From Candidatus Fermentibacterota bacterium (GTDB lineage Bacteria; Fermentibacterota; Fermentibacteria; Fermentibacterales; JCC-6), in the NCBI GenBank assembly GCA_963845085.1, contig CAWJQI010000005.1, positions 701,832-765,831 on the forward strand: a stretch of 64,000 nucleotides of DNA. The letters are read 5' to 3'. Under the pieces are notes generated by a model, which saw only the letters and a list, made by a program, of their open reading frames with translations, was not told the origin of the DNA and searched no databases. This document shows, one piece after another, positions 1 to 64,000 of the stretch. How positions within the stretch are numbered: the stretch's first letter is position 1; every line of letters starts with the position of its first letter. The position numbers and the translations under genes were made by a program.

Positions 1-396
1 CTGGGGCACTTCGCTCGGGGTGTTCATGATAATCTCCGGCACCACCGGTCTGGAGAGGTCCACCTGGGGTTCGATAAAGGGATGCTTCATTTAGAAGCTG
101 CATGTGATCTCCACCTCCCCTTCGGGACCGCACTGCGCCGACGATCCATCATCCGGCTCCGAAGCCATTCGGCTACCCGCACCGTCGTTCCCGCCAGGGG
201 AGTCTCGGATAGAGCCACGCAGTTGCTGATGGTTGAGCAAAACGGTAGAGGCAGTGTTGCGTCGTGATTGAGGTTACCTTAATACTCTTCCATTCCCTTT
301 AGGCATGTGAAGCGGCATCTGATGGGTTTTCCTCCTCAGAAGCCTGATTTGCCCTCAAACAGAGCTTCAGCGTAGTTTCCCACAGAGACGCCACTT

Positions 397-467
397 CCTG
401 CATCCATGCCACAAAGGTGTTCCATCGGAATCCTGTAAGGCTCGCCAAACTGTATGTACGGCTTCAC
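397..467. repeat. Intergenic direct repeat family A, copy 1 (71 bp)
   Basis: cctgcatccatgccacaaaggtgttcc...tacggcttcac matches 4967-5037 with 4 mismatches in 71 bp. Confidence 0.9.
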
Positions 468-560
468 TGCACACGGGTAATGAGTTTGCTTCTCCTCATC
501 ATCTCGTGCGGCATGAGACAGATAGGGCCAGTCGGACACACCAGTCGCGACTCAAATGAA

Positions 561-2942
561 CTAGCGCAGTAGCAGAACCTTTTCTACCGAAGAGGCGCCT
601 GATTCCATGCGGGCCTCGATGAAGTAGACTCCGCTGGAATACTCTGAAGCTTCCCATATGAATGTGTGTTCCCCCGCCTGCATGGTGCCTGAGGCAAGAC
701 ATTCTATCAGTCTACCGTTCAGGTCATAGACCGACAGATCGAAAGGCCCGTATCCCAAGGCCATTTCGATCTGAAGCACTGAATTGAAGGGATTGGGACC
801 GATCGACCAGGAAGCACCTGAAGGGACAGGTGCATCGTACGGAGGATCTACAGGCGTTCCCTCAGGTCCAAACGCAACGAAGAACACATCCGACGTGCCC
901 AGCAGTTCCGACTGATAGGGATTCTGAACCGGAAAGTCCGCCGAGTAGGTGGTTCCAACTAGGTGAGTGTTCCCAGAAGCATCCACTTCGATGTCGTGTC
1001 CGGCCTCATCATCGGTTCCACCCAGAAACGTGCTCCAGAAGAGCTCCGTTCCCCAGGGGGTGAACCTGGCTACCATACAGTCGTCGCTTCCAGCCAAATT
1101 GCCCTGAAATGGATTTTGGAGAGGCAGATCCGGAGACAACGTGAATCCGGTAACGAAAGCACTCCCTCCCTCGTCAACCCATAAGCCGCGAAGCCCATCA
1201 CTAAGGGATCCTCCATAGAAAGTGCTGTAGACAAGTTCCTGCCCGGTGGGATCCAATTTCGTTAAGAAGCCGTCACCACTGGGGCCTCCGGCAAGCTCCT
1301 CCTGAAAGGCGTATTTCACGGGAAAGTCCATAGATTCAGTATTCCCGACAATGAACAGGCACCCTTCATGCAGGCCCACAGCCCGTCCGTTCTCCCACAG
1401 ACTCCCGCCCAGATATGTTCCGTACAACATCTCCGATCCGTCCGGAGAGAGCTTCACCGCAAATGCATCCATCGTTCCCGCGAAGCTCTCCTGGTAGGCA
1501 TTCATCACCGGGAAGTTGCTTGATGATGTCCGGCCGGTCACATAGGAATTGTCTTCATCATCAACGATAACATCGAAAGCCTGGTCTGTTCCATACCCGC
1601 CCATGTAAGTGCTGTAAACAAGAGAGTCTCCCTCTGAACTGATGCAGGTGATAAATGCGTCATCCAACGGACTGGTGTAGGTAGCCTGAAACGGGTCCTG
1701 CAGCGGGAAGTTTGGGGAATCCGTATCTCCCACGATAAACATCAATCCAGATGGATCGATGGTAATACCTCCCGCATGCTCTGTCATGGAACCACCCAGA
1801 TAAGTACTGAATAGCAGTTCATCTCCACCTGACGAAAGTACGGAGATAAAAGCATCACCTCCGCCTTGGACTTCCTGAATCGGATTCAAAACCGGGAAGT
1901 CCTCTGAATACGTATCTCCCGCGATGTATATAGTCCCATCGGAAGATACATCGATGCCATCAGAGTAATCACTCGACGCCCCGCCAAGGTAGGTGCTGTA
2001 CAAGAGCTGGCTGCCGTCGGGAGAGAATTTAGATATGAATGCATCCGAGTATCCCGCAAAGCTGCTCTGGTATGGATTCTGAGTGGGAAAGTCGGATGAC
2101 CGAGTACTGCCACAAAGGATAATGGACCCATCAGTAGCAAGAACAAGGGCAGTTCCAAAGTCCCTCTCCGTTCCTCCCAGATATGAGCCGTACAGGAGTT
2201 CAAGCGGTGGATCTATCACAAGAGGCAAGGATGGATCGTGGTTCCCTATGTCAAACATGACGGTCGAGTGCCCGAGCAGGCGATAGGAGATATCCACCGG
2301 CTCCCTGCAGCCATCCCGGATCTGCCAGGCTTCGGGCCGACCCTCGACCAGAACGGTCTCTCCCGCTTCGACCCGAAGTTCTCCCGACGATGTCACATCA
2401 AGACCGTCGGCACCCCGGTACTCGATGATGATCCGATTCGGATCGGCACCTGGGGCTACGGTCAGATCGTACTTCAGGCCGCTTACCCCAATGTGGTAGA
2501 GAACATCTATCCCCGGATAGATACCCCGGTAACGGATGCCGTTGTACAATGGAACGTGAGACCTCCACTGTAACGGATCATCTCCGAGGAAGTAGTTGTG
2601 ATACTCGCTGAGTGGGCTCTCTCCTGCGATGACCGCATCAGGGGAAGCATCGAGAAAACGAACCTGCAGGACCGATCTTTCGACAGGCTCCACCGGCTCC
2701 AGATCCAACTCCGACCGGATGTCCACCTCATAGGGACGGTCAATGTCACAGTAGTGGTACTCGGAGACTACCACGCCCTCGGATGTGAACCAGAAGTCCG
2801 CATCACCCTGACGGAGGAGGAAGGAAACCTCCTCGGGCCACTGCCCGTCGTTACGGATGAATCCAGGGGAAGATTCCACCCGGGTGGAAGGTATTGCGAG
2901 GATGACGACCAGCACCAGCGTTCCTGTTCTGTATTGAGTCAT
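561..2942 (-). CDS. Secreted SBBP beta-propeller repeat protein with T9SS-type C-terminal sorting domain
   Basis: Signal peptide; N-terminal FIRNDGQW/YRGIYPGID/LVIDP domain; repeated YSTYLGG...D.G...G.T.S.DFP; C-terminal GPNPFN...VYDLNGRLI...SGVYFI. Confidence 0.88.
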   Translation of the reverse strand: MTQYRTGTLVLVVILAIPSTRVESSPGFIRNDGQWPEEVSFLLRQGDADFWFTSEGVVVSEYHYCDIDRPYEVDIRSELDLEPVEPVERSVLQVRFLDASPDAVIAGESPLSEYHNYFLGDDPLQWRSHVPLYNGIRYRGIYPGIDVLYHIGVSGLKYDLTVAPGADPNRIIIEYRGADGLDVTSSGELRVEAGETVLVEGRPEAWQIRDGCREPVDISYRLLGHSTVMFDIGNHDPSLPLVIDPPLELLYGSYLGGTERDFGTALVLATDGSIILCGSTRSSDFPTQNPYQSSFAGYSDAFISKFSPDGSQLLYSTYLGGASSDYSDGIDVSSDGTIYIAGDTYSEDFPVLNPIQEVQGGGDAFISVLSSGGDELLFSTYLGGSMTEHAGGITIDPSGLMFIVGDTDSPNFPLQDPFQATYTSPLDDAFITCISSEGDSLVYSTYMGGYGTDQAFDVIVDDEDNSYVTGRTSSSNFPVMNAYQESFAGTMDAFAVKLSPDGSEMLYGTYLGGSLWENGRAVGLHEGCLFIVGNTESMDFPVKYAFQEELAGGPSGDGFLTKLDPTGQELVYSTFYGGSLSDGLRGLWVDEGGSAFVTGFTLSPDLPLQNPFQGNLAGSDDCMVARFTPWGTELFWSTFLGGTDDEAGHDIEVDASGNTHLVGTTYSADFPVQNPYQSELLGTSDVFFVAFGPEGTPVDPPYDAPVPSGASWSIGPNPFNSVLQIEMALGYGPFDLSVYDLNGRLIECLASGTMQAGEHTFIWEASEYSSGVYFIEARMESGASSVEKVLLLR

Positions 2943-3079
2943 CCCGTTCCTCCTCGCTTATCCTGAACCTTAACTTAGGGTTATCTTGAATCGAGATAAC
3001 AACCTTGGTTGACCATGTCAATCTCTGTCATGGCTCGGAAGCATGGAGCGCTTTCCTTCAAGACGCCAGAGATCTCTCT

Positions 3080-3144
3080 CAGGGCCGCGATTCCCTTCAG
3101 CCAAGGGAGAAGAGAGTTCCAACGCAGGTCAACTCGCCTCGCCA
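3080..3144. repeat. Intergenic direct repeat family B, copy 1 (65 bp), upstream of TA pair 1
   Basis: cagggccgcgattccc...gttccaacgcaggtcaactcgcctcgcca matches 4106-4170 with 4 mismatches. Confidence 0.9.
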
Positions 3145-3342
3145 GCTGACATTCCCCCTCTTCAAACAGCACGCAAAGGCCGAAATGATAGGCACCTATC
3201 TATTTCTATCAGTGATTGAGCATTGATAACTGAACCATTTTCGACAACAGAAGCTACGCAAGGCTAAAGGATCTGTCTCAACTTTTCATCACTTGTAATC
3301 TTCATTCGGCTGTGCTATTCTTGAGTCCGAGGGAGACACGAC

Positions 3343-3627
3343 ATGGATAATCTGGTTGTCGCAAACAGAAGCAGGATCAGGAAACTGGCCCGCCTTCATC
3401 GTATCAGGCGTCTTCGCCTGTTCGGTTCCATGAGCCGTGATTCTGCGACCCCCGAAAGCGATGTTGATCTCATCGCCGACCTGGAAGAGGAAGGAACCCT
3501 TCTGGATCTTGGAGCATTCCTTATGGACCTTCAGGATCTTCTGGGAAGACCGGTCCAGGTCGTGACCGAACGTTCCCTTCATCCCGCGATCCGGTCTGGT
3601 GCCCTTCGCGATGCCGTTGACCTGTGA
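3343..3627 (+). CDS. Minimal nucleotidyltransferase (MntA-type antitoxin)
   Basis: LFGSMSRDSATPESDVDL motif (GS-x10-DxD); GTGA overlap with the downstream HEPN gene. Confidence 0.9.
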   Translation: MDNLVVANRSRIRKLARLHRIRRLRLFGSMSRDSATPESDVDLIADLEEEGTLLDLGAFLMDLQDLLGRPVQVVTERSLHPAIRSGALRDAVDL

Positions 3628-3956
3628 AGGCACCGGGTTTTCTCATCAGGCATGCACTGGATTGTATCGAACGCATCAACACCTATACCGGCTGCGGGCA
3701 TGACGGTTTCATGGCATCCACTCTGATACAGGACGCTGTCGTTCGCAACCTGCAGATCATGTGCGAGTCCCTTTCCAGGGTGCCGGAGGATATCAGGATT
3801 GCTCATCCCCAGGTAGAATGGCGTGGAATAGCGGGCCTCCGCAATATTCTGGTGCATGACTACTTCGGCGTTGACACCGGTCTGGTGTGGCAGGTTGTTG
3901 AGACTCGGCTGCCTGAACTTGAAACCCACCTGAAATCAATTCTGGCTTCACTATAA
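3624..3956 (+). CDS. HepT/DUF86 HEPN RNase toxin
   Basis: QDAVVRNLQIMCE; RNILVHDY (Rx4HxY) motif. Confidence 0.9.
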   Translation: MKAPGFLIRHALDCIERINTYTGCGHDGFMASTLIQDAVVRNLQIMCESLSRVPEDIRIAHPQVEWRGIAGLRNILVHDYFGVDTGLVWQVVETRLPELETHLKSILASL

Positions 3957-4105
3957 GGCCGTTATCCAACGCACGCTTGAATACCAGTCATGCAGAGACC
4001 GCCACGATGAGGACGAGACTCTTTGCACATGAATTTGCCCCTCTGAGTTACACTTCTGAGTATGCGGGCTCAGGAGACATCACTGTTGATCTGATGAAGC
4101 ACCGA

Positions 4106-4170
4106 CAGGGCCGCGATTCCCTGAAGCCAGTGGAGAAGAGAGTTCCAACGCAGGTCAACTCGCCTCGCCA
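4106..4170. repeat. Intergenic direct repeat family B, copy 2, upstream of TA pair 2
   Basis: Matches 3080-3144. Confidence 0.9.
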
Positions 4171-4221
4171 AACAGCATGACATCTGCCTTGCCTTCACGC
4201 ATATTCAAACGGAGGCACACC

Positions 4222-4521
4222 ATGGGCATTACATCATCCAAAAAGAAAAAGATCAAAGCATACTGTGAAACCCACGGTGTGAAATCCCTGTACCTGTTTG
4301 GCTCAAGGGCCAGGGGAGATGACACAGGAACCAGCGATTTTGACCTCCTGATAGAGTTCAAGGATGGTTCTCACATAAGCTATCTTGACATGATGATCAT
4401 GAAGTCTGAGCTGGAAGGCATACTGGGTTCCGGGATTGACCTGGTTGAAGGCGCTTCTGTAGTGAATCCCATTCGGCGAAGTAGAATACTTAGCGAGCGG
4501 ACGCCTCTGTATGGTGCCTGA
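4222..4521 (+). CDS. Minimal nucleotidyltransferase (MntA-type antitoxin), second copy
   Basis: LFGSRARGDDTGTSDFDL motif; start taken at ATG 4222 after GGAGG. Confidence 0.88.
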   Translation: MGITSSKKKKIKAYCETHGVKSLYLFGSRARGDDTGTSDFDLLIEFKDGSHISYLDMMIMKSELEGILGSGIDLVEGASVVNPIRRSRILSERTPLYGA

Positions 4522-4877
4522 GGATCGCGACGCAGCAATTCTTCTGGATATCGTTAACGCTGTGCGGGATATCGAGGGTTTTGTTAACGGTGTAAAACTC
4601 TCAAGAATTCGCCAACAACAGGATGCTAAGATACGCTGTGGAACGGCAGCTGATTGTGGTTGGAGAAGCCGCAAAAAGGTTGTCTGATTCCCTTAAAAGC
4701 ACTACACCTTCGGTTCCATGGACTGCAATCATCGGTTTGAGGAACATCCTTGCCCATGAGTATGGCGAGATACTGGCGGAGCGTATCTGGCTGGTCGCAA
4801 CACGGGATCTGAAGAAACTTCTGAAGGAAATACTTCCCCATCTGCATCGTTTGGAAGGTGGAGAAGCGCTTCAATAA
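4511..4877 (+). pseudogene. HepT/DUF86 HEPN toxin, frameshifted near 4595-4605 (pseudogene or sequencing indel)
   Basis: ATG 4511 reads MVPEDRDAAILLDIVNAVRDIEGFVNG (DUF86 N-terminus); the remainder (EFANNRMLRYAVERQL...RNILAHEY) is in the +1 frame. Confidence 0.8.
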
Positions 4878-4966
4878 GGGCCTGTGCCGTCAAGGGCCTT
4901 TTGTGACTGATCCATGACACAATGCATCCGAGACAAGCCCCTTGGTAAAGCCCAGAAAAACGATTC

Positions 4967-5037
4967 CCTGCATCCAGGCCACAAAGGTGTTCCATCGGAG
5001 TCCTGAAAGGCTCGCCAAACTGCATGTACGGCTTCAC
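4967..5037. repeat. Intergenic direct repeat family A, copy 2
   Basis: Matches 397-467. Confidence 0.9.
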
Positions 5038-5139
5038 GATTCGACGGTTGTCGGTTCATCACTATTAGAGGGGGCGATCCCAAGCACCGGCTGACGATCT
5101 GCAACCCAGATTCGGGAAGCTGAGTGGATTCTCCCAGCA

Positions 5140-6819
5140 CTACCTGAGTACAACCAGGCTTGTTGTGCCGGAGATACCATCCTGTGTCCAGTAAATCAGA
5201 TAGACACCGGGGGGCATGCCGCTGACATCCAACTCCAGAAGTCGTTCCGGACCTTCGGGAATCCCGGAATCGACTATCAGACGGCCCGAGAGATCGAAGA
5301 CTCTGACATCCGCCTCGGCATGCGAGGGGGAAGTCAGCATCAGCAGCGCAGAGCTGTTGACAGGATTCCGGAGTAAACGCAGCTCTGGTGTTGTTGATCC
5401 CCCAGACTCCGCATCCTCAATGCCTAGGGGATCGACGCAAAACGATACAGTGTCTGCATGGATGGTTCCCCCGGGGCAGTATGCTTCCACGATAAGCTCA
5501 TTCCAGCCGACTTCGGCAGTAATCGGCCCATCATAACTGAACTTGTACCCCGTTCCGAAGGCGTAGAGATTTCCGTCTATCGAAGAGATGTACATGATCC
5601 CATCGGTGACGGCCGGCGTGGACTGGAACCACTCCGCCTCAACCTGGTATGTCCAGACGATTTCTCCGGTTTCGCAGTCGAGGGCCATCACCCGAGCATA
5701 CCCCGTCGGATTGGCGTTCTCGCCAAAAAATACAAGCCCGTCGGCAACGCAGGGTGAACCGTGGATGCCGGCGTTCGCAGACCACTGGATCGTTCCCGCG
5801 AGGGTATCGGCGCAGAAGAACGGCCCCACTGGTTGCTCAACTCCCCCGAACAGGAATCCGTCGTGATAGGAAAGAGTTGCTGTAATGGTTCCCCCCGCGG
5901 GCGAAGTCCAGAGGATGTCGCCGTTCAGGCAGTCGATGGCGAGGACGGAGCCTTCCCAGGAACAGATGTATATGGTGCTGTCGACAAGAACAGGTGACGA
6001 GTCCCAGAATCCACCTTGAATGGGCGTTGCCCAAACCGTTTCACCGGTCGAACTATCAAAAGCATAGAGTGGGCTGTAGTCACTGGAGCCATAGGGAAAG
6101 GTCGGAACAATGACCAGATCCTCCCAGACCGCAAGGCAGCTCATCGTCATCTCCGGGATGACAGATGTCCATTCCAACGCTCCGGTCATTGCATCGAACC
6201 TGCTGATCATTGACTGCTGGCCCCAGATATGGGTTCCCGCATACACCTTGCCTTCCACCACGGCAGGTGTGCTCCCGCCATCGTTTGCCAGACCCGAAGC
6301 CCATACCCTGCTCCCGTTCAGGGCATCGAGGCAGTACAGCGAATCGCTGGCGTCATAAACCAGCCCGTCCCTCACTGTGACCGCATCATCAGTCCAACCG
6401 ACGGGGTAGTCCCACAGGGTTTCACCTGTGAGCGCGTCGAGGGCATAGAGCATATAGGGAGCCGCACACGATGGGTAGTAAACGATCCCATCAACAACGA
6501 CCGGATTGGGGAACTCGTGAATAAATCCGCATATCGGAGCCGTCCAAAGGATCGAGGCGTCATGTGGAGCGGGGGACTCCGAGAAACCGTGATGCTGGTC
6601 GTTCTGCTTGTATGTGTACCAGTCCGTATCGAGCCTCGGCAAGTGGGTCCAGGTTCCACCGTTCAGCGAATAGATTACTGAATCGGCCAGGAGGTTCTCG
6701 TAGTCAAGAACGGCCCGGACATTCATCTCGAGCGAGCTGTAAAATCCGCCGTCCTCGGGTTGGGTGATCATCAATTCAGTTGCGGAAACAACAGCCATCA
6801 TGATTACGGCATAGCACAT
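5140..6819 (-). CDS. Secreted PQQ-like (BamB-type) beta-propeller repeat protein with T9SS-type C-terminal domain
   Basis: Repeated LYALDA.TG...W and S.PAV.DG.VY units; C-terminal RNPV...VFDLSGRLI...PGVYLI. Confidence 0.85.
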   Translation of the reverse strand: MCYAVIMMAVVSATELMITQPEDGGFYSSLEMNVRAVLDYENLLADSVIYSLNGGTWTHLPRLDTDWYTYKQNDQHHGFSESPAPHDASILWTAPICGFIHEFPNPVVVDGIVYYPSCAAPYMLYALDALTGETLWDYPVGWTDDAVTVRDGLVYDASDSLYCLDALNGSRVWASGLANDGGSTPAVVEGKVYAGTHIWGQQSMISRFDAMTGALEWTSVIPEMTMSCLAVWEDLVIVPTFPYGSSDYSPLYAFDSSTGETVWATPIQGGFWDSSPVLVDSTIYICSWEGSVLAIDCLNGDILWTSPAGGTITATLSYHDGFLFGGVEQPVGPFFCADTLAGTIQWSANAGIHGSPCVADGLVFFGENANPTGYARVMALDCETGEIVWTYQVEAEWFQSTPAVTDGIMYISSIDGNLYAFGTGYKFSYDGPITAEVGWNELIVEAYCPGGTIHADTVSFCVDPLGIEDAESGGSTTPELRLLRNPVNSSALLMLTSPSHAEADVRVFDLSGRLIVDSGIPEGPERLLELDVSGMPPGVYLIYWTQDGISGTTSLVVLR

Positions 6820-6942
6820 ATGAACCCTCTTATCACAATGATACCTGTCATGTCAATGATGAACAAAATATTGCGTGTTCGATCCGAAAGGCAACCTGAA
6901 TCTCAACTGGACTTCAGGCAGAAGGCACAAAAACCTTTTTGA

Positions 6943-8673
6943 TCAACGCGAGATGGTGAAGACGCCCTGCCGCGAGTTGTCCCAGTTGAAGTAGGCGCAG
7001 CAGATATCGTTGATCAGAGGCAGCGGCGTCATGCCTGTGACGATGATATCGTCCATATTTTCGTCATACAGAACAGCCCCGACAAACGTGAAGCCGTCGG
7101 TGTCATAGACCTGCGGCGTGGCATAGGCATCGTCCCAGAGATAGGCATATAGATGCCCATCGGCCTCAAGAAGGGTCGCGGAATAAGGCATGAATGGGAG
7201 GTATGCGGATTCAATCACTGACAGGTCAAGCGGGTCAAGCCTGTAGAACACGCCTGATGTTGAAATGCAGCAGAGATCTCCCGAGGAAGTCCCAGTGATG
7301 CTTGTGGTAATCGGAACGATTGAGCTGGATGCGACGATCTCCAGAGTGACAGGATCTATCCGCCGGAGTTCGGGAAGAATGTATGTTCCGAATCCCTCGA
7401 CAACCCGTCCCGCTGTAAAAGCATAATCCAGGGTGTCCTGAAGGGTCATCGAGGGGATATGCAGAGCCAGCGACCAGCTGGTGAAAGATTGGTGCAGTAT
7501 GCCCATGCCGCCGCTATTCAGAGCGAGCACAGCATCACATTCGAAACCGATATTGAAACTGTCGAGCGGCTCCAGAGTTTCTTCGTCGAGCGTCCTGACA
7601 ATACAGGAGGATTCCGATAACATGTCCAGATGCAGAATTGCGTTCTGCTGGGGAGCGACCGAAAAATGGGAGTTGTACCCATCGATACAGAAATAGGCTT
7701 GAGAACTGATACAATCCGTTCTCATTCTTCTCGTTCTATTATACGTGGGATATGGTGGGTATTGACTATACTGTGATTCGTCAAAATAAATAAATTCATT
7801 GTTCAATGAAGCAGTAAGACCGGTAGACATGGTATAGGATGCTATGTCACCCGGACCCACCCAGACCTGATCCATCCTGTATGGAATCTCCAGGCTTGAA
7901 GAGTATTCAAGCGTGTTGCTCACCGAAGTCAACCCCTGTCGACCCTCTGTGATCACCTGATAAAGCCTCGGAGACCATGCTGGAATGACTGAATCGATAA
8001 AGACGGTATCCGAACGAACAGTGCTTACCATGAGTGTGTCACGTTCCATTGAAAACGGCAGCTCAAACCTGAGAAGTGTGTAGCTTTGGAAATAAACATC
8101 GGGGCATGCCGTCCAGGTCAGGATGCATCTTCCCATGGGAAGATCGGTTGCTGAAAGCACTGATGGAGTTGGCATCGGGGACGAGGGCATCATTATGCTG
8201 TCCTCATCGCTCCATAGTTTCGTCGAATCGGAAGTCAGTGCGCTCACGGCATAGTGGTATTCAGCCCCCCAGGACATCTCAATTGAATCAGAAAACAACG
8301 TATCCGAGGTATTCCCGATGATGACGGAAGCTTTTCCCCCGAAACGGATGCCCGCCGTGGTTGACCTGTACAGGGTATACACAAGTGCGGAATCGCCTTC
8401 AGGCGGATGCCACGAAACCGTTACCTCGCAGTAAGGGTCACCACGGTGGACAGTTCTGCCGCGAACACCCGTCGGGATTGCTTCGGTTCGTTCGCCCGAG
8501 GAATCTACAGAGTCTCCTGTGAAGGAGATGGAAGCAAGAAAAAAGTCCGGCTGGAAGGGTTCCGGACCGGATGGATCATCGCCGCAGGATGATGCCAGAA
8601 CAAGCCAAAGCACAGCCGGCAGCGCATACAAAGGTCTGCAATGCATCCTTGCGTTCATGTCCATCCAATCCAT
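6943..8673 (-). CDS. Putative lipoprotein with FN3-like repeats and a C-terminal beta-propeller-like region
   Basis: Lipobox-like LVLASSC; V.VSW...YTLYRS...Y.YAVSA FN3 pattern twice; start uncertain (8673/8664/8658). Confidence 0.65.
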   Translation of the reverse strand: MDWMDMNARMHCRPLYALPAVLWLVLASSCGDDPSGPEPFQPDFFLASISFTGDSVDSSGERTEAIPTGVRGRTVHRGDPYCEVTVSWHPPEGDSALVYTLYRSTTAGIRFGGKASVIIGNTSDTLFSDSIEMSWGAEYHYAVSALTSDSTKLWSDEDSIMMPSSPMPTPSVLSATDLPMGRCILTWTACPDVYFQSYTLLRFELPFSMERDTLMVSTVRSDTVFIDSVIPAWSPRLYQVITEGRQGLTSVSNTLEYSSSLEIPYRMDQVWVGPGDIASYTMSTGLTASLNNEFIYFDESQYSQYPPYPTYNRTRRMRTDCISSQAYFCIDGYNSHFSVAPQQNAILHLDMLSESSCIVRTLDEETLEPLDSFNIGFECDAVLALNSGGMGILHQSFTSWSLALHIPSMTLQDTLDYAFTAGRVVEGFGTYILPELRRIDPVTLEIVASSSIVPITTSITGTSSGDLCCISTSGVFYRLDPLDLSVIESAYLPFMPYSATLLEADGHLYAYLWDDAYATPQVYDTDGFTFVGAVLYDENMDDIIVTGMTPLPLINDICCAYFNWDNSRQGVFTISR

Positions 8674-8840
8674 TCGGTCACTCCGAAATGAAGGTTCAAA
8701 AAGAAATATGTGTTTCAGAAACATTCCTGACAATCTGTCAAATACGTTGGCATACGCATGCCTGCAATCCGCAGGCCTGTTTCCCAGACGAATTTCCATC
8801 GCATCGCCGGGAAGAACACCCTTGCTGCATGACAAACGGA

Positions 8841-8867
8841 AGCCCTCCGGTTTGAAGCCGGAGGGCT
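8841..8867 (-). terminator. GC-rich stem-loop just after the selenoprotein pair
   Basis: agccctccgg-tttgaag-ccggagggct, 10-bp perfect stem 20 nt beyond the stop at 8888; weak U-tract. Confidence 0.6.
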
Positions 8868-8887
8868 GCGTGTTCATGTGATCCGCT

Positions 8888-9520
8888 TTACTGGAAGGAA
8901 GCCTTGACTCCGGCGAACGTGGTGCTCGAAAGGGTTTGCTCCCCTGAGAACTGAAGAAGGGGTATCACGCTGGTCTGACTTCCCGTTTCCGAATCGTAAG
9001 GTCCGGAGGTGCATCGCATTGTTCCGGTGTTCCATTGCCATGTGTAAACGCACTCCGTGCCCAGCTCCTCACCGTCGGACCAGAGAATCTCGATGATGAG
9101 GTTGTGGGTTCCCCCGTACCAGTAGGAGGAGTCGAGCTCGAAGGGTATCCAGGCGTTCGGTTCGGCCTCGAGCAGAAGGCTTTCACGGCTGAACAGAAGC
9201 GTCCGGGTGCCGGGGATGAAATTATCTTCGAAGTTGGCGCCGAGAACGTCTGAGTCGGTCAGCCCCGCCCAGATCTCGAAGTCGGTGAATGTGGTCTGAC
9301 CGGATGTGGTTCCCGAGCTGTGCCTCTTGAGGCTGATGGTGTCGAATTCAAACGCTTCGCCCATCTCAGAGTCGAGCACTACCGCCTGGTAGCGCAGCGA
9401 CTCGATTCAAGATACGCAGAGCGGCTCGCCTGAGGACAGCTCCTCGCTGCCAATGGTCACTGTCGCAGCCCCGGCAGGAACGGCTGCAAACAGAAGCAAC
9501 AGCGTGGCAAGTGTTTTCAT
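8888..9520 (-). CDS. Putative secreted selenoprotein A (210 aa; CVSU motif, TGA 9409-9407 read as Sec)
   Basis: ATG 9520 after GAGGCGG; MKTLATLLLLFAAVPAGA signal peptide, then ...EPLCVS*IESLRYQAVVLDSEM in frame with ORF 8888-9379; SECIS-like hairpin; same TGA position in the paralog. Confidence 0.8.
9376..9395 (-). promoter_or_regulatory. SECIS-like hairpin of selenoprotein A
   Basis: GCGCUACC-AGGC-GGUAGUGC, 8-bp stem starting 11 nt after UGA. Confidence 0.7.
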
Positions 9521-9531
9521 GTGTGACCGCC

Positions 9532-10158
9532 TCATTCTTCACAGGCGAACATGGTCTTGATCCCGCCGAACGTGCTCTGTGAAAGGGAGAGATCGCCCGA
9601 GAGCATCAATTCCGAAATCTGTGTGGAAAGAACACCGGTGGGGGCGGCGAGGCTGACAGCCTTGACGCAACGGACGGCGCCAGTGTCCCATCTCCATGTG
9701 TAGAAGCTGTATGCCGTGTTGGCTGAGGCCCACTGAAGGTCGATGAGCAGGTTCTGCTCGCCGCCGTACCAGTACGGGCTGTCAAGTGCAACTGCAGCCC
9801 AGTCGTTGGCGTTCCCGCTGAGGTCGAGTGTGTCCGCCGCGAAAACGAGGGTGCGGGTGCCCGGAACCCAGTTGCTGTCGAATGTTGCATCCAGTTCATC
9901 GTCGGCGCAGAGCCCCATGTAGATCTCAACGCCGTAGTAATGGCCCTGGTCGCTGCCGCCGGTTGCTCTCTGCCAGGCTAATGAAAGTATCTCCATTGCG
10001 TTTTCTATCTCACTGTCGAGCACCACCACCTGGTAGTGCATCTGCGAGCTTCAAGAACCGCACCAGGGATCGCTTGACTGCGAGCCCTGGCTGCCGATGG
10101 TGATGTCTGCGGCTGAAGCCGTCATCACCACGGCCAACAGGAACAGAATTGACTTCAT
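9532..10158 (-). CDS. Putative secreted selenoprotein B (208 aa; CGSU motif, TGA 10053-10051 read as Sec)
   Basis: ATG 10158 after GAGGGG; MKSILFLLAVVMTASA signal peptide, then ...DPWCGS*SSQMHYQVVVLDSEI in frame with ORF 9532-10041; paralog of 8888-9520. Confidence 0.8.
10020..10039 (-). promoter_or_regulatory. SECIS-like hairpin of selenoprotein B
   Basis: GCACUACC-AGGU-GGUGGUGC, 8-bp stem starting 11 nt after UGA. Confidence 0.7.
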
Positions 10159-10414
10159 GCTGATCCCCTCCATACGGTAGCCCATGCCCGCCCGATACCG
10201 GATGCCGTTGCCTGGCGCATTCGATCATCGGACTTGCACGGAATGATGGCGTAGTATTTGCAAATTTGTCCGTATATGCAAGAAGGTCCGATTTGTCCCT
10301 TCAGACCGTGCTTCAATGGCCTGGTGAATCACGCTGTTCACTATAAGGGCTGCCTGAAGGCGGGCAGTCTTCAATCCAACGAAGGCATCTGCGGAAGGGT
10401 GGTCCATTCCCGGA

Positions 10415-11974
10415 TCACTCGACAAGTGTGATGGAAGCGCCAGGCGGCAGCCCTTCGGAGATCCGTTCCAACAACCCGAGCACTCTGGTGGAGTCGCCGG
10501 ACGGCGTGACAAAAATGTCGACATCAGGAAACCCCACGACCACCGGACCTGTCATTCGAAGCAGCGCGACCCTGTTCCAAGACACAGGCACCTCCCCCTC
10601 GAACACGCTTCCATAAAGCATCACAAGACCGGCACCGTCGTCATCAACCATTGCTTCCACCCAGCCCGTGCCCCTCTCGAGGTGGTGCCTCCGGGACTCT
10701 TCGTTGGCAAGTCCCCACAGGTCAAGAACATGGTTCGGGTTGCCGTAGGACACCCACCCGATGTCGTTCACCGCAATCCTGTCTCCGTAGGCGACGGCGA
10801 TCCTGTGCATCACCCCTTGCTGAAGGAAGATCACCCGTGATGCAAACGGTGTCTTCAGGGTGGTGACGAGTTCCGGAAGAAGGAACACCGTTAAGGGAAG
10901 CAGCACGACGCAGGCTCTTCCCAGCCCCCTTCCTCCAGAAAACAACCGGGACAGACCGTTCCGGGATGCCCAGGCAATAGAGATGAGAATGATGAGCAGG
11001 GAATAGACATGATACCTTCCAAACCACCCGAACCTGCCCACGAGCATGTGTGCGGCTCCCACCATCGAAGCGAAGGCCGTCACGAGCCTGGAACTCCTGT
11101 CGCGAACCAGCACCCATGCCGCAGGCAGGAGAGCGAGAAGAACGAGGAACCGGAAGGCGTCGATGTCGGTCGTGAACAGCGCCAGACGGTTGGCGACTGA
11201 TTCGGCAACACCGCCGTTCAAGCCTCCCTCGGCCAGTTTTGCGAGCACTGAACCTGGAAGTGGCGGAAGTCCCCGCGAAACAAGGAACCCCGAGAAGACA
11301 AGCAGCGGAAGAACGGCTGCCGCAGCGAGCAACACCGCCTCCTTCCGCCTTCGTGCAAGCATCAGTATGGCTGCGGCGCCGAACGTCACCGCGAGCATTT
11401 CGTAACGCACCATCGGCCCCAGTATCATGGAAAACCGCATACCCCTGCCGACCGCGCAGCCGCTTGCGACCTGCATGACGCCCTTGAGCACGGCAAGTGA
11501 CAGCGCCACCTGAAGGCTGTGTTCCATCCCTGTCATCACCAGACCGAACAGGTTCGCGGACAGAGCCAGCCAGATCGACAGGATGATCCGGACCGGGCCG
11601 CCGGTGGAGGGAAGAAGCATCGACATGATGTCGTGAACAAGCAGTACCGCCCAGAGCAGGGCTGCCAGGTTGAGAAGAAGTGGAATACCGGTGTGAAATG
11701 GTGTTCCAGCGAAGGGAGCCAGAAGAAAATCCCACACCACTGAAGAGGATGGTGCGCTCATCTCTCCCGGGTTGATCCCGTAGCCGCCCCGTGCTATCTG
11801 CTCGCTTATGCTCAGGTGGATGTAGGCATCATCGAGGCTGTAGACCAGCGAACCCCCGCAGAGGATGATGGAAGCTCCGACCAGTGCGGCCATCACAAGA
11901 AGCGCCCCGGCAATGAGGCCCGTAATGCTTTTTACACCCGGGGAACCCGCACCCTGCGTATCGGAACCCATCAT
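10415..11974 (-). CDS. Polytopic membrane protein, GT-C-like glycosyltransferase
   Basis: YSLDDAYIH (DD motif in first loop), GxNPGE...SS, GMEH, RYE, DLWGL motifs; many TM segments. Confidence 0.7.
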   Translation of the reverse strand: MMGSDTQGAGSPGVKSITGLIAGALLVMAALVGASIILCGGSLVYSLDDAYIHLSISEQIARGGYGINPGEMSAPSSSVVWDFLLAPFAGTPFHTGIPLLLNLAALLWAVLLVHDIMSMLLPSTGGPVRIILSIWLALSANLFGLVMTGMEHSLQVALSLAVLKGVMQVASGCAVGRGMRFSMILGPMVRYEMLAVTFGAAAILMLARRRKEAVLLAAAAVLPLLVFSGFLVSRGLPPLPGSVLAKLAEGGLNGGVAESVANRLALFTTDIDAFRFLVLLALLPAAWVLVRDRSSRLVTAFASMVGAAHMLVGRFGWFGRYHVYSLLIILISIAWASRNGLSRLFSGGRGLGRACVVLLPLTVFLLPELVTTLKTPFASRVIFLQQGVMHRIAVAYGDRIAVNDIGWVSYGNPNHVLDLWGLANEESRRHHLERGTGWVEAMVDDDGAGLVMLYGSVFEGEVPVSWNRVALLRMTGPVVVGFPDVDIFVTPSGDSTRVLGLLERISEGLPPGASITLVE

Positions 11975-13545
11975 CTCCCTCCCGCCGGTGGCTCAATTAT
12001 GGCAAGGTCCCCGGCGGAAACGGCAGCAACCGCGGATTCACCGGGTGGATTCGCTGGTCCGACCAAAAGAAGCCCTTTTGCGCTGACGGGCGTCGAAACC
12101 CCCACAAGTCCGCTGAAGTACGGGTCAAGGTGTACGTCATGACCGTTCTTCGCAAGCCGGTTGACCACTCCGGCAGCCACCGGCCACAGATCCCTCGGGC
12201 TGGGTTCAAGGTACCAGCAGCCGCCGGGATGAGCAGAAAAATACCTTTCGAGACCGGCCGAAAGAACGCGCACGCTCTCGTCCTCATAACCAAGCGGGTC
12301 GTATGCTCCGGCATGGGGAGCAGCCAGCGGCCGGATTACCATGAAAGCCGGGATCAACATGATCGGGAGCAGGATAATCGGGTACGCTCTGGAACGGGCC
12401 AGGCAGCGTCCTGCAAGTTCGATTGCAGTGCCTGCAAAAACAAGCCATGTGAGGAGCGACGTTATCGAAAACCACGAGAAGAGGTAGCTGTGAAGCCCTC
12501 CCCTTACCTGGAGCACCCCGAGGAACATCACAGCTTGAGCCACGATCAGAACAACGGCAAGAGAGGACATGAACCCTCCCCTTCCCGCTTTTCGGAGCAG
12601 CAGAGCGCAAACTGCAAGAGCAAGAAGCCGGACAAGAGCCATGACAAACACAACATGCATGAGAATGCCCCATGCTCGCAGCATTTTTGGAAAGAACAGC
12701 CAGGTTTCCGATGCCATCAGAGCACCGGACCACTCCCTCATGGCGACCTTAACACCCACGGACGCCGGGTTCTCCCCGAGGAACCGGAATATCCTGGCGA
12801 TATTTCCCTCCCCCGGGAGCAGTTCCTGGATCAGGACAGGCAGCCAGATCGCCGCCAGAATGACTGCGGAAGCTGCAAGAGGCCTTTTTTTGCAGCAATA
12901 GGCGGAGCTTGCACGACGGCCGGCCAATAACCAGGGAACTGAGGCTGCGACGGCCATTGCGGCAACAACGGGTGCACCTCCAATGTGTGTCTGGGCGACC
13001 AGTGAGCTGCTGAAAACAGCGACGGGAAGCCACCTGCACCGCCCGGCACCGACCGAGGCTATCGAGACGGAGTAGAGCAGGAATGGAAATGCGATCACGA
13101 AGGGGTTCCAGTCCTGAAGCCATTCGATCGGCGGAGTAACCGCAAGGTACACCAGGGTCGCAAGGCAGAATGCCGTTGCGGTAGTACCGCCGCTCATGCG
13201 CAGGATGATCAGGAATGCCGCAGCAACCGATGCTGCAATCAGGGCTGCAACGGTTACGTAGTGGGATGATGACAAAAAGCCCGACGCGAACATGACCGGC
13301 ATCCGCAGGAAGAGGTACAGCGGGCCCGGGTGGTTGAAGCCGAACCTGGAGTATGGACCCAGCAGCGAGCGTCCGGTGGCAGCGTTCCTGGTGGAGATGT
13401 CAAGCATGGCGTGGTCGCCCTCCAGTGCAAGATCAACCGTTCCCGCGCCGAGCGTCAAGAGACATACTGCAATCAAAGGGGAGAGGGCCAGGCTGAGGGC
13501 CAGCCAGGGCAGCAGTCGTTTTGAAAAAGGAACTCCTCTGATCAT
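11971..13545 (-). CDS. Polytopic membrane protein, probable GT-C-like glycosyltransferase
   Basis: GDHA...LLGPYSRFGFNHPGPLY, WNPF and QTH motifs; many TM segments; ATGA overlap with 10415-11974. Confidence 0.62.
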   Translation of the reverse strand: MIRGVPFSKRLLPWLALSLALSPLIAVCLLTLGAGTVDLALEGDHAMLDISTRNAATGRSLLGPYSRFGFNHPGPLYLFLRMPVMFASGFLSSSHYVTVAALIAASVAAAFLIILRMSGGTTATAFCLATLVYLAVTPPIEWLQDWNPFVIAFPFLLYSVSIASVGAGRCRWLPVAVFSSSLVAQTHIGGAPVVAAMAVAASVPWLLAGRRASSAYCCKKRPLAASAVILAAIWLPVLIQELLPGEGNIARIFRFLGENPASVGVKVAMREWSGALMASETWLFFPKMLRAWGILMHVVFVMALVRLLALAVCALLLRKAGRGGFMSSLAVVLIVAQAVMFLGVLQVRGGLHSYLFSWFSITSLLTWLVFAGTAIELAGRCLARSRAYPIILLPIMLIPAFMVIRPLAAPHAGAYDPLGYEDESVRVLSAGLERYFSAHPGGCWYLEPSPRDLWPVAAGVVNRLAKNGHDVHLDPYFSGLVGVSTPVSAKGLLLVGPANPPGESAVAAVSAGDLAIIEPPAGGR

Positions 13546-13677
13546 GGCGCTTGCATATCCAAAGGAAGGTGCGCGGTCAAGGAAGGACCCGACAGTGGCC
13601 AAGCTTCCCGGGCATGGCCTTCATATAATTGGATTCGCATGATCACCAGACAGAGTTACAAATAATGGAGGATGCTT

Positions 13678-14796
13678 ATGAGCGATGCTCGGGTACTTGG
13701 TTGCGGCATGGTTGGAAGCGCCATCGCCAGGGATCTTGCCGCATCCGGTCACAAGGTAAGGGTGTTCGACAGGTCGACCGAGGCGCTTGACAAGGTTGCT
13801 GGAGTAGCTGGCATTGAAACGGCTGAGCTCAACCTGTCCTCCCCCGGGACCGCGGCGGGCGCACTGGCCGGCGCAGACATAGCGGTAAACGCAGTTCCCG
13901 GCCACATGGGGCTTTCCGTTCTTGAACAGGCCATCCACGCGGGAGTGGACATGGTCGACATCTCTTTCATGCCCGAGGACCCAGCTCATCTCGACGAATT
14001 CGCGAGGGAACACGGAGTCCGTTGCATTGTCGACATGGGAGTGGCCCCTGGTTTGAGCAACATACTTTTCGGCCGGGCCCTCTCGGTCCTGGGTTCCCTG
14101 AAAACATTCCGATGCCGTGTCGGCGGGCTGCCGGTCGAGAGAAAGCTGCCATGGCAGTACCTTGCCCCCTTCTCACCGGTGGATGTTCTGGAGGAGTACA
14201 CCAGGCCGGCGCGGATTATCAGGGAAGGCAAGGTCGTTACTCTGCCTGCTCTTTCCGAACCCGAAGTGTTCGATTTCCCCGGAGTTGGAACCCTCGAGGA
14301 CTTTCTTACCGACGGTCTGCGCTCACTGCTGCGCTACCAGAACGTTGTTCCCTTCATGGAGGAGCGCACGATCAGGTTCCCCGGTCACAGGGATGCGATC
14401 CTTCTGCTGCGCGATTCCGGTTTCCTTTCAACGGAAAGGGTTAGCGTGAGGGGCGGAGCGGTGGTTTCTCCCATGGAGCTCACATCCAGGCTCCTTGTAA
14501 AAGCCTGGCACATGAAACCGGAGGACAGGGACATCACGGTGATGGGCGTCGAGGCCGGGAACGAAGGTTCAGGGATAGCATGGCGCCTTGTCGACCGTTT
14601 CTGCGAGAAAACCCAGACCAGCTCGATGGCAAGAACTACAGGCTACACATGCACCGCGGGGGTGAGCCTTCTCACTTCCGGAACGCTGAAAAAGCCGGGG
14701 ATAATCTTCCCCGAGGATATCGGCGCAAACCCGGTGTGTTTCGACGCCGTTTGCAGCCACCTCCGCAGAAGGGATGTCAGGCTGGAACAGGTCTGA
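13678..14796 (+). CDS. Saccharopine dehydrogenase / lysine 6-dehydrogenase family protein
   Basis: VLGCGMVG Rossmann motif; DMGVAPGLSN; FSPVDVLEEYTRPA; SSMARTTG. Confidence 0.88.
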   Translation: MSDARVLGCGMVGSAIARDLAASGHKVRVFDRSTEALDKVAGVAGIETAELNLSSPGTAAGALAGADIAVNAVPGHMGLSVLEQAIHAGVDMVDISFMPEDPAHLDEFAREHGVRCIVDMGVAPGLSNILFGRALSVLGSLKTFRCRVGGLPVERKLPWQYLAPFSPVDVLEEYTRPARIIREGKVVTLPALSEPEVFDFPGVGTLEDFLTDGLRSLLRYQNVVPFMEERTIRFPGHRDAILLLRDSGFLSTERVSVRGGAVVSPMELTSRLLVKAWHMKPEDRDITVMGVEAGNEGSGIAWRLVDRFCEKTQTSSMARTTGYTCTAGVSLLTSGTLKKPGIIFPEDIGANPVCFDAVCSHLRRRDVRLEQV

Positions 14797-14818
14797 CATT
14801 CGAACCACGGCAATGAGA

Positions 14819-14846
14819 AAGGGCGCCGGGTTTCCCCGACGCCCTT
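14819..14846. terminator. Stem-loop between convergent genes (probably bidirectional terminator)
   Basis: aagggcgccggg-tttc-cccgacgccctt. Confidence 0.65.
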
Positions 14847-14863
14847 CCCGTTGAATGTGCGGA

Positions 14864-15875
14864 CTAGAAGTTGTAGGTGGCTGCCACGTGGCTCATGAAG
14901 CCGTTGTCGACTCCACCGACCATGTAGGGGCCGTCATGCAGGAAGTCTTCGCCGATTGTCGCATCGAGGCAGAAGTTGTCCCACTTGAGGCCGATGCCGA
15001 AGTTGGTGGTGAAGTCTGTGGTAAGCTCGTTGGAGTCGCCCGAGGACCAGTACTCGGTGTTGCTGGTGGCGCCGGCGCGAAGGATGAACCACTTGCCGAT
15101 GCTCTGCTCAACTCCCCCGGTGATCCTGGGGATGGTGATTCTCATCTGGGAGTCCATGTCCTCGTAGTCGCCGCCGTAGCTGATGCTGGTAACGCCCACG
15201 AAAGCGCCCATGACGAACTGGGTCTTGGGGGCGATCATGTGGTTGTGACCCGCACCAAGGTCGAAGCTGACGGTGGAGATGCTTTCATCGGTGTCATCAT
15301 TGCCGCTGCCGTCCTGGCTGAAGCCGGCGCTGATGATCGGGAAAAGGTTGAAGAAGGCGTCCTGGTGACCGCGGAGGGACCCGCCGACGTTAAGGCCACT
15401 GGTGTAGGGGTTCACGTCTTCGATGTCCTCGCTGTCCTTGTTGTAGCCAAAACCGAGGGCGAGGTCGGTGTAGTCGCCGAAAAGGGCGATATCGGTACCC
15501 CAGGCGAGGCCAACGGCCATCTCCTTCTGATAAATACCCTCATACCTTATACTTGTTGTAGTCGATGGAAAGGATCGCGCCCCAGGCACCGGGGCTGAAG
15601 AGGAACTCGTGCATGTAGTCGTCGTGGTTGATCGTAAGACCAAAGGTGGTGTCGCCGAAATTCTTGGTCATTCCGAACCAGCCGTCTGAGATGTCTTCGC
15701 CGGTCTCGCTGCTTCCGGTAACGAATTCGTAGTCGCCTATGACACCGGGATAGGCCCACATCTCAAGATAGTCGTCAAGCATAAGCCTGGCGTCGCCCCC
15801 GAGAACCATCAGCCTTGGGTCGCTAGCGAACGCTGCAACCGCAAGCACCGCGAGAACGGTGAGTGCCTTTCTCAT
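14864..15875 (-). CDS. Outer-membrane beta-barrel (porin-like) protein, split by a frameshift near 15546
   Basis: ATG 15875 after AGGAGGAG; signal peptide MRKALTVLAVLAVAAFA; continues in the frame of ORF 14864-15643; alternating beta-strands; C-terminal ATYNF. Confidence 0.75.
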
Positions 15876-16145
15876 GTCTCCTCCTTGTTTTGATTGCACC
15901 CCTGCGTGGGTGATCTACCACGCCCGGTTTGAACACACTCCCAAACCCACCGAAAAATCCCTTTCGGCATCAACCCGATGCCCACCCCGAAAAGCGGCGG
16001 ATGCCGCAACACTCAACGAATATATGAATTTCAATAATTGGTGAAAAGTCAACCCCGGTTCTTGCTGAGAGCAACCCACCCCCCGTGTTTCCCGCAACCG
16101 CCGCCACGCGGCTGCGGGAATGTGACGAATGGAATGCACGACGGC

Positions 16146-16859
16146 CTAAAGAGTTTCAACCGTAATACTTCCATTTACCGTTTCGATGGCCAGTGGTGAA
16201 TCGCCGCCGGCAGTTACCGAGATCCCGGTCGAGGAGGTTGTGGTGATCCCCACGGTTTCAACCGATCCGTTCACGGTCTCGGCAGTGAACCCGACGGTTT
16301 CTGGGATCGCAGCCCGGATGCTGCCGTTGACCGAACTCAGTTCCATTCCCGCAGAAACACTCCGGAACGAAGCGGTGATGTTCCCGTTCGTTGTTTCAGC
16401 TCCGGCCCCCCCGGTGGCTCCTTCGATGGAGATGGTGCCGTTGACGGCCTCGACGTCAACCATGTGCGGGCCGGCAATGCTTATGCCTCCATTGACGACT
16501 TCAACATGTGCATCGAGGGAAAGGCCTTCCGGCACCCTTACAAGGAACCTGACGGACATGTTCTCACCGTCGGGATACCTGACCTCGTAAGCCAGGGACT
16601 CAGTGCCCGGGGAGACCTCGATGGCAAAACCATCCGGAATTCCGCGGGAGGAGTCTCCGTAGATAGAGAGTGTGACTTCCACGTCGGAACCGTTCCATGA
16701 CTCGATGCTTACATCGCCGTTCACGTTCTCGATCTCAAGGCTGCTTCCGGGTCCGAGGGCATACCTTTCCGTGCGCTCTTCGAGAAGGTCATCCCCGAGA
16801 GTGATGGAACAGGCCGACCAGAACAGCAGGGTTCCGAAGACAAACATGCCGGGCTTCAT
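16146..16859 (-). CDS. DUF4097 beta-strand repeat lipoprotein
   Basis: Repeated VNG.I/V units; lipobox-like WSAC. Confidence 0.78.
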   Translation of the reverse strand: MKPGMFVFGTLLFWSACSITLGDDLLEERTERYALGPGSSLEIENVNGDVSIESWNGSDVEVTLSIYGDSSRGIPDGFAIEVSPGTESLAYEVRYPDGENMSVRFLVRVPEGLSLDAHVEVVNGGISIAGPHMVDVEAVNGTISIEGATGGAGAETTNGNITASFRSVSAGMELSSVNGSIRAAIPETVGFTAETVNGSVETVGITTTSSTGISVTAGGDSPLAIETVNGSITVETL

Positions 16860-16863
16860 GAAC

Positions 16864-17241
16864 TCATCCTTCCGCTTCGGAGGAGGACCCGCGAAGGATC
16901 TCCACCGCCTCATCAACGCTCAAGCCACCGTGATGCAGGTCTTCCAGCACATCCAGAGGGTGTCTCTCGGTACCGCTCAAGCCCTTGAAAAGCTCTTCGA
17001 TCCTGGCCCTGACGGTGGGATAAGACACTCCGAGGCTTCGCTGCACTGCCTTCAGATTCCCGCGGGACTCAAGGAAAAGGTTGAACAGCCTTTTGCTTTC
17101 GCCGGAAAGGGAGCAGATCGGGCACATCCTGTACTTCCCCTCGACCTGAGTCCCGCACTTCGGACATGCGAGCTTTATGACAAGAAGACCTTCACCGCAT
17201 GACGGACAGCTTGTGGGGGTGGGAGTGTTACACATCCTCAC
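16864..17241 (-). CDS. DUF2089 family protein (Zn ribbon + HTH)
   Basis: CPSCG...CPKCGT; RGNLKAVQRSLGVSYPTVRARI. Confidence 0.88.
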   Translation of the reverse strand: MRMCNTPTPTSCPSCGEGLLVIKLACPKCGTQVEGKYRMCPICSLSGESKRLFNLFLESRGNLKAVQRSLGVSYPTVRARIEELFKGLSGTERHPLDVLEDLHHGGLSVDEAVEILRGSSSEAEG

Positions 17242-18142
17242 TCCCGCTGACCGTCACTCCTCCGCCCATGGTCTTCACGACAAGGATGGATCCTTCCTCC
17301 CCGTTTCCGGCTTCGATGACCTTCCGCGATGAGCCGGGTGTGGACCTGTCGTCAATCACCCTCGCTCCCGAGACATCCACAGTTCCTCCCATTGTCGATG
17401 CATCGACCTTTCCGTTGAACCCTTCCAGCAGTTCGACAGAAACACCGCCGCCCATGGTCTTTGCCTTCGAGCCGCCGCTCCACTCCGGTCCAAGAACGAG
17501 TTCAAGACCGCCGCCCATGGTCTTCACGGAGAAGTGAGCGCCCGGTCTGACCACACGGACACCGCCGCCCATGGTCCGGGCCCTGAACGGGCACTTCACA
17601 CCGTCCACCGAAATGCTTCCGCCCTTCAGCACGAGTTCAAGCGTGCCCGCGGTTTTCGGGACTTCGAGTTCAAGGCCGTTCTTTTCGACGAATATCTGGA
17701 TGCTGCCCTCATCACGAAGAACCTTCAGCTTGTCGCCTCCGAGAGGGCGGGCAACCAGCCTGCCACCCTCGCTGGAAGTCACGTTCAGGCTGCCGTTCGC
17801 GCCACAGAGTTTGAGGCCGGCGCTTCTGACCCAAACCGCCACACCCTCAGGAAGTTCCTCGTCGAAGAAGTCCATCTCGACCGCTTCCTCGGGCACATCC
17901 TCCCTCGCGAAGCCAACTCTCATCTCCTTCATGACTTCGCCCATCATGTCACCCATGGCATGGAATACGCCATGAAAGTGGCCGCCATGCCTCGGGGGCT
18001 TGTGAGGGAACGGGGGGTGTATGCGGTTCTTCGACCCACCCTCGGTGAGGGCGTCGAGGAGCTTGGCTGCATCATCGGCCGAAATGGTGCCATCGGCAAC
18101 CATCTCAAGGACTTTCATTCTCTCTTCGTTCATATCTGACAA
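17228..18142 (-). CDS. SHOCT-like + DUF4097 repeat protein (LiaX/YvlB-like)
   Basis: EERMKVLEMVADGTISADDAAKLLDAL; repeated KTMGGG. Confidence 0.8.
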   Translation of the reverse strand: MSDMNEERMKVLEMVADGTISADDAAKLLDALTEGGSKNRIHPPFPHKPPRHGGHFHGVFHAMGDMMGEVMKEMRVGFAREDVPEEAVEMDFFDEELPEGVAVWVRSAGLKLCGANGSLNVTSSEGGRLVARPLGGDKLKVLRDEGSIQIFVEKNGLELEVPKTAGTLELVLKGGSISVDGVKCPFRARTMGGGVRVVRPGAHFSVKTMGGGLELVLGPEWSGGSKAKTMGGGVSVELLEGFNGKVDASTMGGTVDVSGARVIDDRSTPGSSRKVIEAGNGEEGSILVVKTMGGGVTVSGSEDV

Positions 18143-18201
18143 TTCCTTTCAATTTGTGGTACAGTGGAATTGCCAGAATGATACTTTGCCTTTACAAATT
18201 G

Positions 18202-18828
18202 TCAAGTCTGACGGGATGCCCCATTCTTTTCCAGGCTTGCCCTCAGATCATCGACCTGCCGGTAGATGTCGCCCATCTCTCCTATGAGTTTTCTTTTCAC
18301 TTCAAGAAGGCTTTGCTCGAGGTCCGATGCCGCCTCCCTGAACCTGTTGACGAATCTGGCATTCTCGGTTTCAAGGAAAAGGGACAGAAGCCTGTCAGGT
18401 GTAAGGGCTTCGTTTCGGGCATCCCCGCGGACCTTGTAGGTTCCTCCGCTGGTGCAGTACGGACGGTTCCTTCCCGGTGCGATCTCGACTCTCAGGAACG
18501 GTTTGTCCCCCTCGCCGTTCTCGAGGATGACCCTGACTTCGACCGGGGGGACGCAGCTTTCGGCCTTCCCAAGGATGTTGAGCTTTGCCTTGTCTCCCAC
18601 CTCGCACCCGATGATCTCCGCCAGCTGCATTCCGCGCGAATCCTTCAGTTCCCTGACGCCAAGGAGCACCACACCACCGTGCTCGGTGTTGGCGAAGGCC
18701 ACCAGGTCCTCGGCTGAGAGGGCGCCAACCGACTCCTTGAAGTCAAGCGCCGTTCCCTCCTGGCTGCCGAGAAGCTCCTCGGCTCTCTCGGAAAGGCCGG
18801 TGTACTCGGCCGGCTCATCACGGTTCAC
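18202..18828 (-). CDS. Schlafen/AlbA_2 domain protein with C-terminal coiled coil
   Basis: EGTALDFKE, VAFANTEHGGVVLLGV, PYCT..G.YKVR; start GTG 18828 inferred. Confidence 0.8.
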   Translation of the reverse strand: MNRDEPAEYTGLSERAEELLGSQEGTALDFKESVGALSAEDLVAFANTEHGGVVLLGVRELKDSRGMQLAEIIGCEVGDKAKLNILGKAESCVPPVEVRVILENGEGDKPFLRVEIAPGRNRPYCTSGGTYKVRGDARNEALTPDRLLSLFLETENARFVNRFREAASDLEQSLLEVKRKLIGEMGDIYRQVDDLRASLEKNGASRQT

Positions 18829-18829
18829 C

Positions 18830-19159
18830 TCAGTGCAGCCTCTCCTGCCAGGCGTTGCCCTCGCGGAAGCCTGCCTGGTACTCGTATTCAACGTAGAAGA
18901 TCTTCAGGTCCGCCTGGTACTCGTACTCGCAGAAGTACACGGACACGTCCCCCTGGTACTCGTACTCGCAGAAGTACCAAAGGGCATCCTCATCGCTGGC
19001 CTGGTACTCGTACTCGACAACGTAGACACACAGGTCGGCCTGGTACTCGTAGTCGGTGACGAACACGTTGAGGTCGGCCTGGTACTCGTAGTCGGTGACG
19101 AACACATTCCCGGCGTGCGCCAGGGCGGCCACCGCAAACAGCACGATGAACGTCTTCAT
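18830..19159 (-). CDS. Small secreted repeat protein (DUF6150-like)
   Basis: Signal peptide after GGAGG; six YEYQ(A/G)-containing repeats, mostly with a 13-aa period. Confidence 0.75.
   Translation of the reverse strand: MKTFIVLFAVAALAHAGNVFVTDYEYQADLNVFVTDYEYQADLCVYVVEYEYQASDEDALWYFCEYEYQGDVSVYFCEYEYQADLKIFYVEYEYQAGFREGNAWQERLH
18874..19105. repeat. Coding tandem repeat (39-bp period)
   Basis: cctggtactcgta at 18874, 18913, 18952, 19000, 19039, 19078; 35-bp perfect duplication 19032-19066 / 19071-19105. Confidence 0.85.
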
Positions 19160-19276
19160 GACACCTCCCTTCCACTCCAAATCATGCACCACTCCCCGAA
19201 TGGAGTAAAGCTTGAAACTCGCAGGGGACGGACTAAGGTAACTTAGGTATTTCGCGTGACAATTGAGGGAGGAACA

Positions 19277-22200
19277 TCATCCTGCGGATGCCTGCAGCGC
19301 ATTCCAGAGCCTCTCAAACAGCAGCCTAAGGTCTGGCGCATCACCCCCTGCCGCATTCAGCACCCTGACCCAGGCATCTCCCTTCGAAAGGGGCTCCTCC
19401 TCTGAAAGAAGGCTTTCGTCGCGCAGGAAGGTTTCAAGTTCATCGATCAGCAGGGTGCGGAAACCCGGAACCCCCCTGGCCCTGAGAGAACTCAACAGCC
19501 TCGCCGGATCGTGACCGACGCCCCCGGAGAGCGCCCACAACTCCTCGAACTTGCTGGACCGACCGGCTGGAGATCTTTCAAGACAGCTTCTGGTAAGGGG
19601 TTCCGGCCTTCCGATGGCGTGGGCGCCGAATACTTCGCCAGCGATGAGGGAAGCTCTCCCCAAGGCTTCTAACTCGCCCGGCGAAAGAACTGCAGCACCT
19701 GCTGCAAGGGCTTTTCCAACTGTGTCCAACCCGGCGGAAAGAAGCCTGTGAAGCGTCTCTTTGTCGTTCAGAATCCATGCGGGGCTGATCTCCCCGACAT
19801 TCATCCCGCTGTTGATGGCGGACGGTGCGACAAGACCTGCGAACTCATCGTAGGAAAGGCTTCCTGGAATCGGAACGGTTTTCATGAGGTCACGGTAGCG
19901 CGGCCACTCAGCCGGTTCTGCGCTGTCGATGCGGACAACCCGGACAGGTCCGCAGCCGGAACTGCTGAAAACCTCCCCGATCAGTGAGGCGTCAGGCTCC
20001 TGACAGGTGAGGTAGAAAAGCTGTCTTCCATCCTGAACCAGCTCGGCCAGGGAACGCGCCACTTCCCTGAACCTTGTCAGGTCGGAATTGGCAAGGACCT
20101 CGTCAAGAACCAGCGGAAGCCTGTCACCGGTCTCGACGAGTTCGGCGAAGGCTATCTTCAGCGCCAGCAGAAGCTGCATCCTTGTCCCGCGGGATAGTTG
20201 GCTCAGGGAAACCACTGTATCGGTTTGCATGTCATTTGCCGCAAACTCGCTGTCTTCGAGGCCGATCGGGCTGAGGGAGTACCTGCCGTTCGTGAAGCGC
20301 GTGAGAAGACCCGAGGCCCGTCCCACTACCGGAGGCTGGATCTCGACCTGGTACATTTTCTTCACCGTGTCGAGAAGCCTCTTCCGAATGCGGACCCTGC
20401 GGTTGCGAGAGTCCCTCTGCTCCCTCTTCCGTTCCGCCCTTTGAATGGCAGAGAGAAGTTCAGCCAACTCCACCGACTTCTCGAGTTCCCTCTCCATTTC
20501 CTCGGCCAGAGTAACCTTCTTTCTGATCCCATCGACCGACTCCGCAAGCGCTGCAGCGTTTCGGATCCCCTCCTCGATCTCGTCCATCGACTCCGTCACG
20601 TCACCGACGGAGGCCTCCAGATGACCCAGACGCAGGAGCACATCCCTGTAGTCCTGCAGCCTGTCATCCCTCTCCCTGAGCGAGACCATGTCGCCCACCT
20701 CCAGGCGGTTTCGGCGAAAGATCTCGTTGTACTCATTCTCGCTGCCGGACAATTCTTCAGTGACAGACTTCATCTCGCCGACATGCTCTTCAAGCGCCCT
20801 GGTTTCCGTGATAAGCACCTGCGCCCTTGCTTCAAGCGATTCGACAGAGTTTTCCGCAGCTTCAAGGGATCCGGGAGGGGAATAGCCGTACCCGGACAGC
20901 AGGGATCCCAGCCCTTCCAGGCACGCGTCAACGTCTGCCCGAGCCTTCCCTGCATGACCTTTCAATTCGTCCAGCTCATCGAGCCGCTTCATTCTATCCG
21001 CAAGGAGCTCAAGGCCCAGGGAGGAACTCACGCCGAGTTTCTCACGGATACGGAGTGCGTTCGTGATCGCGGGGCCCAGCTCCCGTTCCTGTTTTGCGAG
21101 CTTCCCGGACAGCTCATCATGAAGCAAGAAGTCGGCCCTTGCATCCTCAAGCCATGCGATGACTCTTAGAACATCGTGGACCGCCCAGGAATCCGGCTGC
21201 CTGAGGTGCAGCGCGGCGTACCGCCTTTGCAGCCCCGATGACATCATGGCCGGAATGATCAGAGACAGGGTAAGCACCACGGTCGCCAATACCGCCGGGA
21301 GATGGTTCCCTTCGGAAATGAGCAGCACGGCCAGCAGAAGCACCCCGGCGGGAATTATGTAGTCGCGGTGCTCCCTCCGGGCCAGCCAGCGGGCGAGAAT
21401 GCTTCTTCCCTGTTGAACCTGGTCACGCCCGACGGCACCGAGCCTGCCATCGATGTCTGCAATCCGGCTCCTGATCTCCCGTATCCCGTCTGCAACTCCT
21501 TCATGGGCGAGACCGGCCGACATCACTGCATCAAGGTCGAAAAGGCTTGATCCAACGGGCACTCCTTCAAGTTTTTTCGCAAGCCCTGCAAGCCTGTCCT
21601 CGATGTCATCACGCTTTCGGACGAGCGACCGGAGCGTTTCAAGATGCCTGCGGATCTCCCCCAATGCTTCGGGAACCGCTTCGAGCCCTGCAGCCGCAAG
21701 CCTCTTCTTGCCTGTCTCGATCAGCCCCGCAAGGTCTGCAGCTCTTCCACGAAGCCGCCCAAGGCTGTCACCAAGTCTCTGAGCGTTACCGAGGTCGGTT
21801 GGCTGAACAGACTCCATGCCTTTCATGGCGGCGAGTGTTCTTTCAAGCTTCCTTTTCTCCAATGCACCAGAAAGGTAAACCAGCCTTCTCTCGGCCCTGG
21901 ACGCCTCGGCCAGCTGCTCTCTGAACTCCGGAAGCCTGACGACCTGGCCGTGACGGCCCTCGATCTCCCTCACCTTGCGCTCGTACAGGCGGTGAAGGTT
22001 CTCAAGCTCGGACTCGACGGATCTGGCAAGCTCCTCGCGACCGTACAGAGCGTTTACCGAGACCTGGCCGGTGATGGCGTGCTTCACCCTCTCGGCGAAG
22101 GTTGCCGTTCCCTGGTCGAAAAGGTCATCAGCCGTGATCGTGAAGCAGTCCGCATGGCTTGCCGGAGGCAGTTTCAGTTGGGACTGGCCCGCAGCGTGGC

Positions 22201-22432
22201 TCTGGTTGATCTCGATGGGGATGTTGTCGAATGTGCGGGCTGAGACCACTCGCGGTGCCGACCTGTCTGCCGTGGATGGCCAGAGGAGCCATCGGACCGC
22301 CCTGGCGAACGTTGTCTTGCCGGCTCCGTTCGCGCCTACAATCACGTTCATCCCCCCGGAAAGCCCTTCAAGGATCGGGCCGCCCCGGGGAAAGCCCGGC
22401 ATGGAGACTATCCTAAGATCCCTGATCTTCAA
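19277..22432 (-). CDS. YhaN-like SMC/Rad50-type ATPase
   Basis: Walker A GANGAGKTT; long coiled coil; LSRGTRMQLLLALKIA signature; Walker B PLVLDE. Confidence 0.85.
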   Translation of the reverse strand: MKIRDLRIVSMPGFPRGGPILEGLSGGMNVIVGANGAGKTTFARAVRWLLWPSTADRSAPRVVSARTFDNIPIEINQSHAAGQSQLKLPPASHADCFTITADDLFDQGTATFAERVKHAITGQVSVNALYGREELARSVESELENLHRLYERKVREIEGRHGQVVRLPEFREQLAEASRAERRLVYLSGALEKRKLERTLAAMKGMESVQPTDLGNAQRLGDSLGRLRGRAADLAGLIETGKKRLAAAGLEAVPEALGEIRRHLETLRSLVRKRDDIEDRLAGLAKKLEGVPVGSSLFDLDAVMSAGLAHEGVADGIREIRSRIADIDGRLGAVGRDQVQQGRSILARWLARREHRDYIIPAGVLLLAVLLISEGNHLPAVLATVVLTLSLIIPAMMSSGLQRRYAALHLRQPDSWAVHDVLRVIAWLEDARADFLLHDELSGKLAKQERELGPAITNALRIREKLGVSSSLGLELLADRMKRLDELDELKGHAGKARADVDACLEGLGSLLSGYGYSPPGSLEAAENSVESLEARAQVLITETRALEEHVGEMKSVTEELSGSENEYNEIFRRNRLEVGDMVSLRERDDRLQDYRDVLLRLGHLEASVGDVTESMDEIEEGIRNAAALAESVDGIRKKVTLAEEMERELEKSVELAELLSAIQRAERKREQRDSRNRRVRIRKRLLDTVKKMYQVEIQPPVVGRASGLLTRFTNGRYSLSPIGLEDSEFAANDMQTDTVVSLSQLSRGTRMQLLLALKIAFAELVETGDRLPLVLDEVLANSDLTRFREVARSLAELVQDGRQLFYLTCQEPDASLIGEVFSSSGCGPVRVVRIDSAEPAEWPRYRDLMKTVPIPGSLSYDEFAGLVAPSAINSGMNVGEISPAWILNDKETLHRLLSAGLDTVGKALAAGAAVLSPGELEALGRASLIAGEVFGAHAIGRPEPLTRSCLERSPAGRSSKFEELWALSGGVGHDPARLLSSLRARGVPGFRTLLIDELETFLRDESLLSEEEPLSKGDAWVRVLNAAGGDAPDLRLLFERLWNALQASAG

Positions 22433-23498
22433 AGCCCTGCTCCTGTTCGAGCAACTCCTCGAGCAGCTCCACTCCCACCGAATACTCCTCGCTCTCCGTA
22501 TCCATCTGAATGATCTCGCGTGCGAGGAGTGAACTCATTCTCTTGCCCCGCGAAATCTCTGCGATATCCAGCCAGGGTCTGGTCAGGTCGATGACCTGAT
22601 GGATGAAGTACCCCGGATACGATGCGTTGTCCAGCGAGACGGCAGCTTTGCTGAAATCCCTGCTCCTGCGAGTCCTGCCCTTGAAAATCACCCTGAATCC
22701 GGTGAGAACAGGCCCGGCCTCGTTCCCCAGAACACGTTCCACGAGCGACGATATCCTCTCATCGGGTGTCATCAGGTCGGCTTCCGTGATCGTAACCAAC
22801 CTCCACTCAAGCACGGCGAGCGGGATCCTTTTCGTTGTCATACCGTGTGTATCGAGGATCACGACACTTCTCGGCCCGGTTTCGACGCAGTTCAGCCCCA
22901 CGGGAGTACCCGGGTAGAAAGCCCGTCCTGACTCCATGGGGGCATGCACGTGCCCAAGCACCCATTTACCGACAGGTCTGCCTTCAAGCTCCATGAAGGT
23001 GACCGGGGCGTAGGGGCTGTCACCTCCGGAAAGATCGCAGTGCAGCATCCCGATGCAGTTCCCGGAAACATCGGCAGGGAAGCCCCTCATGGGCGATTCA
23101 CGGTGATGTCTGCCGGGAAACGACCAGCCGATAACTGTCACCTCTCCCAGCCTGCGGCTTTCCCATTCGCCCATGAGACCAAGCGGCACAACCCCCGGAA
23201 AGCCCATGGTAGCTTCCGCGAGCAGGTTCCAGTCATGGTTGCCGGCCGTGAGGATCACCGGAACACCGGCTTCCTGAAGCCTTCTGAGGCCGTGACGGAA
23301 GATCGCCATACCCTCGGCATAGCTTTTTTCCGAATCGATGGCATCGCCCGCGATGAGAACAGCGTCGAACCGTTCGTCGATCGCCATGTCGCAGATAAGT
23401 CTCCAGGCTCGAGTGGGGCCGTGATCATCCTGCAACAGCCCCTCAGGAAGGGGGATGCTTCTGCCAAGATGCAGGTCCGCCGTGCAAAGCAGTTTCAT
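22413..23498 (-). CDS. YhaO/SbcD-like metallophosphoesterase DNA repair nuclease
   Basis: ADLHLG, IAGD, GNHD, LGHVH motifs. Confidence 0.88.
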   Translation of the reverse strand: MKLLCTADLHLGRSIPLPEGLLQDDHGPTRAWRLICDMAIDERFDAVLIAGDAIDSEKSYAEGMAIFRHGLRRLQEAGVPVILTAGNHDWNLLAEATMGFPGVVPLGLMGEWESRRLGEVTVIGWSFPGRHHRESPMRGFPADVSGNCIGMLHCDLSGGDSPYAPVTFMELEGRPVGKWVLGHVHAPMESGRAFYPGTPVGLNCVETGPRSVVILDTHGMTTKRIPLAVLEWRLVTITEADLMTPDERISSLVERVLGNEAGPVLTGFRVIFKGRTRRSRDFSKAAVSLDNASYPGYFIHQVIDLTRPWLDIAEISRGKRMSSLLAREIIQMDTESEEYSVGVELLEELLEQEQGFEDQGS

Positions 23499-23550
23499 GC
23501 AGCCCTCCTCGCGATGATTCGAGCATGAATAAGCCGGCGGGCCGTCCCGG

Positions 23551-24417
23551 TCAATGACGCCCGGCTGTGCCGCCTGCGGCGAGCAGAGTCCCGGTCAGCA
23601 TGAGAAGGCATCCCAGGAGCTCTGCCACCGAAAGACCCTCTCCGAGTATCAACCATCCCCCGATGGCTGCAAATACAGCCTCGAGAGCCATGATCGCCCC
23701 GGCTTTCGAAGCGCGAACCCGTTTCTGAGCGAACACCTGCAGGGTGAATGCGAGCCCGACCGAGAGAAACCCGCTGTAGGCAAGGGGGATCACAGCGCTC
23801 CGTGCGCCAAGGAATGACTCGCCTGCGACTGCGGCAGCAGCAACGCTCAACAGGCCGCACACGGCGAACTGGCACAGTGCCAGCCCGCCCGGGTGGTGCC
23901 TCGTGGCGAGCCTGCCGATCAGCCTGACATGAAACGCCCATGCCAGCGCACCAAGAAGCACGAGGACATCTCCCGGGTTCGCCTCTTCGAATCCGTTCCT
24001 GAAGCTCAGGAGGTACAGGCCGAAAAGCGCCATGGCGAACCCCGCCCAGGCCGCGGCGGGCTCACGCTCTCCCGAAACCGCCCCGAAAAGGGGGACGAAA
24101 ACGATGTACAGGCCGGTTATGAAGCCGGCCCGCGAGGCGGTGGTGTGCACCATTCCCCATTGCTGGAGCGATGCACCCGCAAAAAGAACCGCTCCCGCCG
24201 CCACAGCGGGAAGGAGAACGCCACGCTTAACCCTTGCTGCAAAAAACGGAATGAGGACGAGCGTACCCAGCAGAAACCTGACTCCGTTGAAGGCGAGGGG
24301 ACCCATGTGTTCCATGCCGGCCCTCTGTGCAGTGAAAGCCATTCCCCATACGGCTGCAGTCAGCACGAGCAGCAGATACGCGGTCAGTGAATTCTTGGCG
24401 CTTTCGGCATTCTCCAC
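23551..24417 (-). CDS. EamA/DMT family transporter
   Basis: WG.AF.AQ, AGFITGLY, GD.L.L, E.VFA motifs; about 10 TM segments. Confidence 0.88.
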   Translation of the reverse strand: MENAESAKNSLTAYLLLVLTAAVWGMAFTAQRAGMEHMGPLAFNGVRFLLGTLVLIPFFAARVKRGVLLPAVAAGAVLFAGASLQQWGMVHTTASRAGFITGLYIVFVPLFGAVSGEREPAAAWAGFAMALFGLYLLSFRNGFEEANPGDVLVLLGALAWAFHVRLIGRLATRHHPGGLALCQFAVCGLLSVAAAAVAGESFLGARSAVIPLAYSGFLSVGLAFTLQVFAQKRVRASKAGAIMALEAVFAAIGGWLILGEGLSVAELLGCLLMLTGTLLAAGGTAGRH

Positions 24418-24526
24418 GGGTCAATCCCTCCACGGTCCGGCCGGTGTGAACATATTCCCGACGGTACAACGTGCCGGGCATCCATCCCCGGATGTCTCGG
24501 AACAGGAAGCAACCGGAGGCAGGACA

Positions 24527-27211
24527 ATGAACATTCACGGGCTCGACAGCATACTGAAACCCACGAGGATAGCCATAACCGGCGTGACAATCAACCCCAA
24601 CAGCGTCGGGGGAAGAGTGCTCCGGAACCTTGTGGGCGGTGCTTTCCGGGGAGTTGTCTACCCGGTCAATCCCGGCAGTGAGGCTGTGATGGGCGTTCCC
24701 TGCTACCCCTCCATCCTCTCGCTTCCCAGAACCCCCGACCTTGTGACGGTCTGCTCCCCCGCCAGCGATGTCGAGGGAATCCTGGCGGAATGTGCCGAAG
24801 CCGGGGTCAAGGGTGTCATCATCATGTCGGCCGGTTTCGGAGAGGCGGGCCCCGAGGGTGTGGCCATGCAGAAAAAGCTCTCCGCCATCAGGATGCGCAA
24901 TCCCGGCATGAGGGTGCTGGGACCCAACTGCCTCGGTGTGATAGTGCCCGCCATGAATCTGAACGCCAGCTTCGCCCCCGCCATGCCCGACAAGGGCAGT
25001 ATTGCATTCATAAGCCAGTCCGGAGCGCTCTGCACCTCGGTGCTGGACTGGGCAAGACAGGAGAGGATCGGGTTCTCGGCATTCGTATCGGTGGGAAACG
25101 CACTGGACGTTGATTTTGCTGATCTGATCGATTATTTCGGCGAGGATGAAACCACCGACTCAATTATCCTCTACGTTGAATCGGTGACAGGGGCAAGGCG
25201 CTTCATGACCGCTGCCCGGGCATTCGCAAGGGGCAAACCGATCATTGTCTACAAGGCCGGCAGGTTCCCGAGATCCGCCGCAGTGGCGGCCTCGCATACC
25301 GGGGCTATGGTCTCCGAGGACTCCGTTTACGATGCAGCCTTCGAGAGGGCAGGCATGGTGAGGGTTCTCAATGTGGGGGGCATTTTCGGGTGCGCTGAAC
25401 TGGTCGGCCGAAAAAGGGTGCCAAAAGGCCCCAGGCTCGGCATAGTGTCCAACGCGGGCGGTCCAGGGGTTATGGCGGTGGATGCACTCATGGCAGGCAA
25501 CGGAGTGCTCGCCGAGCTTTCCCCGGAAAGCGTGGCGGCCCTGTCCGAGTGCCTTCCAGGCTTCTGGTCGGGGGGGAACCCGGTCGACATTCTCGGCGAT
25601 GCCGGCACAAAAAGATACGAGAAGGCTTCGAGCATCGTTCTCGCCGACAAGGGTGTGGACGCACTTCTTGTCATCCTCACCCCTCAGGCCATGACAAAGC
25701 CCGACGGAGTGGCCCGCTGTGTGACCAAGATCGCCGAAACAACGAAAAAGCCCATCCTGACTGCATGGATGGGAGGCGAAACCGTTCGCGAGGGCACCAG
25801 AATCCTGGCCGAAGGCGGCATACCGGTCTACGACACTCCCGAACAGGCGGTGGAAGCCTTCATGACACTGGTGAGTTATTCCCGCAACCTTGAGTCGCTT
25901 CATCAGACACCGAGGGACATCCGCCTGGAGCTTGACGAGGCGAGAAAACGAGCCGCCGGCTTCATCGAATCCGCCTGCTCGAAGGGCCGAACCCTGCTTT
26001 CCGAGAAGGATTCGAAGCGTCTTCTTGACTTCTACGGAATACGCAGCACGCTGCCCATGCCGGCGCCGACCGCCGATGCAGCGGTGGAGACGGCGGAGAG
26101 AATCGGATTCCCGGTCGTGTTGAAGCTTGATTCCCCCGACATCACCCACAAGACCGACGCCGGAGGTGTCGAATTAAACCTGAAGGACCCTGTGCAGGTG
26201 AGGCTCGCCTTCGAGCGCATCGTTTCGAATGCCTCCAGGTGGAAGCCCGATGCGCTCATACGTGGAGTCACGGTCCAGAAGATGGCATCAGTATCATCCG
26301 GGGTTGAATTGATAGCGGGGTTCAAGCGGGATCCGGTTTTCGGTTCCGTCATCATGCTGGGAGCCGGCGGCGTCAACGCAGAGATACTGGGCGACAGCGC
26401 CCTGGGTTTCCCGCCCCTCAATCAGACCCTTGTTATGAGAATGCTTGAAAAGCTTCGAATAATGCCGCTGCTCAGGGGATACAGGGGAAAGCCCGGTGTG
26501 GACATGGAAGCCCTGGTGACAACGGTCATGAGGCTTTCCTACCTGGCCAGCGACAACCCGGCGATCTCGGAGGTCGACATCAATCCTCTTCTCGTGACAG
26601 CCGGCGGGGCGGTTGCACTCGACGCCAGGGCACTTCTCGATCCCGATGCTGTTCCGGAAAAACCCTACGGCCACCTGGCACTCAGGCCATACCCTGAGGA
26701 ATTCGTTGAAAAGGCAAGGCTGAAGGACGGCACTGAGGTCCTGCTCAGGCCGATAAGACCCGAGGACGAGCCGATGTGGATGGAGCTGCTTGGCAGCTGT
26801 TCAAGGGAATCGATCTATTCAAGGTTCAGGTTCTTCTACAACTGGGCCACGCACGAGGCGGCTGTCAGGCACTGTTACATCGACTACGACAGGGAGCTGG
26901 CCATTGTGGCCGAGCTCGAACAGGAAGGTGTGAGGAAGCTCCTCGGCGTTGCAAGGCTGGTTGCCGATCCGGGTCTCGAGGCGGCCGAGTACGCGGTTCT
27001 GGTGGGCGATCCCTGGCAGAACAGGGGACTCGGGGGCATCCTTACCGATTTCTGTGAGAGGATAGCGCGGGATTGGGGCGCAAAAAGGATAGAAGCCCAG
27101 ACAACTTCCTCCAACAACAGGATGGTGAACCTCTTCGTGAACAGGGCCTGGTGTCAGGAGCCCGGCGAGGAGGGGCTTGTCGAAGTTTGGAAGGATATGC
27201 GCAGGCCCTGA
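24527..27211 (+). CDS. Acetate-CoA ligase (ADP-forming) family / GNAT fusion (Pat-type protein lysine acetyltransferase)
   Basis: GPNCLG, SQSGA, SHTGA, HKTDAGGV, DINPL; C-terminal GNAT (WQNRGLG); start ATG 24527 after GGAGG. Confidence 0.9.
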   Translation: MNIHGLDSILKPTRIAITGVTINPNSVGGRVLRNLVGGAFRGVVYPVNPGSEAVMGVPCYPSILSLPRTPDLVTVCSPASDVEGILAECAEAGVKGVIIMSAGFGEAGPEGVAMQKKLSAIRMRNPGMRVLGPNCLGVIVPAMNLNASFAPAMPDKGSIAFISQSGALCTSVLDWARQERIGFSAFVSVGNALDVDFADLIDYFGEDETTDSIILYVESVTGARRFMTAARAFARGKPIIVYKAGRFPRSAAVAASHTGAMVSEDSVYDAAFERAGMVRVLNVGGIFGCAELVGRKRVPKGPRLGIVSNAGGPGVMAVDALMAGNGVLAELSPESVAALSECLPGFWSGGNPVDILGDAGTKRYEKASSIVLADKGVDALLVILTPQAMTKPDGVARCVTKIAETTKKPILTAWMGGETVREGTRILAEGGIPVYDTPEQAVEAFMTLVSYSRNLESLHQTPRDIRLELDEARKRAAGFIESACSKGRTLLSEKDSKRLLDFYGIRSTLPMPAPTADAAVETAERIGFPVVLKLDSPDITHKTDAGGVELNLKDPVQVRLAFERIVSNASRWKPDALIRGVTVQKMASVSSGVELIAGFKRDPVFGSVIMLGAGGVNAEILGDSALGFPPLNQTLVMRMLEKLRIMPLLRGYRGKPGVDMEALVTTVMRLSYLASDNPAISEVDINPLLVTAGGAVALDARALLDPDAVPEKPYGHLALRPYPEEFVEKARLKDGTEVLLRPIRPEDEPMWMELLGSCSRESIYSRFRFFYNWATHEAAVRHCYIDYDRELAIVAELEQEGVRKLLGVARLVADPGLEAAEYAVLVGDPWQNRGLGGILTDFCERIARDWGAKRIEAQTTSSNNRMVNLFVNRAWCQEPGEEGLVEVWKDMRRP

Positions 27212-27265
27212 ATCAGGACCTTTTTCCGAATGGGCGCCGTCAGGCAAAGGGGTTCTGTTACCGTG

Positions 27266-27745
27266 TCAGCCGCCGCATCTGTCGGCCTGGCCGGCCAGAA
27301 CTTCCAGTGCATGCGGCAGGATCGGAAGCAGAAAGCCCACGCACTCCCTGACCGCTTTTACACTGCCCGGAAGATTGACAACCAGCGAACGGCCCCTGAG
27401 CCCGGCAGCCCCCCGGCCAAGCCATGCGGACTGCACATTCATGGCAGAGCGACTTCTCAGCATCTCCGGTATGCCGGGCACCAACCTGTCACACACGGAC
27501 AGGGTTGCCTCCGGAGTGAAATCCCTCGGTGAAAAGCCTGTACCGCCGGTGGTAAGGACAAGCATGGCGGCGGGGCACAACCGGAGAAGCGCATTCGAGA
27601 CGGGCTCAACGCCGTCGGGAACCACCATGAGCTCGACAAGACGGTAGCCGGCGGCGGACATGAGGCGGACGATCTCGGGCCCGCTTCCGTCCTCCCTCTT
27701 GCCGGCGTCGCAGGAATCACTAACCGTGACAACGGAGAATGTCAT
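27266..27745 (-). CDS. mog: MogA/MoaB molybdopterin adenylyltransferase
   Basis: TVSD, TTGGTGFSPRDFTPEAT, NLPGS. Confidence 0.88.
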   Translation of the reverse strand: MTFSVVTVSDSCDAGKREDGSGPEIVRLMSAAGYRLVELMVVPDGVEPVSNALLRLCPAAMLVLTTGGTGFSPRDFTPEATLSVCDRLVPGIPEMLRSRSAMNVQSAWLGRGAAGLRGRSLVVNLPGSVKAVRECVGFLLPILPHALEVLAGQADRCGG

Positions 27746-28221
27746 TACTCCCGGCATTTCCAGTCCCCGCTCTTTCCGCCTGTCTTGGAAATCAGGCGAA
27801 CTTCCCTGATGATCATGCCTTTGTCCGCAGCCTTCAGCATGTCGTACACCGTGAGCAACGCGACTGACACCCCGGTAAGGGCTTCCATCTCGTATCCCGT
27901 CCTGCCCTCGCCCCTGACCGCGCAGGTGCAGGTCAGGGTCCGATCCACGAGCGCGAAGGAAACGTCAACCTTTTCAAGCGGAAGCGGGTGACAAAGGGGG
28001 ATGAGCTCCCACGTGCGTTTGGCGGCCTGTATCCCTGCAATCGCCGCCGTTGTTTCAACCGGGCCCTTGCCGGATGATCCCATTGCTTCGAGCCCCTTTT
28101 CACCCAATTCAATGGAACCCCGCGCAACAGCGGTTCTGAACGTCGCGCACTTCCCGGATACATCCACCATCCTCGGTCTTCCCCCGCTGTCGAAGTGAAG
28201 GTTGTCGGTCTGCATGATCAT
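27745..28221 (-). CDS. moaC: Cyclic pyranopterin monophosphate synthase
   Basis: MVDVSGK, LIPLCHPL, EMEALT, YDMLKA, KTGGKSG. Confidence 0.95.
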   Translation of the reverse strand: MIMQTDNLHFDSGGRPRMVDVSGKCATFRTAVARGSIELGEKGLEAMGSSGKGPVETTAAIAGIQAAKRTWELIPLCHPLPLEKVDVSFALVDRTLTCTCAVRGEGRTGYEMEALTGVSVALLTVYDMLKAADKGMIIREVRLISKTGGKSGDWKCRE

Positions 28222-29150
28222 CCTCCGATGCGCCACATTGGCAGGGAGTGACAGCTCCCCTGCCCGGGTTTTTTCACCGATGCCTCGAGTATCATCCCGC
28301 GAAGCTCCTCTTCCGAGGCGCCGCCGAGAAGCGCGGGCTTCAGGTCCACCGAACCCACTCCGGTGAGACAGGGCATGAAGACGCCGTCAGCGGTAAGCCG
28401 AACCCGTCCGCATGTAGGGCAGAGATGCCCCGAAACCGGAGCGATTATGCCAAAACGCAGCCCGTCAGCCCTGACCCATGTTTCTTCGGTGTCATGCCTT
28501 CCCTCGGGTTTTCCGCCCCCCGCGAGCGCAGCGATCTCGTCACGAAGAACTGTCTCCCGGTACCCGTCCCTGGAATGGGGCATGTGCTCGATGAACCTCA
28601 CATGAACGCCCATTCCCTCGCCCCACTCGACGATCCGGCCAAGCTCGCCGTCGTTTACTCCCCTGAGGACCACGCAGTTGACCTTCACGGGGTTCAGCCC
28701 CGCCGAAAAAGCACACCTGATGCCGTTCTCCACGACACCGACCGTGACATCCCGGCGGGTGATGCGGCTCAGAACTGAATCGTCGAGGCTGTCGAGGCTG
28801 ACGTTGACCCTGGACAGGCCGGCTTTCGCGAGCTCCGCGGCGAATTCGCAGAGAAGAAGGCCGTTCGTTGTCATGGCCATGTCCGGCACTCTCGGAAGCA
28901 TTGCAACAAGGCTCGTTATACCCCGCCTCACAAGGGGTTCGCCACCCGTGATCCGGATCCTGGAGAGATCAAGGGCCCTGTCGACAACACCTGTCAGGAA
29001 GGCAAGCTGCTCGAGCGACAGCAGGTCCTGGTGGGCGATCTCGGGCACCCCCGAGGGAGGCATGCAGTAGAAGCACCTGAGGTTGCACCTGTCAGTCACG
29101 GAAAGCCTCAGGTGACGGGGTGTTCCGCGAGGATCACAACCCGTTGACAT
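28218..29150 (-). CDS. moaA: GTP 3',8-cyclase
   Basis: LRLSVTDRCNLRCFYCMP, TGGEP, CxxC..R.TADG..PCL, C-terminal IGG. Confidence 0.95.
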   Translation of the reverse strand: MSTGCDPRGTPRHLRLSVTDRCNLRCFYCMPPSGVPEIAHQDLLSLEQLAFLTGVVDRALDLSRIRITGGEPLVRRGITSLVAMLPRVPDMAMTTNGLLLCEFAAELAKAGLSRVNVSLDSLDDSVLSRITRRDVTVGVVENGIRCAFSAGLNPVKVNCVVLRGVNDGELGRIVEWGEGMGVHVRFIEHMPHSRDGYRETVLRDEIAALAGGGKPEGRHDTEETWVRADGLRFGIIAPVSGHLCPTCGRVRLTADGVFMPCLTGVGSVDLKPALLGGASEEELRGMILEASVKKPGQGSCHSLPMWRIGG

Positions 29151-30333
29151 GGGCTCCGCTGAGGAACGTAAAGGGAACGATCCCGCCACGACCGGCGCCT
29201 TCGGAGTCAGCGGGCATCACGATGAGGCAGTTGGCGGCAGTGGCGCTGCGAAGGTCACCCGATCCGTGTGTTTCCGGAACGTTCAGGATGAACCCGTCCC
29301 CGCCCCTTGCCGCAACAGCCCTCAGGAATTCGGTTCTGCCCGGCTTCTTCCGCACATCGCATTCAAGACGGCCTTCGTACACTGTGTTTCTGTAACGGGC
29401 AAACCCGGACGACTTTCTGAGGAATGGAACGACGTATGTCTCGAGCGCAACGAGAACGCTTACCGGGTTGCCGGGAAGCCCGAAGAAAACCCTCCCATTG
29501 CCGACAGCGAAACAGAGGGGCTTTCCCGGCTTCTGCGCAACCTCCTCAAAGAGAAACCTGAAGCCAAGCCCTTTCATGACGGAAGGCACGAAGTCGTGCG
29601 TTCCCATGGAAACCCCGCCCGCAATCAGAAGGACGTCCGCATCGCGGAAGCGGTTTACGGCTGCCTCGATCTCACCGGGCGAGTCAACACTGTGCGATGT
29701 GCGGATCGGGCCAAAGCCGGCAGCGGCGAGAACAGAGGCGCCGAGAACCCCGTTCGCGTTCCTTATCTCTCCCGGGCCGGGAACATTCGACGGTTCCGTT
29801 ACTTCATTCCCCGTGGTGATCAGCGCGACCAAAGGCCTGCGTGCGACCTTCAACCCGACCCTTCCGGCCATGGCTGCAACTCCGAGCGCGGCAGGGGTGA
29901 GAAGGACGCCGCGGCCGAGCACCTCATGACCGGCGGGCAGATCCTCTCCCCTGTAGCAAATATGTCTCCCGGCCCGTGAGGCTGCCTTCAGCCTGAGCCT
30001 TCCCGCTTCGACAAACGTATCCTCAAGCATCACGACCCGGTCGGCGCCTTCGGGAAGCTGAGCGCCGGTCATAATTGGTGCCGCACAGCCGGGCATGAGG
30101 GGTGGCGGGGTTCCGGGCGAGGCGGTTATCTCCGCCACCAGACCGAAATCGTCACCCTCGCCGGGCAGCGCATATCCGTCGACAGCGCTCCTGTCGAACG
30201 GCGGCATCGGAATGTCGGTGGCCACGCTTTCCGCGAGGATCCTGAAAAGAGCCTCGGAAGGGTCCGCCCATTCCTCCCTCACGGGAAGCGAACGGGCAAG
30301 AACCGTTTCAATGGCTTCTTCGAACGGGATCAT
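29134..30333 (-). CDS. moeA: Molybdopterin molybdotransferase
   Basis: PPFDRSAVDGYA, IMTGA, GGVSMG..D, KPGKP, LPGNPVS. Confidence 0.95.
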   Translation of the reverse strand: MIPFEEAIETVLARSLPVREEWADPSEALFRILAESVATDIPMPPFDRSAVDGYALPGEGDDFGLVAEITASPGTPPPLMPGCAAPIMTGAQLPEGADRVVMLEDTFVEAGRLRLKAASRAGRHICYRGEDLPAGHEVLGRGVLLTPAALGVAAMAGRVGLKVARRPLVALITTGNEVTEPSNVPGPGEIRNANGVLGASVLAAAGFGPIRTSHSVDSPGEIEAAVNRFRDADVLLIAGGVSMGTHDFVPSVMKGLGFRFLFEEVAQKPGKPLCFAVGNGRVFFGLPGNPVSVLVALETYVVPFLRKSSGFARYRNTVYEGRLECDVRKKPGRTEFLRAVAARGGDGFILNVPETHGSGDLRSATAANCLIVMPADSEGAGRGGIVPFTFLSGAHVNGL

Positions 30334-31148
30334 TTCTCATCCCCGCCTTTCAAAACATGCTCGAGCGACTGCTCCAGGTTTTCAAATTCCTCGAGCAGCC
30401 TGTCTGCAAGCCGGGTCAGTCCGCTGCCTCCCTTGAGCCTGCCGCCCCTCGACCTCTCGATGAGCTTTGCCCCGAGATTATCCTCGGACCGTGAAAGAAG
30501 GGTCCAGGCCCTGCGGTAGGAGATGCCCGCCAGCTTTGAGCCTGCGCTGATGCTTCCGGTCTGCCCGATGTACCTGAGCAGAGAGGCGATGCCGGATCCC
30601 ACGACGGTGCCGCGGGGTGTTTCGAGCCAGCATTTTCCGCGGGGAATGAAGGCGCGAAAACCCCTTACCCCGGCACTGTCGAGGATCAAATCGCAAAGCT
30701 CCCTGGAGGGCGGGGCGGAAAGCGGGGCAGGCACAACAACATTGGCTTTGGAAGAGAGCTCCGGGGTCTTCCCCTCCCCGTGTTCAACCTCAAGGTAAAC
30801 CATGGTGTGCGGGCGGACGAATTCCATCGCGCTGTTGGTTTCCCACAAAACCAGATCGTGGCCGGACGGTGCGTGCGGTTCGTATCCGGACAACTGCTCC
30901 GGTTCCGCATACTCGACAAGCGTGACGCTTGAAGCGCCCGAGGCCGCGCATCGGAACGTGTCGGTGCCCTCCTGTCCCTCACCCGGGATCAGGGTCAATG
31001 ACACCCCGTGCCTCCGCCTGAGTTTGACAAAGGCACAATCAAGCCCGGCATCGACCGCAACCCGCAGAAGTGACTGGGCAAGAAGAGTTTTGCCCGCCTT
31101 CCTCTCCGAGGCTGCAATAACGATATGCCTTGTGTTCATTTCGCTCAT
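30330..31148 (-). CDS. MobB-like P-loop domain fused to a ModE-type winged HTH
   Basis: N-terminal SERKAGKT; C-terminal TGSISAGSKLAGISYRRAW...RGG..GGS.LT; first gene of the Moco operon. Confidence 0.68.
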   Translation of the reverse strand: MSEMNTRHIVIAASERKAGKTLLAQSLLRVAVDAGLDCAFVKLRRRHGVSLTLIPGEGQEGTDTFRCAASGASSVTLVEYAEPEQLSGYEPHAPSGHDLVLWETNSAMEFVRPHTMVYLEVEHGEGKTPELSSKANVVVPAPLSAPPSRELCDLILDSAGVRGFRAFIPRGKCWLETPRGTVVGSGIASLLRYIGQTGSISAGSKLAGISYRRAWTLLSRSEDNLGAKLIERSRGGRLKGGSGLTRLADRLLEEFENLEQSLEHVLKGGDEK

Positions 31149-31241
31149 GGCGATGCAATCTAACTCCCCGGCGGCCTCCAATCCACCCCGGACCCGGCGA
31201 ACCTTATATTCAGCGGTCAGCCCACCCTGAAAGGCATCACC

Positions 31242-34118
31242 ATGAAGAGCGCAGAATCAACGAAGATGGGCGGCGGCTTTCAACTTCTCGAGTGCCGCGA
31301 ACTGCCGGGGATACGAAGCCTTGCCCTGAGAGCCCGCCACGAACCTTCGGGGGCGGAGCTCATTCTGCTTCGATGCCCGGGCGACAGGGAGAAGCTGTTC
31401 GCCGCCGTGTTCCGCACCCCCCCCACGGACAGCACGGGGGTTCCCCATATACTCGAGCACTGCGTGCTGTGCGGTTCCAGACGGTTTCCCCTGAAGGATC
31501 CCTTCATGGAACTTGTAAAAACCAGCATGGCCACCTACATCAACGCCATAACCTATGACGACAGGACCATCTATCCATGCGCCAGCCTGATAGGGAAGGA
31601 TTTCTTCAACCTTGTCGATGTCTACATGGACGCGGTTTTCCATCCCCTCCTCAACAGGCAATCCTTCCTCCAGGAAGGGCACAGGCTGGATTTCCAGGGC
31701 AACGGCAGGGCTGCGAGGATGGGTGTCGTGTACAATGAGATGAGGGGCGCGTACGCAGACCCCGACGACTACCTTGAGAGGAAGCTTCGCACCCTGATGT
31801 TTCCGGGCACCACCTACGGTCACTGCTCGGGTGGCGAACCCGACCACATCCCGCTGCTCTCATACGATTCCTTCGTTGATTTTCATCGCAGGCACTACCA
31901 CCCATCGAATGCATGCCTCATCGTAATGGCGGACATTCCTCCCGGGGAGATCACCGAATTCCTGGGGGAAAGGCTTCAAGGGTTCACATCGGCCGATTCG
32001 CGGTTCCAGATAATCACCGAACCATCCTTCCAGGGGCCCCTGTCGGGCGAATACCCCATTCCCGGATCGCGCAGGGCCGGCTGCACGGTTCTCAGGGCAT
32101 GGCTGATGGACGACGGCGAGGATCCCGTTGAATCGCTTGCGATCTCCCTGCTCGACGACATCCTTCTGGACAGCGACGCCGCCCCGTTGAAGGAGGCTCT
32201 GATAGCAAGCGGGCTGGGCACCGGCCTGGGACCATCCGGATACGACTGCGACATAACCAGGCCGACTTTCACCGCGGGTCTCCGTGGTGTGAAGAGGGAG
32301 GACGCCGGTGCGGTGTTCGACCTGATCGGACAAACGCTCGAAAAGTGCGCCAACCGATTCGACCCCGAAGACGTGAGCGGCCTTCTTCACAGGAAAGAGC
32401 TCTTCCTCAGGCGGATCGGCCAGAGATGGACCCACGGAATAATGGAGGCTGCCGCAAAGGCCTGGACCCATTTCAGAAACCCCCTCGACGAACTCGAGGA
32501 GGAGAGGCAGCTTGACGAACTGCGCAGGCGGCTGAGGGAAAATCCCTCATTGCTTGAGGACCTTGTCAGAAGGTACTTCATCGAAAACGGGCAGAGGGTT
32601 GACGCTGTTTTCACGCCCGACGCCCGGTACTTCTCCGGTCTCGGCCGGGAGCGCTCAAAGGCAGCCAGGCAGGAGGGCGGGAGGCTGAGCCGGGAGGAGA
32701 GGCTCGCACTGAAAAAGGAATCGAGCGAGCTGCGCATCCACCAGGAGACGCCCGATCCGCCCGAGGCTGTCGCGGCGCTTCCATCGCTGGGAATCAAGGA
32801 CATACCGGACAGGCCGGCCCTTCTGGAGTGGCATCACGAAAAAAGATCGCCGGGTCTCGATCTCATTACGGTCCCCGGCTTCACCAACGGCGTGTGCCAC
32901 TTGAACCTTTCGCTCGGAATAGCGCACCTCCCCGAGGCCGACCTTCCACTTGCTCAGCTGGCCGCCGAGATAGTGACGGGCACAGGGGCCGGCGGCCTTT
33001 CCTACCAGGAAGCCTCACGGGAGGAAACAGCCTGCTCTGGCGGCATGTCGGCCGGTGTTGGAGCCTTCGAACCACTCGGAACCCCGGGCACGACACACCC
33101 CGTCATCTCCTTTTCAGCTTCGTGCCTCGAGTCCGACCTTCCCCGCCTGCTGGTCCTGCTTGGAAAGAGGATACTCGCCCCGGCGCTCGATGACAGGACA
33201 CGTGTCATGGAGGTCGGCCGGGAGGTGAAAAGCGGGATTCACGCAAGGTTCCTGGAGAGTGTGGGCAGCTTTGCCGCCCTCGAAGTGATGGCATCCTTCA
33301 GGGGCGGCATCGAGGTAATCCGAAGGATGAGGGGGCTCACCATGGCCCGCGAGACCTGTCGGATCATCAGCGGCAGACCTGCCTCACTGTCGGGAAGGAT
33401 GCAGGACATCTGGAACCGGATTTCCGGTTCGGCCCCCGTGGCTCTGGCCTGGGCCGGCCCCGAGACACAGCTTCACGCAATTCAGGACTTTCTGGACGGG
33501 TTTTCCGGGAACAGAGCGTGCTTTTCTCCGCTTTGCCTTCCCCCGGGGGAACCCCTCGACGGGATCATCGCCGACTCGGATGTGGCATGCACGGCAGGCG
33601 CGTTCCCCGGCAGGGAGCCCGGAGATCCTTCCTTCGAGCCTCTGTTCGTCCTGATGACACTGCTCGGCAACGGCCCTCTGTGGAACCGGATAAGGGGGGG
33701 GCTGGGCGCCTACGGAGTGTCGGCCTGGGCGGCTCCGGGCATCCTTGCCTTCAGCACATACCGCGATCCATCCCCCGCGCAGAGCATCGAGTTCATTCGA
33801 AGGACCTTCCTCGACCCCCTCGGCTCGGTTGATACATCCGAAAAGGCGATCAGGGGAGCCGTATTCTCGATGCTGCAGAGGCTTGACCCCCTGGTGCGCC
33901 CCGCCCGTGCGCCACTTACAGCCCTGGCGATGTACTTCACGGAGATGGGGCTTGAGTACCAGAAGGAAGTATGGCGAAGGCTGCTTGCCATCGATGCGGA
34001 ATCGCTTCGCCAAGCAGCTTCGATCCTGAAGACCGGGGCCTCCGGGATCAGGGTGTGCATCGCAGCCGACCGTAAAACGCTTGTCGAAACGGGTGTATCG
34101 GAAATGGCGAAGCTTTGA
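31242..34118 (+). CDS. M16C (presequence protease-like) insulinase family peptidase
   Basis: DSTGVPHILEHCVLCGS (HxxEH); GVVYNEMRG; YHPSN. Confidence 0.9.
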   Translation: MKSAESTKMGGGFQLLECRELPGIRSLALRARHEPSGAELILLRCPGDREKLFAAVFRTPPTDSTGVPHILEHCVLCGSRRFPLKDPFMELVKTSMATYINAITYDDRTIYPCASLIGKDFFNLVDVYMDAVFHPLLNRQSFLQEGHRLDFQGNGRAARMGVVYNEMRGAYADPDDYLERKLRTLMFPGTTYGHCSGGEPDHIPLLSYDSFVDFHRRHYHPSNACLIVMADIPPGEITEFLGERLQGFTSADSRFQIITEPSFQGPLSGEYPIPGSRRAGCTVLRAWLMDDGEDPVESLAISLLDDILLDSDAAPLKEALIASGLGTGLGPSGYDCDITRPTFTAGLRGVKREDAGAVFDLIGQTLEKCANRFDPEDVSGLLHRKELFLRRIGQRWTHGIMEAAAKAWTHFRNPLDELEEERQLDELRRRLRENPSLLEDLVRRYFIENGQRVDAVFTPDARYFSGLGRERSKAARQEGGRLSREERLALKKESSELRIHQETPDPPEAVAALPSLGIKDIPDRPALLEWHHEKRSPGLDLITVPGFTNGVCHLNLSLGIAHLPEADLPLAQLAAEIVTGTGAGGLSYQEASREETACSGGMSAGVGAFEPLGTPGTTHPVISFSASCLESDLPRLLVLLGKRILAPALDDRTRVMEVGREVKSGIHARFLESVGSFAALEVMASFRGGIEVIRRMRGLTMARETCRIISGRPASLSGRMQDIWNRISGSAPVALAWAGPETQLHAIQDFLDGFSGNRACFSPLCLPPGEPLDGIIADSDVACTAGAFPGREPGDPSFEPLFVLMTLLGNGPLWNRIRGGLGAYGVSAWAAPGILAFSTYRDPSPAQSIEFIRRTFLDPLGSVDTSEKAIRGAVFSMLQRLDPLVRPARAPLTALAMYFTEMGLEYQKEVWRRLLAIDAESLRQAASILKTGASGIRVCIAADRKTLVETGVSEMAKL

Positions 34119-34135
34119 GAAAGGAGTGACGCACA

Positions 34136-34396
34136 ATGGACATTGTCTCCCTCATCATCGGCATCGTGGCCGCGATTCTCGGGTTCATCCCGTGCTGCAG
34201 CTGGCTGGCACTTGTGCCGGCGATCGTGGGGTTGGTACTCGGCATCGTCAGTTTCAACAGGAAGAAGGAGGCTGATGCCCCGACCGGCGTTGCGATGGCC
34301 GGAATGGTGCTGAACGGCGTTGCGATGCTTCTGATCCTTGGGTACACCGTTGTCTTTGCCGCCGGCGACCTTACTTCAGGGCTGATGAAGTTCTGA
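34136..34396 (+). CDS. Small membrane protein (DUF4190-like)
   Basis: SLIIGI...IVGLVLG...G.AMAG; AAGGAG RBS. Confidence 0.7.
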   Translation: MDIVSLIIGIVAAILGFIPCCSWLALVPAIVGLVLGIVSFNRKKEADAPTGVAMAGMVLNGVAMLLILGYTVVFAAGDLTSGLMKF

Positions 34397-34434
34397 CAAG
34401 CTACCGGCTCGCAAATCTGGCCATCCTCGGTCTT

Positions 34435-34767
34435 TTGTTCTACTGCCTTCTCATTCCCCTTGCAGAGCCTTTCGTGACCGGGTGCTGGCCGGAACTGACG
34501 GTCTGCAGAAGCATGGCAACAACAGGCAGACCCTGCATGTTCTGCGGCCTGACACGCGATTCGCAACGGCTTGTCTCGTCGGGGAGGCTGCCGGCCCGCC
34601 CCAATAATCCCAACACTGTGCTGTTCCTTGTTCTTTTTGCCCTGGAGGCTGCCTTCAGGGTCTGCGCGGTCCTGCTTGCCCGGGGGAACCGCCTGCGCGG
34701 GTGGCTCTGCGCCGATGCGGGTTATCATCTCGCAGCGGCGGCCCTGCTGTTTCTTCGCCTGAAGTAA
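34435..34767 (+). CDS. DUF2752-like membrane protein
   Basis: C...TG.PC.FCGLTR...NP motif; the start may extend to CTG 34393. Confidence 0.65.
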   Translation: MFYCLLIPLAEPFVTGCWPELTVCRSMATTGRPCMFCGLTRDSQRLVSSGRLPARPNNPNTVLFLVLFALEAAFRVCAVLLARGNRLRGWLCADAGYHLAAAALLFLRLK

Positions 34768-36439
34768 CCCCCAGCACGGCGTCTTTCTGCGCAGCCTTCT
34801 CAGAAGGCCTCTTCCTGACTAGAACGGGTTCTCCGGTTTCATAGTCAAGACCGGTCCAGTACATTGCCGCAGCAACGGTCATTGGTGTGGGAAGAAACAC
34901 CTGAACCTGTCTGGGCAGGGCGCCCAGTTCCTTAAGCCGCTCCCTGCACTTCTTCATGTGGTTGAGGGTACAACCGGGGAAGGCGGCGATTATGTAGGGC
35001 AGGATGTACTGCCTTTTCCCGGCCTTCCGGGTGATCCTCTCGAACTCCCTGCAAAAGGCAAGCCATGTCTCAACGGGCGGCTTTCTCATGAGCCTGAGCA
35101 CGGAATCTTCAGTGTGCTCCGGGGCGATCTTGAGATGCCCCGGAACGTGGTCACGTACGAGAACCGGAAGAAAGTTCCGGTCCCTGAGGGCAAGATCATG
35201 CCTGATCCCGCTTGACACCATCACCCTTGCCACTCCCGGACGAGCCGCGGCCTCCTTCAGCAGGGCGACGAACCTGGAATGGTCCGTATCGAACCACCTG
35301 CATATCTCGGGAAACAGACACGACGGGCGTCTGCACTTCTTCATGGCCTCGGCATTGCGGCAGCCGAGTCCGTATGCATTGGCGGTGGGGCCTCCCATGT
35401 CGCTCACGACCAGCCCTCCCGGGTTGAGAACCGCAAGCCTTCCGACCTCGTCCATCACTGAATCCCCGCTTCTCGATGTGATGAACCTGCCCTGGTGAAC
35501 ACCGAGAGCGCAGAAAGTGCAGCCTCCCGGGCAGCCGCGCACCACGGTCACCGAGTTCCGAATCATCCTCCAGGCCGGGATCTCGGCTTTGTATGAGGGG
35601 TGTGGCCTTCCTGTGAACGGCAGGGCGTACACCCTGTCCATCTCGGGGGTCGTCAGGGGAAACGCCGGGGGTTCCACGACCAGGGTCCGGGTGTCGGCCT
35701 TCTGTAGAAGCCTTCCGGAGGCCCAGGGGTTCAGGTTCTCCTCCAGCGTTCTGGTCATGAGCATGAATGCCTGGGGAGAGGAAGCCACGTCCTCGTGGGA
35801 GGGCAGCTCAACGTCACCGGGCATGGGGTCGACATGCGTTCCGTACCAGCAAGTACCCCTTATTCCGTGAAGGGAACCGCCTGAAGCCAGCCTGCCCGCA
35901 ACTTCGACAACAGTGTTCTCTGCCATGCCGTAAACAAGAAGATCGGCTTTTGTGTCGAGAAGAAGGCTCTTCTTGACCCTGTCACTCCAGAAATCGTAGT
36001 GGCTGATCCGACGGGTGGAGGGACCCAGCCCGCCAAGGATCACGGGAACGCCCTTCATCACCCTCTGGATGATGTTGGAATACTTCATGGCGGCCCTGTC
36101 GGGTCTTTTCCCGGGCTCGCCGCCGGGACTGTACGCATCGTCCGAGCGGATACGGTTCATGCTGGTGTAGTGGTTGACCATGCTGTCCATGTTCCCGGGG
36201 GTAATCCCGACGAAGAGCTTCGGAACGCCCAACTCGAGAAATGCATCGGGATCCCCTGGATCTGGCTGCGGCAGGATCCCCACCCTGTAGCCCTCCGCCT
36301 CGAGAACCCTTGCGATGATGGCCACTCCGAACGAGGGATGGTCGATGTAGGCGTCGCCGCTCACAAGGAGTACATCGAGGGAGCTCCAGCCCCTCGCGGA
36401 CATCTCACCGGCACTGATGGGAATAAAGCCAGCCGCCAT
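34655..36439 (-). CDS. YgiQ family radical SAM protein
   Basis: GDAYIDHPSFG, MDSMVNHYT, RGCPGGCTFC, GGPTAN, HVPGHLKIAPEH. Confidence 0.92.
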   Translation of the reverse strand: MAAGFIPISAGEMSARGWSSLDVLLVSGDAYIDHPSFGVAIIARVLEAEGYRVGILPQPDPGDPDAFLELGVPKLFVGITPGNMDSMVNHYTSMNRIRSDDAYSPGGEPGKRPDRAAMKYSNIIQRVMKGVPVILGGLGPSTRRISHYDFWSDRVKKSLLLDTKADLLVYGMAENTVVEVAGRLASGGSLHGIRGTCWYGTHVDPMPGDVELPSHEDVASSPQAFMLMTRTLEENLNPWASGRLLQKADTRTLVVEPPAFPLTTPEMDRVYALPFTGRPHPSYKAEIPAWRMIRNSVTVVRGCPGGCTFCALGVHQGRFITSRSGDSVMDEVGRLAVLNPGGLVVSDMGGPTANAYGLGCRNAEAMKKCRRPSCLFPEICRWFDTDHSRFVALLKEAAARPGVARVMVSSGIRHDLALRDRNFLPVLVRDHVPGHLKIAPEHTEDSVLRLMRKPPVETWLAFCREFERITRKAGKRQYILPYIIAAFPGCTLNHMKKCRERLKELGALPRQVQVFLPTPMTVAAAMYWTGLDYETGEPVLVRKRPSEKAAQKDAVLGVTSGEETAGPPLRDDNPHRRRATRAGGSPGQAGPRRP

Positions 36440-36536
36440 TCTCACGCTCCCTTCCACTGAATATACCCTTGAAAAACACGGGAAGCGGGCCGTACTTACG
36501 TGTGTGAACACCTGTTCATCTGAAAGGGGACGAAAA

Positions 36537-36983
36537 ATGCCGGAAGAACGAACAACAGTCTACGAAGCCAGGGTGAGCGCTGGCAATGCCACTTACTTCA
36601 TCGATGCGCGTCAGGCGGTCAACGGAAGGTACTACCTGTCAATCACGGAAAGCAGGCGAACCGATGGTGACAGCTTTTCGCAGCGCAGGGTAATGCTTTT
36701 CGAGGAAGGTCTTCCCGAGTTCAGAAACATTCTGTCAGAAGCGTTCGACACCATCGGCAGGCTTGTTTCGACCCGTCGCGAGGACGAAGTGCTTGAGGTA
36801 AGGAAACTTCACCCCAAGGCTTTCATGAAGTGGTCACCCGCGGACGAGGAGGAACTCGAGCGTGAATTCCGCAGGAATGCCGATGCAACATCCATCGCCA
36901 AACTCATCGGAAGAACCGAGAAGGCCGTTCTCGCAAGGCTCGAGAAAATGGGGCTGGTTCAGCCCGGCGCGGCGGCTGTCTAG
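36537..36983 (+). CDS. DUF3276/PUR-family nucleic-acid-binding protein with C-terminal HTH
   Basis: AG..TYFID...YLSITESR....R.RV.LF.E; C-terminal W...EE......IA..IGRT..AV..RL. Confidence 0.72.
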   Translation: MPEERTTVYEARVSAGNATYFIDARQAVNGRYYLSITESRRTDGDSFSQRRVMLFEEGLPEFRNILSEAFDTIGRLVSTRREDEVLEVRKLHPKAFMKWSPADEEELEREFRRNADATSIAKLIGRTEKAVLARLEKMGLVQPGAAAV

Positions 36984-37432
36984 CAGGAATCCTTCAGCTT
37001 CGAACACGGTTCGGGCGAGGCCCTGAGAACCCTGCTCATCACGGTGATGTCGTTGCGCACATGCCAGCCGGCTTTCAGATAAAAGGCCAGGGCCGGGTTG
37101 TCGCTAAAGATGAAGAGGTGGATCTTTTCGAGGCCCGCTTTTGCAAGGGCCTCTTCCACCCTGCACATGAGCCTCTTCCCAAGACCCCTGCGCTGATGGT
37201 CCTCCCGCACGGCAAGGTGGTACACATAGCCTCGCCTGCCGTCGCTTCCGGCCATAACGCTTCCTGTCACCCCGCCTTTGTCCGTGGCGGTGAAACAGAA
37301 ACTTCCGTTGCGCTTCAGAAATGTTTTGAACTCACCGGGCGAATCAGCCCCCGTAACCGCAGTTCCGGGAAACGAACTCCAGAGCTTCACGAGAGGTTCG
37401 TGATCTTCCGGGCGCATTCTGCGGATCCCCAT
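36980..37432 (-). CDS. GNAT N-acetyltransferase (YpeA-like)
   Basis: G.DGRRGYVYHLAV...QRRGLG...N.A..FY...GW. Confidence 0.88.
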   Translation of the reverse strand: MGIRRMRPEDHEPLVKLWSSFPGTAVTGADSPGEFKTFLKRNGSFCFTATDKGGVTGSVMAGSDGRRGYVYHLAVREDHQRRGLGKRLMCRVEEALAKAGLEKIHLFIFSDNPALAFYLKAGWHVRNDITVMSRVLRASPEPCSKLKDSC

Positions 37433-37453
37433 CGCTCTGCCTCGTGCGGCCGG

Positions 37454-38608
37454 CTACGAGCCGTCAGGTGTGGAGAGCAGCTGCCTGATCCAGGGAAGGA
37501 TCCGTGTTCCCGCGGACATGTCGACAATGAATGCAACAACACCGGAAATGATCAGCGTCATGATGATCACCTTGCATGCATCAAGGCTTTTGATGCCGCC
37601 GATCTGTCTGGGCTCCCGGCCCAGATAGGCGCTTGCCGCGTACAGCTCTTCGCCGATCAACGTGTAATCGCAGGTGGTGATGAAAAACGGTAGCTGGGTG
37701 ACCGCGTCGGTACCGGCGATCTGAATCGCGCCGGACAGTGAGCCCGTCTCGGCAAGGATGAGGCTTTCCGCCCAGAACATGCCGAGATAGAAATTGGTTG
37801 CCGGTCTTTCCCGCATCATGATGCCGTTGACCCCGGCCACGAAGGCGAACTGGCTCTGCGTGAGGAAAAACACGCTGTTGGGATCGTACGAGTCGGGTCT
37901 TCCGGCCTCGAGATATGCCTGCTTGACCGACTCTTCGGCCACCGTGTAGACGATGGGGTCGGTGTTCGGAACGATGATCCGGGTCTGATAGTCGGCCACC
38001 TTCCTTGCAACCCTTCCAAGGATGGTGAGGCTGGCGATGGTTGCCACATCCTCGATAACCGACAGCCCCGGAACGTAGAGAATGGGCTTGCCCATCTCGG
38101 TCGCCCTGCCGATCGCCTCGTCTATGGCTTCAATGCCCCCGATGGGTCTGAGGTAGAAGTTCGCCCCCCTGACAGCCCTGTTGAAATAGTAGAAGATGAG
38201 GAAGAGGAAGAGGCAGCAGGCGACTAGTGTGGGGACCTCGCCGGTATGGAACCACGACCCGACAGGAGTGGCTGCGTCCGTAAACAATGGCCCCCTGAGG
38301 GTGTCGCCCGCGGTGGTTAGAAACGCAGGGATGTAATGGTACCTGGTCCCGGCAGTTATAGGGAAATCAGGGTCGTACCCGTCCACAAGGTCATTGCTTT
38401 CAAGCGGAACGGTTTCGACAATCACGAGTTCCCATGATTCCTCATCCGCAGGGGTGCGATAGACAAGCAGGGCCGCAATGTCATCAAGCTCGTCGGGCAG
38501 GGAAACAGTGATGATCAGCCTGTCGCCGGCATCGTTCGGGGAATCGGTGACGGCTGCGATCTCGGGAAACAGCAGACAGAGTATCACAGGAACAAAAACA
38601 TGTACCAT
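37454..38608 (-). CDS. DUF6754-like membrane-anchored protein (paralog of 47057-48352)
   Basis: LRPI.GIEAIDEAIGRATEMGKP...FFITTCDYTLIGEELYAASAYL; periplasmic FN3-like N-terminus. Confidence 0.8.
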   Translation of the reverse strand: MVHVFVPVILCLLFPEIAAVTDSPNDAGDRLIITVSLPDELDDIAALLVYRTPADEESWELVIVETVPLESNDLVDGYDPDFPITAGTRYHYIPAFLTTAGDTLRGPLFTDAATPVGSWFHTGEVPTLVACCLFLFLIFYYFNRAVRGANFYLRPIGGIEAIDEAIGRATEMGKPILYVPGLSVIEDVATIASLTILGRVARKVADYQTRIIVPNTDPIVYTVAEESVKQAYLEAGRPDSYDPNSVFFLTQSQFAFVAGVNGIMMRERPATNFYLGMFWAESLILAETGSLSGAIQIAGTDAVTQLPFFITTCDYTLIGEELYAASAYLGREPRQIGGIKSLDACKVIIMTLIISGVVAFIVDMSAGTRILPWIRQLLSTPDGS

Positions 38609-38641
38609 ACGTATGCCCTTTCGCAAACCGTTTCACGAGAT

Positions 38642-38669
38642 TTGAAATACCCCTGCGACACCGTATAAT
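38642..38669 (+). promoter_or_regulatory. Sigma70-type promoter for selD
   Basis: TTGAAA-16 nt-TATAAT, 27 nt before ATG 38697. Confidence 0.6.
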
Positions 38670-38696
38670 ACAACATCCCGCTGGAAAGGGGATGGA

Positions 38697-40007
38697 ATGA
38701 ATGGCAACTGCTCCTGTCCTCTGGAGTGTGAAAGGCACGGCGACTGCGTCGCCTGCAGAAGATTTCACGAGCTCCTGGGAAAACAGGTCTACTGCGAGAA
38801 GGATCTAGTGGAAAAGGTGCATGCAGGCTCGTCGCCATCGGTAAACCTGATGGATTACGCCGCCTGCGCCGGTTGAGCCGGCAAGATGTCTCCCGGCAGG
38901 TTGTCGGGAATTCTTGATCGCCTCCCCAGGGTCCTGTCGCCGGAATTGATCGTGGGCATGGAGTCCATGGACGATGCCGGGGTCTACCGTATTGCACCCG
39001 ACCTGGCCCTCGTTCAGACCGTGGACTTCTTCTCACCGGTCGTTGCAGGCCCTGTCGAATTCGGGCGCATCGCGGCGGCCAACAGCATGTCGGACGTCTG
39101 GGCCATGGGCGGCGACGCCATCACTGCCATGAACCTGCTGTGCTTCCCGGGAAACACGCTGGGTTCCGATATAATCGAACAGATCCTGTCCGGGGCGTGC
39201 GAAAAACTCGTTGAGGCAGGAGTCGTTCTCGTCGGCGGCCACACGATGGAGCAGGACCAGATCGTCTTCGGTCTCAGCGTCACCGGCGTCATCCACCCTG
39301 AAAAGGCGTTGCGAAACTCCGGTGCACGGCCTGGCGATGTCCTGGTTCTTACAAAACCGCTCGGTTCCGGGGTCATGACGACAGCCAACAAGGCCTCCGC
39401 CCTTCCTCCGGAATTGTTCCAACCCGTGCTGGCTTCGATGGAACGGCTGAACCTCTACGCATCCCGCATTCTCAGGGATTTCAACGTCAGCGCCATGACG
39501 GACGTGACAGGGTTCGGCCTTCTCGGGCACGCCCTCGCAATGGCAAAAAGCGCTTCGGTCTCCTTCAGGATAGAAAGCTCTTGCGTGCCCCTGTTCACAG
39601 GCGCCAGAAGTTACGCGAAGGATTTCTTCCCCGGAGGTTCCGGCAACAACAGGAAATACGTGGGGGAGAACGTTTCGGTTGCGGATGGGCTCGAAGCGGA
39701 ACTTGTCAAACTGCTGTTCGACGCACAGACTTCAGGCGGTCTTCTGGCTGCCGTTCTTCCCGAACAGGCCGATGAAATGCTCGACAGGCTTCACCAGAAC
39801 GGTGACACCGCATCAGCTGTCATCGGTGAGGTCTGCGCGCTATTCGAACGGCCCCTGCCTCGTGGTCACGCAGTAGGCTTTCAGAAACCCTCTTCTTTTC
39901 TTCTCAGCTTGGTTTCGGCCCTCTGGCGTTTCTCCTCGAGCCTGCGCTCCCGTGACGCATCGGTAGGCCTTGAGGGGATTCTTGCAACAGGTTTCCTCGA
40001 TGCCTGA
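38697..40007 (+). CDS. selD: Selenide, water dikinase (selenoprotein, Sec60) with N-terminal Cys-rich extension
   Basis: Open frame from ATG 38697 to AACAG*(TGA 38874-38876)AGKM; DDAGVY, QTVDFF, AANSMSDVWAMGG, GGHT, TDVTGFGLLGH, DAQTSGGLL; true end is probably 39876 (suspected frameshift near 39838). Confidence 0.92.
38882..38916 (+). promoter_or_regulatory. SECIS-like hairpin of selD
   Basis: UCCCGGCA-GGU-UGUCGGGA upper stem plus CAAGA/UCUUG lower stem; CAGG at the apex as in the two paralog hairpins. Confidence 0.68.
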
Positions 40008-40273
40008 TCCAGAAGCTTTTCAAGCCTTTTCCTTGCCGCCCTGAGGTTCTGCTCGAAGCTTCGGTGTTCCCTGGCCTGGAACACGATCTCGTCGCGGCCG
40101 TTCAACTTCGAACCCGCCGCTTCCCGCAGCCTCTCAGCCACATCCTCGGGTATGCCGCTGTCGGAGATGTTGAAGGTTAGTGTCACCCCGGAAAGGGTGC
40201 GATTCTGGTGCTGGCCGCCGGGACCGCCGGCGCCCATTGCCTGAATTGTTACAGCGTCAGGGTTGTATTTCAT
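39881..40273 (-). CDS. arfB: Alternative ribosome rescue peptidyl-tRNA hydrolase
   Basis: GAGGPGGQHQN; basic C-terminal tail RIPSRPT..SRERRLEEKRQR..K..R. Confidence 0.88.
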   Translation of the reverse strand: MKYNPDAVTIQAMGAGGPGGQHQNRTLSGVTLTFNISDSGIPEDVAERLREAAGSKLNGRDEIVFQAREHRSFEQNLRAARKRLEKLLDQASRKPVARIPSRPTDASRERRLEEKRQRAETKLRRKEEGF

Positions 40274-40285
40274 AATGGTGGGGGT

Positions 40286-40361
<76 letters not shown>

Positions 40362-40391
40362 ACACGAGGAGCAAATTTACTATAACCCCCC

Positions 40392-41162
40392 TTACCGGTC
40401 AAGCTCGGACAAAAGGGACTCAAGGCTCAGCCCTGATCTTATCCCGAACCTTGTGAGCGCGAAATCATACCGAACCGGGTCTTCCGGGGAAAGTCTTCTG
40501 AAACCCTCAGTGATCTCGAGGACGGCCTTCAAATCGGGGCTTTTCCTTGCCGTGAACCCGAAACGGCTGCCGACCTTCCACATGTGGGTGTCGATGGGAA
40601 CCAGAAGGAGTGACGGAGAGATCGATTCCCATCCGCCGGGATCCACGTCGTCACGTCTCACCATCCAGCGGAACCAGAGGTTCAGCCTTTTGCAGCAGCT
40701 TCCGCGCGACGGGCAGGGAAGCAGGCTCGATGCGGCACCCCCGCCCGTGATTTCCCTCACCAGAAGGCGCTGGGCTTCAAGGATGCCGGAGCGGCCGACC
40801 TCCCCTGATACAAAAGCACCCAGGGAACCGTGCTCCTGCTGAAGCCTGACCGCTCCCTCGAAAACATTCACGATGGAATCACCCGTGGTGAAGCGGTGTC
40901 TGAACCCGCTGAGCTTCTCCCGAAGCCGGACCGGAGAGCAGAGGGAAGGCCGGCTTCCCATCGAGTCGAGAACAAGGCCCACGCTTCGCAGGATCTGTCT
41001 TACCCGGCCGTAAGCCAGCCCCGACGCCAGAAGGCCCGCTATCTCCCTGTCGCGCAAATCATCGTAGCGGTACAGAAACTCGAGGGGGTCGGGATGCACG
41101 AACTCCCTGCGGTTCCATCTGATGTACAGTTCTTCAAGAAGGCCGGCGAGACCCTCAGTCAA
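40392..41162 (-). CDS. TIGR02757/DUF2400 family protein
   Basis: DPL, LAYG.V.QI, KRLNLWFRWMVR.D.VDPG.W, DP..YDFAL. Confidence 0.9.
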   Translation of the reverse strand: MTEGLAGLLEELYIRWNRREFVHPDPLEFLYRYDDLRDREIAGLLASGLAYGRVRQILRSVGLVLDSMGSRPSLCSPVRLREKLSGFRHRFTTGDSIVNVFEGAVRLQQEHGSLGAFVSGEVGRSGILEAQRLLVREITGGGAASSLLPCPSRGSCCKRLNLWFRWMVRRDDVDPGGWESISPSLLLVPIDTHMWKVGSRFGFTARKSPDLKAVLEITEGFRRLSPEDPVRYDFALTRFGIRSGLSLESLLSELDR

Positions 41163-41412
41163 GCTCCAGGTCCACCCGTTTTGCGATTACGTCGTTAAGG
41201 GCGTTGAGCTTCCTGACAAGCTCCTCCTTCTTCCCCTCCTCGCCCACAAGGTCAAGGATGATGAGCCCCTTCTCCGAGCAATCATCAAGGATCCCCTCGT
41301 GGATGCCCAGGCGGGTCTTGATCATGCAGCCCCAGCCCGTAAGAACCTTCTGCACGTTTGCAGCGGCCTGGTTCCTGTGGGATACAAGGATGACGACGAC
41401 GGTTTTCTTCAT
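41155..41412 (-). CDS. TM1266-like iron-only hydrogenase system regulator (ACT-like)
   Basis: R...A..VQKVLT..GC.IKTRLGIHE....CS..GLIIL. Confidence 0.78.
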   Translation of the reverse strand: MKKTVVVILVSHRNQAAANVQKVLTGWGCMIKTRLGIHEGILDDCSEKGLIILDLVGEEGKKEELVRKLNALNDVIAKRVDLELD

Positions 41413-41417
41413 GGAGA

Positions 41418-41570
41418 TCACTCCTTCTCGAACATGTCCTTGCCGACGCCGCAAATGGGGCATACCCAGTCTTCGGGGATATCTTCGAATGCTGTTCCGG
41501 GGGCTACTCCGCCGTCGGGATCACCCTGGGCGGGGTCATAGATCCATCCGCAAGCCTGACAAACCCACAT
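41418..41570 (-). CDS. Rubredoxin
   Basis: [34 protein letters not shown]. Confidence 0.96.
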
Positions 41571-41619
41571 TTTATTTCCTCCCTTTGTTATCGGGTCAAC
41601 TGCTTTGTTGAATATACAA

Positions 41620-41919
41620 TCAGAGTGGTTCCTGCGCCCTGTCAACAGCGCTTCCAAGGCACTCCATCACGGCTGAAAGCTGTTCCCCGTCCGCTTCATC
41701 CCCGATCATGACCTCGACCCAGCCGTTCCCGGCAGGCATGACGAAGGGATACTCCTCCGTGAGGGGTTCAAGATCGAGAGGGTGGACGAGCAGCTTCATG
41801 CTGCAGACCTGCCCGGCCTCATCGACCCTGCCTATGAGCCTGTCGCCGACGAGTATTGCGCGGCCTTCCGCATCAAGGGAAACACCCTCGAAAGACCTTA
41901 CCACTCCGATGATGTTCAT
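41620..41919 (-). CDS. Hypothetical protein
   Basis: ATGA overlap with the upstream GlmL fusion; 99 aa; no recognised motif. Confidence 0.6.
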
Positions 41920-44666
41920 TCGTGCTCCGAAAGGAACCAGGGCCTTTCCACACCCGCCCTGATCCTGGTTGCAGTGAATACCGCGCCATGTTTTCCGATC
42001 ATGGCCTCAAGTGATCGCCAAGCCTCATACTCAAAACGGATCGAACCGGTTCCCCGAACAACGAGGATGGATACGGGAAGGTCCTCACCCCCCGTCAGTA
42101 TCACTCCGGGATCGTATCCCAGGTACGTCGAAACCAGGTCGCCGGCCATGGAGGGACAGATAAGCGCCGCGGCCCGGGCTTCGCGTGCCCGCATGATGTC
42201 CTCCCATGTCAGGGGGCCTTCCAGGAGCACGATCGCGTCCTTCGCGGGGTGTGTCGAAAGCACGCCGTGGGCGTTCCTGCCCAGCCCGAGAATACCCTCC
42301 ATTCGAATGCCGCGGAAGGAAAGGGTCGCGGAGTGGGCGGGCTCAACCCTGACCACCGTCCCGAACAGCGGTGACTCAAGGCGCACCGGATCGGTCACAT
42401 ACTGCACGGTCACCGTGCCGGCTTTCCCGTCAACCGTTGTGACGGTCCCGGCCGATGGTGACTTGATCGTAACAAGCCTTTCACCGACTGCCAGCGCCTG
42501 TCCCCTTAGAACGAATTCCCCTCTCTTCACCTTGAGGAACTTCATGCTGTGACGGGGGCTCACTCCAAGCGGACCCGCAACATCGACCACATGGGGCTTC
42601 CCGTCGTAGTCCTGTATCTCCGTGAGACAGATCAGCCCCGGCGGGACGACCCTTGTCACGAGCCCCCTGACCGGGCTTTTCACCTCGTGAACAGCGTGAG
42701 TCAAGCCTGTTCCGGTCTCCCGGCGGTACACGACCATGCCCTGTGAGACCGTATCTCCCGGTCGAACCCTTACATTTGCCATGACTTCATCGGAGGGAAG
42801 GTTCCCCCTGTAGCCATCATGCCCCCTGACGTCGATGAAATACACCATGGGCGGGCTGAGCCGGTTCTGTCCGAGGAGGTGCCCGGGCTGAACATTCACG
42901 CCGGGCTGAACGAGTATCTCGCCCGGGTATGGAAGGGCGAAAGTGTGCTCCATTTCAGAGGGGCCTGTGAAAACGGTGTTTCGGGACTGTGTGGCGGGTT
43001 GTGACTTGATCTCCAGTGGGCGCCGGTCGAAGTCAAGGGGAAGCGGCTGGGACGATTTCGTCCTGCAGTCGACAAGAAGGGGAACGTCTTCAGTCTCGCG
43101 CCAGCCATCCGCTTCATGGTCCTTCCCGTTCCTGAGGAAAAGAAAGTCGCCGCCGGCAACGCATATCTCCCCTTCGGGTCCCCTCACCTTGACGGCTGTG
43201 CGTCCGTCGCGCATTCCGTAAAGCGGGGTGACCACCCGGCATACCGTTCTGAGGCAGTTCTTCCTGTAGTAATCCAGGGCCATTTCGGGGTACACCGTGC
43301 TGAGAACGCCCATGTGTGGGCTGTGGAACCTGCCGTCGACCATCAGGGTTGTCACGCCCCTCGGATGAAAGCCCTGGGCGAGTATCCATGCGGCACGGAT
43401 GTCGTCAGAGTGGGCCAGAACGCCCCCCGCCCCTATCAGGGTTCCGAACTCGCTCACGCGGAATCTGTGCGCCCCGTCGATGGTTCTGAATTTCTCATCG
43501 AATTTGCATCTCCCGATCAGCTTCAGCCTGTCCAGGAAACCCACCCTCTCCCTCTGGTAGGAAAAATCCATGTGCTGCTCATACGCCAGCCTCATGCCCT
43601 CGGCGGCACATACATGCTCGACGAGGCGCCCGAAATCATCAGACGGCGGCGTTGCGGGGAAGAGGGTTTTCTCAATCACCCTGTCGCGGACGACAGCCTC
43701 GAGGGCTCCCGGCAGATGGCGCATGACCATCGATGGCTCCGCTTCGCGAAGGATGTTGGAGATGCTGTAGCTCATGCCGATGTTGGCGCTTACCGTGCGC
43801 TGCACCCCTCCGCCGGTGATGCTGAATACATCGGTGGTCGCTCCGCCCATGTCCACGAGAAGGATCTTCTCTTCCCTGCCCTCTGCAAAACGGGCGAGTA
43901 TCCTCTCGACGCCTGACGGGGTGGGTATGACGGGAGCCGATGCTGCAGAGGCAACGGTGTGGTAGCCGGGAGCCATCTGCATCACGTGGTCCATGAAAAG
44001 GGAGTGAACGACGCCGATTGCGGGCCTGAGATCGAATTCGGTGCCGGAGGGTCTGATGTTGCCCGCGAAGTGCAGCTCGAAATCGTCGCCCAGGGTCTCA
44101 CGGACGTACTCGCGGGCGCCCGTGTTGCCGCAGAAAACAACAGGAAGCCTGCCCCTGCCGTACTTGGGCCGTGGAGCCGCGAGGGCGAGAAGCCGGGCCA
44201 TGTTCACAACCGAGGCGACCGCACCGCCCTCGTAACCGCCCGCCATCACAACGAGGTCGGGGGACAGGCCGCTCATCCTCTGAATCTTCTCAACCCTCGG
44301 GGTTTCGTCGTCGATTGTGAAAGCGTCAAGCACCACGCCCCCGGCACCGCATGTCACGGCCCGGGCCATGACCCCGGTGTCCCAGGAAGCCAGGGCTATC
44401 ACGAGGATCTGAAGACCTCCGCCTGCCGAGCTGGTCGTGTAGAACGGCACAAGCAGCTTGTCACCGTCCCTTAGGGCGATGCCGGTCTTTGTGGCAAGTC
44501 TGTCGACGGCGCGGAACAAGCCCACCCTGACGTCTTCGCAGGGGCTTTCAACGGTCGTCGGTTCGTCGGCGCTTCCAACGACTTCGAGCCGGCCATCGGA
44601 TATCTCGAGAAGAAGCGCCTTTGTGGTTGTGCTGCCGATGTCGGTGACAAGAATGATCTCGCTCAT
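41916..44666 (-). CDS. GlmL/MutL-type (glutamate mutase L) ASKHA ATPase fused to barrel-sandwich hybrid repeats
   Basis: TDIGSTTTKA, SSAGGGL, PTP, VDMGGATTDVFS, RTVSANIGMSYS, GAGGVL; C-terminal V.V.PG..V..G and KSP..G.V..V repeats. Confidence 0.82.
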   Translation of the reverse strand: MSEIILVTDIGSTTTKALLLEISDGRLEVVGSADEPTTVESPCEDVRVGLFRAVDRLATKTGIALRDGDKLLVPFYTTSSAGGGLQILVIALASWDTGVMARAVTCGAGGVVLDAFTIDDETPRVEKIQRMSGLSPDLVVMAGGYEGGAVASVVNMARLLALAAPRPKYGRGRLPVVFCGNTGAREYVRETLGDDFELHFAGNIRPSGTEFDLRPAIGVVHSLFMDHVMQMAPGYHTVASAASAPVIPTPSGVERILARFAEGREEKILLVDMGGATTDVFSITGGGVQRTVSANIGMSYSISNILREAEPSMVMRHLPGALEAVVRDRVIEKTLFPATPPSDDFGRLVEHVCAAEGMRLAYEQHMDFSYQRERVGFLDRLKLIGRCKFDEKFRTIDGAHRFRVSEFGTLIGAGGVLAHSDDIRAAWILAQGFHPRGVTTLMVDGRFHSPHMGVLSTVYPEMALDYYRKNCLRTVCRVVTPLYGMRDGRTAVKVRGPEGEICVAGGDFLFLRNGKDHEADGWRETEDVPLLVDCRTKSSQPLPLDFDRRPLEIKSQPATQSRNTVFTGPSEMEHTFALPYPGEILVQPGVNVQPGHLLGQNRLSPPMVYFIDVRGHDGYRGNLPSDEVMANVRVRPGDTVSQGMVVYRRETGTGLTHAVHEVKSPVRGLVTRVVPPGLICLTEIQDYDGKPHVVDVAGPLGVSPRHSMKFLKVKRGEFVLRGQALAVGERLVTIKSPSAGTVTTVDGKAGTVTVQYVTDPVRLESPLFGTVVRVEPAHSATLSFRGIRMEGILGLGRNAHGVLSTHPAKDAIVLLEGPLTWEDIMRAREARAAALICPSMAGDLVSTYLGYDPGVILTGGEDLPVSILVVRGTGSIRFEYEAWRSLEAMIGKHGAVFTATRIRAGVERPWFLSEHE

Positions 44667-44708
44667 GAATCATCTCCTTCACCCAGAATTTGAGGGCCGG
44701 GGAAGGCG

Positions 44709-44737
44709 GGGCGCCCCCGGCCGTGCCGGGGGCGCCC
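44709..44737. other. Perfect 13-bp all-GC intercistronic stem-loop
   Basis: gggcgcccccggc-cgt-gccgggggcgccc between the stop at 44743 and the start at 44666. Confidence 0.85.
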
Positions 44738-44742
44738 TGTGA

Positions 44743-45372
44743 TCAGTTGATCAGACCGAGCCAGTCGTTGAGAAGGAACTGTATCCTTCCGATGAGAAGG
44801 CTGATTCTGCCCATCACTGTGAAGCCGAACGTGGCCCCGAACCCGATCATTATGACCCATATGCCGATCTTTGAGCCGGTTCCGAAGAACGGCCCCTTGT
44901 GCGGCTTGCTGAAGAAGAAATAGATCAGGGCTGCAAGGGTCCCGAATACGAGGATGACGTTTCCGGCAACGATGTGCCAGGGCATTCCCGCCTCATAGAG
45001 CGGAAGAATGGTGGCCTCGAGCTGCCTTAGAACGCTTGCCTTCATGGAAAGCGGGAACCCCACGCCCATGCTCGTTCCCATGATGAAGGCCATCGGGTAG
45101 CGCGAGAGCCACGCTATCTTCGGGAAGAACCGGGTTATGTACAGCAGGCCCAGCAGCGCCGGAACGAACAGGATGTACTCGCCGTCGATCGCTATGGGAT
45201 CGATGAGCCTTGGTTTCAGCACCTGGGTGTAGGTCACCACGATGAAGTACCCCGTGGATATGCCGACCACCAGGTGTTCACCAAGCCTGTACAGGGGGTT
45301 TTCCTTGTAGAGGAAGGAGTACATGGCAAGGGTGAAGATCGCCGCGGTCCAGATTCCGATGGTTTCGTACAC
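44743..45372 (-). CDS. Conserved hypothetical integral membrane protein
   Basis: About 6 TM segments; SFLYKENPLYRLGEH...GFGATFG.TVMGR. Confidence 0.8.
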   Translation of the reverse strand: MYETIGIWTAAIFTLAMYSFLYKENPLYRLGEHLVVGISTGYFIVVTYTQVLKPRLIDPIAIDGEYILFVPALLGLLYITRFFPKIAWLSRYPMAFIMGTSMGVGFPLSMKASVLRQLEATILPLYEAGMPWHIVAGNVILVFGTLAALIYFFFSKPHKGPFFGTGSKIGIWVIMIGFGATFGFTVMGRISLLIGRIQFLLNDWLGLIN

Positions 45373-45375
45373 GGT

Positions 45376-46377
45376 CTACCTCCTTCCCTTGAGCAGGGCG
45401 CCCTTTTTGTGGAATCCCCCGGCGAAGTAGGCGATATTGCCGAGAACTATGAAGAAAAGGATCAGCAGGTGAGCTGCGTTCTGCACATCCATGCCGATGA
45501 ACGCACGGTCAGGCTCGTCAAAGTATCCGGCCTGCTGCAGCAGCACCTCGTACTCGGCCGCGCCCCTCAGGCCGCCCATCTGTCCCACGAGCTGCCCGGA
45601 CTGAATGAAGATGGTGTAGTCGGTTGCGCTCACCGCAGTGACTCCGAAGGCAACAGGGAGACCGATCTTCTCGCGGCCGTATGTGATCCACCAGGTGCAC
45701 GCGGCCGTGCCCGAGAAGGTCGTGGCAAGGTCAACATCCCGAAGGCTCTTGTGCTCCTGAAGCATGGGCATTTCCACAAGCGGGTTGCCGTTCATGTCTT
45801 CGGGGTACTGGGAGGCTATGGACGACGTCATGCCGAGGATCACAAGGCTGAAGTAGGGCAGATACCCGAGCTTCACGAAGTCGCGCCCCTCGAAGACCCA
45901 ACCCGAGGAATTGGCAGGAAGAACGTTTCCGTCGGCTTCCCACGCGGCCTGAAGCTCGTCTCTGTTCGTGATGCCCTGATCGCGGTACGATGCCCAGTCC
46001 TGCCAGGAAACCACATGGAAGTACCCGTCGAGGGCTGGGTTGGTCATGTAGCCGAAACCGGATTCGAGCATGCCCTGAGCCAGAGGTGCGTTGGCCGTGA
46101 AGAAAACCGGGATGTGCCTTGCGAAGGCATGCCTGGTTACCGCCACCGCCATCGGCATGTTTTCGGGATCCGTGCCCGGATCGAAGTCGAAGCTTACGAA
46201 GATGGCGTTTTCCGGGCCGAGGTTTTCAACGTAGTCGAAGATGGAAATAACGTGCTGGGTCGGGATCACCGGCAGGCCGAAGGGCATGAAGAACGGCACG
46301 ATGCATACCACGCCGATGAGGAGGAAGATCCAGCGCCTGTCGAGGTTGAGCATTCTGCTCCAAATGCTGTCTTTCAT
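45376..46377 (-). CDS. Conserved hypothetical membrane-anchored protein
   Basis: N-terminal DRRWIF TM; soluble alpha/beta domain; SGQ..G..GGLRGAAEYE; C-terminal TM. Confidence 0.8.
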   Translation of the reverse strand: MKDSIWSRMLNLDRRWIFLLIGVVCIVPFFMPFGLPVIPTQHVISIFDYVENLGPENAIFVSFDFDPGTDPENMPMAVAVTRHAFARHIPVFFTANAPLAQGMLESGFGYMTNPALDGYFHVVSWQDWASYRDQGITNRDELQAAWEADGNVLPANSSGWVFEGRDFVKLGYLPYFSLVILGMTSSIASQYPEDMNGNPLVEMPMLQEHKSLRDVDLATTFSGTAACTWWITYGREKIGLPVAFGVTAVSATDYTIFIQSGQLVGQMGGLRGAAEYEVLLQQAGYFDEPDRAFIGMDVQNAAHLLILFFIVLGNIAYFAGGFHKKGALLKGRR

Positions 46378-46388
46378 TCCTTCACCTC

Positions 46389-47033
46389 CTAATCACCGGC
46401 GCCGCCGAGCCAGTTACGCTCGACGCCGAAAATGATCTTGAGCTGGGTTGCAAGGATGCCGAACCCCACGCCAAGACCGATTGCCCTTTTTGCTGCATTG
46501 TTGGGAAAGTCGATGATCCAGAGGCCGAGCTTCGGGAACCAGCTCCCGAGGAGCTCGCCGATCGGGACCTGGCCCATCATGACTATGACCGCCGTGAGAA
46601 GAAGGATGGTGGCCAGCATGCTCTTCGCACGGAACGCCCTGAATGCGGCGCTCGCGATGTAGAAGGCCAGCAGGCTGAACATGGTCGACTGGATGGGCAC
46701 CTGGATGTGCATGAAGGCGAAGTGATAGACGCCGGGCTCGTCCATTCCCCCACCGACCGATACGGGGAGAAGAAGGGCGAAGATCGGCATCAGGTAGATG
46801 GGGATCAGAACTGCGAGGCTGTACGGCCAGTTTGCGGCCCTGTTCCGAACCCTGTGCCCGTGAAGCCTGGTAAGGCTGCCCACGCCCAGGATCAGGGCGA
46901 AGGCGCCGATGATGGGCACCCAGATCGTATAGTTGTCGAAGATATCCTGCGAGATCTGGTGGGGGATGAAGTACTGAATGATCATCAGCACTCCGCCCAC
47001 CAGCACTATCATGAGGGGAACAGCTCTCTTCAC
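46389..47033 (-). CDS. Conserved hypothetical integral membrane protein
   Basis: Multiple TM segments; TMFSLLAFYIASAAFRAFR...A.RAI.LG...G.ER. Confidence 0.8.
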   Translation of the reverse strand: MKRAVPLMIVLVGGVLMIIQYFIPHQISQDIFDNYTIWVPIIGAFALILGVGSLTRLHGHRVRNRAANWPYSLAVLIPIYLMPIFALLLPVSVGGGMDEPGVYHFAFMHIQVPIQSTMFSLLAFYIASAAFRAFRAKSMLATILLLTAVIVMMGQVPIGELLGSWFPKLGLWIIDFPNNAAKRAIGLGVGFGILATQLKIIFGVERNWLGGAGD

Positions 47034-47056
47034 TGCTCAATACTCCTTCCGGTGGG

Positions 47057-48352
47057 CTAATCCACGATCTGCGAGGTCACAATGTCTTTGAGCCACGCAA
47101 GGGTTTGGGTTTCCGCGAACATGTCCACCAGTGCCAGAACGATGCCCATTGTGATGAAGCCCATCAGGATCGCCTTGCACGAGTCCAACCCCTTGATCGA
47201 GCCCATCTGCATGGGCTCACGGCTGAGGTATGCGCTGGCTGCGTAGAGCTCCTCACCGATCAGGGTGTAGTCGCAGGTTGTGATGAAGAACGGAAGCTGC
47301 GTGACCGCATCGGTCCCCGCGATCTGGATCGCGCCGGAAAGCGAACCCGTCTCGGCGAGGATGAGGCTTTCCGCCCAGAACATGCCGAGATAGAAATTCG
47401 TTGCGGGTTTCTGGCGCATCATGATGCCGTTCACACCCGCCACGAAGGCGAACTGGCTCTGGGTGAGGAAGAAAACGCTGTCAGGGTCGTAGGAATCGGG
47501 TCGGCCGGCCTCGAGGTACGCCTGCTTCACAGCTTCCTCCGCGACGGTGTACACTATGGGGTCACGGTTGGGAACGATGAGCGCGCTCTGGTACTCGGCC
47601 ACCTTGCGGGCAACCCTGCCGAGAATGGTGAGGCTGGCAATCGTAGCCACGTCGGAAATGTCGGAAAGACCAGGCACATAGAGGATGGGCTTGCCCATCT
47701 CCGTCGCCCTTCCGATGGCCTCGTCTATGGCTTCGATCCCCGCGATGGGGCGCAGGTACATCGTGGCGCCCATCTTTGCCCTGGAGAAGAAGTAGAAGAT
47801 CAGCCCGATGAAGATGAGGCAGGAAACCAGCACCCTGACCTTGCCCTGGTGGAACCACTGACCGCTGGCCACGGTCTGGGCGACCTGCGGATCACTGTCA
47901 ACCACCGTTTCATCGAGGTACATGGCGCTTATGCGATACTCGTAGACCTCTCCTGCAATGACGGGGAAATCAGGGTCATAGCCGTCGATGAATTCGGTTC
48001 CCTCGCCGACCGGGATCACTCCGACAACGGCCCACTCCTCGTCGGGCGCCCCTTCCGGCCTCCTGTTGACCAGGTAGGCTGCGAAAAGTTCGGTCTGCTC
48101 GGCCTCGCTGCCGGGCGAAAAGCTCAGGATGAGCCTGTCACCGGCGTCGTCGGGATGATCGATCACCGTGATGCCGCCCGGCGGGATGAGTTCGACCCCG
48201 CTGAGGGGCGAAGTCTCCACGGGAGGAAGCTCCGTCGTCTCATCGGTTGAAACGGCTGGTTCCGCCGGTGAGGGTTGCTGTTCAGTCTCCCCGGTCTGGC
48301 CCAGGGCAACCGAGGCCAGAAGCAGGAGAACCAGATAAAGAATCCTTGTCAT
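47057..48352 (-). CDS. DUF6754-like membrane-anchored protein with periplasmic FN3-like domain
   Basis: Signal peptide; D.PDDAGD; TM; GRATEMGKP...DYTLIGEELYAASAYL. Confidence 0.82.
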   Translation of the reverse strand: MTRILYLVLLLLASVALGQTGETEQQPSPAEPAVSTDETTELPPVETSPLSGVELIPPGGITVIDHPDDAGDRLILSFSPGSEAEQTELFAAYLVNRRPEGAPDEEWAVVGVIPVGEGTEFIDGYDPDFPVIAGEVYEYRISAMYLDETVVDSDPQVAQTVASGQWFHQGKVRVLVSCLIFIGLIFYFFSRAKMGATMYLRPIAGIEAIDEAIGRATEMGKPILYVPGLSDISDVATIASLTILGRVARKVAEYQSALIVPNRDPIVYTVAEEAVKQAYLEAGRPDSYDPDSVFFLTQSQFAFVAGVNGIMMRQKPATNFYLGMFWAESLILAETGSLSGAIQIAGTDAVTQLPFFITTCDYTLIGEELYAASAYLSREPMQMGSIKGLDSCKAILMGFITMGIVLALVDMFAETQTLAWLKDIVTSQIVD

Positions 48353-48376
48353 CGGCCCGCCTTTCCGGTTCAACGA

Positions 48377-49294
48377 TTACTTGAAGAAATCAACAATGAT
48401 TTCGGCCACTTCAGCACCGACCCTGTCGGTCGCACCCGCTGTACCGGCTCCCATGTGGGGGCTGGCCACGACCTTGCCACTCTTCACCAGGGGGCTCTCC
48501 GCACCGGTGAGGGGTTCGGTCTCAAACACGTCGAGTGCGGCGGCGGCAACCCTGCCCTCTTCGATGGCGTTGTGCAGAGCGCTCTCATCGATCGTTCCGC
48601 CGCGACCGCAGTTGACCACCACGACGCCCTTTTTCATCGAGGCGAACCTGGCGGCGTCGAGGATGTGGTGGGTTTCGTCGGTGTGGGGCACATGAAGGCT
48701 GATGAAGTCGGCCTTGCTGCAAAGCGTTGCGAGGTCGACCTTTTTGCCGGGAACGCCGGCCTGTTCACCGGCATACGGATCATAGAAGACCACATTCATG
48801 CCGAAGGCCGCGGCCCTTTTGGCAACTTCCTTCGCAATTCTGCCGAAACCGATCAGACCAAGGGTTGAATTGAAGAGCTCAAGTCCCTTGCTGAAGGTTT
48901 TCTTGTCCCAGATGCCATCCTTCATCGTGCGGTCTGCGCCGGTGATACCGCGGCAGCAGGCGAGCATATGGGCCATTGCAAGCTCCGCGACCGCAACAGA
49001 ACTGGCGGCGGGGGTGTTCTTTACGGCGATTCCCAACGCTTCGGCATGTTCGACATCAATGTTGTCAACGCCCACTCCGCCCCTGACCACGAGCTTCAGC
49101 GAACCCTTTGCCCTGTCCAGGACGGGAACCCTGACCTTTGTTGCGCTGCGCACGACCATTGCATCGAAGGGAGGTATCGCTTCGAGCAGGGCGTCCTGGT
49201 CCATGCCGGTTTTTACCACAACTTCATGGCCCGCTTTTCTCACCACATCCAGAGCGTCTTCGGATACTGGGTCACAGATGAGGATTTTTGCCAT
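48377..49294 (-). CDS. D-2-hydroxyacid dehydrogenase (SerA-like, no ACT domain)
   Basis: VRSATKV, RGGVGVDNID, GFGRI, N..RGG, LDVFE.EP, PH.GA.T. Confidence 0.9.
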   Translation of the reverse strand: MAKILICDPVSEDALDVVRKAGHEVVVKTGMDQDALLEAIPPFDAMVVRSATKVRVPVLDRAKGSLKLVVRGGVGVDNIDVEHAEALGIAVKNTPAASSVAVAELAMAHMLACCRGITGADRTMKDGIWDKKTFSKGLELFNSTLGLIGFGRIAKEVAKRAAAFGMNVVFYDPYAGEQAGVPGKKVDLATLCSKADFISLHVPHTDETHHILDAARFASMKKGVVVVNCGRGGTIDESALHNAIEEGRVAAAALDVFETEPLTGAESPLVKSGKVVASPHMGAGTAGATDRVGAEVAEIIVDFFK

Positions 49295-49356
49295 TCCGAG
49301 CACTTCCTTTCAACACGAAACGCTTGGGATTTTGTCGACTGAAAGCAATATGCAAC

Positions 49357-50307
49357 CTATCCTCGATGCCCGGCCAAGTCAATGACCGCACACACGATTC
49401 CTTCAATGGAAAGGCCGAACAACCCCGCCAGTTCCTCCGGTGTGCCGCTTTCCCCGAAACGGTCCGGGACGCCCATGATGCGCATGGGAAGTGGTCTGTT
49501 CACTGCCAGAAACTCGGCCACGGTTCCCCCCAGCCCTCCCGCAGCCTGATGATCCTCAACGGTGACGACACCGAAGGCACTCGCGGTGGTTTCCATGAGA
49601 AGGGCTCCGTCAAGGGGTTTCACTGACGCCATGTCTATCACCGCTGCGCCGATTCCCTTCCCCAGGAGCGTTTCTGAAGCTTCGAGCGCCGGGGCGACCA
49701 TTGCTCCGCAGGCCACGATGACGACATCCCGCCCCGGGCGCAGCAGGTTCCCCCGCCCCGGCACCAGGGGATGTTCGCTGCCGTAAAGCTGCGGAACCGG
49801 GTTTCTGCCGAACCTGATGTAGACCGGACCCGGCAGCTCAAGCGAAGCCAGCACGGCCGCACGGGTCTGGTTTGCATCGGCCGGAACCAGCACCGTCATG
49901 CCGGGCAGGGTGCGGGTCTGGGCGATATCCTCAAGGGCCTGGTGCGTTCCTCCGTCGGGGCCCACACTGAGGCCGCCGTGGGCTCCGCCGATCCTCACGG
50001 GAAGCCCCATGTTGCATACCGATGTTCTGATCTGGTCGAGTGCCCTGCCAACGGCGAAGACCGCGTAAGTGCTGTAGAAGGGAAGAAAACCGGCAAGGGC
50101 AAGTCCGGCTGCGTGGCCCGCAATGTTCTGCTCGGCTATCCCAAGGTTCCAGTACCTTCCGGGGAACCTGTCACGGAAGGCCTGAGTGCCGATGGAGCGC
50201 CCGACATCCCCATCCAGCACAACCACCCTCGCATCCTTCTCACCGGCTGCAAGCAGGCCTTCCAGGTATCCCTCCCTGGTGGGGCGAAGCGGCAGACCGG
50301 TCATCAT
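49357..50307 (-). CDS. Transketolase, C-terminal subunit
   Basis: GIAEQN, DQIR, G.DG.THQ..ED, GP.YIR, DRFGESG. Confidence 0.93.
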   Translation of the reverse strand: MMTGLPLRPTREGYLEGLLAAGEKDARVVVLDGDVGRSIGTQAFRDRFPGRYWNLGIAEQNIAGHAAGLALAGFLPFYSTYAVFAVGRALDQIRTSVCNMGLPVRIGGAHGGLSVGPDGGTHQALEDIAQTRTLPGMTVLVPADANQTRAAVLASLELPGPVYIRFGRNPVPQLYGSEHPLVPGRGNLLRPGRDVVIVACGAMVAPALEASETLLGKGIGAAVIDMASVKPLDGALLMETTASAFGVVTVEDHQAAGGLGGTVAEFLAVNRPLPMRIMGVPDRFGESGTPEELAGLFGLSIEGIVCAVIDLAGHRG

Positions 50308-51131
50308 GAAAGCTCTTTCAAAGCCCTTGCGAGCTCGGTTTCGTCGGGAGCCCTGCCGTGCCACCCGCATTCGCCCTCCATGAATGAAACTCCCCTTCCC
50401 TTCACGGTGTCCGCGATGACCGCCAGTGGACCCCGGCCCGGGTGTGATAAGGCTGTTTTCAGCTCTTCGGGGTCATGCCCGTCGCAGCGCTGAACCCTCC
50501 AGCCGAATGATCTCCACTTGTCCTCAAGCGGCTCGACCGGAATTATCGAGCAGGTTGGACCATCAAGCTGCACACCGTTGTTGTCCACAATCGCAGTGAG
50601 GTTGTCGAGACCGAGGGCGGGCGCTGCCATCGCGGCTTCCCAGACGGCGCCCTCCTGAAGCTCTCCATCCCCGAGAAGGCAGTAGACCCGGTTCCCGGTG
50701 CCTTTGAGGCTGAGCCCGAGCGCAAGACCCGACGCTATGGACAGACCCTGACCGAGGCTTCCCGTTGAGCAGTCCAGCCCCGGCAGGTCCTGCATGTGGG
50801 GATGGCCCTGGAGTCTTGATCGCAGCCTTCGCAGAGTGAAAAGCTCGTCACATTCGAAGTAGCCGCACCTTGAAAGAACAGCGTACAGGGCCGGGGCAGC
50901 ATGCCCCTTGGACAGCACGAATCTGTCCCGGCGCTCCCAGCGGGGGTTCTCAGGGTCGTGCCGGAGGATGCCCCGGTAAAGCAGAACGAGGATCTCGACG
51001 CACGACAGGCTGCCGCCGGGGTGCCCGCTTCCGGCACAATGGATCATCTCCAGAATGAGGCGCCGCACGGCCCGGCACTCCCCGATCATGGCAGCAGCAT
51101 TCCACGCACTTGTTCCGGGTGCGCCTACCAT
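50304..51131 (-). CDS. Transketolase, N-terminal subunit
   Basis: SGHPGGSLS, DRFVLSKGHA, TGSLGQG, GDGELQEG..WEA, TVKGRG, WH. Confidence 0.93.
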   Translation of the reverse strand: MVGAPGTSAWNAAAMIGECRAVRRLILEMIHCAGSGHPGGSLSCVEILVLLYRGILRHDPENPRWERRDRFVLSKGHAAPALYAVLSRCGYFECDELFTLRRLRSRLQGHPHMQDLPGLDCSTGSLGQGLSIASGLALGLSLKGTGNRVYCLLGDGELQEGAVWEAAMAAPALGLDNLTAIVDNNGVQLDGPTCSIIPVEPLEDKWRSFGWRVQRCDGHDPEELKTALSHPGRGPLAVIADTVKGRGVSFMEGECGWHGRAPDETELARALKELS

Positions 51132-53256
51132 GCCTTGGCGGCTTTCTCCGGTCCGCCCCCCTCTTTTGAAAGCGGGACGTACCCGGTCAGGATGGTCTTG
51201 GGCTCGTCGAAGCCGAAATCGATGGAGAGCTCCCATTCGTCACCGCGGCGACGGGCGGACAGGACCATCCCCCTGCCGTAACGGGGGTGCCTTATCACCT
51301 CGCCCCTTTTGTAACCCTCGGGCTGGGTGGGGCAGGGCATCACGGGTCTTGGGGCGGGGGATTCGGAGAGGACCGGCGCTATCTCGTTAAGGAAACGGGA
51401 TGGACCGCACCTGAAGCCGCCCTGTTGCATCCTGGCCAGACAGGATGTGAGAAAAAGCCTTTTCCTTGCCCTTGTCATCCCCACGTAGAGCAGCCTTCGC
51501 TCCTCCTCGAGGTCGGACGGGGCGCTCTCGTTCCTGCGGATATGCGGCAAAAGCCCCTCCTCGAGGCCGGCAATGAAAACCACGTCGAACTCCAGCCCCT
51601 TTGCGCAATGCAGGGTCATGAGGGCAATGCCTTCCTCGCTGTAGGCGTCCTGCGTCGTGAGAAGGCTCTGCTCGGCAAGAAACCCGGGCAGGCCGCCATG
51701 CGGCTGACCGATGTCGTACTGCGCGGCAAAGCGGCGAAGCTCCTCGATGTTCTCAAGCCTGGACTGGTCGGCCACGTCATCGGGGTTGTACTGCTTCTGA
51801 AGGCCTGTTTCCAGAAGCACGAGGTCGATTATCTCGCCGGCCGGGTCTCCGCTGGAAACCATCCCGGCCGCCTTCCGAAGGCTTGCCCCCAGCTCACCCA
51901 GTGCCGCCGCTCCACGCTGGGTGATCCCCGGCCAGGAATGTGCGTTGGAGAGGGCCGACAAATAATCCCCGCCAGCCAGGGAAGCCTGGCTGAAGAAGCT
52001 CTCCGTCCCCTTGCCGCCGACACCTCGGGGTGGCTTGTTTATGACCCTGTAAAGGCTTTCGCCATCCCTCGGATTGACGATCACCCTGAGAAAGCTCACA
52101 AGATCCTTGATCTCCTCGCGCTCGAAGAAACGCTGGGCTCCGACAACCTCATACGCAACACCGCACCTCCTGCATGCCGCCTCGAACTCCCTGGACTGGG
52201 CGTTGGTCCTGTAAAGAACCGCCATCCGGTTGAGCGGGGTGCCCGACGTGTGAAAGGCGAGCGCTGTCCTGACGGTCCATTCAGCCTCGTCGGGGGGGAG
52301 GCGACCGGCTGGACCTTCACGGGTTCACCGGTTTCCTGGACCGACCGGAGTGTTTTTCCGTGCCGTCCCAGGTTGTGCGTGACAAGAATGTCGGCGGCCT
52401 TGAGAATGTTTCCGGTCGACCGGTAATTGGTCTCGAGCCTGACGATCTTCGTGCCGGGAAAGTCCTTAGGGAAGTCGAGGATGTTCGAAACCCTCGCACC
52501 CCTCCAGCCGTAAATGGCCTGATCGTCGTCGCCGACCACCGTCACATGTGTGGAGCCTCCCGCCAGGGTCTTGAGGATTTCGTGCTGCACAAGGTTGGTG
52601 TCCTGGTATTCGTCGACGAGGATCCTGAGAAACTTGGAGCGGTAGTAATCCCCTATGTCACTATTTTGACGCAATCCCTTAAGAGTGTATGTCAACAGAT
52701 CGTCAAAATCGAAAGCCCGGTTCTCCGCAAGAATCCGCTGGTAGGAGTCGTAAACCCTTGCCAATGCTTCCTGTCTTACCGTTGCCGCCTCTTCCAGGGC
52801 TTCCCCGGGAGAGAGAAGGTCGCTCTTCTTTCCGGAGATCCACGACAGCGCGGCGGAAACCGTTATTCCCCCGGGCAGTGACATGTTTTTCAGAAGCTTT
52901 CTGATGATGCTCTTCTGGTCTGAACCGTCGTACACGGTGCAGTTGTCGCCATACCCGAGCCGGCCGGCCTCCCGGCGAAGAAACCACAGGCAGGTCGAGT
53001 GGAATGTGCCCATTCTGGGAAGGTCCCTGCCTCCCAGCATCTCGTCCACCCTTCTCCCCATCTCGCGGGCGGCCTTGTTCGTAAAGGTCATGGCAAGGAT
53101 GTTTCCGGGTTTGACAGTTCCCTCCCTCAACAGACGGGCGATCTTGGCCGTCAGGACCCTGGTCTTGCCGCTTCCCGCTCCTGCAAGCACAAGAAGATGC
53201 CCGTCATCATACTCCACGGCCTCCTTCTGCTCGGGGTTGAGGTGAAGATCATTCAT
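51125..53256 (-). CDS. UvrD/PcrA helicase, split by a frameshift in the G7 run at 52292-52298
   Basis: AGAGSGKT, TFTNKAA, DEYQDTN, NYRST in one frame; DEAEW...AVLYRTNAQSR, MTLHCAKGLEF, EERRLLYVGMTRA in another. Confidence 0.9.
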
Positions 53257-53272
53257 TTGGCAACCTTCTTGC
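53257..53272 (+). promoter_or_regulatory. Sigma54-like promoter 1
   Basis: TTGGCAACCTTCTTGC (GG-N10-GC); overlaps the uvrD translation-initiation region on the other strand. Confidence 0.45.
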
Positions 53273-53361
53273 TTTTATTGGAATCGCGCTTGGTGTGCAT
53301 TGTATTTTGTTGATTCCTTCTCAGTTACCGTTGCGGTGCCGACCGTGAAAGGAACTGCCGA

Positions 53362-53451
53362 GTGTACAAGCCCGGGCTGAAAAAATGGTTGATGCTTGCC
53401 CTCACGGGGGCGGCTCTTCCAGTGCTCATTCTTCTCACATGGCCGGTCTGA
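53362..53451 (+). CDS. Putative 29-aa single-TM small protein
   Basis: AAAGGA RBS, GTG start, MYKPGLKKWLMLALTGAALPVLILLTWPV*. Confidence 0.4.
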   Translation: MYKPGLKKWLMLALTGAALPVLILLTWPV

Positions 53452-53511
53452 TCCCCTCCCGGACCGCGCCCGATGATGAATGGGCGTAACAAATTCCACT
53501 CAGCCCGACAC

Positions 53512-53546
53512 TACGGGCGGCTGGCCGACCCCTCCAGCCGCCCGTA
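53512..53546. terminator. 13-bp stem-loop, terminator-like
   Basis: tacgggcggctgg-9 nt-ccagccgcccgta. Confidence 0.6.
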
Positions 53547-53587
53547 ACCATTTATACAAAATTCGGCCTTCCGTGAAAAATCAGGCA

Positions 53588-53603
53588 TTGGCAAAGTTCT
53601 TGC
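53588..53603 (+). promoter_or_regulatory. Sigma54-like promoter 2
   Basis: TTGGCAAAGTTCTTGC (GG-N10-GC), 14/16 identical to promoter 1. Confidence 0.55.
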
Positions 53604-53614
53604 TTTAAGATTGA

Positions 53615-53712
53615 GTGAACTCAAATGGGTTCCGGTTCCAACAACCCCGAAAGAGGTTGAAGGCTGGTCTTCAAGAAGAGGAATGGATCCCCCTCCCCAT
53701 TCCGGACCGGAA
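53615..53712 (+). ncRNA. Candidate structured small RNA
   Basis: Closing stem ttccggttcc/ggaccggaa enclosing caacc-(GAAA)-ggttg, gaag/cttc and ggaatgg/ccattcc hairpins; follows the sigma54-like site. Confidence 0.35.
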
Positions 53713-53745
53713 GACAGACTGGAGTCGGGACGGACAGGCGGCCGG

Positions 53746-54411
53746 TTACCCCTCCGGCCGCCTTAACTTTTCAATTATTTCAACACCCGAGCTTGTGCCG
53801 ATTATGGATGCGCCGGCGGCGAGCATCGAAAGCAGCGCTTCGGGCGTACGGATCCCCCCTGACGCCTTCACGTGAATCCCGGGCCCTGCTGCCGCCCGAA
53901 GCAGGGCTACATCCCCGGCAGTGGCGCCCCAGGCTCCAAATCCCGTTGAAGTTTTCACGCAGGATGCCCCTGCATCCACAGCGATCCTGCACGCGAGCAG
54001 CTTCTCCTCATCGGAAAGCAGGCAGGTCTCGAGGATTACCTTCACGGGAACTCCCGCAGCGGAAATCGTCTCACGCAGCAGGTGAAGCACTCCCTGAGTG
54101 TCACCGTCCTTGAGAAGCCCGACCGGAATGACCGCGTCAATCTCCCGGGCGCCGTCTGAAACAGCCTTTTCGGCTTCCAGCGGTGTCACGGGCCCGGCCC
54201 CGAGGGGAAACCCCGCGACGGAGCAGACCCATGGAACACCCCCTCGCAAAAGGGATGCTGCAAGCGATACCCTGCCCGGATTCACGCATACCGACCTGAA
54301 ACCGTACCGGAGAGCCTCGGAGCAGAACCGGGCAACATCTTCCGCCGTGGCTTCAGGACGAAGCAACGTGTGGTCGATCCTGCCCGGAATACTGCCGATG
54401 TCAGCCGTCAA
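53746..54411 (-). CDS. deoC: Deoxyribose-phosphate aldolase
   Basis: IDHTLL, GFPLG, VKVILET, VKTSTGF, VKASGGIR, IGTSSG; start TTG 54411 inferred from a TTGA overlap. Confidence 0.93.
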   Translation of the reverse strand: MTADIGSIPGRIDHTLLRPEATAEDVARFCSEALRYGFRSVCVNPGRVSLAASLLRGGVPWVCSVAGFPLGAGPVTPLEAEKAVSDGAREIDAVIPVGLLKDGDTQGVLHLLRETISAAGVPVKVILETCLLSDEEKLLACRIAVDAGASCVKTSTGFGAWGATAGDVALLRAAAGPGIHVKASGGIRTPEALLSMLAAGASIIGTSSGVEIIEKLRRPEG

Positions 54412-55709
54412 AGGCTCCGCCTGATGAAGACGAACACCATCCGGCCGGACCTCACCTCGACCGGTGGATGGTTGTACACCCTTCCGTTCACGGTGATGTT
54501 CAAAGGCCAGGTGCCTTCGGGAACCTGAAGCCTGCCCATGTGTATCTGGGCGGGCAGGGTAAGCCACGCCCTAAGGTCGGCCCTGTCAGTGACGGCTCCG
54601 GCGATGCTGAAAAGAAGCCCGACAACATCTCCGACAGTCGAGTCGCCGCTGGCGTCTTCAGCGATCTCCTCGCCAAGCTGGGAAACCCCGGCCTTGACCG
54701 CCGTGCGGGCGATCGCTCTCATCACGTCCCTGGCGGCATGATCCCTGAGGTTCTGTCTGGCAAGGGCGTTCATGTCCTGCACGAGAAACAGCGGCGTCCC
54801 AGCGCCGGCGGCCCCGGCAGAGGCTGTAACGGAACGGCGGGGGAAGTCGGGAATTGATGGCAGGGAGATGTTGAAAACCCTGTCTTCCGTGGTAACCGGA
54901 TAGCTTTCCTCGCGCCTTCGGGCGATGCTCCCGGTTTCAAGGACGATGACGATTTCACCGAACCCTTCTTCGGGGCCTGATCCCTCCCGGGCTGTGCCGG
55001 GCCAGCGCTGCTCGTACTCGGAAAGAAGGCTTTCAAAACCGGTTCGGGCGGCCAGACGCAAAAGATCTGTTTGAAGCTGTTCGGGCACGGGAACACCGTA
55101 GTTCCTGGCGTAGTCGCCATCGTATATCTCGAGGGCCCTGCGGTAACTTATCAGAGCATCGGACAATTCGCCCTCGGCCTCGTACAGGGTTCCCATGAAA
55201 TACCTGATGAATGCGTCATCGGCGTACCTGTTGGGGTTCTCGCCGTAATCGGAGTTGTAGACCCGCAGCTTCTGGTTCACCCTGCGCGCCTCGACAAGGG
55301 CGTTCTCGAAATCACCGCCCGCGGCAAAACTGGCAGCGAGTGCGTAGTTGATGAACACCTTCTCGTAATCGGCGCCCCTGAACTCGCGCGCGAGGTCGCT
55401 CGTGAGAAGCGCGGCAGCCTCCTGTTCGTACCTGGTGCCCCTCTGGCCGTCGCTGAGGCTTTCAGCCCGCAGCAGGGCGGCCCTTGCAACGGGCTGGATA
55501 CCGGCGTACCGCGCCAGGTTTCCCAACTCCATCAGGTAGAGAAGACGATCGTTTCCGGTGGAATCGGGAAACACCTGGCGCAGGCGGGTGATCGCCTCAT
55601 CGGGCTGATCGACGTTCAGCAATCCGACGACCGGCTGAATGACGCCGGTGTAGCCCGAAGCGCACGCCAGGACCAGCAGTGCAAGGCAGGAGAGCGAAAG
55701 CCTCTTCAC
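54408..55709 (-). CDS. COG3014-like TPR lipoprotein
   Basis: Lipobox LVLAC; YE...IN..A, NALVEARR, RADLRAWLTLP; adjacent to LpoB. Confidence 0.78.
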   Translation of the reverse strand: MKRLSLSCLALLVLACASGYTGVIQPVVGLLNVDQPDEAITRLRQVFPDSTGNDRLLYLMELGNLARYAGIQPVARAALLRAESLSDGQRGTRYEQEAAALLTSDLAREFRGADYEKVFINYALAASFAAGGDFENALVEARRVNQKLRVYNSDYGENPNRYADDAFIRYFMGTLYEAEGELSDALISYRRALEIYDGDYARNYGVPVPEQLQTDLLRLAARTGFESLLSEYEQRWPGTAREGSGPEEGFGEIVIVLETGSIARRREESYPVTTEDRVFNISLPSIPDFPRRSVTASAGAAGAGTPLFLVQDMNALARQNLRDHAARDVMRAIARTAVKAGVSQLGEEIAEDASGDSTVGDVVGLLFSIAGAVTDRADLRAWLTLPAQIHMGRLQVPEGTWPLNITVNGRVYNHPPVEVRSGRMVFVFIRRSL

Positions 55710-56299
55710 CACTCGATTATCTTCTTGATCTCGGTGGAGCCCATCCAGACCTTGAGTGCAGTCTCGACGCTTATCAGTTCAAGGTTGACCTGGTAGTAGA
55801 CTGCCCTGACGTCGCCTTCCTGATCCTCAACGGAGTTGACGGTGCCCACCATGACGAAGTCAGCCCCGACTTCCCTGCCGAACTGGGCAGCGGTTTCGGG
55901 AGACGCGAAAATCGACTGCTCGCGCCGTTCTTCGCGCACTTCCCCGCGCTCCGCGCCGCCTGCGGCGATGAGAACCCTGCCGCTGTTGAGCAGTGCGCGC
56001 TCGATGTCGCTCATGAACACGTCGGTGTTGATGTGCTCAAGGCTCTGGTTGCGTATTCCTCCGACGACGATGACCGGTTTCGGACTGACACCGCGATCGG
56101 GTTCCCCCCTGTAGGTGACGTTGAGCCAGGGGTCGGCGAGACACTGGTCCACCATCGAGTCGGCGACGATCCGGGAATCGGTGTCGTTCCAATGGCCGCT
56201 GAGGTCGGTGACAGTACCGGGATCGGTGCGCGTGACGGTTGTGCCCCCGCAGCCTGCAAGAACGATCGGAAGCAATGCGAGTAGAAGAAGCCTTTTCAC
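55706..56299 (-). CDS. lpoB: Penicillin-binding protein activator LpoB family lipoprotein
   Basis: Lipobox LAGC; DLSG.WNDTD, N.S.EHI, GADF, YYQV.L.L...T..KVW...EIKK. Confidence 0.8.
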   Translation of the reverse strand: MKRLLLLALLPIVLAGCGGTTVTRTDPGTVTDLSGHWNDTDSRIVADSMVDQCLADPWLNVTYRGEPDRGVSPKPVIVVGGIRNQSLEHINTDVFMSDIERALLNSGRVLIAAGGAERGEVREERREQSIFASPETAAQFGREVGADFVMVGTVNSVEDQEGDVRAVYYQVNLELISVETALKVWMGSTEIKKIIEW

Positions 56300-56315
56300 A
56301 ACGATACTCCCTTCA

Positions 56316-57111
56316 CTAAAAACCCGGAAGGTCGATGACCCCCCGGAAGATGACGTTGAAATACCCCATGTCCCGGCCGGTCCCGGTCACAAGCGGAGCC
56401 GTCAGAGGTTTGTAGAGGGAAATGTACTGCGCCGTCTGCGATCGGGGCCGCGTACGCCGGATCGGCTCCGAACCCGGTATGGGTGAGTTCCCACATTACC
56501 CGCTCGTCTTCGGTGCTGTAGCCTGCAAACATGGCCTGCCTGCTCATTGCGCCGAGGACATCCCCCAGGCTGGTCTCCATGAGTCGGGCGTAGAGCTGCA
56601 TCTCGTTGTAGGCGTTGAACTGCTCGACAACCCCCTGCTGCCTGGCCGCCTGAATCTCGGCCAGGGTCGGAAGCCTTCTGCCAAGAGTGGAAAGGTACCA
56701 CGAGGCACCGTTCCAGGTAAACCCGGCCACAGGCCTTTCAAGGCACGCGGCTGGCACCGAGTACTCTTCCGAAGTCGTGGCCACGAAGGGCGAAAATGCC
56801 AGAAAATGGCCGCTCTCGCTGTACTGGCCCGTGATGACAGAGGCAAGCACCTGGGCATCCCTGCAGTTCTGACCCAGCCAGGGGAGCACGTCACGGTACG
56901 CCACGGGGAATGAATCGATGAAGAAAGCGCCGACTGCGACTGTGTCACCCTGGACAACTACGGTTGAAGCTGGTACGTAGACCATGCCCGGCGGGGTTTC
57001 CGGAAGAAAACAGACGCTGCAGGCGTCGCCGGACTGCTCTGAACCGCATTCGGGGCAGTTCCAGGCAGCGGCGGTGAAGGCCAGCACAAAAAGGGCCCTG
57101 AGGGCGTTCAA
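56316..57111 (-). CDS. FGE-sulfatase-like domain protein with N-terminal Zn ribbon; probable frameshift near 56445
   Basis: WNCPECG...CSVC; GMVYVP, FFID..PV, GRRLPT.AE, VWE; the expected NV.FR end (YFNVIFRGVIDLPGF*) is in another frame ending at 56316. Confidence 0.65.
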
Positions 57112-57803
57112 ACCTTTTCACCTCCCTTTTTGGCCAGTCTGCTCCCCAGGTACATGAACGGGGTGTCGCAGGCGGCCACAACGAACTTTATCACATATGT
57201 GGATATCAAAACATCGATGAACACGGGTTTCGTAAGAACCCCCCAGAAGGCAATTCCGCAGAAGATCAGGGTGTCGATGAGCTGGCTTACCATTGTGGAA
57301 AGGTTGTTCCTGAGCCAGAGATACCGCCCTTTTGTGAGCCTTCTGATGAGATTGAAGGACCATACGTCATGATACTGGCTGACGAGGTACGCGGTGAGGC
57401 TGGCAACCGCAAGCCGCGGCATGAAGCCGAAGAGCAGCTTCATCGCGTCATTCACCTCAAGGGCCCACGGGTCGGGGGAAGGTGTGAAGAGAAGCGCCCC
57501 CTGCATCACCAGGGTCATGGACAGCATGCTGACAAAGCCCGCAACAACGGCCTTCCGTGCCTCGGCTGGGCCGTAAACCTCGTTCAGAAGGTCTGTCGCG
57601 AGGAAGATGATTCCGTAGAGGATGTTCCCCAGTGTCACGGTGAAGCCGAACAGTGTGGTGAGTTTCATCACCTCGAGGTTGCACAGGATGATGGCCGAGG
57701 ACACCAGGGCGATGAGCCCCGTTTTCCCGCCGAACCTGAACACCAGTATCGTCCCGAAAAGAGCCAGGACCAGGTAGATGAACCAGAGGACCTCGTTGCT
57801 CAT
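57108..57803 (-). CDS. Queuosine precursor transporter (YhhQ/Vut_1)
   Basis: N....K, TD.L.E.YG...AR..V, AS..AYL.SQ..D, LWLRNN.ST..SQ.IDT. Confidence 0.9.
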   Translation of the reverse strand: MSNEVLWFIYLVLALFGTILVFRFGGKTGLIALVSSAIILCNLEVMKLTTLFGFTVTLGNILYGIIFLATDLLNEVYGPAEARKAVVAGFVSMLSMTLVMQGALLFTPSPDPWALEVNDAMKLLFGFMPRLAVASLTAYLVSQYHDVWSFNLIRRLTKGRYLWLRNNLSTMVSQLIDTLIFCGIAFWGVLTKPVFIDVLISTYVIKFVVAACDTPFMYLGSRLAKKGGEKV

Positions 57804-60650
57804 CAGAACTCCGCTCCCAACGTGATGTAGTGTTCCGGCTTGGCGCTGACCCCGTTCAGATCCGTCCTCCAGGCGCAATCCCACAGGAATACGAAGATGT
57901 TGAGGTTGAAGCGCATTCCGAAACCGAACCCCATCTTCAGGTCGTTCAGCCTGAAGTCGCCGTTGGTTCTCGCGCCTCGGAAGGACCCAATGTCGTCGAG
58001 CGCTGTTCCGATGTCGGTGAAGATCACTCCCCTTCCCCCGGTCAGGGTCATCGGAATGGGAGCGGCCAGGCTGAGCTGGTTCACGAAGGGGAAACGCAGT
58101 TCGAGGGAGCCCAGAGCGTACTTTGTGCCGTTGTACTCAACGTAGTCATACCCGCGAAGCAGGTCAGAATAACTTGTGTAGAAGCCGAAAAGGTCTTCGA
58201 CGCCCTCGACGTCACCAGTGCTCCTCCGATGCGGCATGGCGCCGCCAAGGAAGAACCTCTGGGGGTTTTCTCCGAAGCTCCCCCCTACGGCAAGCCTTGA
58301 TGCGAGCGAAACCTGTCCGGACACCCAGGTGTAGTTCCGGAGGTCAGCCTGAAGCGTTGTGTAGCTCGCGTTATTGCCGAGACCGGGCGCCCAGTCTGCC
58401 GAAACCGCGATCCTGTTCCCAACACGGGGACCGGTCCCGCCCCAGAGGGCATTGTCAAGCACGAACCTGCCCCCAACGGCAAAGATGTTTTCACGCAGGT
58501 TGATTTCCGTGGCCCACAATCCCTCGCGGTCGAGTCTGCGGTAACCCGCACCCAGCGAGACGCGCATGGAGCGGGTGAAGGGATACCTGAGCTCGAGCCC
58601 CGTCCCGATCTCAGTGTCCCTCACGTAATCCCTCTCCTCGGTGTCGGGATCGGTGAACCTGTAGCGCGTGGCCTGCCTGTACAGCGACACACCGAACTGC
58701 ACCCTGTTCTCCATGTTGGAATAGAAGCAGCCCGCGTCTACATCGCTGACCTCGCCATTGAGATCGGCAAGCATTGCAAGTTGATGCCTTGCAAGTATGT
58801 CACTGAAGATGAACTGGGAGCTTCCGGCAAGGCCGGCGTAGCTGTCAAAACCCGCCGAGGCGCTCACGTAGTCGAGGCTGAGACCCGGATCGTAAGGCGA
58901 AATGCGCCAGGTCGGCTGGACAAACACCGGCTCATCGCCCGCGATGGAATCAACCTTCGCCGAGTCTTCAGGGGCCGTCTCGGGAACGAAGCCCTCCCTG
59001 CCCGAGAGGTCCCTTGTCAGGAACAGGCCGCCTCCGCTCCAGTCGGTGGAGTAGAAAAGCGACAGCTCTGTCTCAGTGGCCCTCGAAAGTGAGGACGGTG
59101 TTCGGTACAGGTCGCTGAGCCTTGTGACTTCACCCGTCCCGGCCGACAGCAGGTGGAAGTTCGCACCGCTGCCCGCGTTCATGATGAACACGATGCCCTC
59201 GGGGTAGGAAACGGGGTTCCTCATCGCGTATGGCGACTCGTAGAGTGTTTCAATAACACCTTCCCGGCTCGCGGTGTTGAGCGTGTAAACCCTTCCGTTC
59301 TCCCTCTCGCCCACGAACAGGATGCCATCATCACCCCACCACAGGTCCCGGGGGCTCATTCCCCCGTGGGTCAGCTTCTCAATCGAGCCGGAGGCGATGT
59401 TCCAGACGAACAGGTCGAGAACCCCTTCATCAAGGGCACTGAACGCGACTTCCCCCCCCAGGGGCGACCAGGCCGGGTCGCGCAGGAGCTCGAACTCCCG
59501 GGGGAGAAGGCTGTTCCCGCCGGTAAGGCCGCGGACGAGCATTCGGTCCGCGTACTGCCCCTGGAACGCAACCGCCACGGAATCGGATCCGGGAGAGAAA
59601 GCGCTGGTCCGGAACATGGGAGACGGGCTGTTCTCGAAAACACCGGCGCCGCTCACGGGCCGGATGACCTCGCCGCCGTCGTCGGTTCTCCTTACCACGG
59701 CCGAGAACCTTCCCCGGTGCATCTCCACCCCTGCGGTCATCGAACCGTCGGGGGAAATGACGGGTTCTGCGAGCACAACCCTCTTTCTATTGTCGCCCTC
59801 TGCCCGGACGATCGGGGTGCCGATGTCGGACGGGCTCTGTCCGGAGGCAACAGGGCTCCAGTATGTCTCCCTGGCCCATTCGATGAATCTCTCGCTGAAC
59901 TGGTCTACCGACATGTCGAAGGCCGCCCTCATCGCTGAAGGAAGGCCGTCGCTGTCACGGAGATGCCTTACGAAGGTGATGTAGCGGTCAGGGCCGTACC
60001 GCTCGACCATGAAATGGTAGACTGCCTGCCCCTGCCTGTACACCAGGTAGTCGCTCCTCACGGAGAGCTGCTGGATGGGAACGATCTGGTTGGCTATCAC
60101 CATGTCGCGGAATTCGCTCTCGCTGTCTATGTCCCACCCCTGCGATGTGTACTCGGCAAGCCCCTCGAGCGCCCAGAGCGGCGCCTTGGAGCGGACGATG
60201 CCGTAAAGGCTGCGATCGTAGAGCATGTCATACACGAATGCATGGTTGATCTCGTGCTCAAGCACATGCCTGTACTCGCTGTATACGCCGCCGTAGGGGA
60301 CAACGACCCTGCCCTTGAAGAACTCGGTGAAACCGCCGACCCCCTCGCCGATCTCGCCGCTGATGATGCTGGTCTGGCGGAACCTTCCAGGAGACCTGTA
60401 CACAATGACCGGGAATGGGGCTTGAAGGCAGGTACTCGAACGTCGTGGAGAGTTGCTGCATGGCCCTTTCGGCTATGACAACCGTGCTTTCGGCAACAAG
60501 CTCGGTTCCCTCTTCATAGTAGACGGTGAACCTGCTGGAATGAAGCTCCCACCAAGGTTCATCATCGGTGAAGACGCGGTTTCTCCCGTAGCCCGTGGCA
60601 AGGACCGTTGACGCCAGCAGCAGCAGCGGAAGAAAGTTCTTCAAAAACAT
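57803..60650 (-). CDS. Peptidase MA-like + TolB/PD40 propeller + BamA/TamA barrel fusion; frameshift near 60410
   Basis: YGRNRV...W, GGFTE, HEINH...W..EGLAEY; P.WSP.G repeats; LRGY, ELRFP, G.G.R; C-terminal GAEF; N-terminus lies in ORF 60258-60686. Confidence 0.82.
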
Positions 60651-60702
60651 AAGGGCCCCCTTTATTGTGAATGCCGCAACAAACAACTATAGTGGGACCG
60701 GA

Positions 60703-61047
60703 ATGAAAGCCGCAACAATCACCGTCCAGGCGTTGATCGCCATGATTCTATCCGCTTCCGGATGCGGGGGTTCCCCGCGTCCCGACCGGTCGCTTTCCCG
60801 GGAGGAGTCACGTTTTCTCCGTGATACCGGCGGCATTATCGCACGGAACATCGCCTATCCCGAGGGCCATGAGCAATGGCGCGAGGCGCCGTCGGATTCC
60901 GTGGGGGACCTGGTCATCGCTCTGGCCAGGCGTGTACCGGCAACCTGGACCATCCTCTACCGCGCTGCCTCCGACACCCTGACAACTCTCGAATCGCCCT
61001 ATCAGGGCGAAGGCTTTGGGGATTCACTTGGGCAGGGTTTACGCTAG
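60703..61047 (+). CDS. Hypothetical lipoprotein
   Basis: MKAATITVQALIAMILSASGC lipobox-like N-terminus. Confidence 0.5.
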   Translation: MKAATITVQALIAMILSASGCGGSPRPDRSLSREESRFLRDTGGIIARNIAYPEGHEQWREAPSDSVGDLVIALARRVPATWTILYRAASDTLTTLESPYQGEGFGDSLGQGLR

Positions 61048-61144
61048 AAAAACAGTGTCGGCAAATGAGATTCAAGTTCAACTTCAGGATTTTTATCGAG
61101 AAACGCTCGTTTCAAAGAGAATAACCCAGTAAGGTGTTCCCCAA

Positions 61145-62170
61145 CTACCGCAGGCCGCATTCGCTGAAAATGTAGTCCAGAACTGGGTCCCTGTCTTCGG
61201 CGAAATCCTCCGGAGTCGTCGGGACGTTCACATCGGGCTCGATGCCGTTCCACTCAGTCGGGATCATTTCGCTGGTGTACAGAATCCAGCGCGGAACCCA
61301 AACCTCCCACCCGTTCGGTAATATCATGGGCTGGGGATTGCCAGTTGTTCCGTATGATCGTTCTCCCACGGTTACTACGTTTGGCAGCACTCCCATGTAG
61401 TTTAGAAACATCTCGGCCGCACTGGCACTCCTGCGCCCCTGAAGAACATACACGTCGCCGGTGAACTGCCAGGAGCCCCGGGGTGTGGTGTAAACGGGAT
61501 ACAGTTCCGTGTAATCGTCATGGTCAGGTCCGTTCCTGAATTGGATGTACATCGCAAGCCGATCCTCATCACAGAATCTTCCTGCAACATGATCGGCGTT
61601 CAAGCTGTTTCCGCCGCCATTCATTCGTTCGTCGATGACAACGACTGCTGATCCGGTGAACAGCGAGTCGAACACCTGGTGAAACACAACCGGGTCGAAC
61701 TCACCCCCGCCCCATGATGAAATCAGCAGGTAGGACATCTCTGGAAGAACACAGTATCCGAATTGACCCGGGTCGTTCCAGATGATGCCGCCGTAGGGCT
61801 CGAAGTAATCGTAAATTACTTCCATATCGTAGTTTGGTTCATAATCACGCGACCACGGACGGTACGATCTGCCGTCAACGATTAATCTTACATGGGCATC
61901 CTGGAGTTCAGCCAAAAGATCCATGAGAACTCCGATGAACTCCATGTCGTTCCCGGCTGAAGCGGCGGCGGGCAGATACATGGAGTAACACTCCTGCCAG
62001 TCGATCTGCTTGTGGGGGAAATCACAGTAAAGCGAGTCGAAGTACTCCCAGCAAGTGATGTAATCGTCCACATACTCTCCCCCGGCAATGGGAGACAGGG
62101 GAGGTTCTGTACATCCGGCCAGACAGATGAGCAACTGAAGCGAAGCGATCAGATAGGCTTTCCGGTTCAT
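61145..62170 (-). CDS. S41 family peptidase lipoprotein
   Basis: LAGC lipobox; L.DAH, ID.R.NGGG, SASAAE, VGERS.G, GIEPD. Confidence 0.9.
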   Translation of the reverse strand: MNRKAYLIASLQLLICLAGCTEPPLSPIAGGEYVDDYITCWEYFDSLYCDFPHKQIDWQECYSMYLPAAASAGNDMEFIGVLMDLLAELQDAHVRLIVDGRSYRPWSRDYEPNYDMEVIYDYFEPYGGIIWNDPGQFGYCVLPEMSYLLISSWGGGEFDPVVFHQVFDSLFTGSAVVVIDERMNGGGNSLNADHVAGRFCDEDRLAMYIQFRNGPDHDDYTELYPVYTTPRGSWQFTGDVYVLQGRRSASAAEMFLNYMGVLPNVVTVGERSYGTTGNPQPMILPNGWEVWVPRWILYTSEMIPTEWNGIEPDVNVPTTPEDFAEDRDPVLDYIFSECGLR

Positions 62171-62359
62171 GTTTACATCCCCTGCGTCAGGATCGGAACC
62201 GTCTTCCAGTTACGTTGTCTGGAAAGGAGTGCCCACTGCCCAACCGTTGCGAGAGCTTCAATAGAGGAAATAACGCAATCTGTAGATTCAGAATGCTTAC
62301 AAACCGGCATGAGTTTCGCCTGACCTGTAGAGCTGCTCTCTTCAGCCGGCAACCAACCA

Positions 62360-63382
62360 TCAAAGGCCGCACTCGCTGAATACGTAGTCCAGAACTGGGT
62401 CCCTGTCTTCGGCGAAATCCTCCGGAGTCGTCGGGACGTTCACATCGGGCTCGATGCCGTTCCACTCAACCGGGATCACTTCGCTGGTGTACTGAATCCA
62501 GCGTGGAACCCAAACCTCCCATCCGTTAGGCAATAGCATCGGCTGGGGATTGGCAGTGGCACCGTATGACCGCTCTCCCACGGTTACTACGTTTGGCAGC
62601 ACTCCCATGTAGTTAAGGAACATCTCGGCCGAGCTGGCGCTGGATCGCCCCTGAAGCACGTATGTGTCCCCTGTGAACTGCCAGGAGCCCCGGGGCGTTG
62701 TGTAATAAGGGTATAACTCTGTGAAATCGTCATGATCAGGTCCGTTCCTGTATTGAATATACAGCGCAAGACGGTTCTCACTGGTAAACCTTCCCGCTAC
62801 ATGGTCTGCGTTAGTGCTGTTCCCGCCGCCATTCATGCGTTCATCGATGACAATGACCGATGATTGGGTGAACAGCGAATCGAAGACCTGGTGAAATACG
62901 ACCGGATCGAAAACACCCCCACCCCATGATGGAATCAGCAGGTAGGACATCTCTGGAAGAACACAGTATCCGAACTGACCCTCGTCGTTCCAGGTGATAC
63001 CGCCGTAGGGCTCGAAGTAATCGTAAATTACGTTCATATCGTAGTTTGCTTCAAACTCACGCGACCACGGATAGTATGATTTACCATCTACAATGAATCT
63101 TACATGAGCATCCTGTATCTCGGCAAGAAGTTCCATGAGAACCAGGATGAATTCGCTGTCGTTACTGGCCTCCGATGCGGCAGGCAGATACATGGAGTAA
63201 CACTCCTGCCAGTCGATCTGCTTGTTGGGGAAGGAGCAGTAAAGCGAGTCGAAATACTCCCAGCAAGTGATGTAATCGTCCACATAGTCACCCCCGGCAA
63301 TGGGAGACAGGGGTGGCTCAGCGCATCCGGCCACGCATATGAGCAATTGAAGCGAAGCCATCAGACAGGCTTTCCGGTTCAT
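62360..63382 (-). CDS. S41 family peptidase lipoprotein (close paralog of 61145-62170)
   Basis: Same motifs (SASSAE); long near-identical stretches with 61145-62170. Confidence 0.9.
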   Translation of the reverse strand: MNRKACLMASLQLLICVAGCAEPPLSPIAGGDYVDDYITCWEYFDSLYCSFPNKQIDWQECYSMYLPAASEASNDSEFILVLMELLAEIQDAHVRFIVDGKSYYPWSREFEANYDMNVIYDYFEPYGGITWNDEGQFGYCVLPEMSYLLIPSWGGGVFDPVVFHQVFDSLFTQSSVIVIDERMNGGGNSTNADHVAGRFTSENRLALYIQYRNGPDHDDFTELYPYYTTPRGSWQFTGDTYVLQGRSSASSAEMFLNYMGVLPNVVTVGERSYGATANPQPMLLPNGWEVWVPRWIQYTSEVIPVEWNGIEPDVNVPTTPEDFAEDRDPVLDYVFSECGL

Positions 63383-63384
63383 GT

Positions 63385-64000
63385 CTACATCCCCTGCATC
63401 AGGGAGAATACATAGTCCAGTACGGGATCGATCCCCCCGCTCAGGTCTTCACTGGATGTCAACACCTCGATGTCAGGGCTGATCCCCTGCCCCGGGATCG
63501 GAACCATATCCGCTGTATACATGATTTGGGAAGGAATGCCGGCCACCCAACCGTTGGACAGGGGCACAAAGGCTGCTTCTCCCGCCAATCCACGTGTTCT
63601 CTCCCCTATCACTGTTACGTTGGGCAGAGCTTCCATCGCGCAGATGAAGTACTCGGTCGATGCCGCACATTTGCCGCCCGTCAGAAGGTACACCTGGCCT
63701 GTGAAGTGGCCATTGCCTGTTGGGGCCACACTTAAGGGCTGGAGAGGGGTCAGGTTGTCGTGCGACGGTCCGTTCCTGGAACTGGTGTACCAACCCGTCC
63801 ACGGCGCAGACGAGAACCTGCCGGCGACCTCGAGGCATAGAAGCCCTTCTCCCTGGCCGTCGTTCATTCGCACATCTATTATGAGTTTGTCCTCATTCAG
63901 AAAAAGTGAATCGAACACTGCATGAAACCGCTCCGGAGAGAACAACTCCTCGCTCCAGTACTGGAACTGCAGGTATGCCATACCGCCCGAAGGGTCGGAG
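63385..64000 (-). CDS. S41 family peptidase (5'-truncated by the window edge)
   Basis: IIDVRMNDG, CAASTE, IGERTRG, GISPD. Confidence 0.82.
   Translation of the reverse strand, partial: SDPSGGMAYLQFQYWSEELFSPERFHAVFDSLFLNEDKLIIDVRMNDGQGEGLLCLEVAGRFSSAPWTGWYTSSRNGPSHDNLTPLQPLSVAPTGNGHFTGQVYLLTGGKCAASTEYFICAMEALPNVTVIGERTRGLAGEAAFVPLSNGWVAGIPSQIMYTADMVPIPGQGISPDIEVLTSSEDLSGGIDPVLDYVFSLMQGM

Follow-up and report, generated by a model that had tools for sequence, protein, structure and literature searches.

A widespread DUF6754 membrane cassette and a fused MutL-type ATPase in Fermentibacterota: a candidate ATP-dependent membrane machine

GlmL/MutL proteins are accessory to B12-dependent glutamate/methylaspartate mutase, and GlmL, EutA and DdrA are thought to act as assembly, repair or cofactor-exchange chaperones for B12 enzymes; to our knowledge, the reactivase role of GlmL is presumed rather than demonstrated. 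Barrel-sandwich-hybrid domains occur at the N-termini of NqrA and RnfC, the peripheral cytoplasmic proteins of Na+-NQR and Rnf, where small polytopic subunits, each about 200 aa long, accompany a soluble one. In group II ECF transporters and systems with MsiK-type shared ABC ATPases, one ATPase serves many membrane modules, while MacB/FtsX-type ABC proteins, TonB-ExbBD and TolQRA are envelope mechanotransmission systems. The ASKHA fold is also found in Mlc, a repressor that PtsG tethers to the membrane. DUF6754 (PF20539) is recorded in Pfam as a domain only, with no known function.

We analyzed a window of 64,000 nucleotides from a Fermentibacterota MAG (88% complete). A sequence-only reading had proposed a packed, co-directional six-gene cluster at 41620-48352, and all six open reading frames were found there on the minus strand, with intergenic gaps of 23 (A/B), 11 (B/C), 3 (C/D) and 76 nt (D/E). 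The genes, their domains and the neighbors discussed below are as follows.

47057..48352, minus strand: A, 431 aa from an ATG (438 aa from an upstream TTG), Pfam DUF6754
47858..48190, minus strand: predicted periplasmic FN3 ectodomain of A, residues ~55-165 (VIA-align)
47222..47743, minus strand: predicted cytoplasmic Rossmann-like alpha/beta domain of A, residues 204-377 (domain model pLDDT 89.9)
46389..47033, minus strand: B, 214 aa, polytopic membrane protein
45376..46377, minus strand: C, 333 aa, membrane-anchored at both ends
44743..45372, minus strand: D, 209 aa, polytopic membrane protein
41916..44666, minus strand: E, 916 aa, MutL-type ASKHA ATPase fused to a hybrid-barrel partner
43257..44654, minus strand: ASKHA (MutL, PF13941) part of E, residues 5-470, phosphate-1 and phosphate-2 motifs intact
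41919..42935, minus strand: residues 578-916 of E, partner-like: repeats of barrel-sandwich-hybrid motifs, then an alpha/beta region
41620..41919, minus strand: F, 99 aa, its start overlapping the E stop by 4 nt
48377..49303, minus strand: PGDH-like D-2-hydroxyacid dehydrogenase, 308 aa, directly upstream of A (Pfam 2-Hacid_dh_C, E 3.9e-59)
41418-41570, minus strand: rubredoxin, downstream of F
41155-41463, minus strand: CPF_0552-family (TM1266-like) gene, downstream of F
37454..38626, minus strand: second DUF6754 paralogue, lone, without B-D (Pfam E 7.6e-112)

Protein A is a full-length member of DUF6754 (E 1.2e-116; 388.7 bits, cut-off 27). It had been read as a signal peptide, an FN3-like domain, a TM helix and a cytoplasmic alpha/beta domain; the AlphaFold2 model (pLDDT 87.3), together with hydropathy and charge topology, bears this out and adds a second TM helix after the alpha/beta domain. 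The FN3 domain (Z 12.7 to 4bq6_A, rmsd 2.3 A over 101 residues, VIA-align) is the variable region, with a mean pairwise identity of 27%, and in relatives the N-terminal part can be absent altogether or as long as several hundred residues. The Rossmann-like domain is the most conserved part of the whole system, at 66% mean pairwise identity among 135 sequences across phyla. Its fold matches are generic and tied (best Z 10.2), with sirtuins, the PGK C-domain, transhydrogenase dIII and KTN/RCK domains at Z 9-10, and no cofactor-binding motif was identified in A. This level of conservation far exceeds the needs of a docking platform, a point against the reading favored below, and the domain may itself be a catalytic or nucleotide-binding engine. 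The lone paralogue in the window is 65% identical to A (tblastn); downstream of it lie a GNAT gene and then a radical-SAM gene.

B, C, D and F matched no Pfam or NCBIfam family, and PDB sequence and profile searches with the membrane proteins gave no match to a characterized transporter either, in line with the earlier view of an uncharacterized membrane system. B, with about five hydrophobic segments, carries the conserved motifs LAFxxASAAYRAFRA and GIER and gave no PDB match. D, likewise unmatched in the PDB, has SFLYKDNPxYKFAEH, YFFFSKEHKG and FGASFGYTVMxRxSLLIGR conserved. In C, which had no PDB or Atlas-named match, a conserved DRR motif marks the N-terminal anchor and Q299, H303 and N314 are conserved in the C-terminal TM helix; the acidic 266-aa domain between the anchors is predicted to be periplasmic. 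F evolves fast, with 59% identity among members of the genus and about 35% at the level of the order, and was present in 19 of 70 Fermentibacterota genomes. It directly follows D at two other loci of the phylum (L011 and L012) and belongs with the cassette rather than with E, as a lineage-specific small accessory.

The ATPase half of E matches Pfam MutL (PF13941) over residues 5-470 (E 1.7e-78). The two phosphate loops noted earlier, DIGSTTTK and DMGGATTD, are both present in the translation, and their key residues (D9, G11, S12, T13, T15, K16; D272, G274, G275, A276, T277, T278, D279) are invariant in 40 fused homologues. The barrel-sandwich-hybrid signal of the C-terminal part exceeds the Pfam cut-offs in homologues (NQRA_N, 29.9 bits; RnfC_N, 26.7-28.2 bits); in E itself, Biotin_lipoyl (21.3 bits) and RnfC_N (21.0 bits) stay below theirs. 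Residues 5-512 align with a separate 622-aa MutL of the same genome (36% identity) and residues 689-916 with the 375-aa partner of that MutL gene (24%), and fused relatives span 856-1030 aa. Judged by these alignments, E combines in one chain two proteins that most lineages encode separately.

E shares PF13941 and the ASKHA phosphate motifs with GlmL and the GlmL-related Or-4, a protein of ornithine degradation, but is twice as long, carries the hybrid-barrel partner and falls well short of the GlmL models (149.5 bits against the equivalog cut-off of 475; 88 bits against the family cut-off of 204). It also differs in its linkage to a membrane cassette and in its genome, which had no Met_asp_mut_E match, as expected if this GlmL relative is an orphan. 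Across the phylum the mutase E subunit was above cut-off in 0 of 70 genomes, compared with MutL in 69 of 70, so this clade does not track with the B12 mutase there, which agrees with the proposal that the ATPase has a role other than mutase helper.

We then turned to the distribution of the genes. Eighty loci were compared, drawn from more than 10 phyla that include Fermentibacterota, WOR-3, Zixibacteria, Cloacimonadota, Ignavibacteriota, Latescibacterota, Gemmatimonadota and Planctomycetota; wherever a locus had room, the order A-B-C-D was fixed. Cassettes often stand in tandem, two to three per array, and for 36 of 45 cases in three-cassette arrays the nearest relative in another locus stood at the matching position. 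DUF6754 and the GlmL-type ATPase do occur together elsewhere, as had been anticipated: they were found in 70/70 and 69/70 Fermentibacterota genomes and in 101/101 and 100/101 genomes of a Zixibacteria-phylum sample, counts that carry weak information because both genes are universal in those phyla. Of 81 genomes from a phylum in which presence is patchy, 72 had both, 7 neither, 2 the cassette only and none MutL only; related genomes are not independent in any of these counts. The Zixibacteria-phylum sample had about five DUF6754 copies per genome and a MutL:DUF6754 gene ratio of ~1:5.

The position of E relative to the cassette varies. MutL and its partner adjoin the array in 25 of 80 loci (0.3-1.4 kb upstream in 19), many loci lack an adjacent ATPase, including 13 non-Fermentibacterota loci in which 8-10 kb upstream of the array was available, and three genomes with cassettes (G071, G072 and G225) had no MutL match at all. 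The record holding locus L042, in G071, is titled a chromosome. In at least 30 Fermentibacterota genomes, about 3.5 kb or less lies between a DUF6754 gene and a stand-alone long-form MutL on the same strand. Other genera of the phylum have E on a different contig or at a distance of a few kb (about 5 kb) from the cassette, so its place directly after D looks recent here.

The SerA-like gene reported upstream is present, but its linkage is specific to Fermentibacterota: a PGDH-like gene precedes A in 15 loci (L006-L017, L019 and L021 among them), and only one other locus, L081, has such a gene beside a cassette, 3.7 kb downstream of the second one. The rubredoxin and the TM1266-like gene are also both there and recur downstream in L006, L012, L014, L015 and L016, although NCBIfam CPF_0552 describes the latter better. 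PPDK, a TonB-dependent receptor, a Wzi-like protein and acetyl-CoA synthetase each recur in only 7-9 of 80 loci, and the recurrent neighbors of these loci offered no clue to a substrate.

To model contact between the ATPase and the cassette, E 1-480, E 578-916 and A 204-377 were predicted jointly, alongside three controls. The complex scored 0.55 against 0.04 for the best control, a range in which a pass is wrong more often than right unless the pairing was likely beforehand. In the benchmark, 58 of 80 complexes of solved structure reached the mark, as did 2 of 110 mismatched pairs; of those 80 complexes only 7 scored 0.60 or below, a range that also held both passing mismatches. Replacing the ASKHA chain lowered the score to 0.04, at least 91% of contacts agreed between runs, and partner pLDDT was at least 77. 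These models hint that E may dock on the cytoplasmic domain of A.

Taken as a whole, the predicted four-protein membrane complex with its fused actin/Hsp70-type ATPase matches no studied system by sequence comparison, and we found neither a paper nor a solved structure for it. The partner part of E and the small polytopic proteins recall Na+-NQR and Rnf, but B and D match no Pfam family, Rnf/Nqr included, no flavin or Fe-S motifs were identified in the present system, and an ASKHA ATPase would stand in for the redox module as energy input. As in ECF and MsiK-type systems, one ATPase gene set may serve the two to five paralogous cassettes of a genome, and an analogous constant cytoplasmic docking domain would be combined with variable extracytoplasmic parts; no ABC or ECF component was found by Pfam or NCBIfam, however, and the ATPase fold differs. 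Envelope mechanotransmission systems offer a further analogy, in which a cytoplasmic or inner-membrane energy source would be coupled to periplasm-facing domains: the periplasmic modules of A differ in length, with long ones common, and outer-membrane protein genes are occasional neighbors, but only in 7-9 of 80 loci, and there is no sequence match to the MacB/FtsX, TonB-ExbBD or TolQRA families.

We favor, at roughly even confidence, the reading that A-D and E make up an ATP-dependent membrane machine with one ATPase for several cassettes. A, B, C and D would together form one conserved inner-membrane complex, with B and D as its polytopic core, A presenting its variable FN3 module to the periplasm and its extremely conserved Rossmann-like domain to the cytoplasm, and C holding its acidic domain in the periplasm by an anchor at either end. 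E would be the cytoplasmic partner, most likely docking on the cytoplasmic domain of A, and would bind and hydrolyze ATP to power conformational work across the membrane, which would either serve transport or pass force on to the envelope. A single ATPase would be shared among the paralogous cassettes.

An alternative that we consider unlikely casts E as a chaperone for assembly, repair or cofactor exchange, with A-D working alone, for instance as a membrane enzyme that is coupled to ions or nucleotides and acts through the Rossmann-like domain. The only named relatives of E are GlmL-type accessory proteins, and a ratio of about five cassettes per ATPase gene, arrays without an ATPase beside them and genomes without MutL would all suit such a helper, as would the enzyme-level conservation of the A domain and its likeness to nucleotide-binding folds. 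On the other hand, those fold matches are generic and tied and come with no identified cofactor motif, the GlmL precedent is itself presumed, and a stoichiometric partner would account for the near-perfect co-occurrence just as well.

That E and A-D are unrelated neighbors, linked by shared genome ancestry only, seems to us quite improbable. The mobility of E within the phylum and the near-universality of both genes, which inflates co-occurrence, speak for it, but adjacency recurs across several phyla in differing local arrangements, the 72/7/2/0 counts come from a phylum with patchy presence, and the docking score, tentative as it is, stands well above the best control. We are equally doubtful that E serves as a sensor or regulator, monitoring the state of the membrane complex in the manner of Mlc with PtsG, rather than as its energizer. 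An XRE-type HTH_3 precedes MutL in all three fused relatives scanned (P0116, P0105 and P0090; E 6e-15 to 2e-8), PF01381 is precomputed on 5 of 120 listed relatives, and the possible placement of E on A would fit; yet an HTH is missing from the E of this window and from most relatives, such a domain could bind protein as in RodZ, the ATPase motifs are under strict conservation, and the ever-present hybrid-barrel partner suggests mechanical or enzymatic work. Least credible is a membrane-tethered actin-superfamily scaffold anchored by A-D and organizing envelope synthesis, on the pattern of MreB with RodZ, MreC and MreD: the ASKHA fold, HTH fusions recalling the MreB-binding HTH of RodZ and a mix of bitopic and polytopic partners, some with periplasmic domains, invite the comparison, but PF13941 places E with GlmL and hydantoinase-type enzymes rather than polymerizing actins, two to five cassettes per genome would be unusual for a shape system, and filament evidence of any kind is absent.

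For DUF6754, these data add a fold, a topology, fixed B-C-D partners, copy numbers and a link to an ATPase. This marker gene of the cassette is present in every genome searched of two bacterial phyla, usually in several copies, and the system that it marks may be an ATP-dependent membrane machine.

The window carries six closely packed genes on the minus strand, and each element of their description in the sequence-only reading agreed with our open reading frame calls and our Pfam and NCBIfam scans. Here A denotes the gene for a DUF6754 protein, B, C and D three membrane-protein genes, E an ASKHA-type ATPase of the MutL/GlmL type fused to a hybrid-barrel partner, and F a small protein; A-B-C-D together form the cassette, and tandem cassettes an array.

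Features of the locus (window coordinates) and of the split system, in which MutL and partner are separate genes, elsewhere in the same genome (contig C5 coordinates)
48352..47057, minus strand: A, 431 aa from ATG; Pfam DUF6754 (PF20539), E 1.2e-116
47033..46389, minus strand: B, 214 aa; no Pfam or NCBIfam match
46377..45376, minus strand: C, 333 aa; no Pfam or NCBIfam match
45372..44743, minus strand: D, 209 aa; no Pfam or NCBIfam match
44666..41916, minus strand: E, 916 aa; Pfam MutL (PF13941), residues 5-470, E 1.7e-78, 264.9 bits
41919..41620, minus strand: F, 99 aa; no Pfam or NCBIfam match
C5:877992-881778, minus strand: split system; membrane proteins of 140 and 148 aa, long-form MutL of 622 aa, partner of 375 aa

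Successive genes from A through E are separated by 23, 11, 3 and 76 nt, with a 4-nt overlap between E and F; a consensus scan of the region found no excess of promoter- or terminator-like sites over shuffled sequence. A gene for a PGDH-like dehydrogenase (308 aa) lies 5′ of A, and F is followed by a rubredoxin gene and then by an NCBIfam CPF_0552-family gene with a weak TM1266-like match. The dehydrogenase gene is itself immediately preceded, at a distance of 53 nt, by co-directional genes for a split transketolase (N- and C-terminal subunits; 49357-51236, minus strand), and the co-directional block may therefore extend beyond A-F. Elsewhere in the window, a 145-aa open reading frame (39881-40318, minus strand) bears a GGQ motif (GPGGQHQNRT) and presumably resembles an ArfB-type peptidyl-tRNA hydrolase. 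The genome measures 2.45 Mb and is 88% complete, and source names on close homologues include Candidatus Fermentibacteraceae and Sabulitectum.

The product of A matches DUF6754 over its full length (388.7 bits, profile positions 2-254 of 257, above the gathering score). Its structural model (pLDDT 87.3) contains a signal peptide, an FN3 domain, a transmembrane helix, a six-stranded Rossmann-like domain and a long second transmembrane helix; hydropathy and charge predict the Rossmann-like domain to be cytoplasmic. Fold matches to the whole model were dominated by the FN3 domain (Z 12.7, rmsd 2.3 Å, 101 residues). Modelled alone (pLDDT 89.9), the Rossmann-like domain gave only generic Rossmann-type matches: the best was a sirtuin (VIA Z 10.2, rmsd 3.8 Å, 144 residues), and many others, including the PGK C-domain, transhydrogenase dIII and KTN/RCK domains, tied at Z 9-10. 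A Foldseek search with this model returned no match at E ≤ 1e-3, and no GxGxxG-type loop was evident in the domain. Across 135 A sequences, mean pairwise identity was 66% in the Rossmann-like domain and 27% in the FN3 domain, and the N-terminal part of DUF6754 proteins varies from none to several hundred residues. These data picture a cassette whose cytoplasmic face is constant and whose outer modules vary. A representative search with the A profile returned 33233, 11330 and 2109 matches at E 1e-3, 1e-10 and 1e-30, counts that overstate the DUF6754 family because the profile included FN3 columns. The window also holds a lone DUF6754 paralogue with no B-D beside it (37454-38626, minus strand; 65% identity with A), and the genes after it encode a GNAT acetyltransferase (36980-37432, minus strand) and a YgiQ-type radical SAM protein (34655-36511, minus strand); a lone A 3′ of the cassette recurs in related Fermentibacterota loci.

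For the remaining cassette proteins, mean pairwise identities over 100 sequences each were 47% for B, 38% for the periplasmic domain of C and 47% for D. In C, an acidic 266-aa domain, predicted from hydropathy and charge to be periplasmic, is flanked on the N-terminal side by an anchor and its conserved DRR motif, and on the C-terminal side by a helix in which Q, H and N residues are conserved. The motif occupies residues 13-18, before the anchor, as D-R-R-x-hydrophobic-hydrophobic (R14 in 100% and R15 in 93% of 117 sequences); it resembles a twin-arginine export signal, and TatC was found in the window's genome. B, C and D had no match in Pfam, and the 37-46 homologues of each had no consistent one; the sequences of B, C and D had no Pfam or NCBIfam match to ABC, ECF, TRAP or other characterised transporter families. 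Sequence and profile searches of the PDB found no solved relative of A, B, C, D or E, with nothing at E <0.2 (<0.1 for the B, C and D profiles), and an ESM Atlas search with C returned unnamed clusters, none usable with a name. A resemblance by eye of A to C and of B to D was rejected, as hhalign comparisons among the four all gave probabilities below 4%.

An A-based pattern search confirmed at least 436 loci, and we retained 80 of them (L-numbers below). The genes do recur together elsewhere: the order A-B-C-D was kept in every one of these loci with room for it, often as two or three tandem cassettes. In a FastTree comparison of 15 three-cassette loci, 36 of 45 A copies had as their nearest relative from another locus a copy at the same place in the array, and the cassette paralogues and their order are therefore old. 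DUF6754 was present in all 70 Fermentibacterota genomes, typically in 2-4 copies, and in all 101 genomes of the Zixibacteria-phylum sample, at about 5 copies. Recurrent neighbours among the 80 loci were PPDK (9), a Wzi-like protein (9), a TonB-dependent receptor (7) and acetyl-CoA synthetase (7), which offer weak clues to the work of the cassette. One further "neighbour" cluster consisted of antisense reading frames over B and C, an artefact of ORF picking. As extracted, six cassette genes (two B and four C) in the arrays of L031, L037, L042, L049, L072 and L085 span an in-frame stop; pseudogenes, errors of sequencing or the merging of calls might explain these.

E carries both DIGSTTTK and DMGGATTD, which we take to be the phosphate-1 and phosphate-2 loops. 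Invariant in 40 fused sequences were D9, G11, S12, T13, T15, K16, D272, G274-D279, G414 and G415, the glycine pair presumably marking the expected place of the adenosine motif. By these motifs E falls within the ASKHA ATPase superfamily, with putative ATPase or phosphotransfer activity. It missed all curated NCBIfam cut-offs (NF040745 GlmL, 149.5 of 475 bits; NF040744 Or-4, 133.5 bits against 600; TIGR01319 GlmL family, 88 bits against 204). The sequence-only reading had called E an orphan, with neither glmS nor glmE in the window, and this status holds: Met_asp_mut_E, the glutamate mutase E subunit, had no match in the 88% complete genome. Nor does the family track this mutase in the phylum, where MutL was present in 69 of 70 genomes and the E subunit, the one B12 mutase component covered by the search, in 0 of 70 above the cut-off, with one sub-threshold match. 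With no E-subunit match in the genome, none above the cut-off in the 70 phylum genomes and the curated cut-offs missed, E, although a member of the Pfam MutL family, is no GlmL-type mutase helper. Its architecture also differs, in that GlmL/MutL accessory proteins are single-domain proteins of ~450-460 aa, whereas the 916 residues of E include a long-form extension and a fused partner.

The two halves of E correspond to the separate genes of the split system in the same genome, with residues 5-512 aligning to the 622-aa long-form MutL (36% identity) and residues 689-916 to the 375-aa partner (24% identity). The best 120 relatives of E were fused forms of 856-1030 aa, with one shorter exception, a protein of 619 aa that covers 68% of E. 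The fused forms bear source names that include Fermentibacteria, WOR-3, Zixibacteria and Edwardsbacteria. Some of the longer fused relatives (~990-1030 aa) carry an XRE-type HTH_3 domain at the N-terminus (3 of 3 scanned: P0116, P0105 and P0090), which could bind DNA or, by analogy with RodZ, serve as a protein-binding module. The hybrid-barrel signal stayed sub-threshold in E, but homologues exceeded the NQRA_N and RnfC_N cut-offs of Pfam. The likeness to Rnf and Na+-NQR is limited to this domain: those complexes have polytopic subunits of the Rnf-Nqr family and an RnfC/NqrA subunit with cofactor domains, and B, C and D matched no Pfam family.

Within Fermentibacterota, the usual order is dehydrogenase-A-B-C-D, F, rubredoxin and the CPF_0552 gene (L012; also L014, without detectable F). 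The placement of fused E immediately 3′ of D is confined to the window and the loci closest to it (L006, L015 and L016); in L008 and L009 fused E lies ~5 kb from the cassette. F occurs in 19 of 70 phylum genomes, and in the sister family, which has no fused E, it lies ~2.7 kb downstream of a DUF6754 gene, where a gene after D would sit; F therefore belongs to the cassette. The window's genome has a second full cassette (C5, ~844.7-848.0 kb; identities of 46%, 42%, 32% and 47% for A-D), 32 kb from the split system; in most of the phylum's other genera the two are adjacent. By coordinates, a separate long-form MutL lies within ~3.5 kb of a DUF6754 gene in at least 30 phylum genomes; in most members of the window's own genus the two are 10-32 kb apart. 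The two small membrane-protein genes preceding the separate MutL recur in 5-7 loci of other phyla.

We then asked how closely ATPase and cassette keep company. Of the 80 loci, 25 had MutL and partner next to the array, 19 of these with the pair 0.3-1.4 kb upstream; in 13 loci from outside Fermentibacterota, no ATPase was found in the 8-10 kb upstream of the array. In the Zixibacteria-phylum sample, MutL was present in 100 of 101 genomes, at about one copy. A third phylum is more informative because presence of the genes is patchy there: among 81 genomes, uncorrected for relatedness, 72 had both, 7 neither, 2 the cassette only and 0 MutL only. Three genomes (G071, which holds L042, G072 and G225) have 3-5 DUF6754 genes and no MutL-family match; G071 is the sole genome of the Zixibacteria-phylum sample without MutL, and the L042 record is titled a chromosome. 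These genomes are natural test cases for a cassette without its ATPase, or assembly gaps. A tree of A cores marked by ATPase adjacency showed clustering, confounded by shared ancestry.

Complex prediction with E 1-480, E 578-916 and A 204-377 scored 0.55 (best of three controls, 0.04). Of 80 solved complexes, 58 passed the mark, as did 2 of 110 mismatched pairs; passes at or below 0.60 comprised 7 of those solved complexes and both of the passing mismatched pairs. The runs shared at least 91% of contacts with partner pLDDT of at least 77, and replacing the ASKHA chain lowered the score to 0.04. The prediction weakly supports docking of E on the cytoplasmic domain of A.

We propose that A-D would form an inner-membrane complex with variable periplasmic modules, and that E, or the separate MutL and partner, would be its cytoplasmic ATP-dependent partner, one ATPase serving several cassettes. 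The complex might serve in uptake or export, or might relay force to the envelope. The main rival holds that the A-D complex is self-sufficient and that E is a chaperone or cofactor-exchange factor; it draws on the extreme conservation of the Rossmann-like domain of A, on the three genomes with cassette and without MutL, and on the kinship of E to GlmL. The ATP-driven complex, taken to its full extent, would be a new class of primary membrane machine. Its motor would be an ASKHA-fold ATPase and its hybrid-barrel partner, in place of an ABC, P-type, V/F-type or AAA+ type; a single such ATPase would power several ancient, paralogous modules of four subunits, which would carry substrates or pass force across the envelope. 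Such machines would belong to the core physiology, hitherto unnoticed, of whole FCB-group phyla. We put this extended form forward tentatively and regard it as somewhat unlikely.

In titles and the opening lines of abstracts, we found no literature on the system or on DUF6754. Cassette genes may total up to ~20 per 3-Mb genome, and one cassette domain is conserved like core enzymes, yet three of the four cassette proteins fall in no family. Should the ASKHA ATPase power the cassette, it would be a new type of motor for membrane transport or envelope biology, and the widespread annotation "glutamate mutase L" would be corrected. Lineages of Fermentibacterota and the Zixibacteria phylum are abundant in anaerobic digesters and sediments, and because such abundant carriers have an uncharacterised core membrane function, metabolic models of these lineages are limited.
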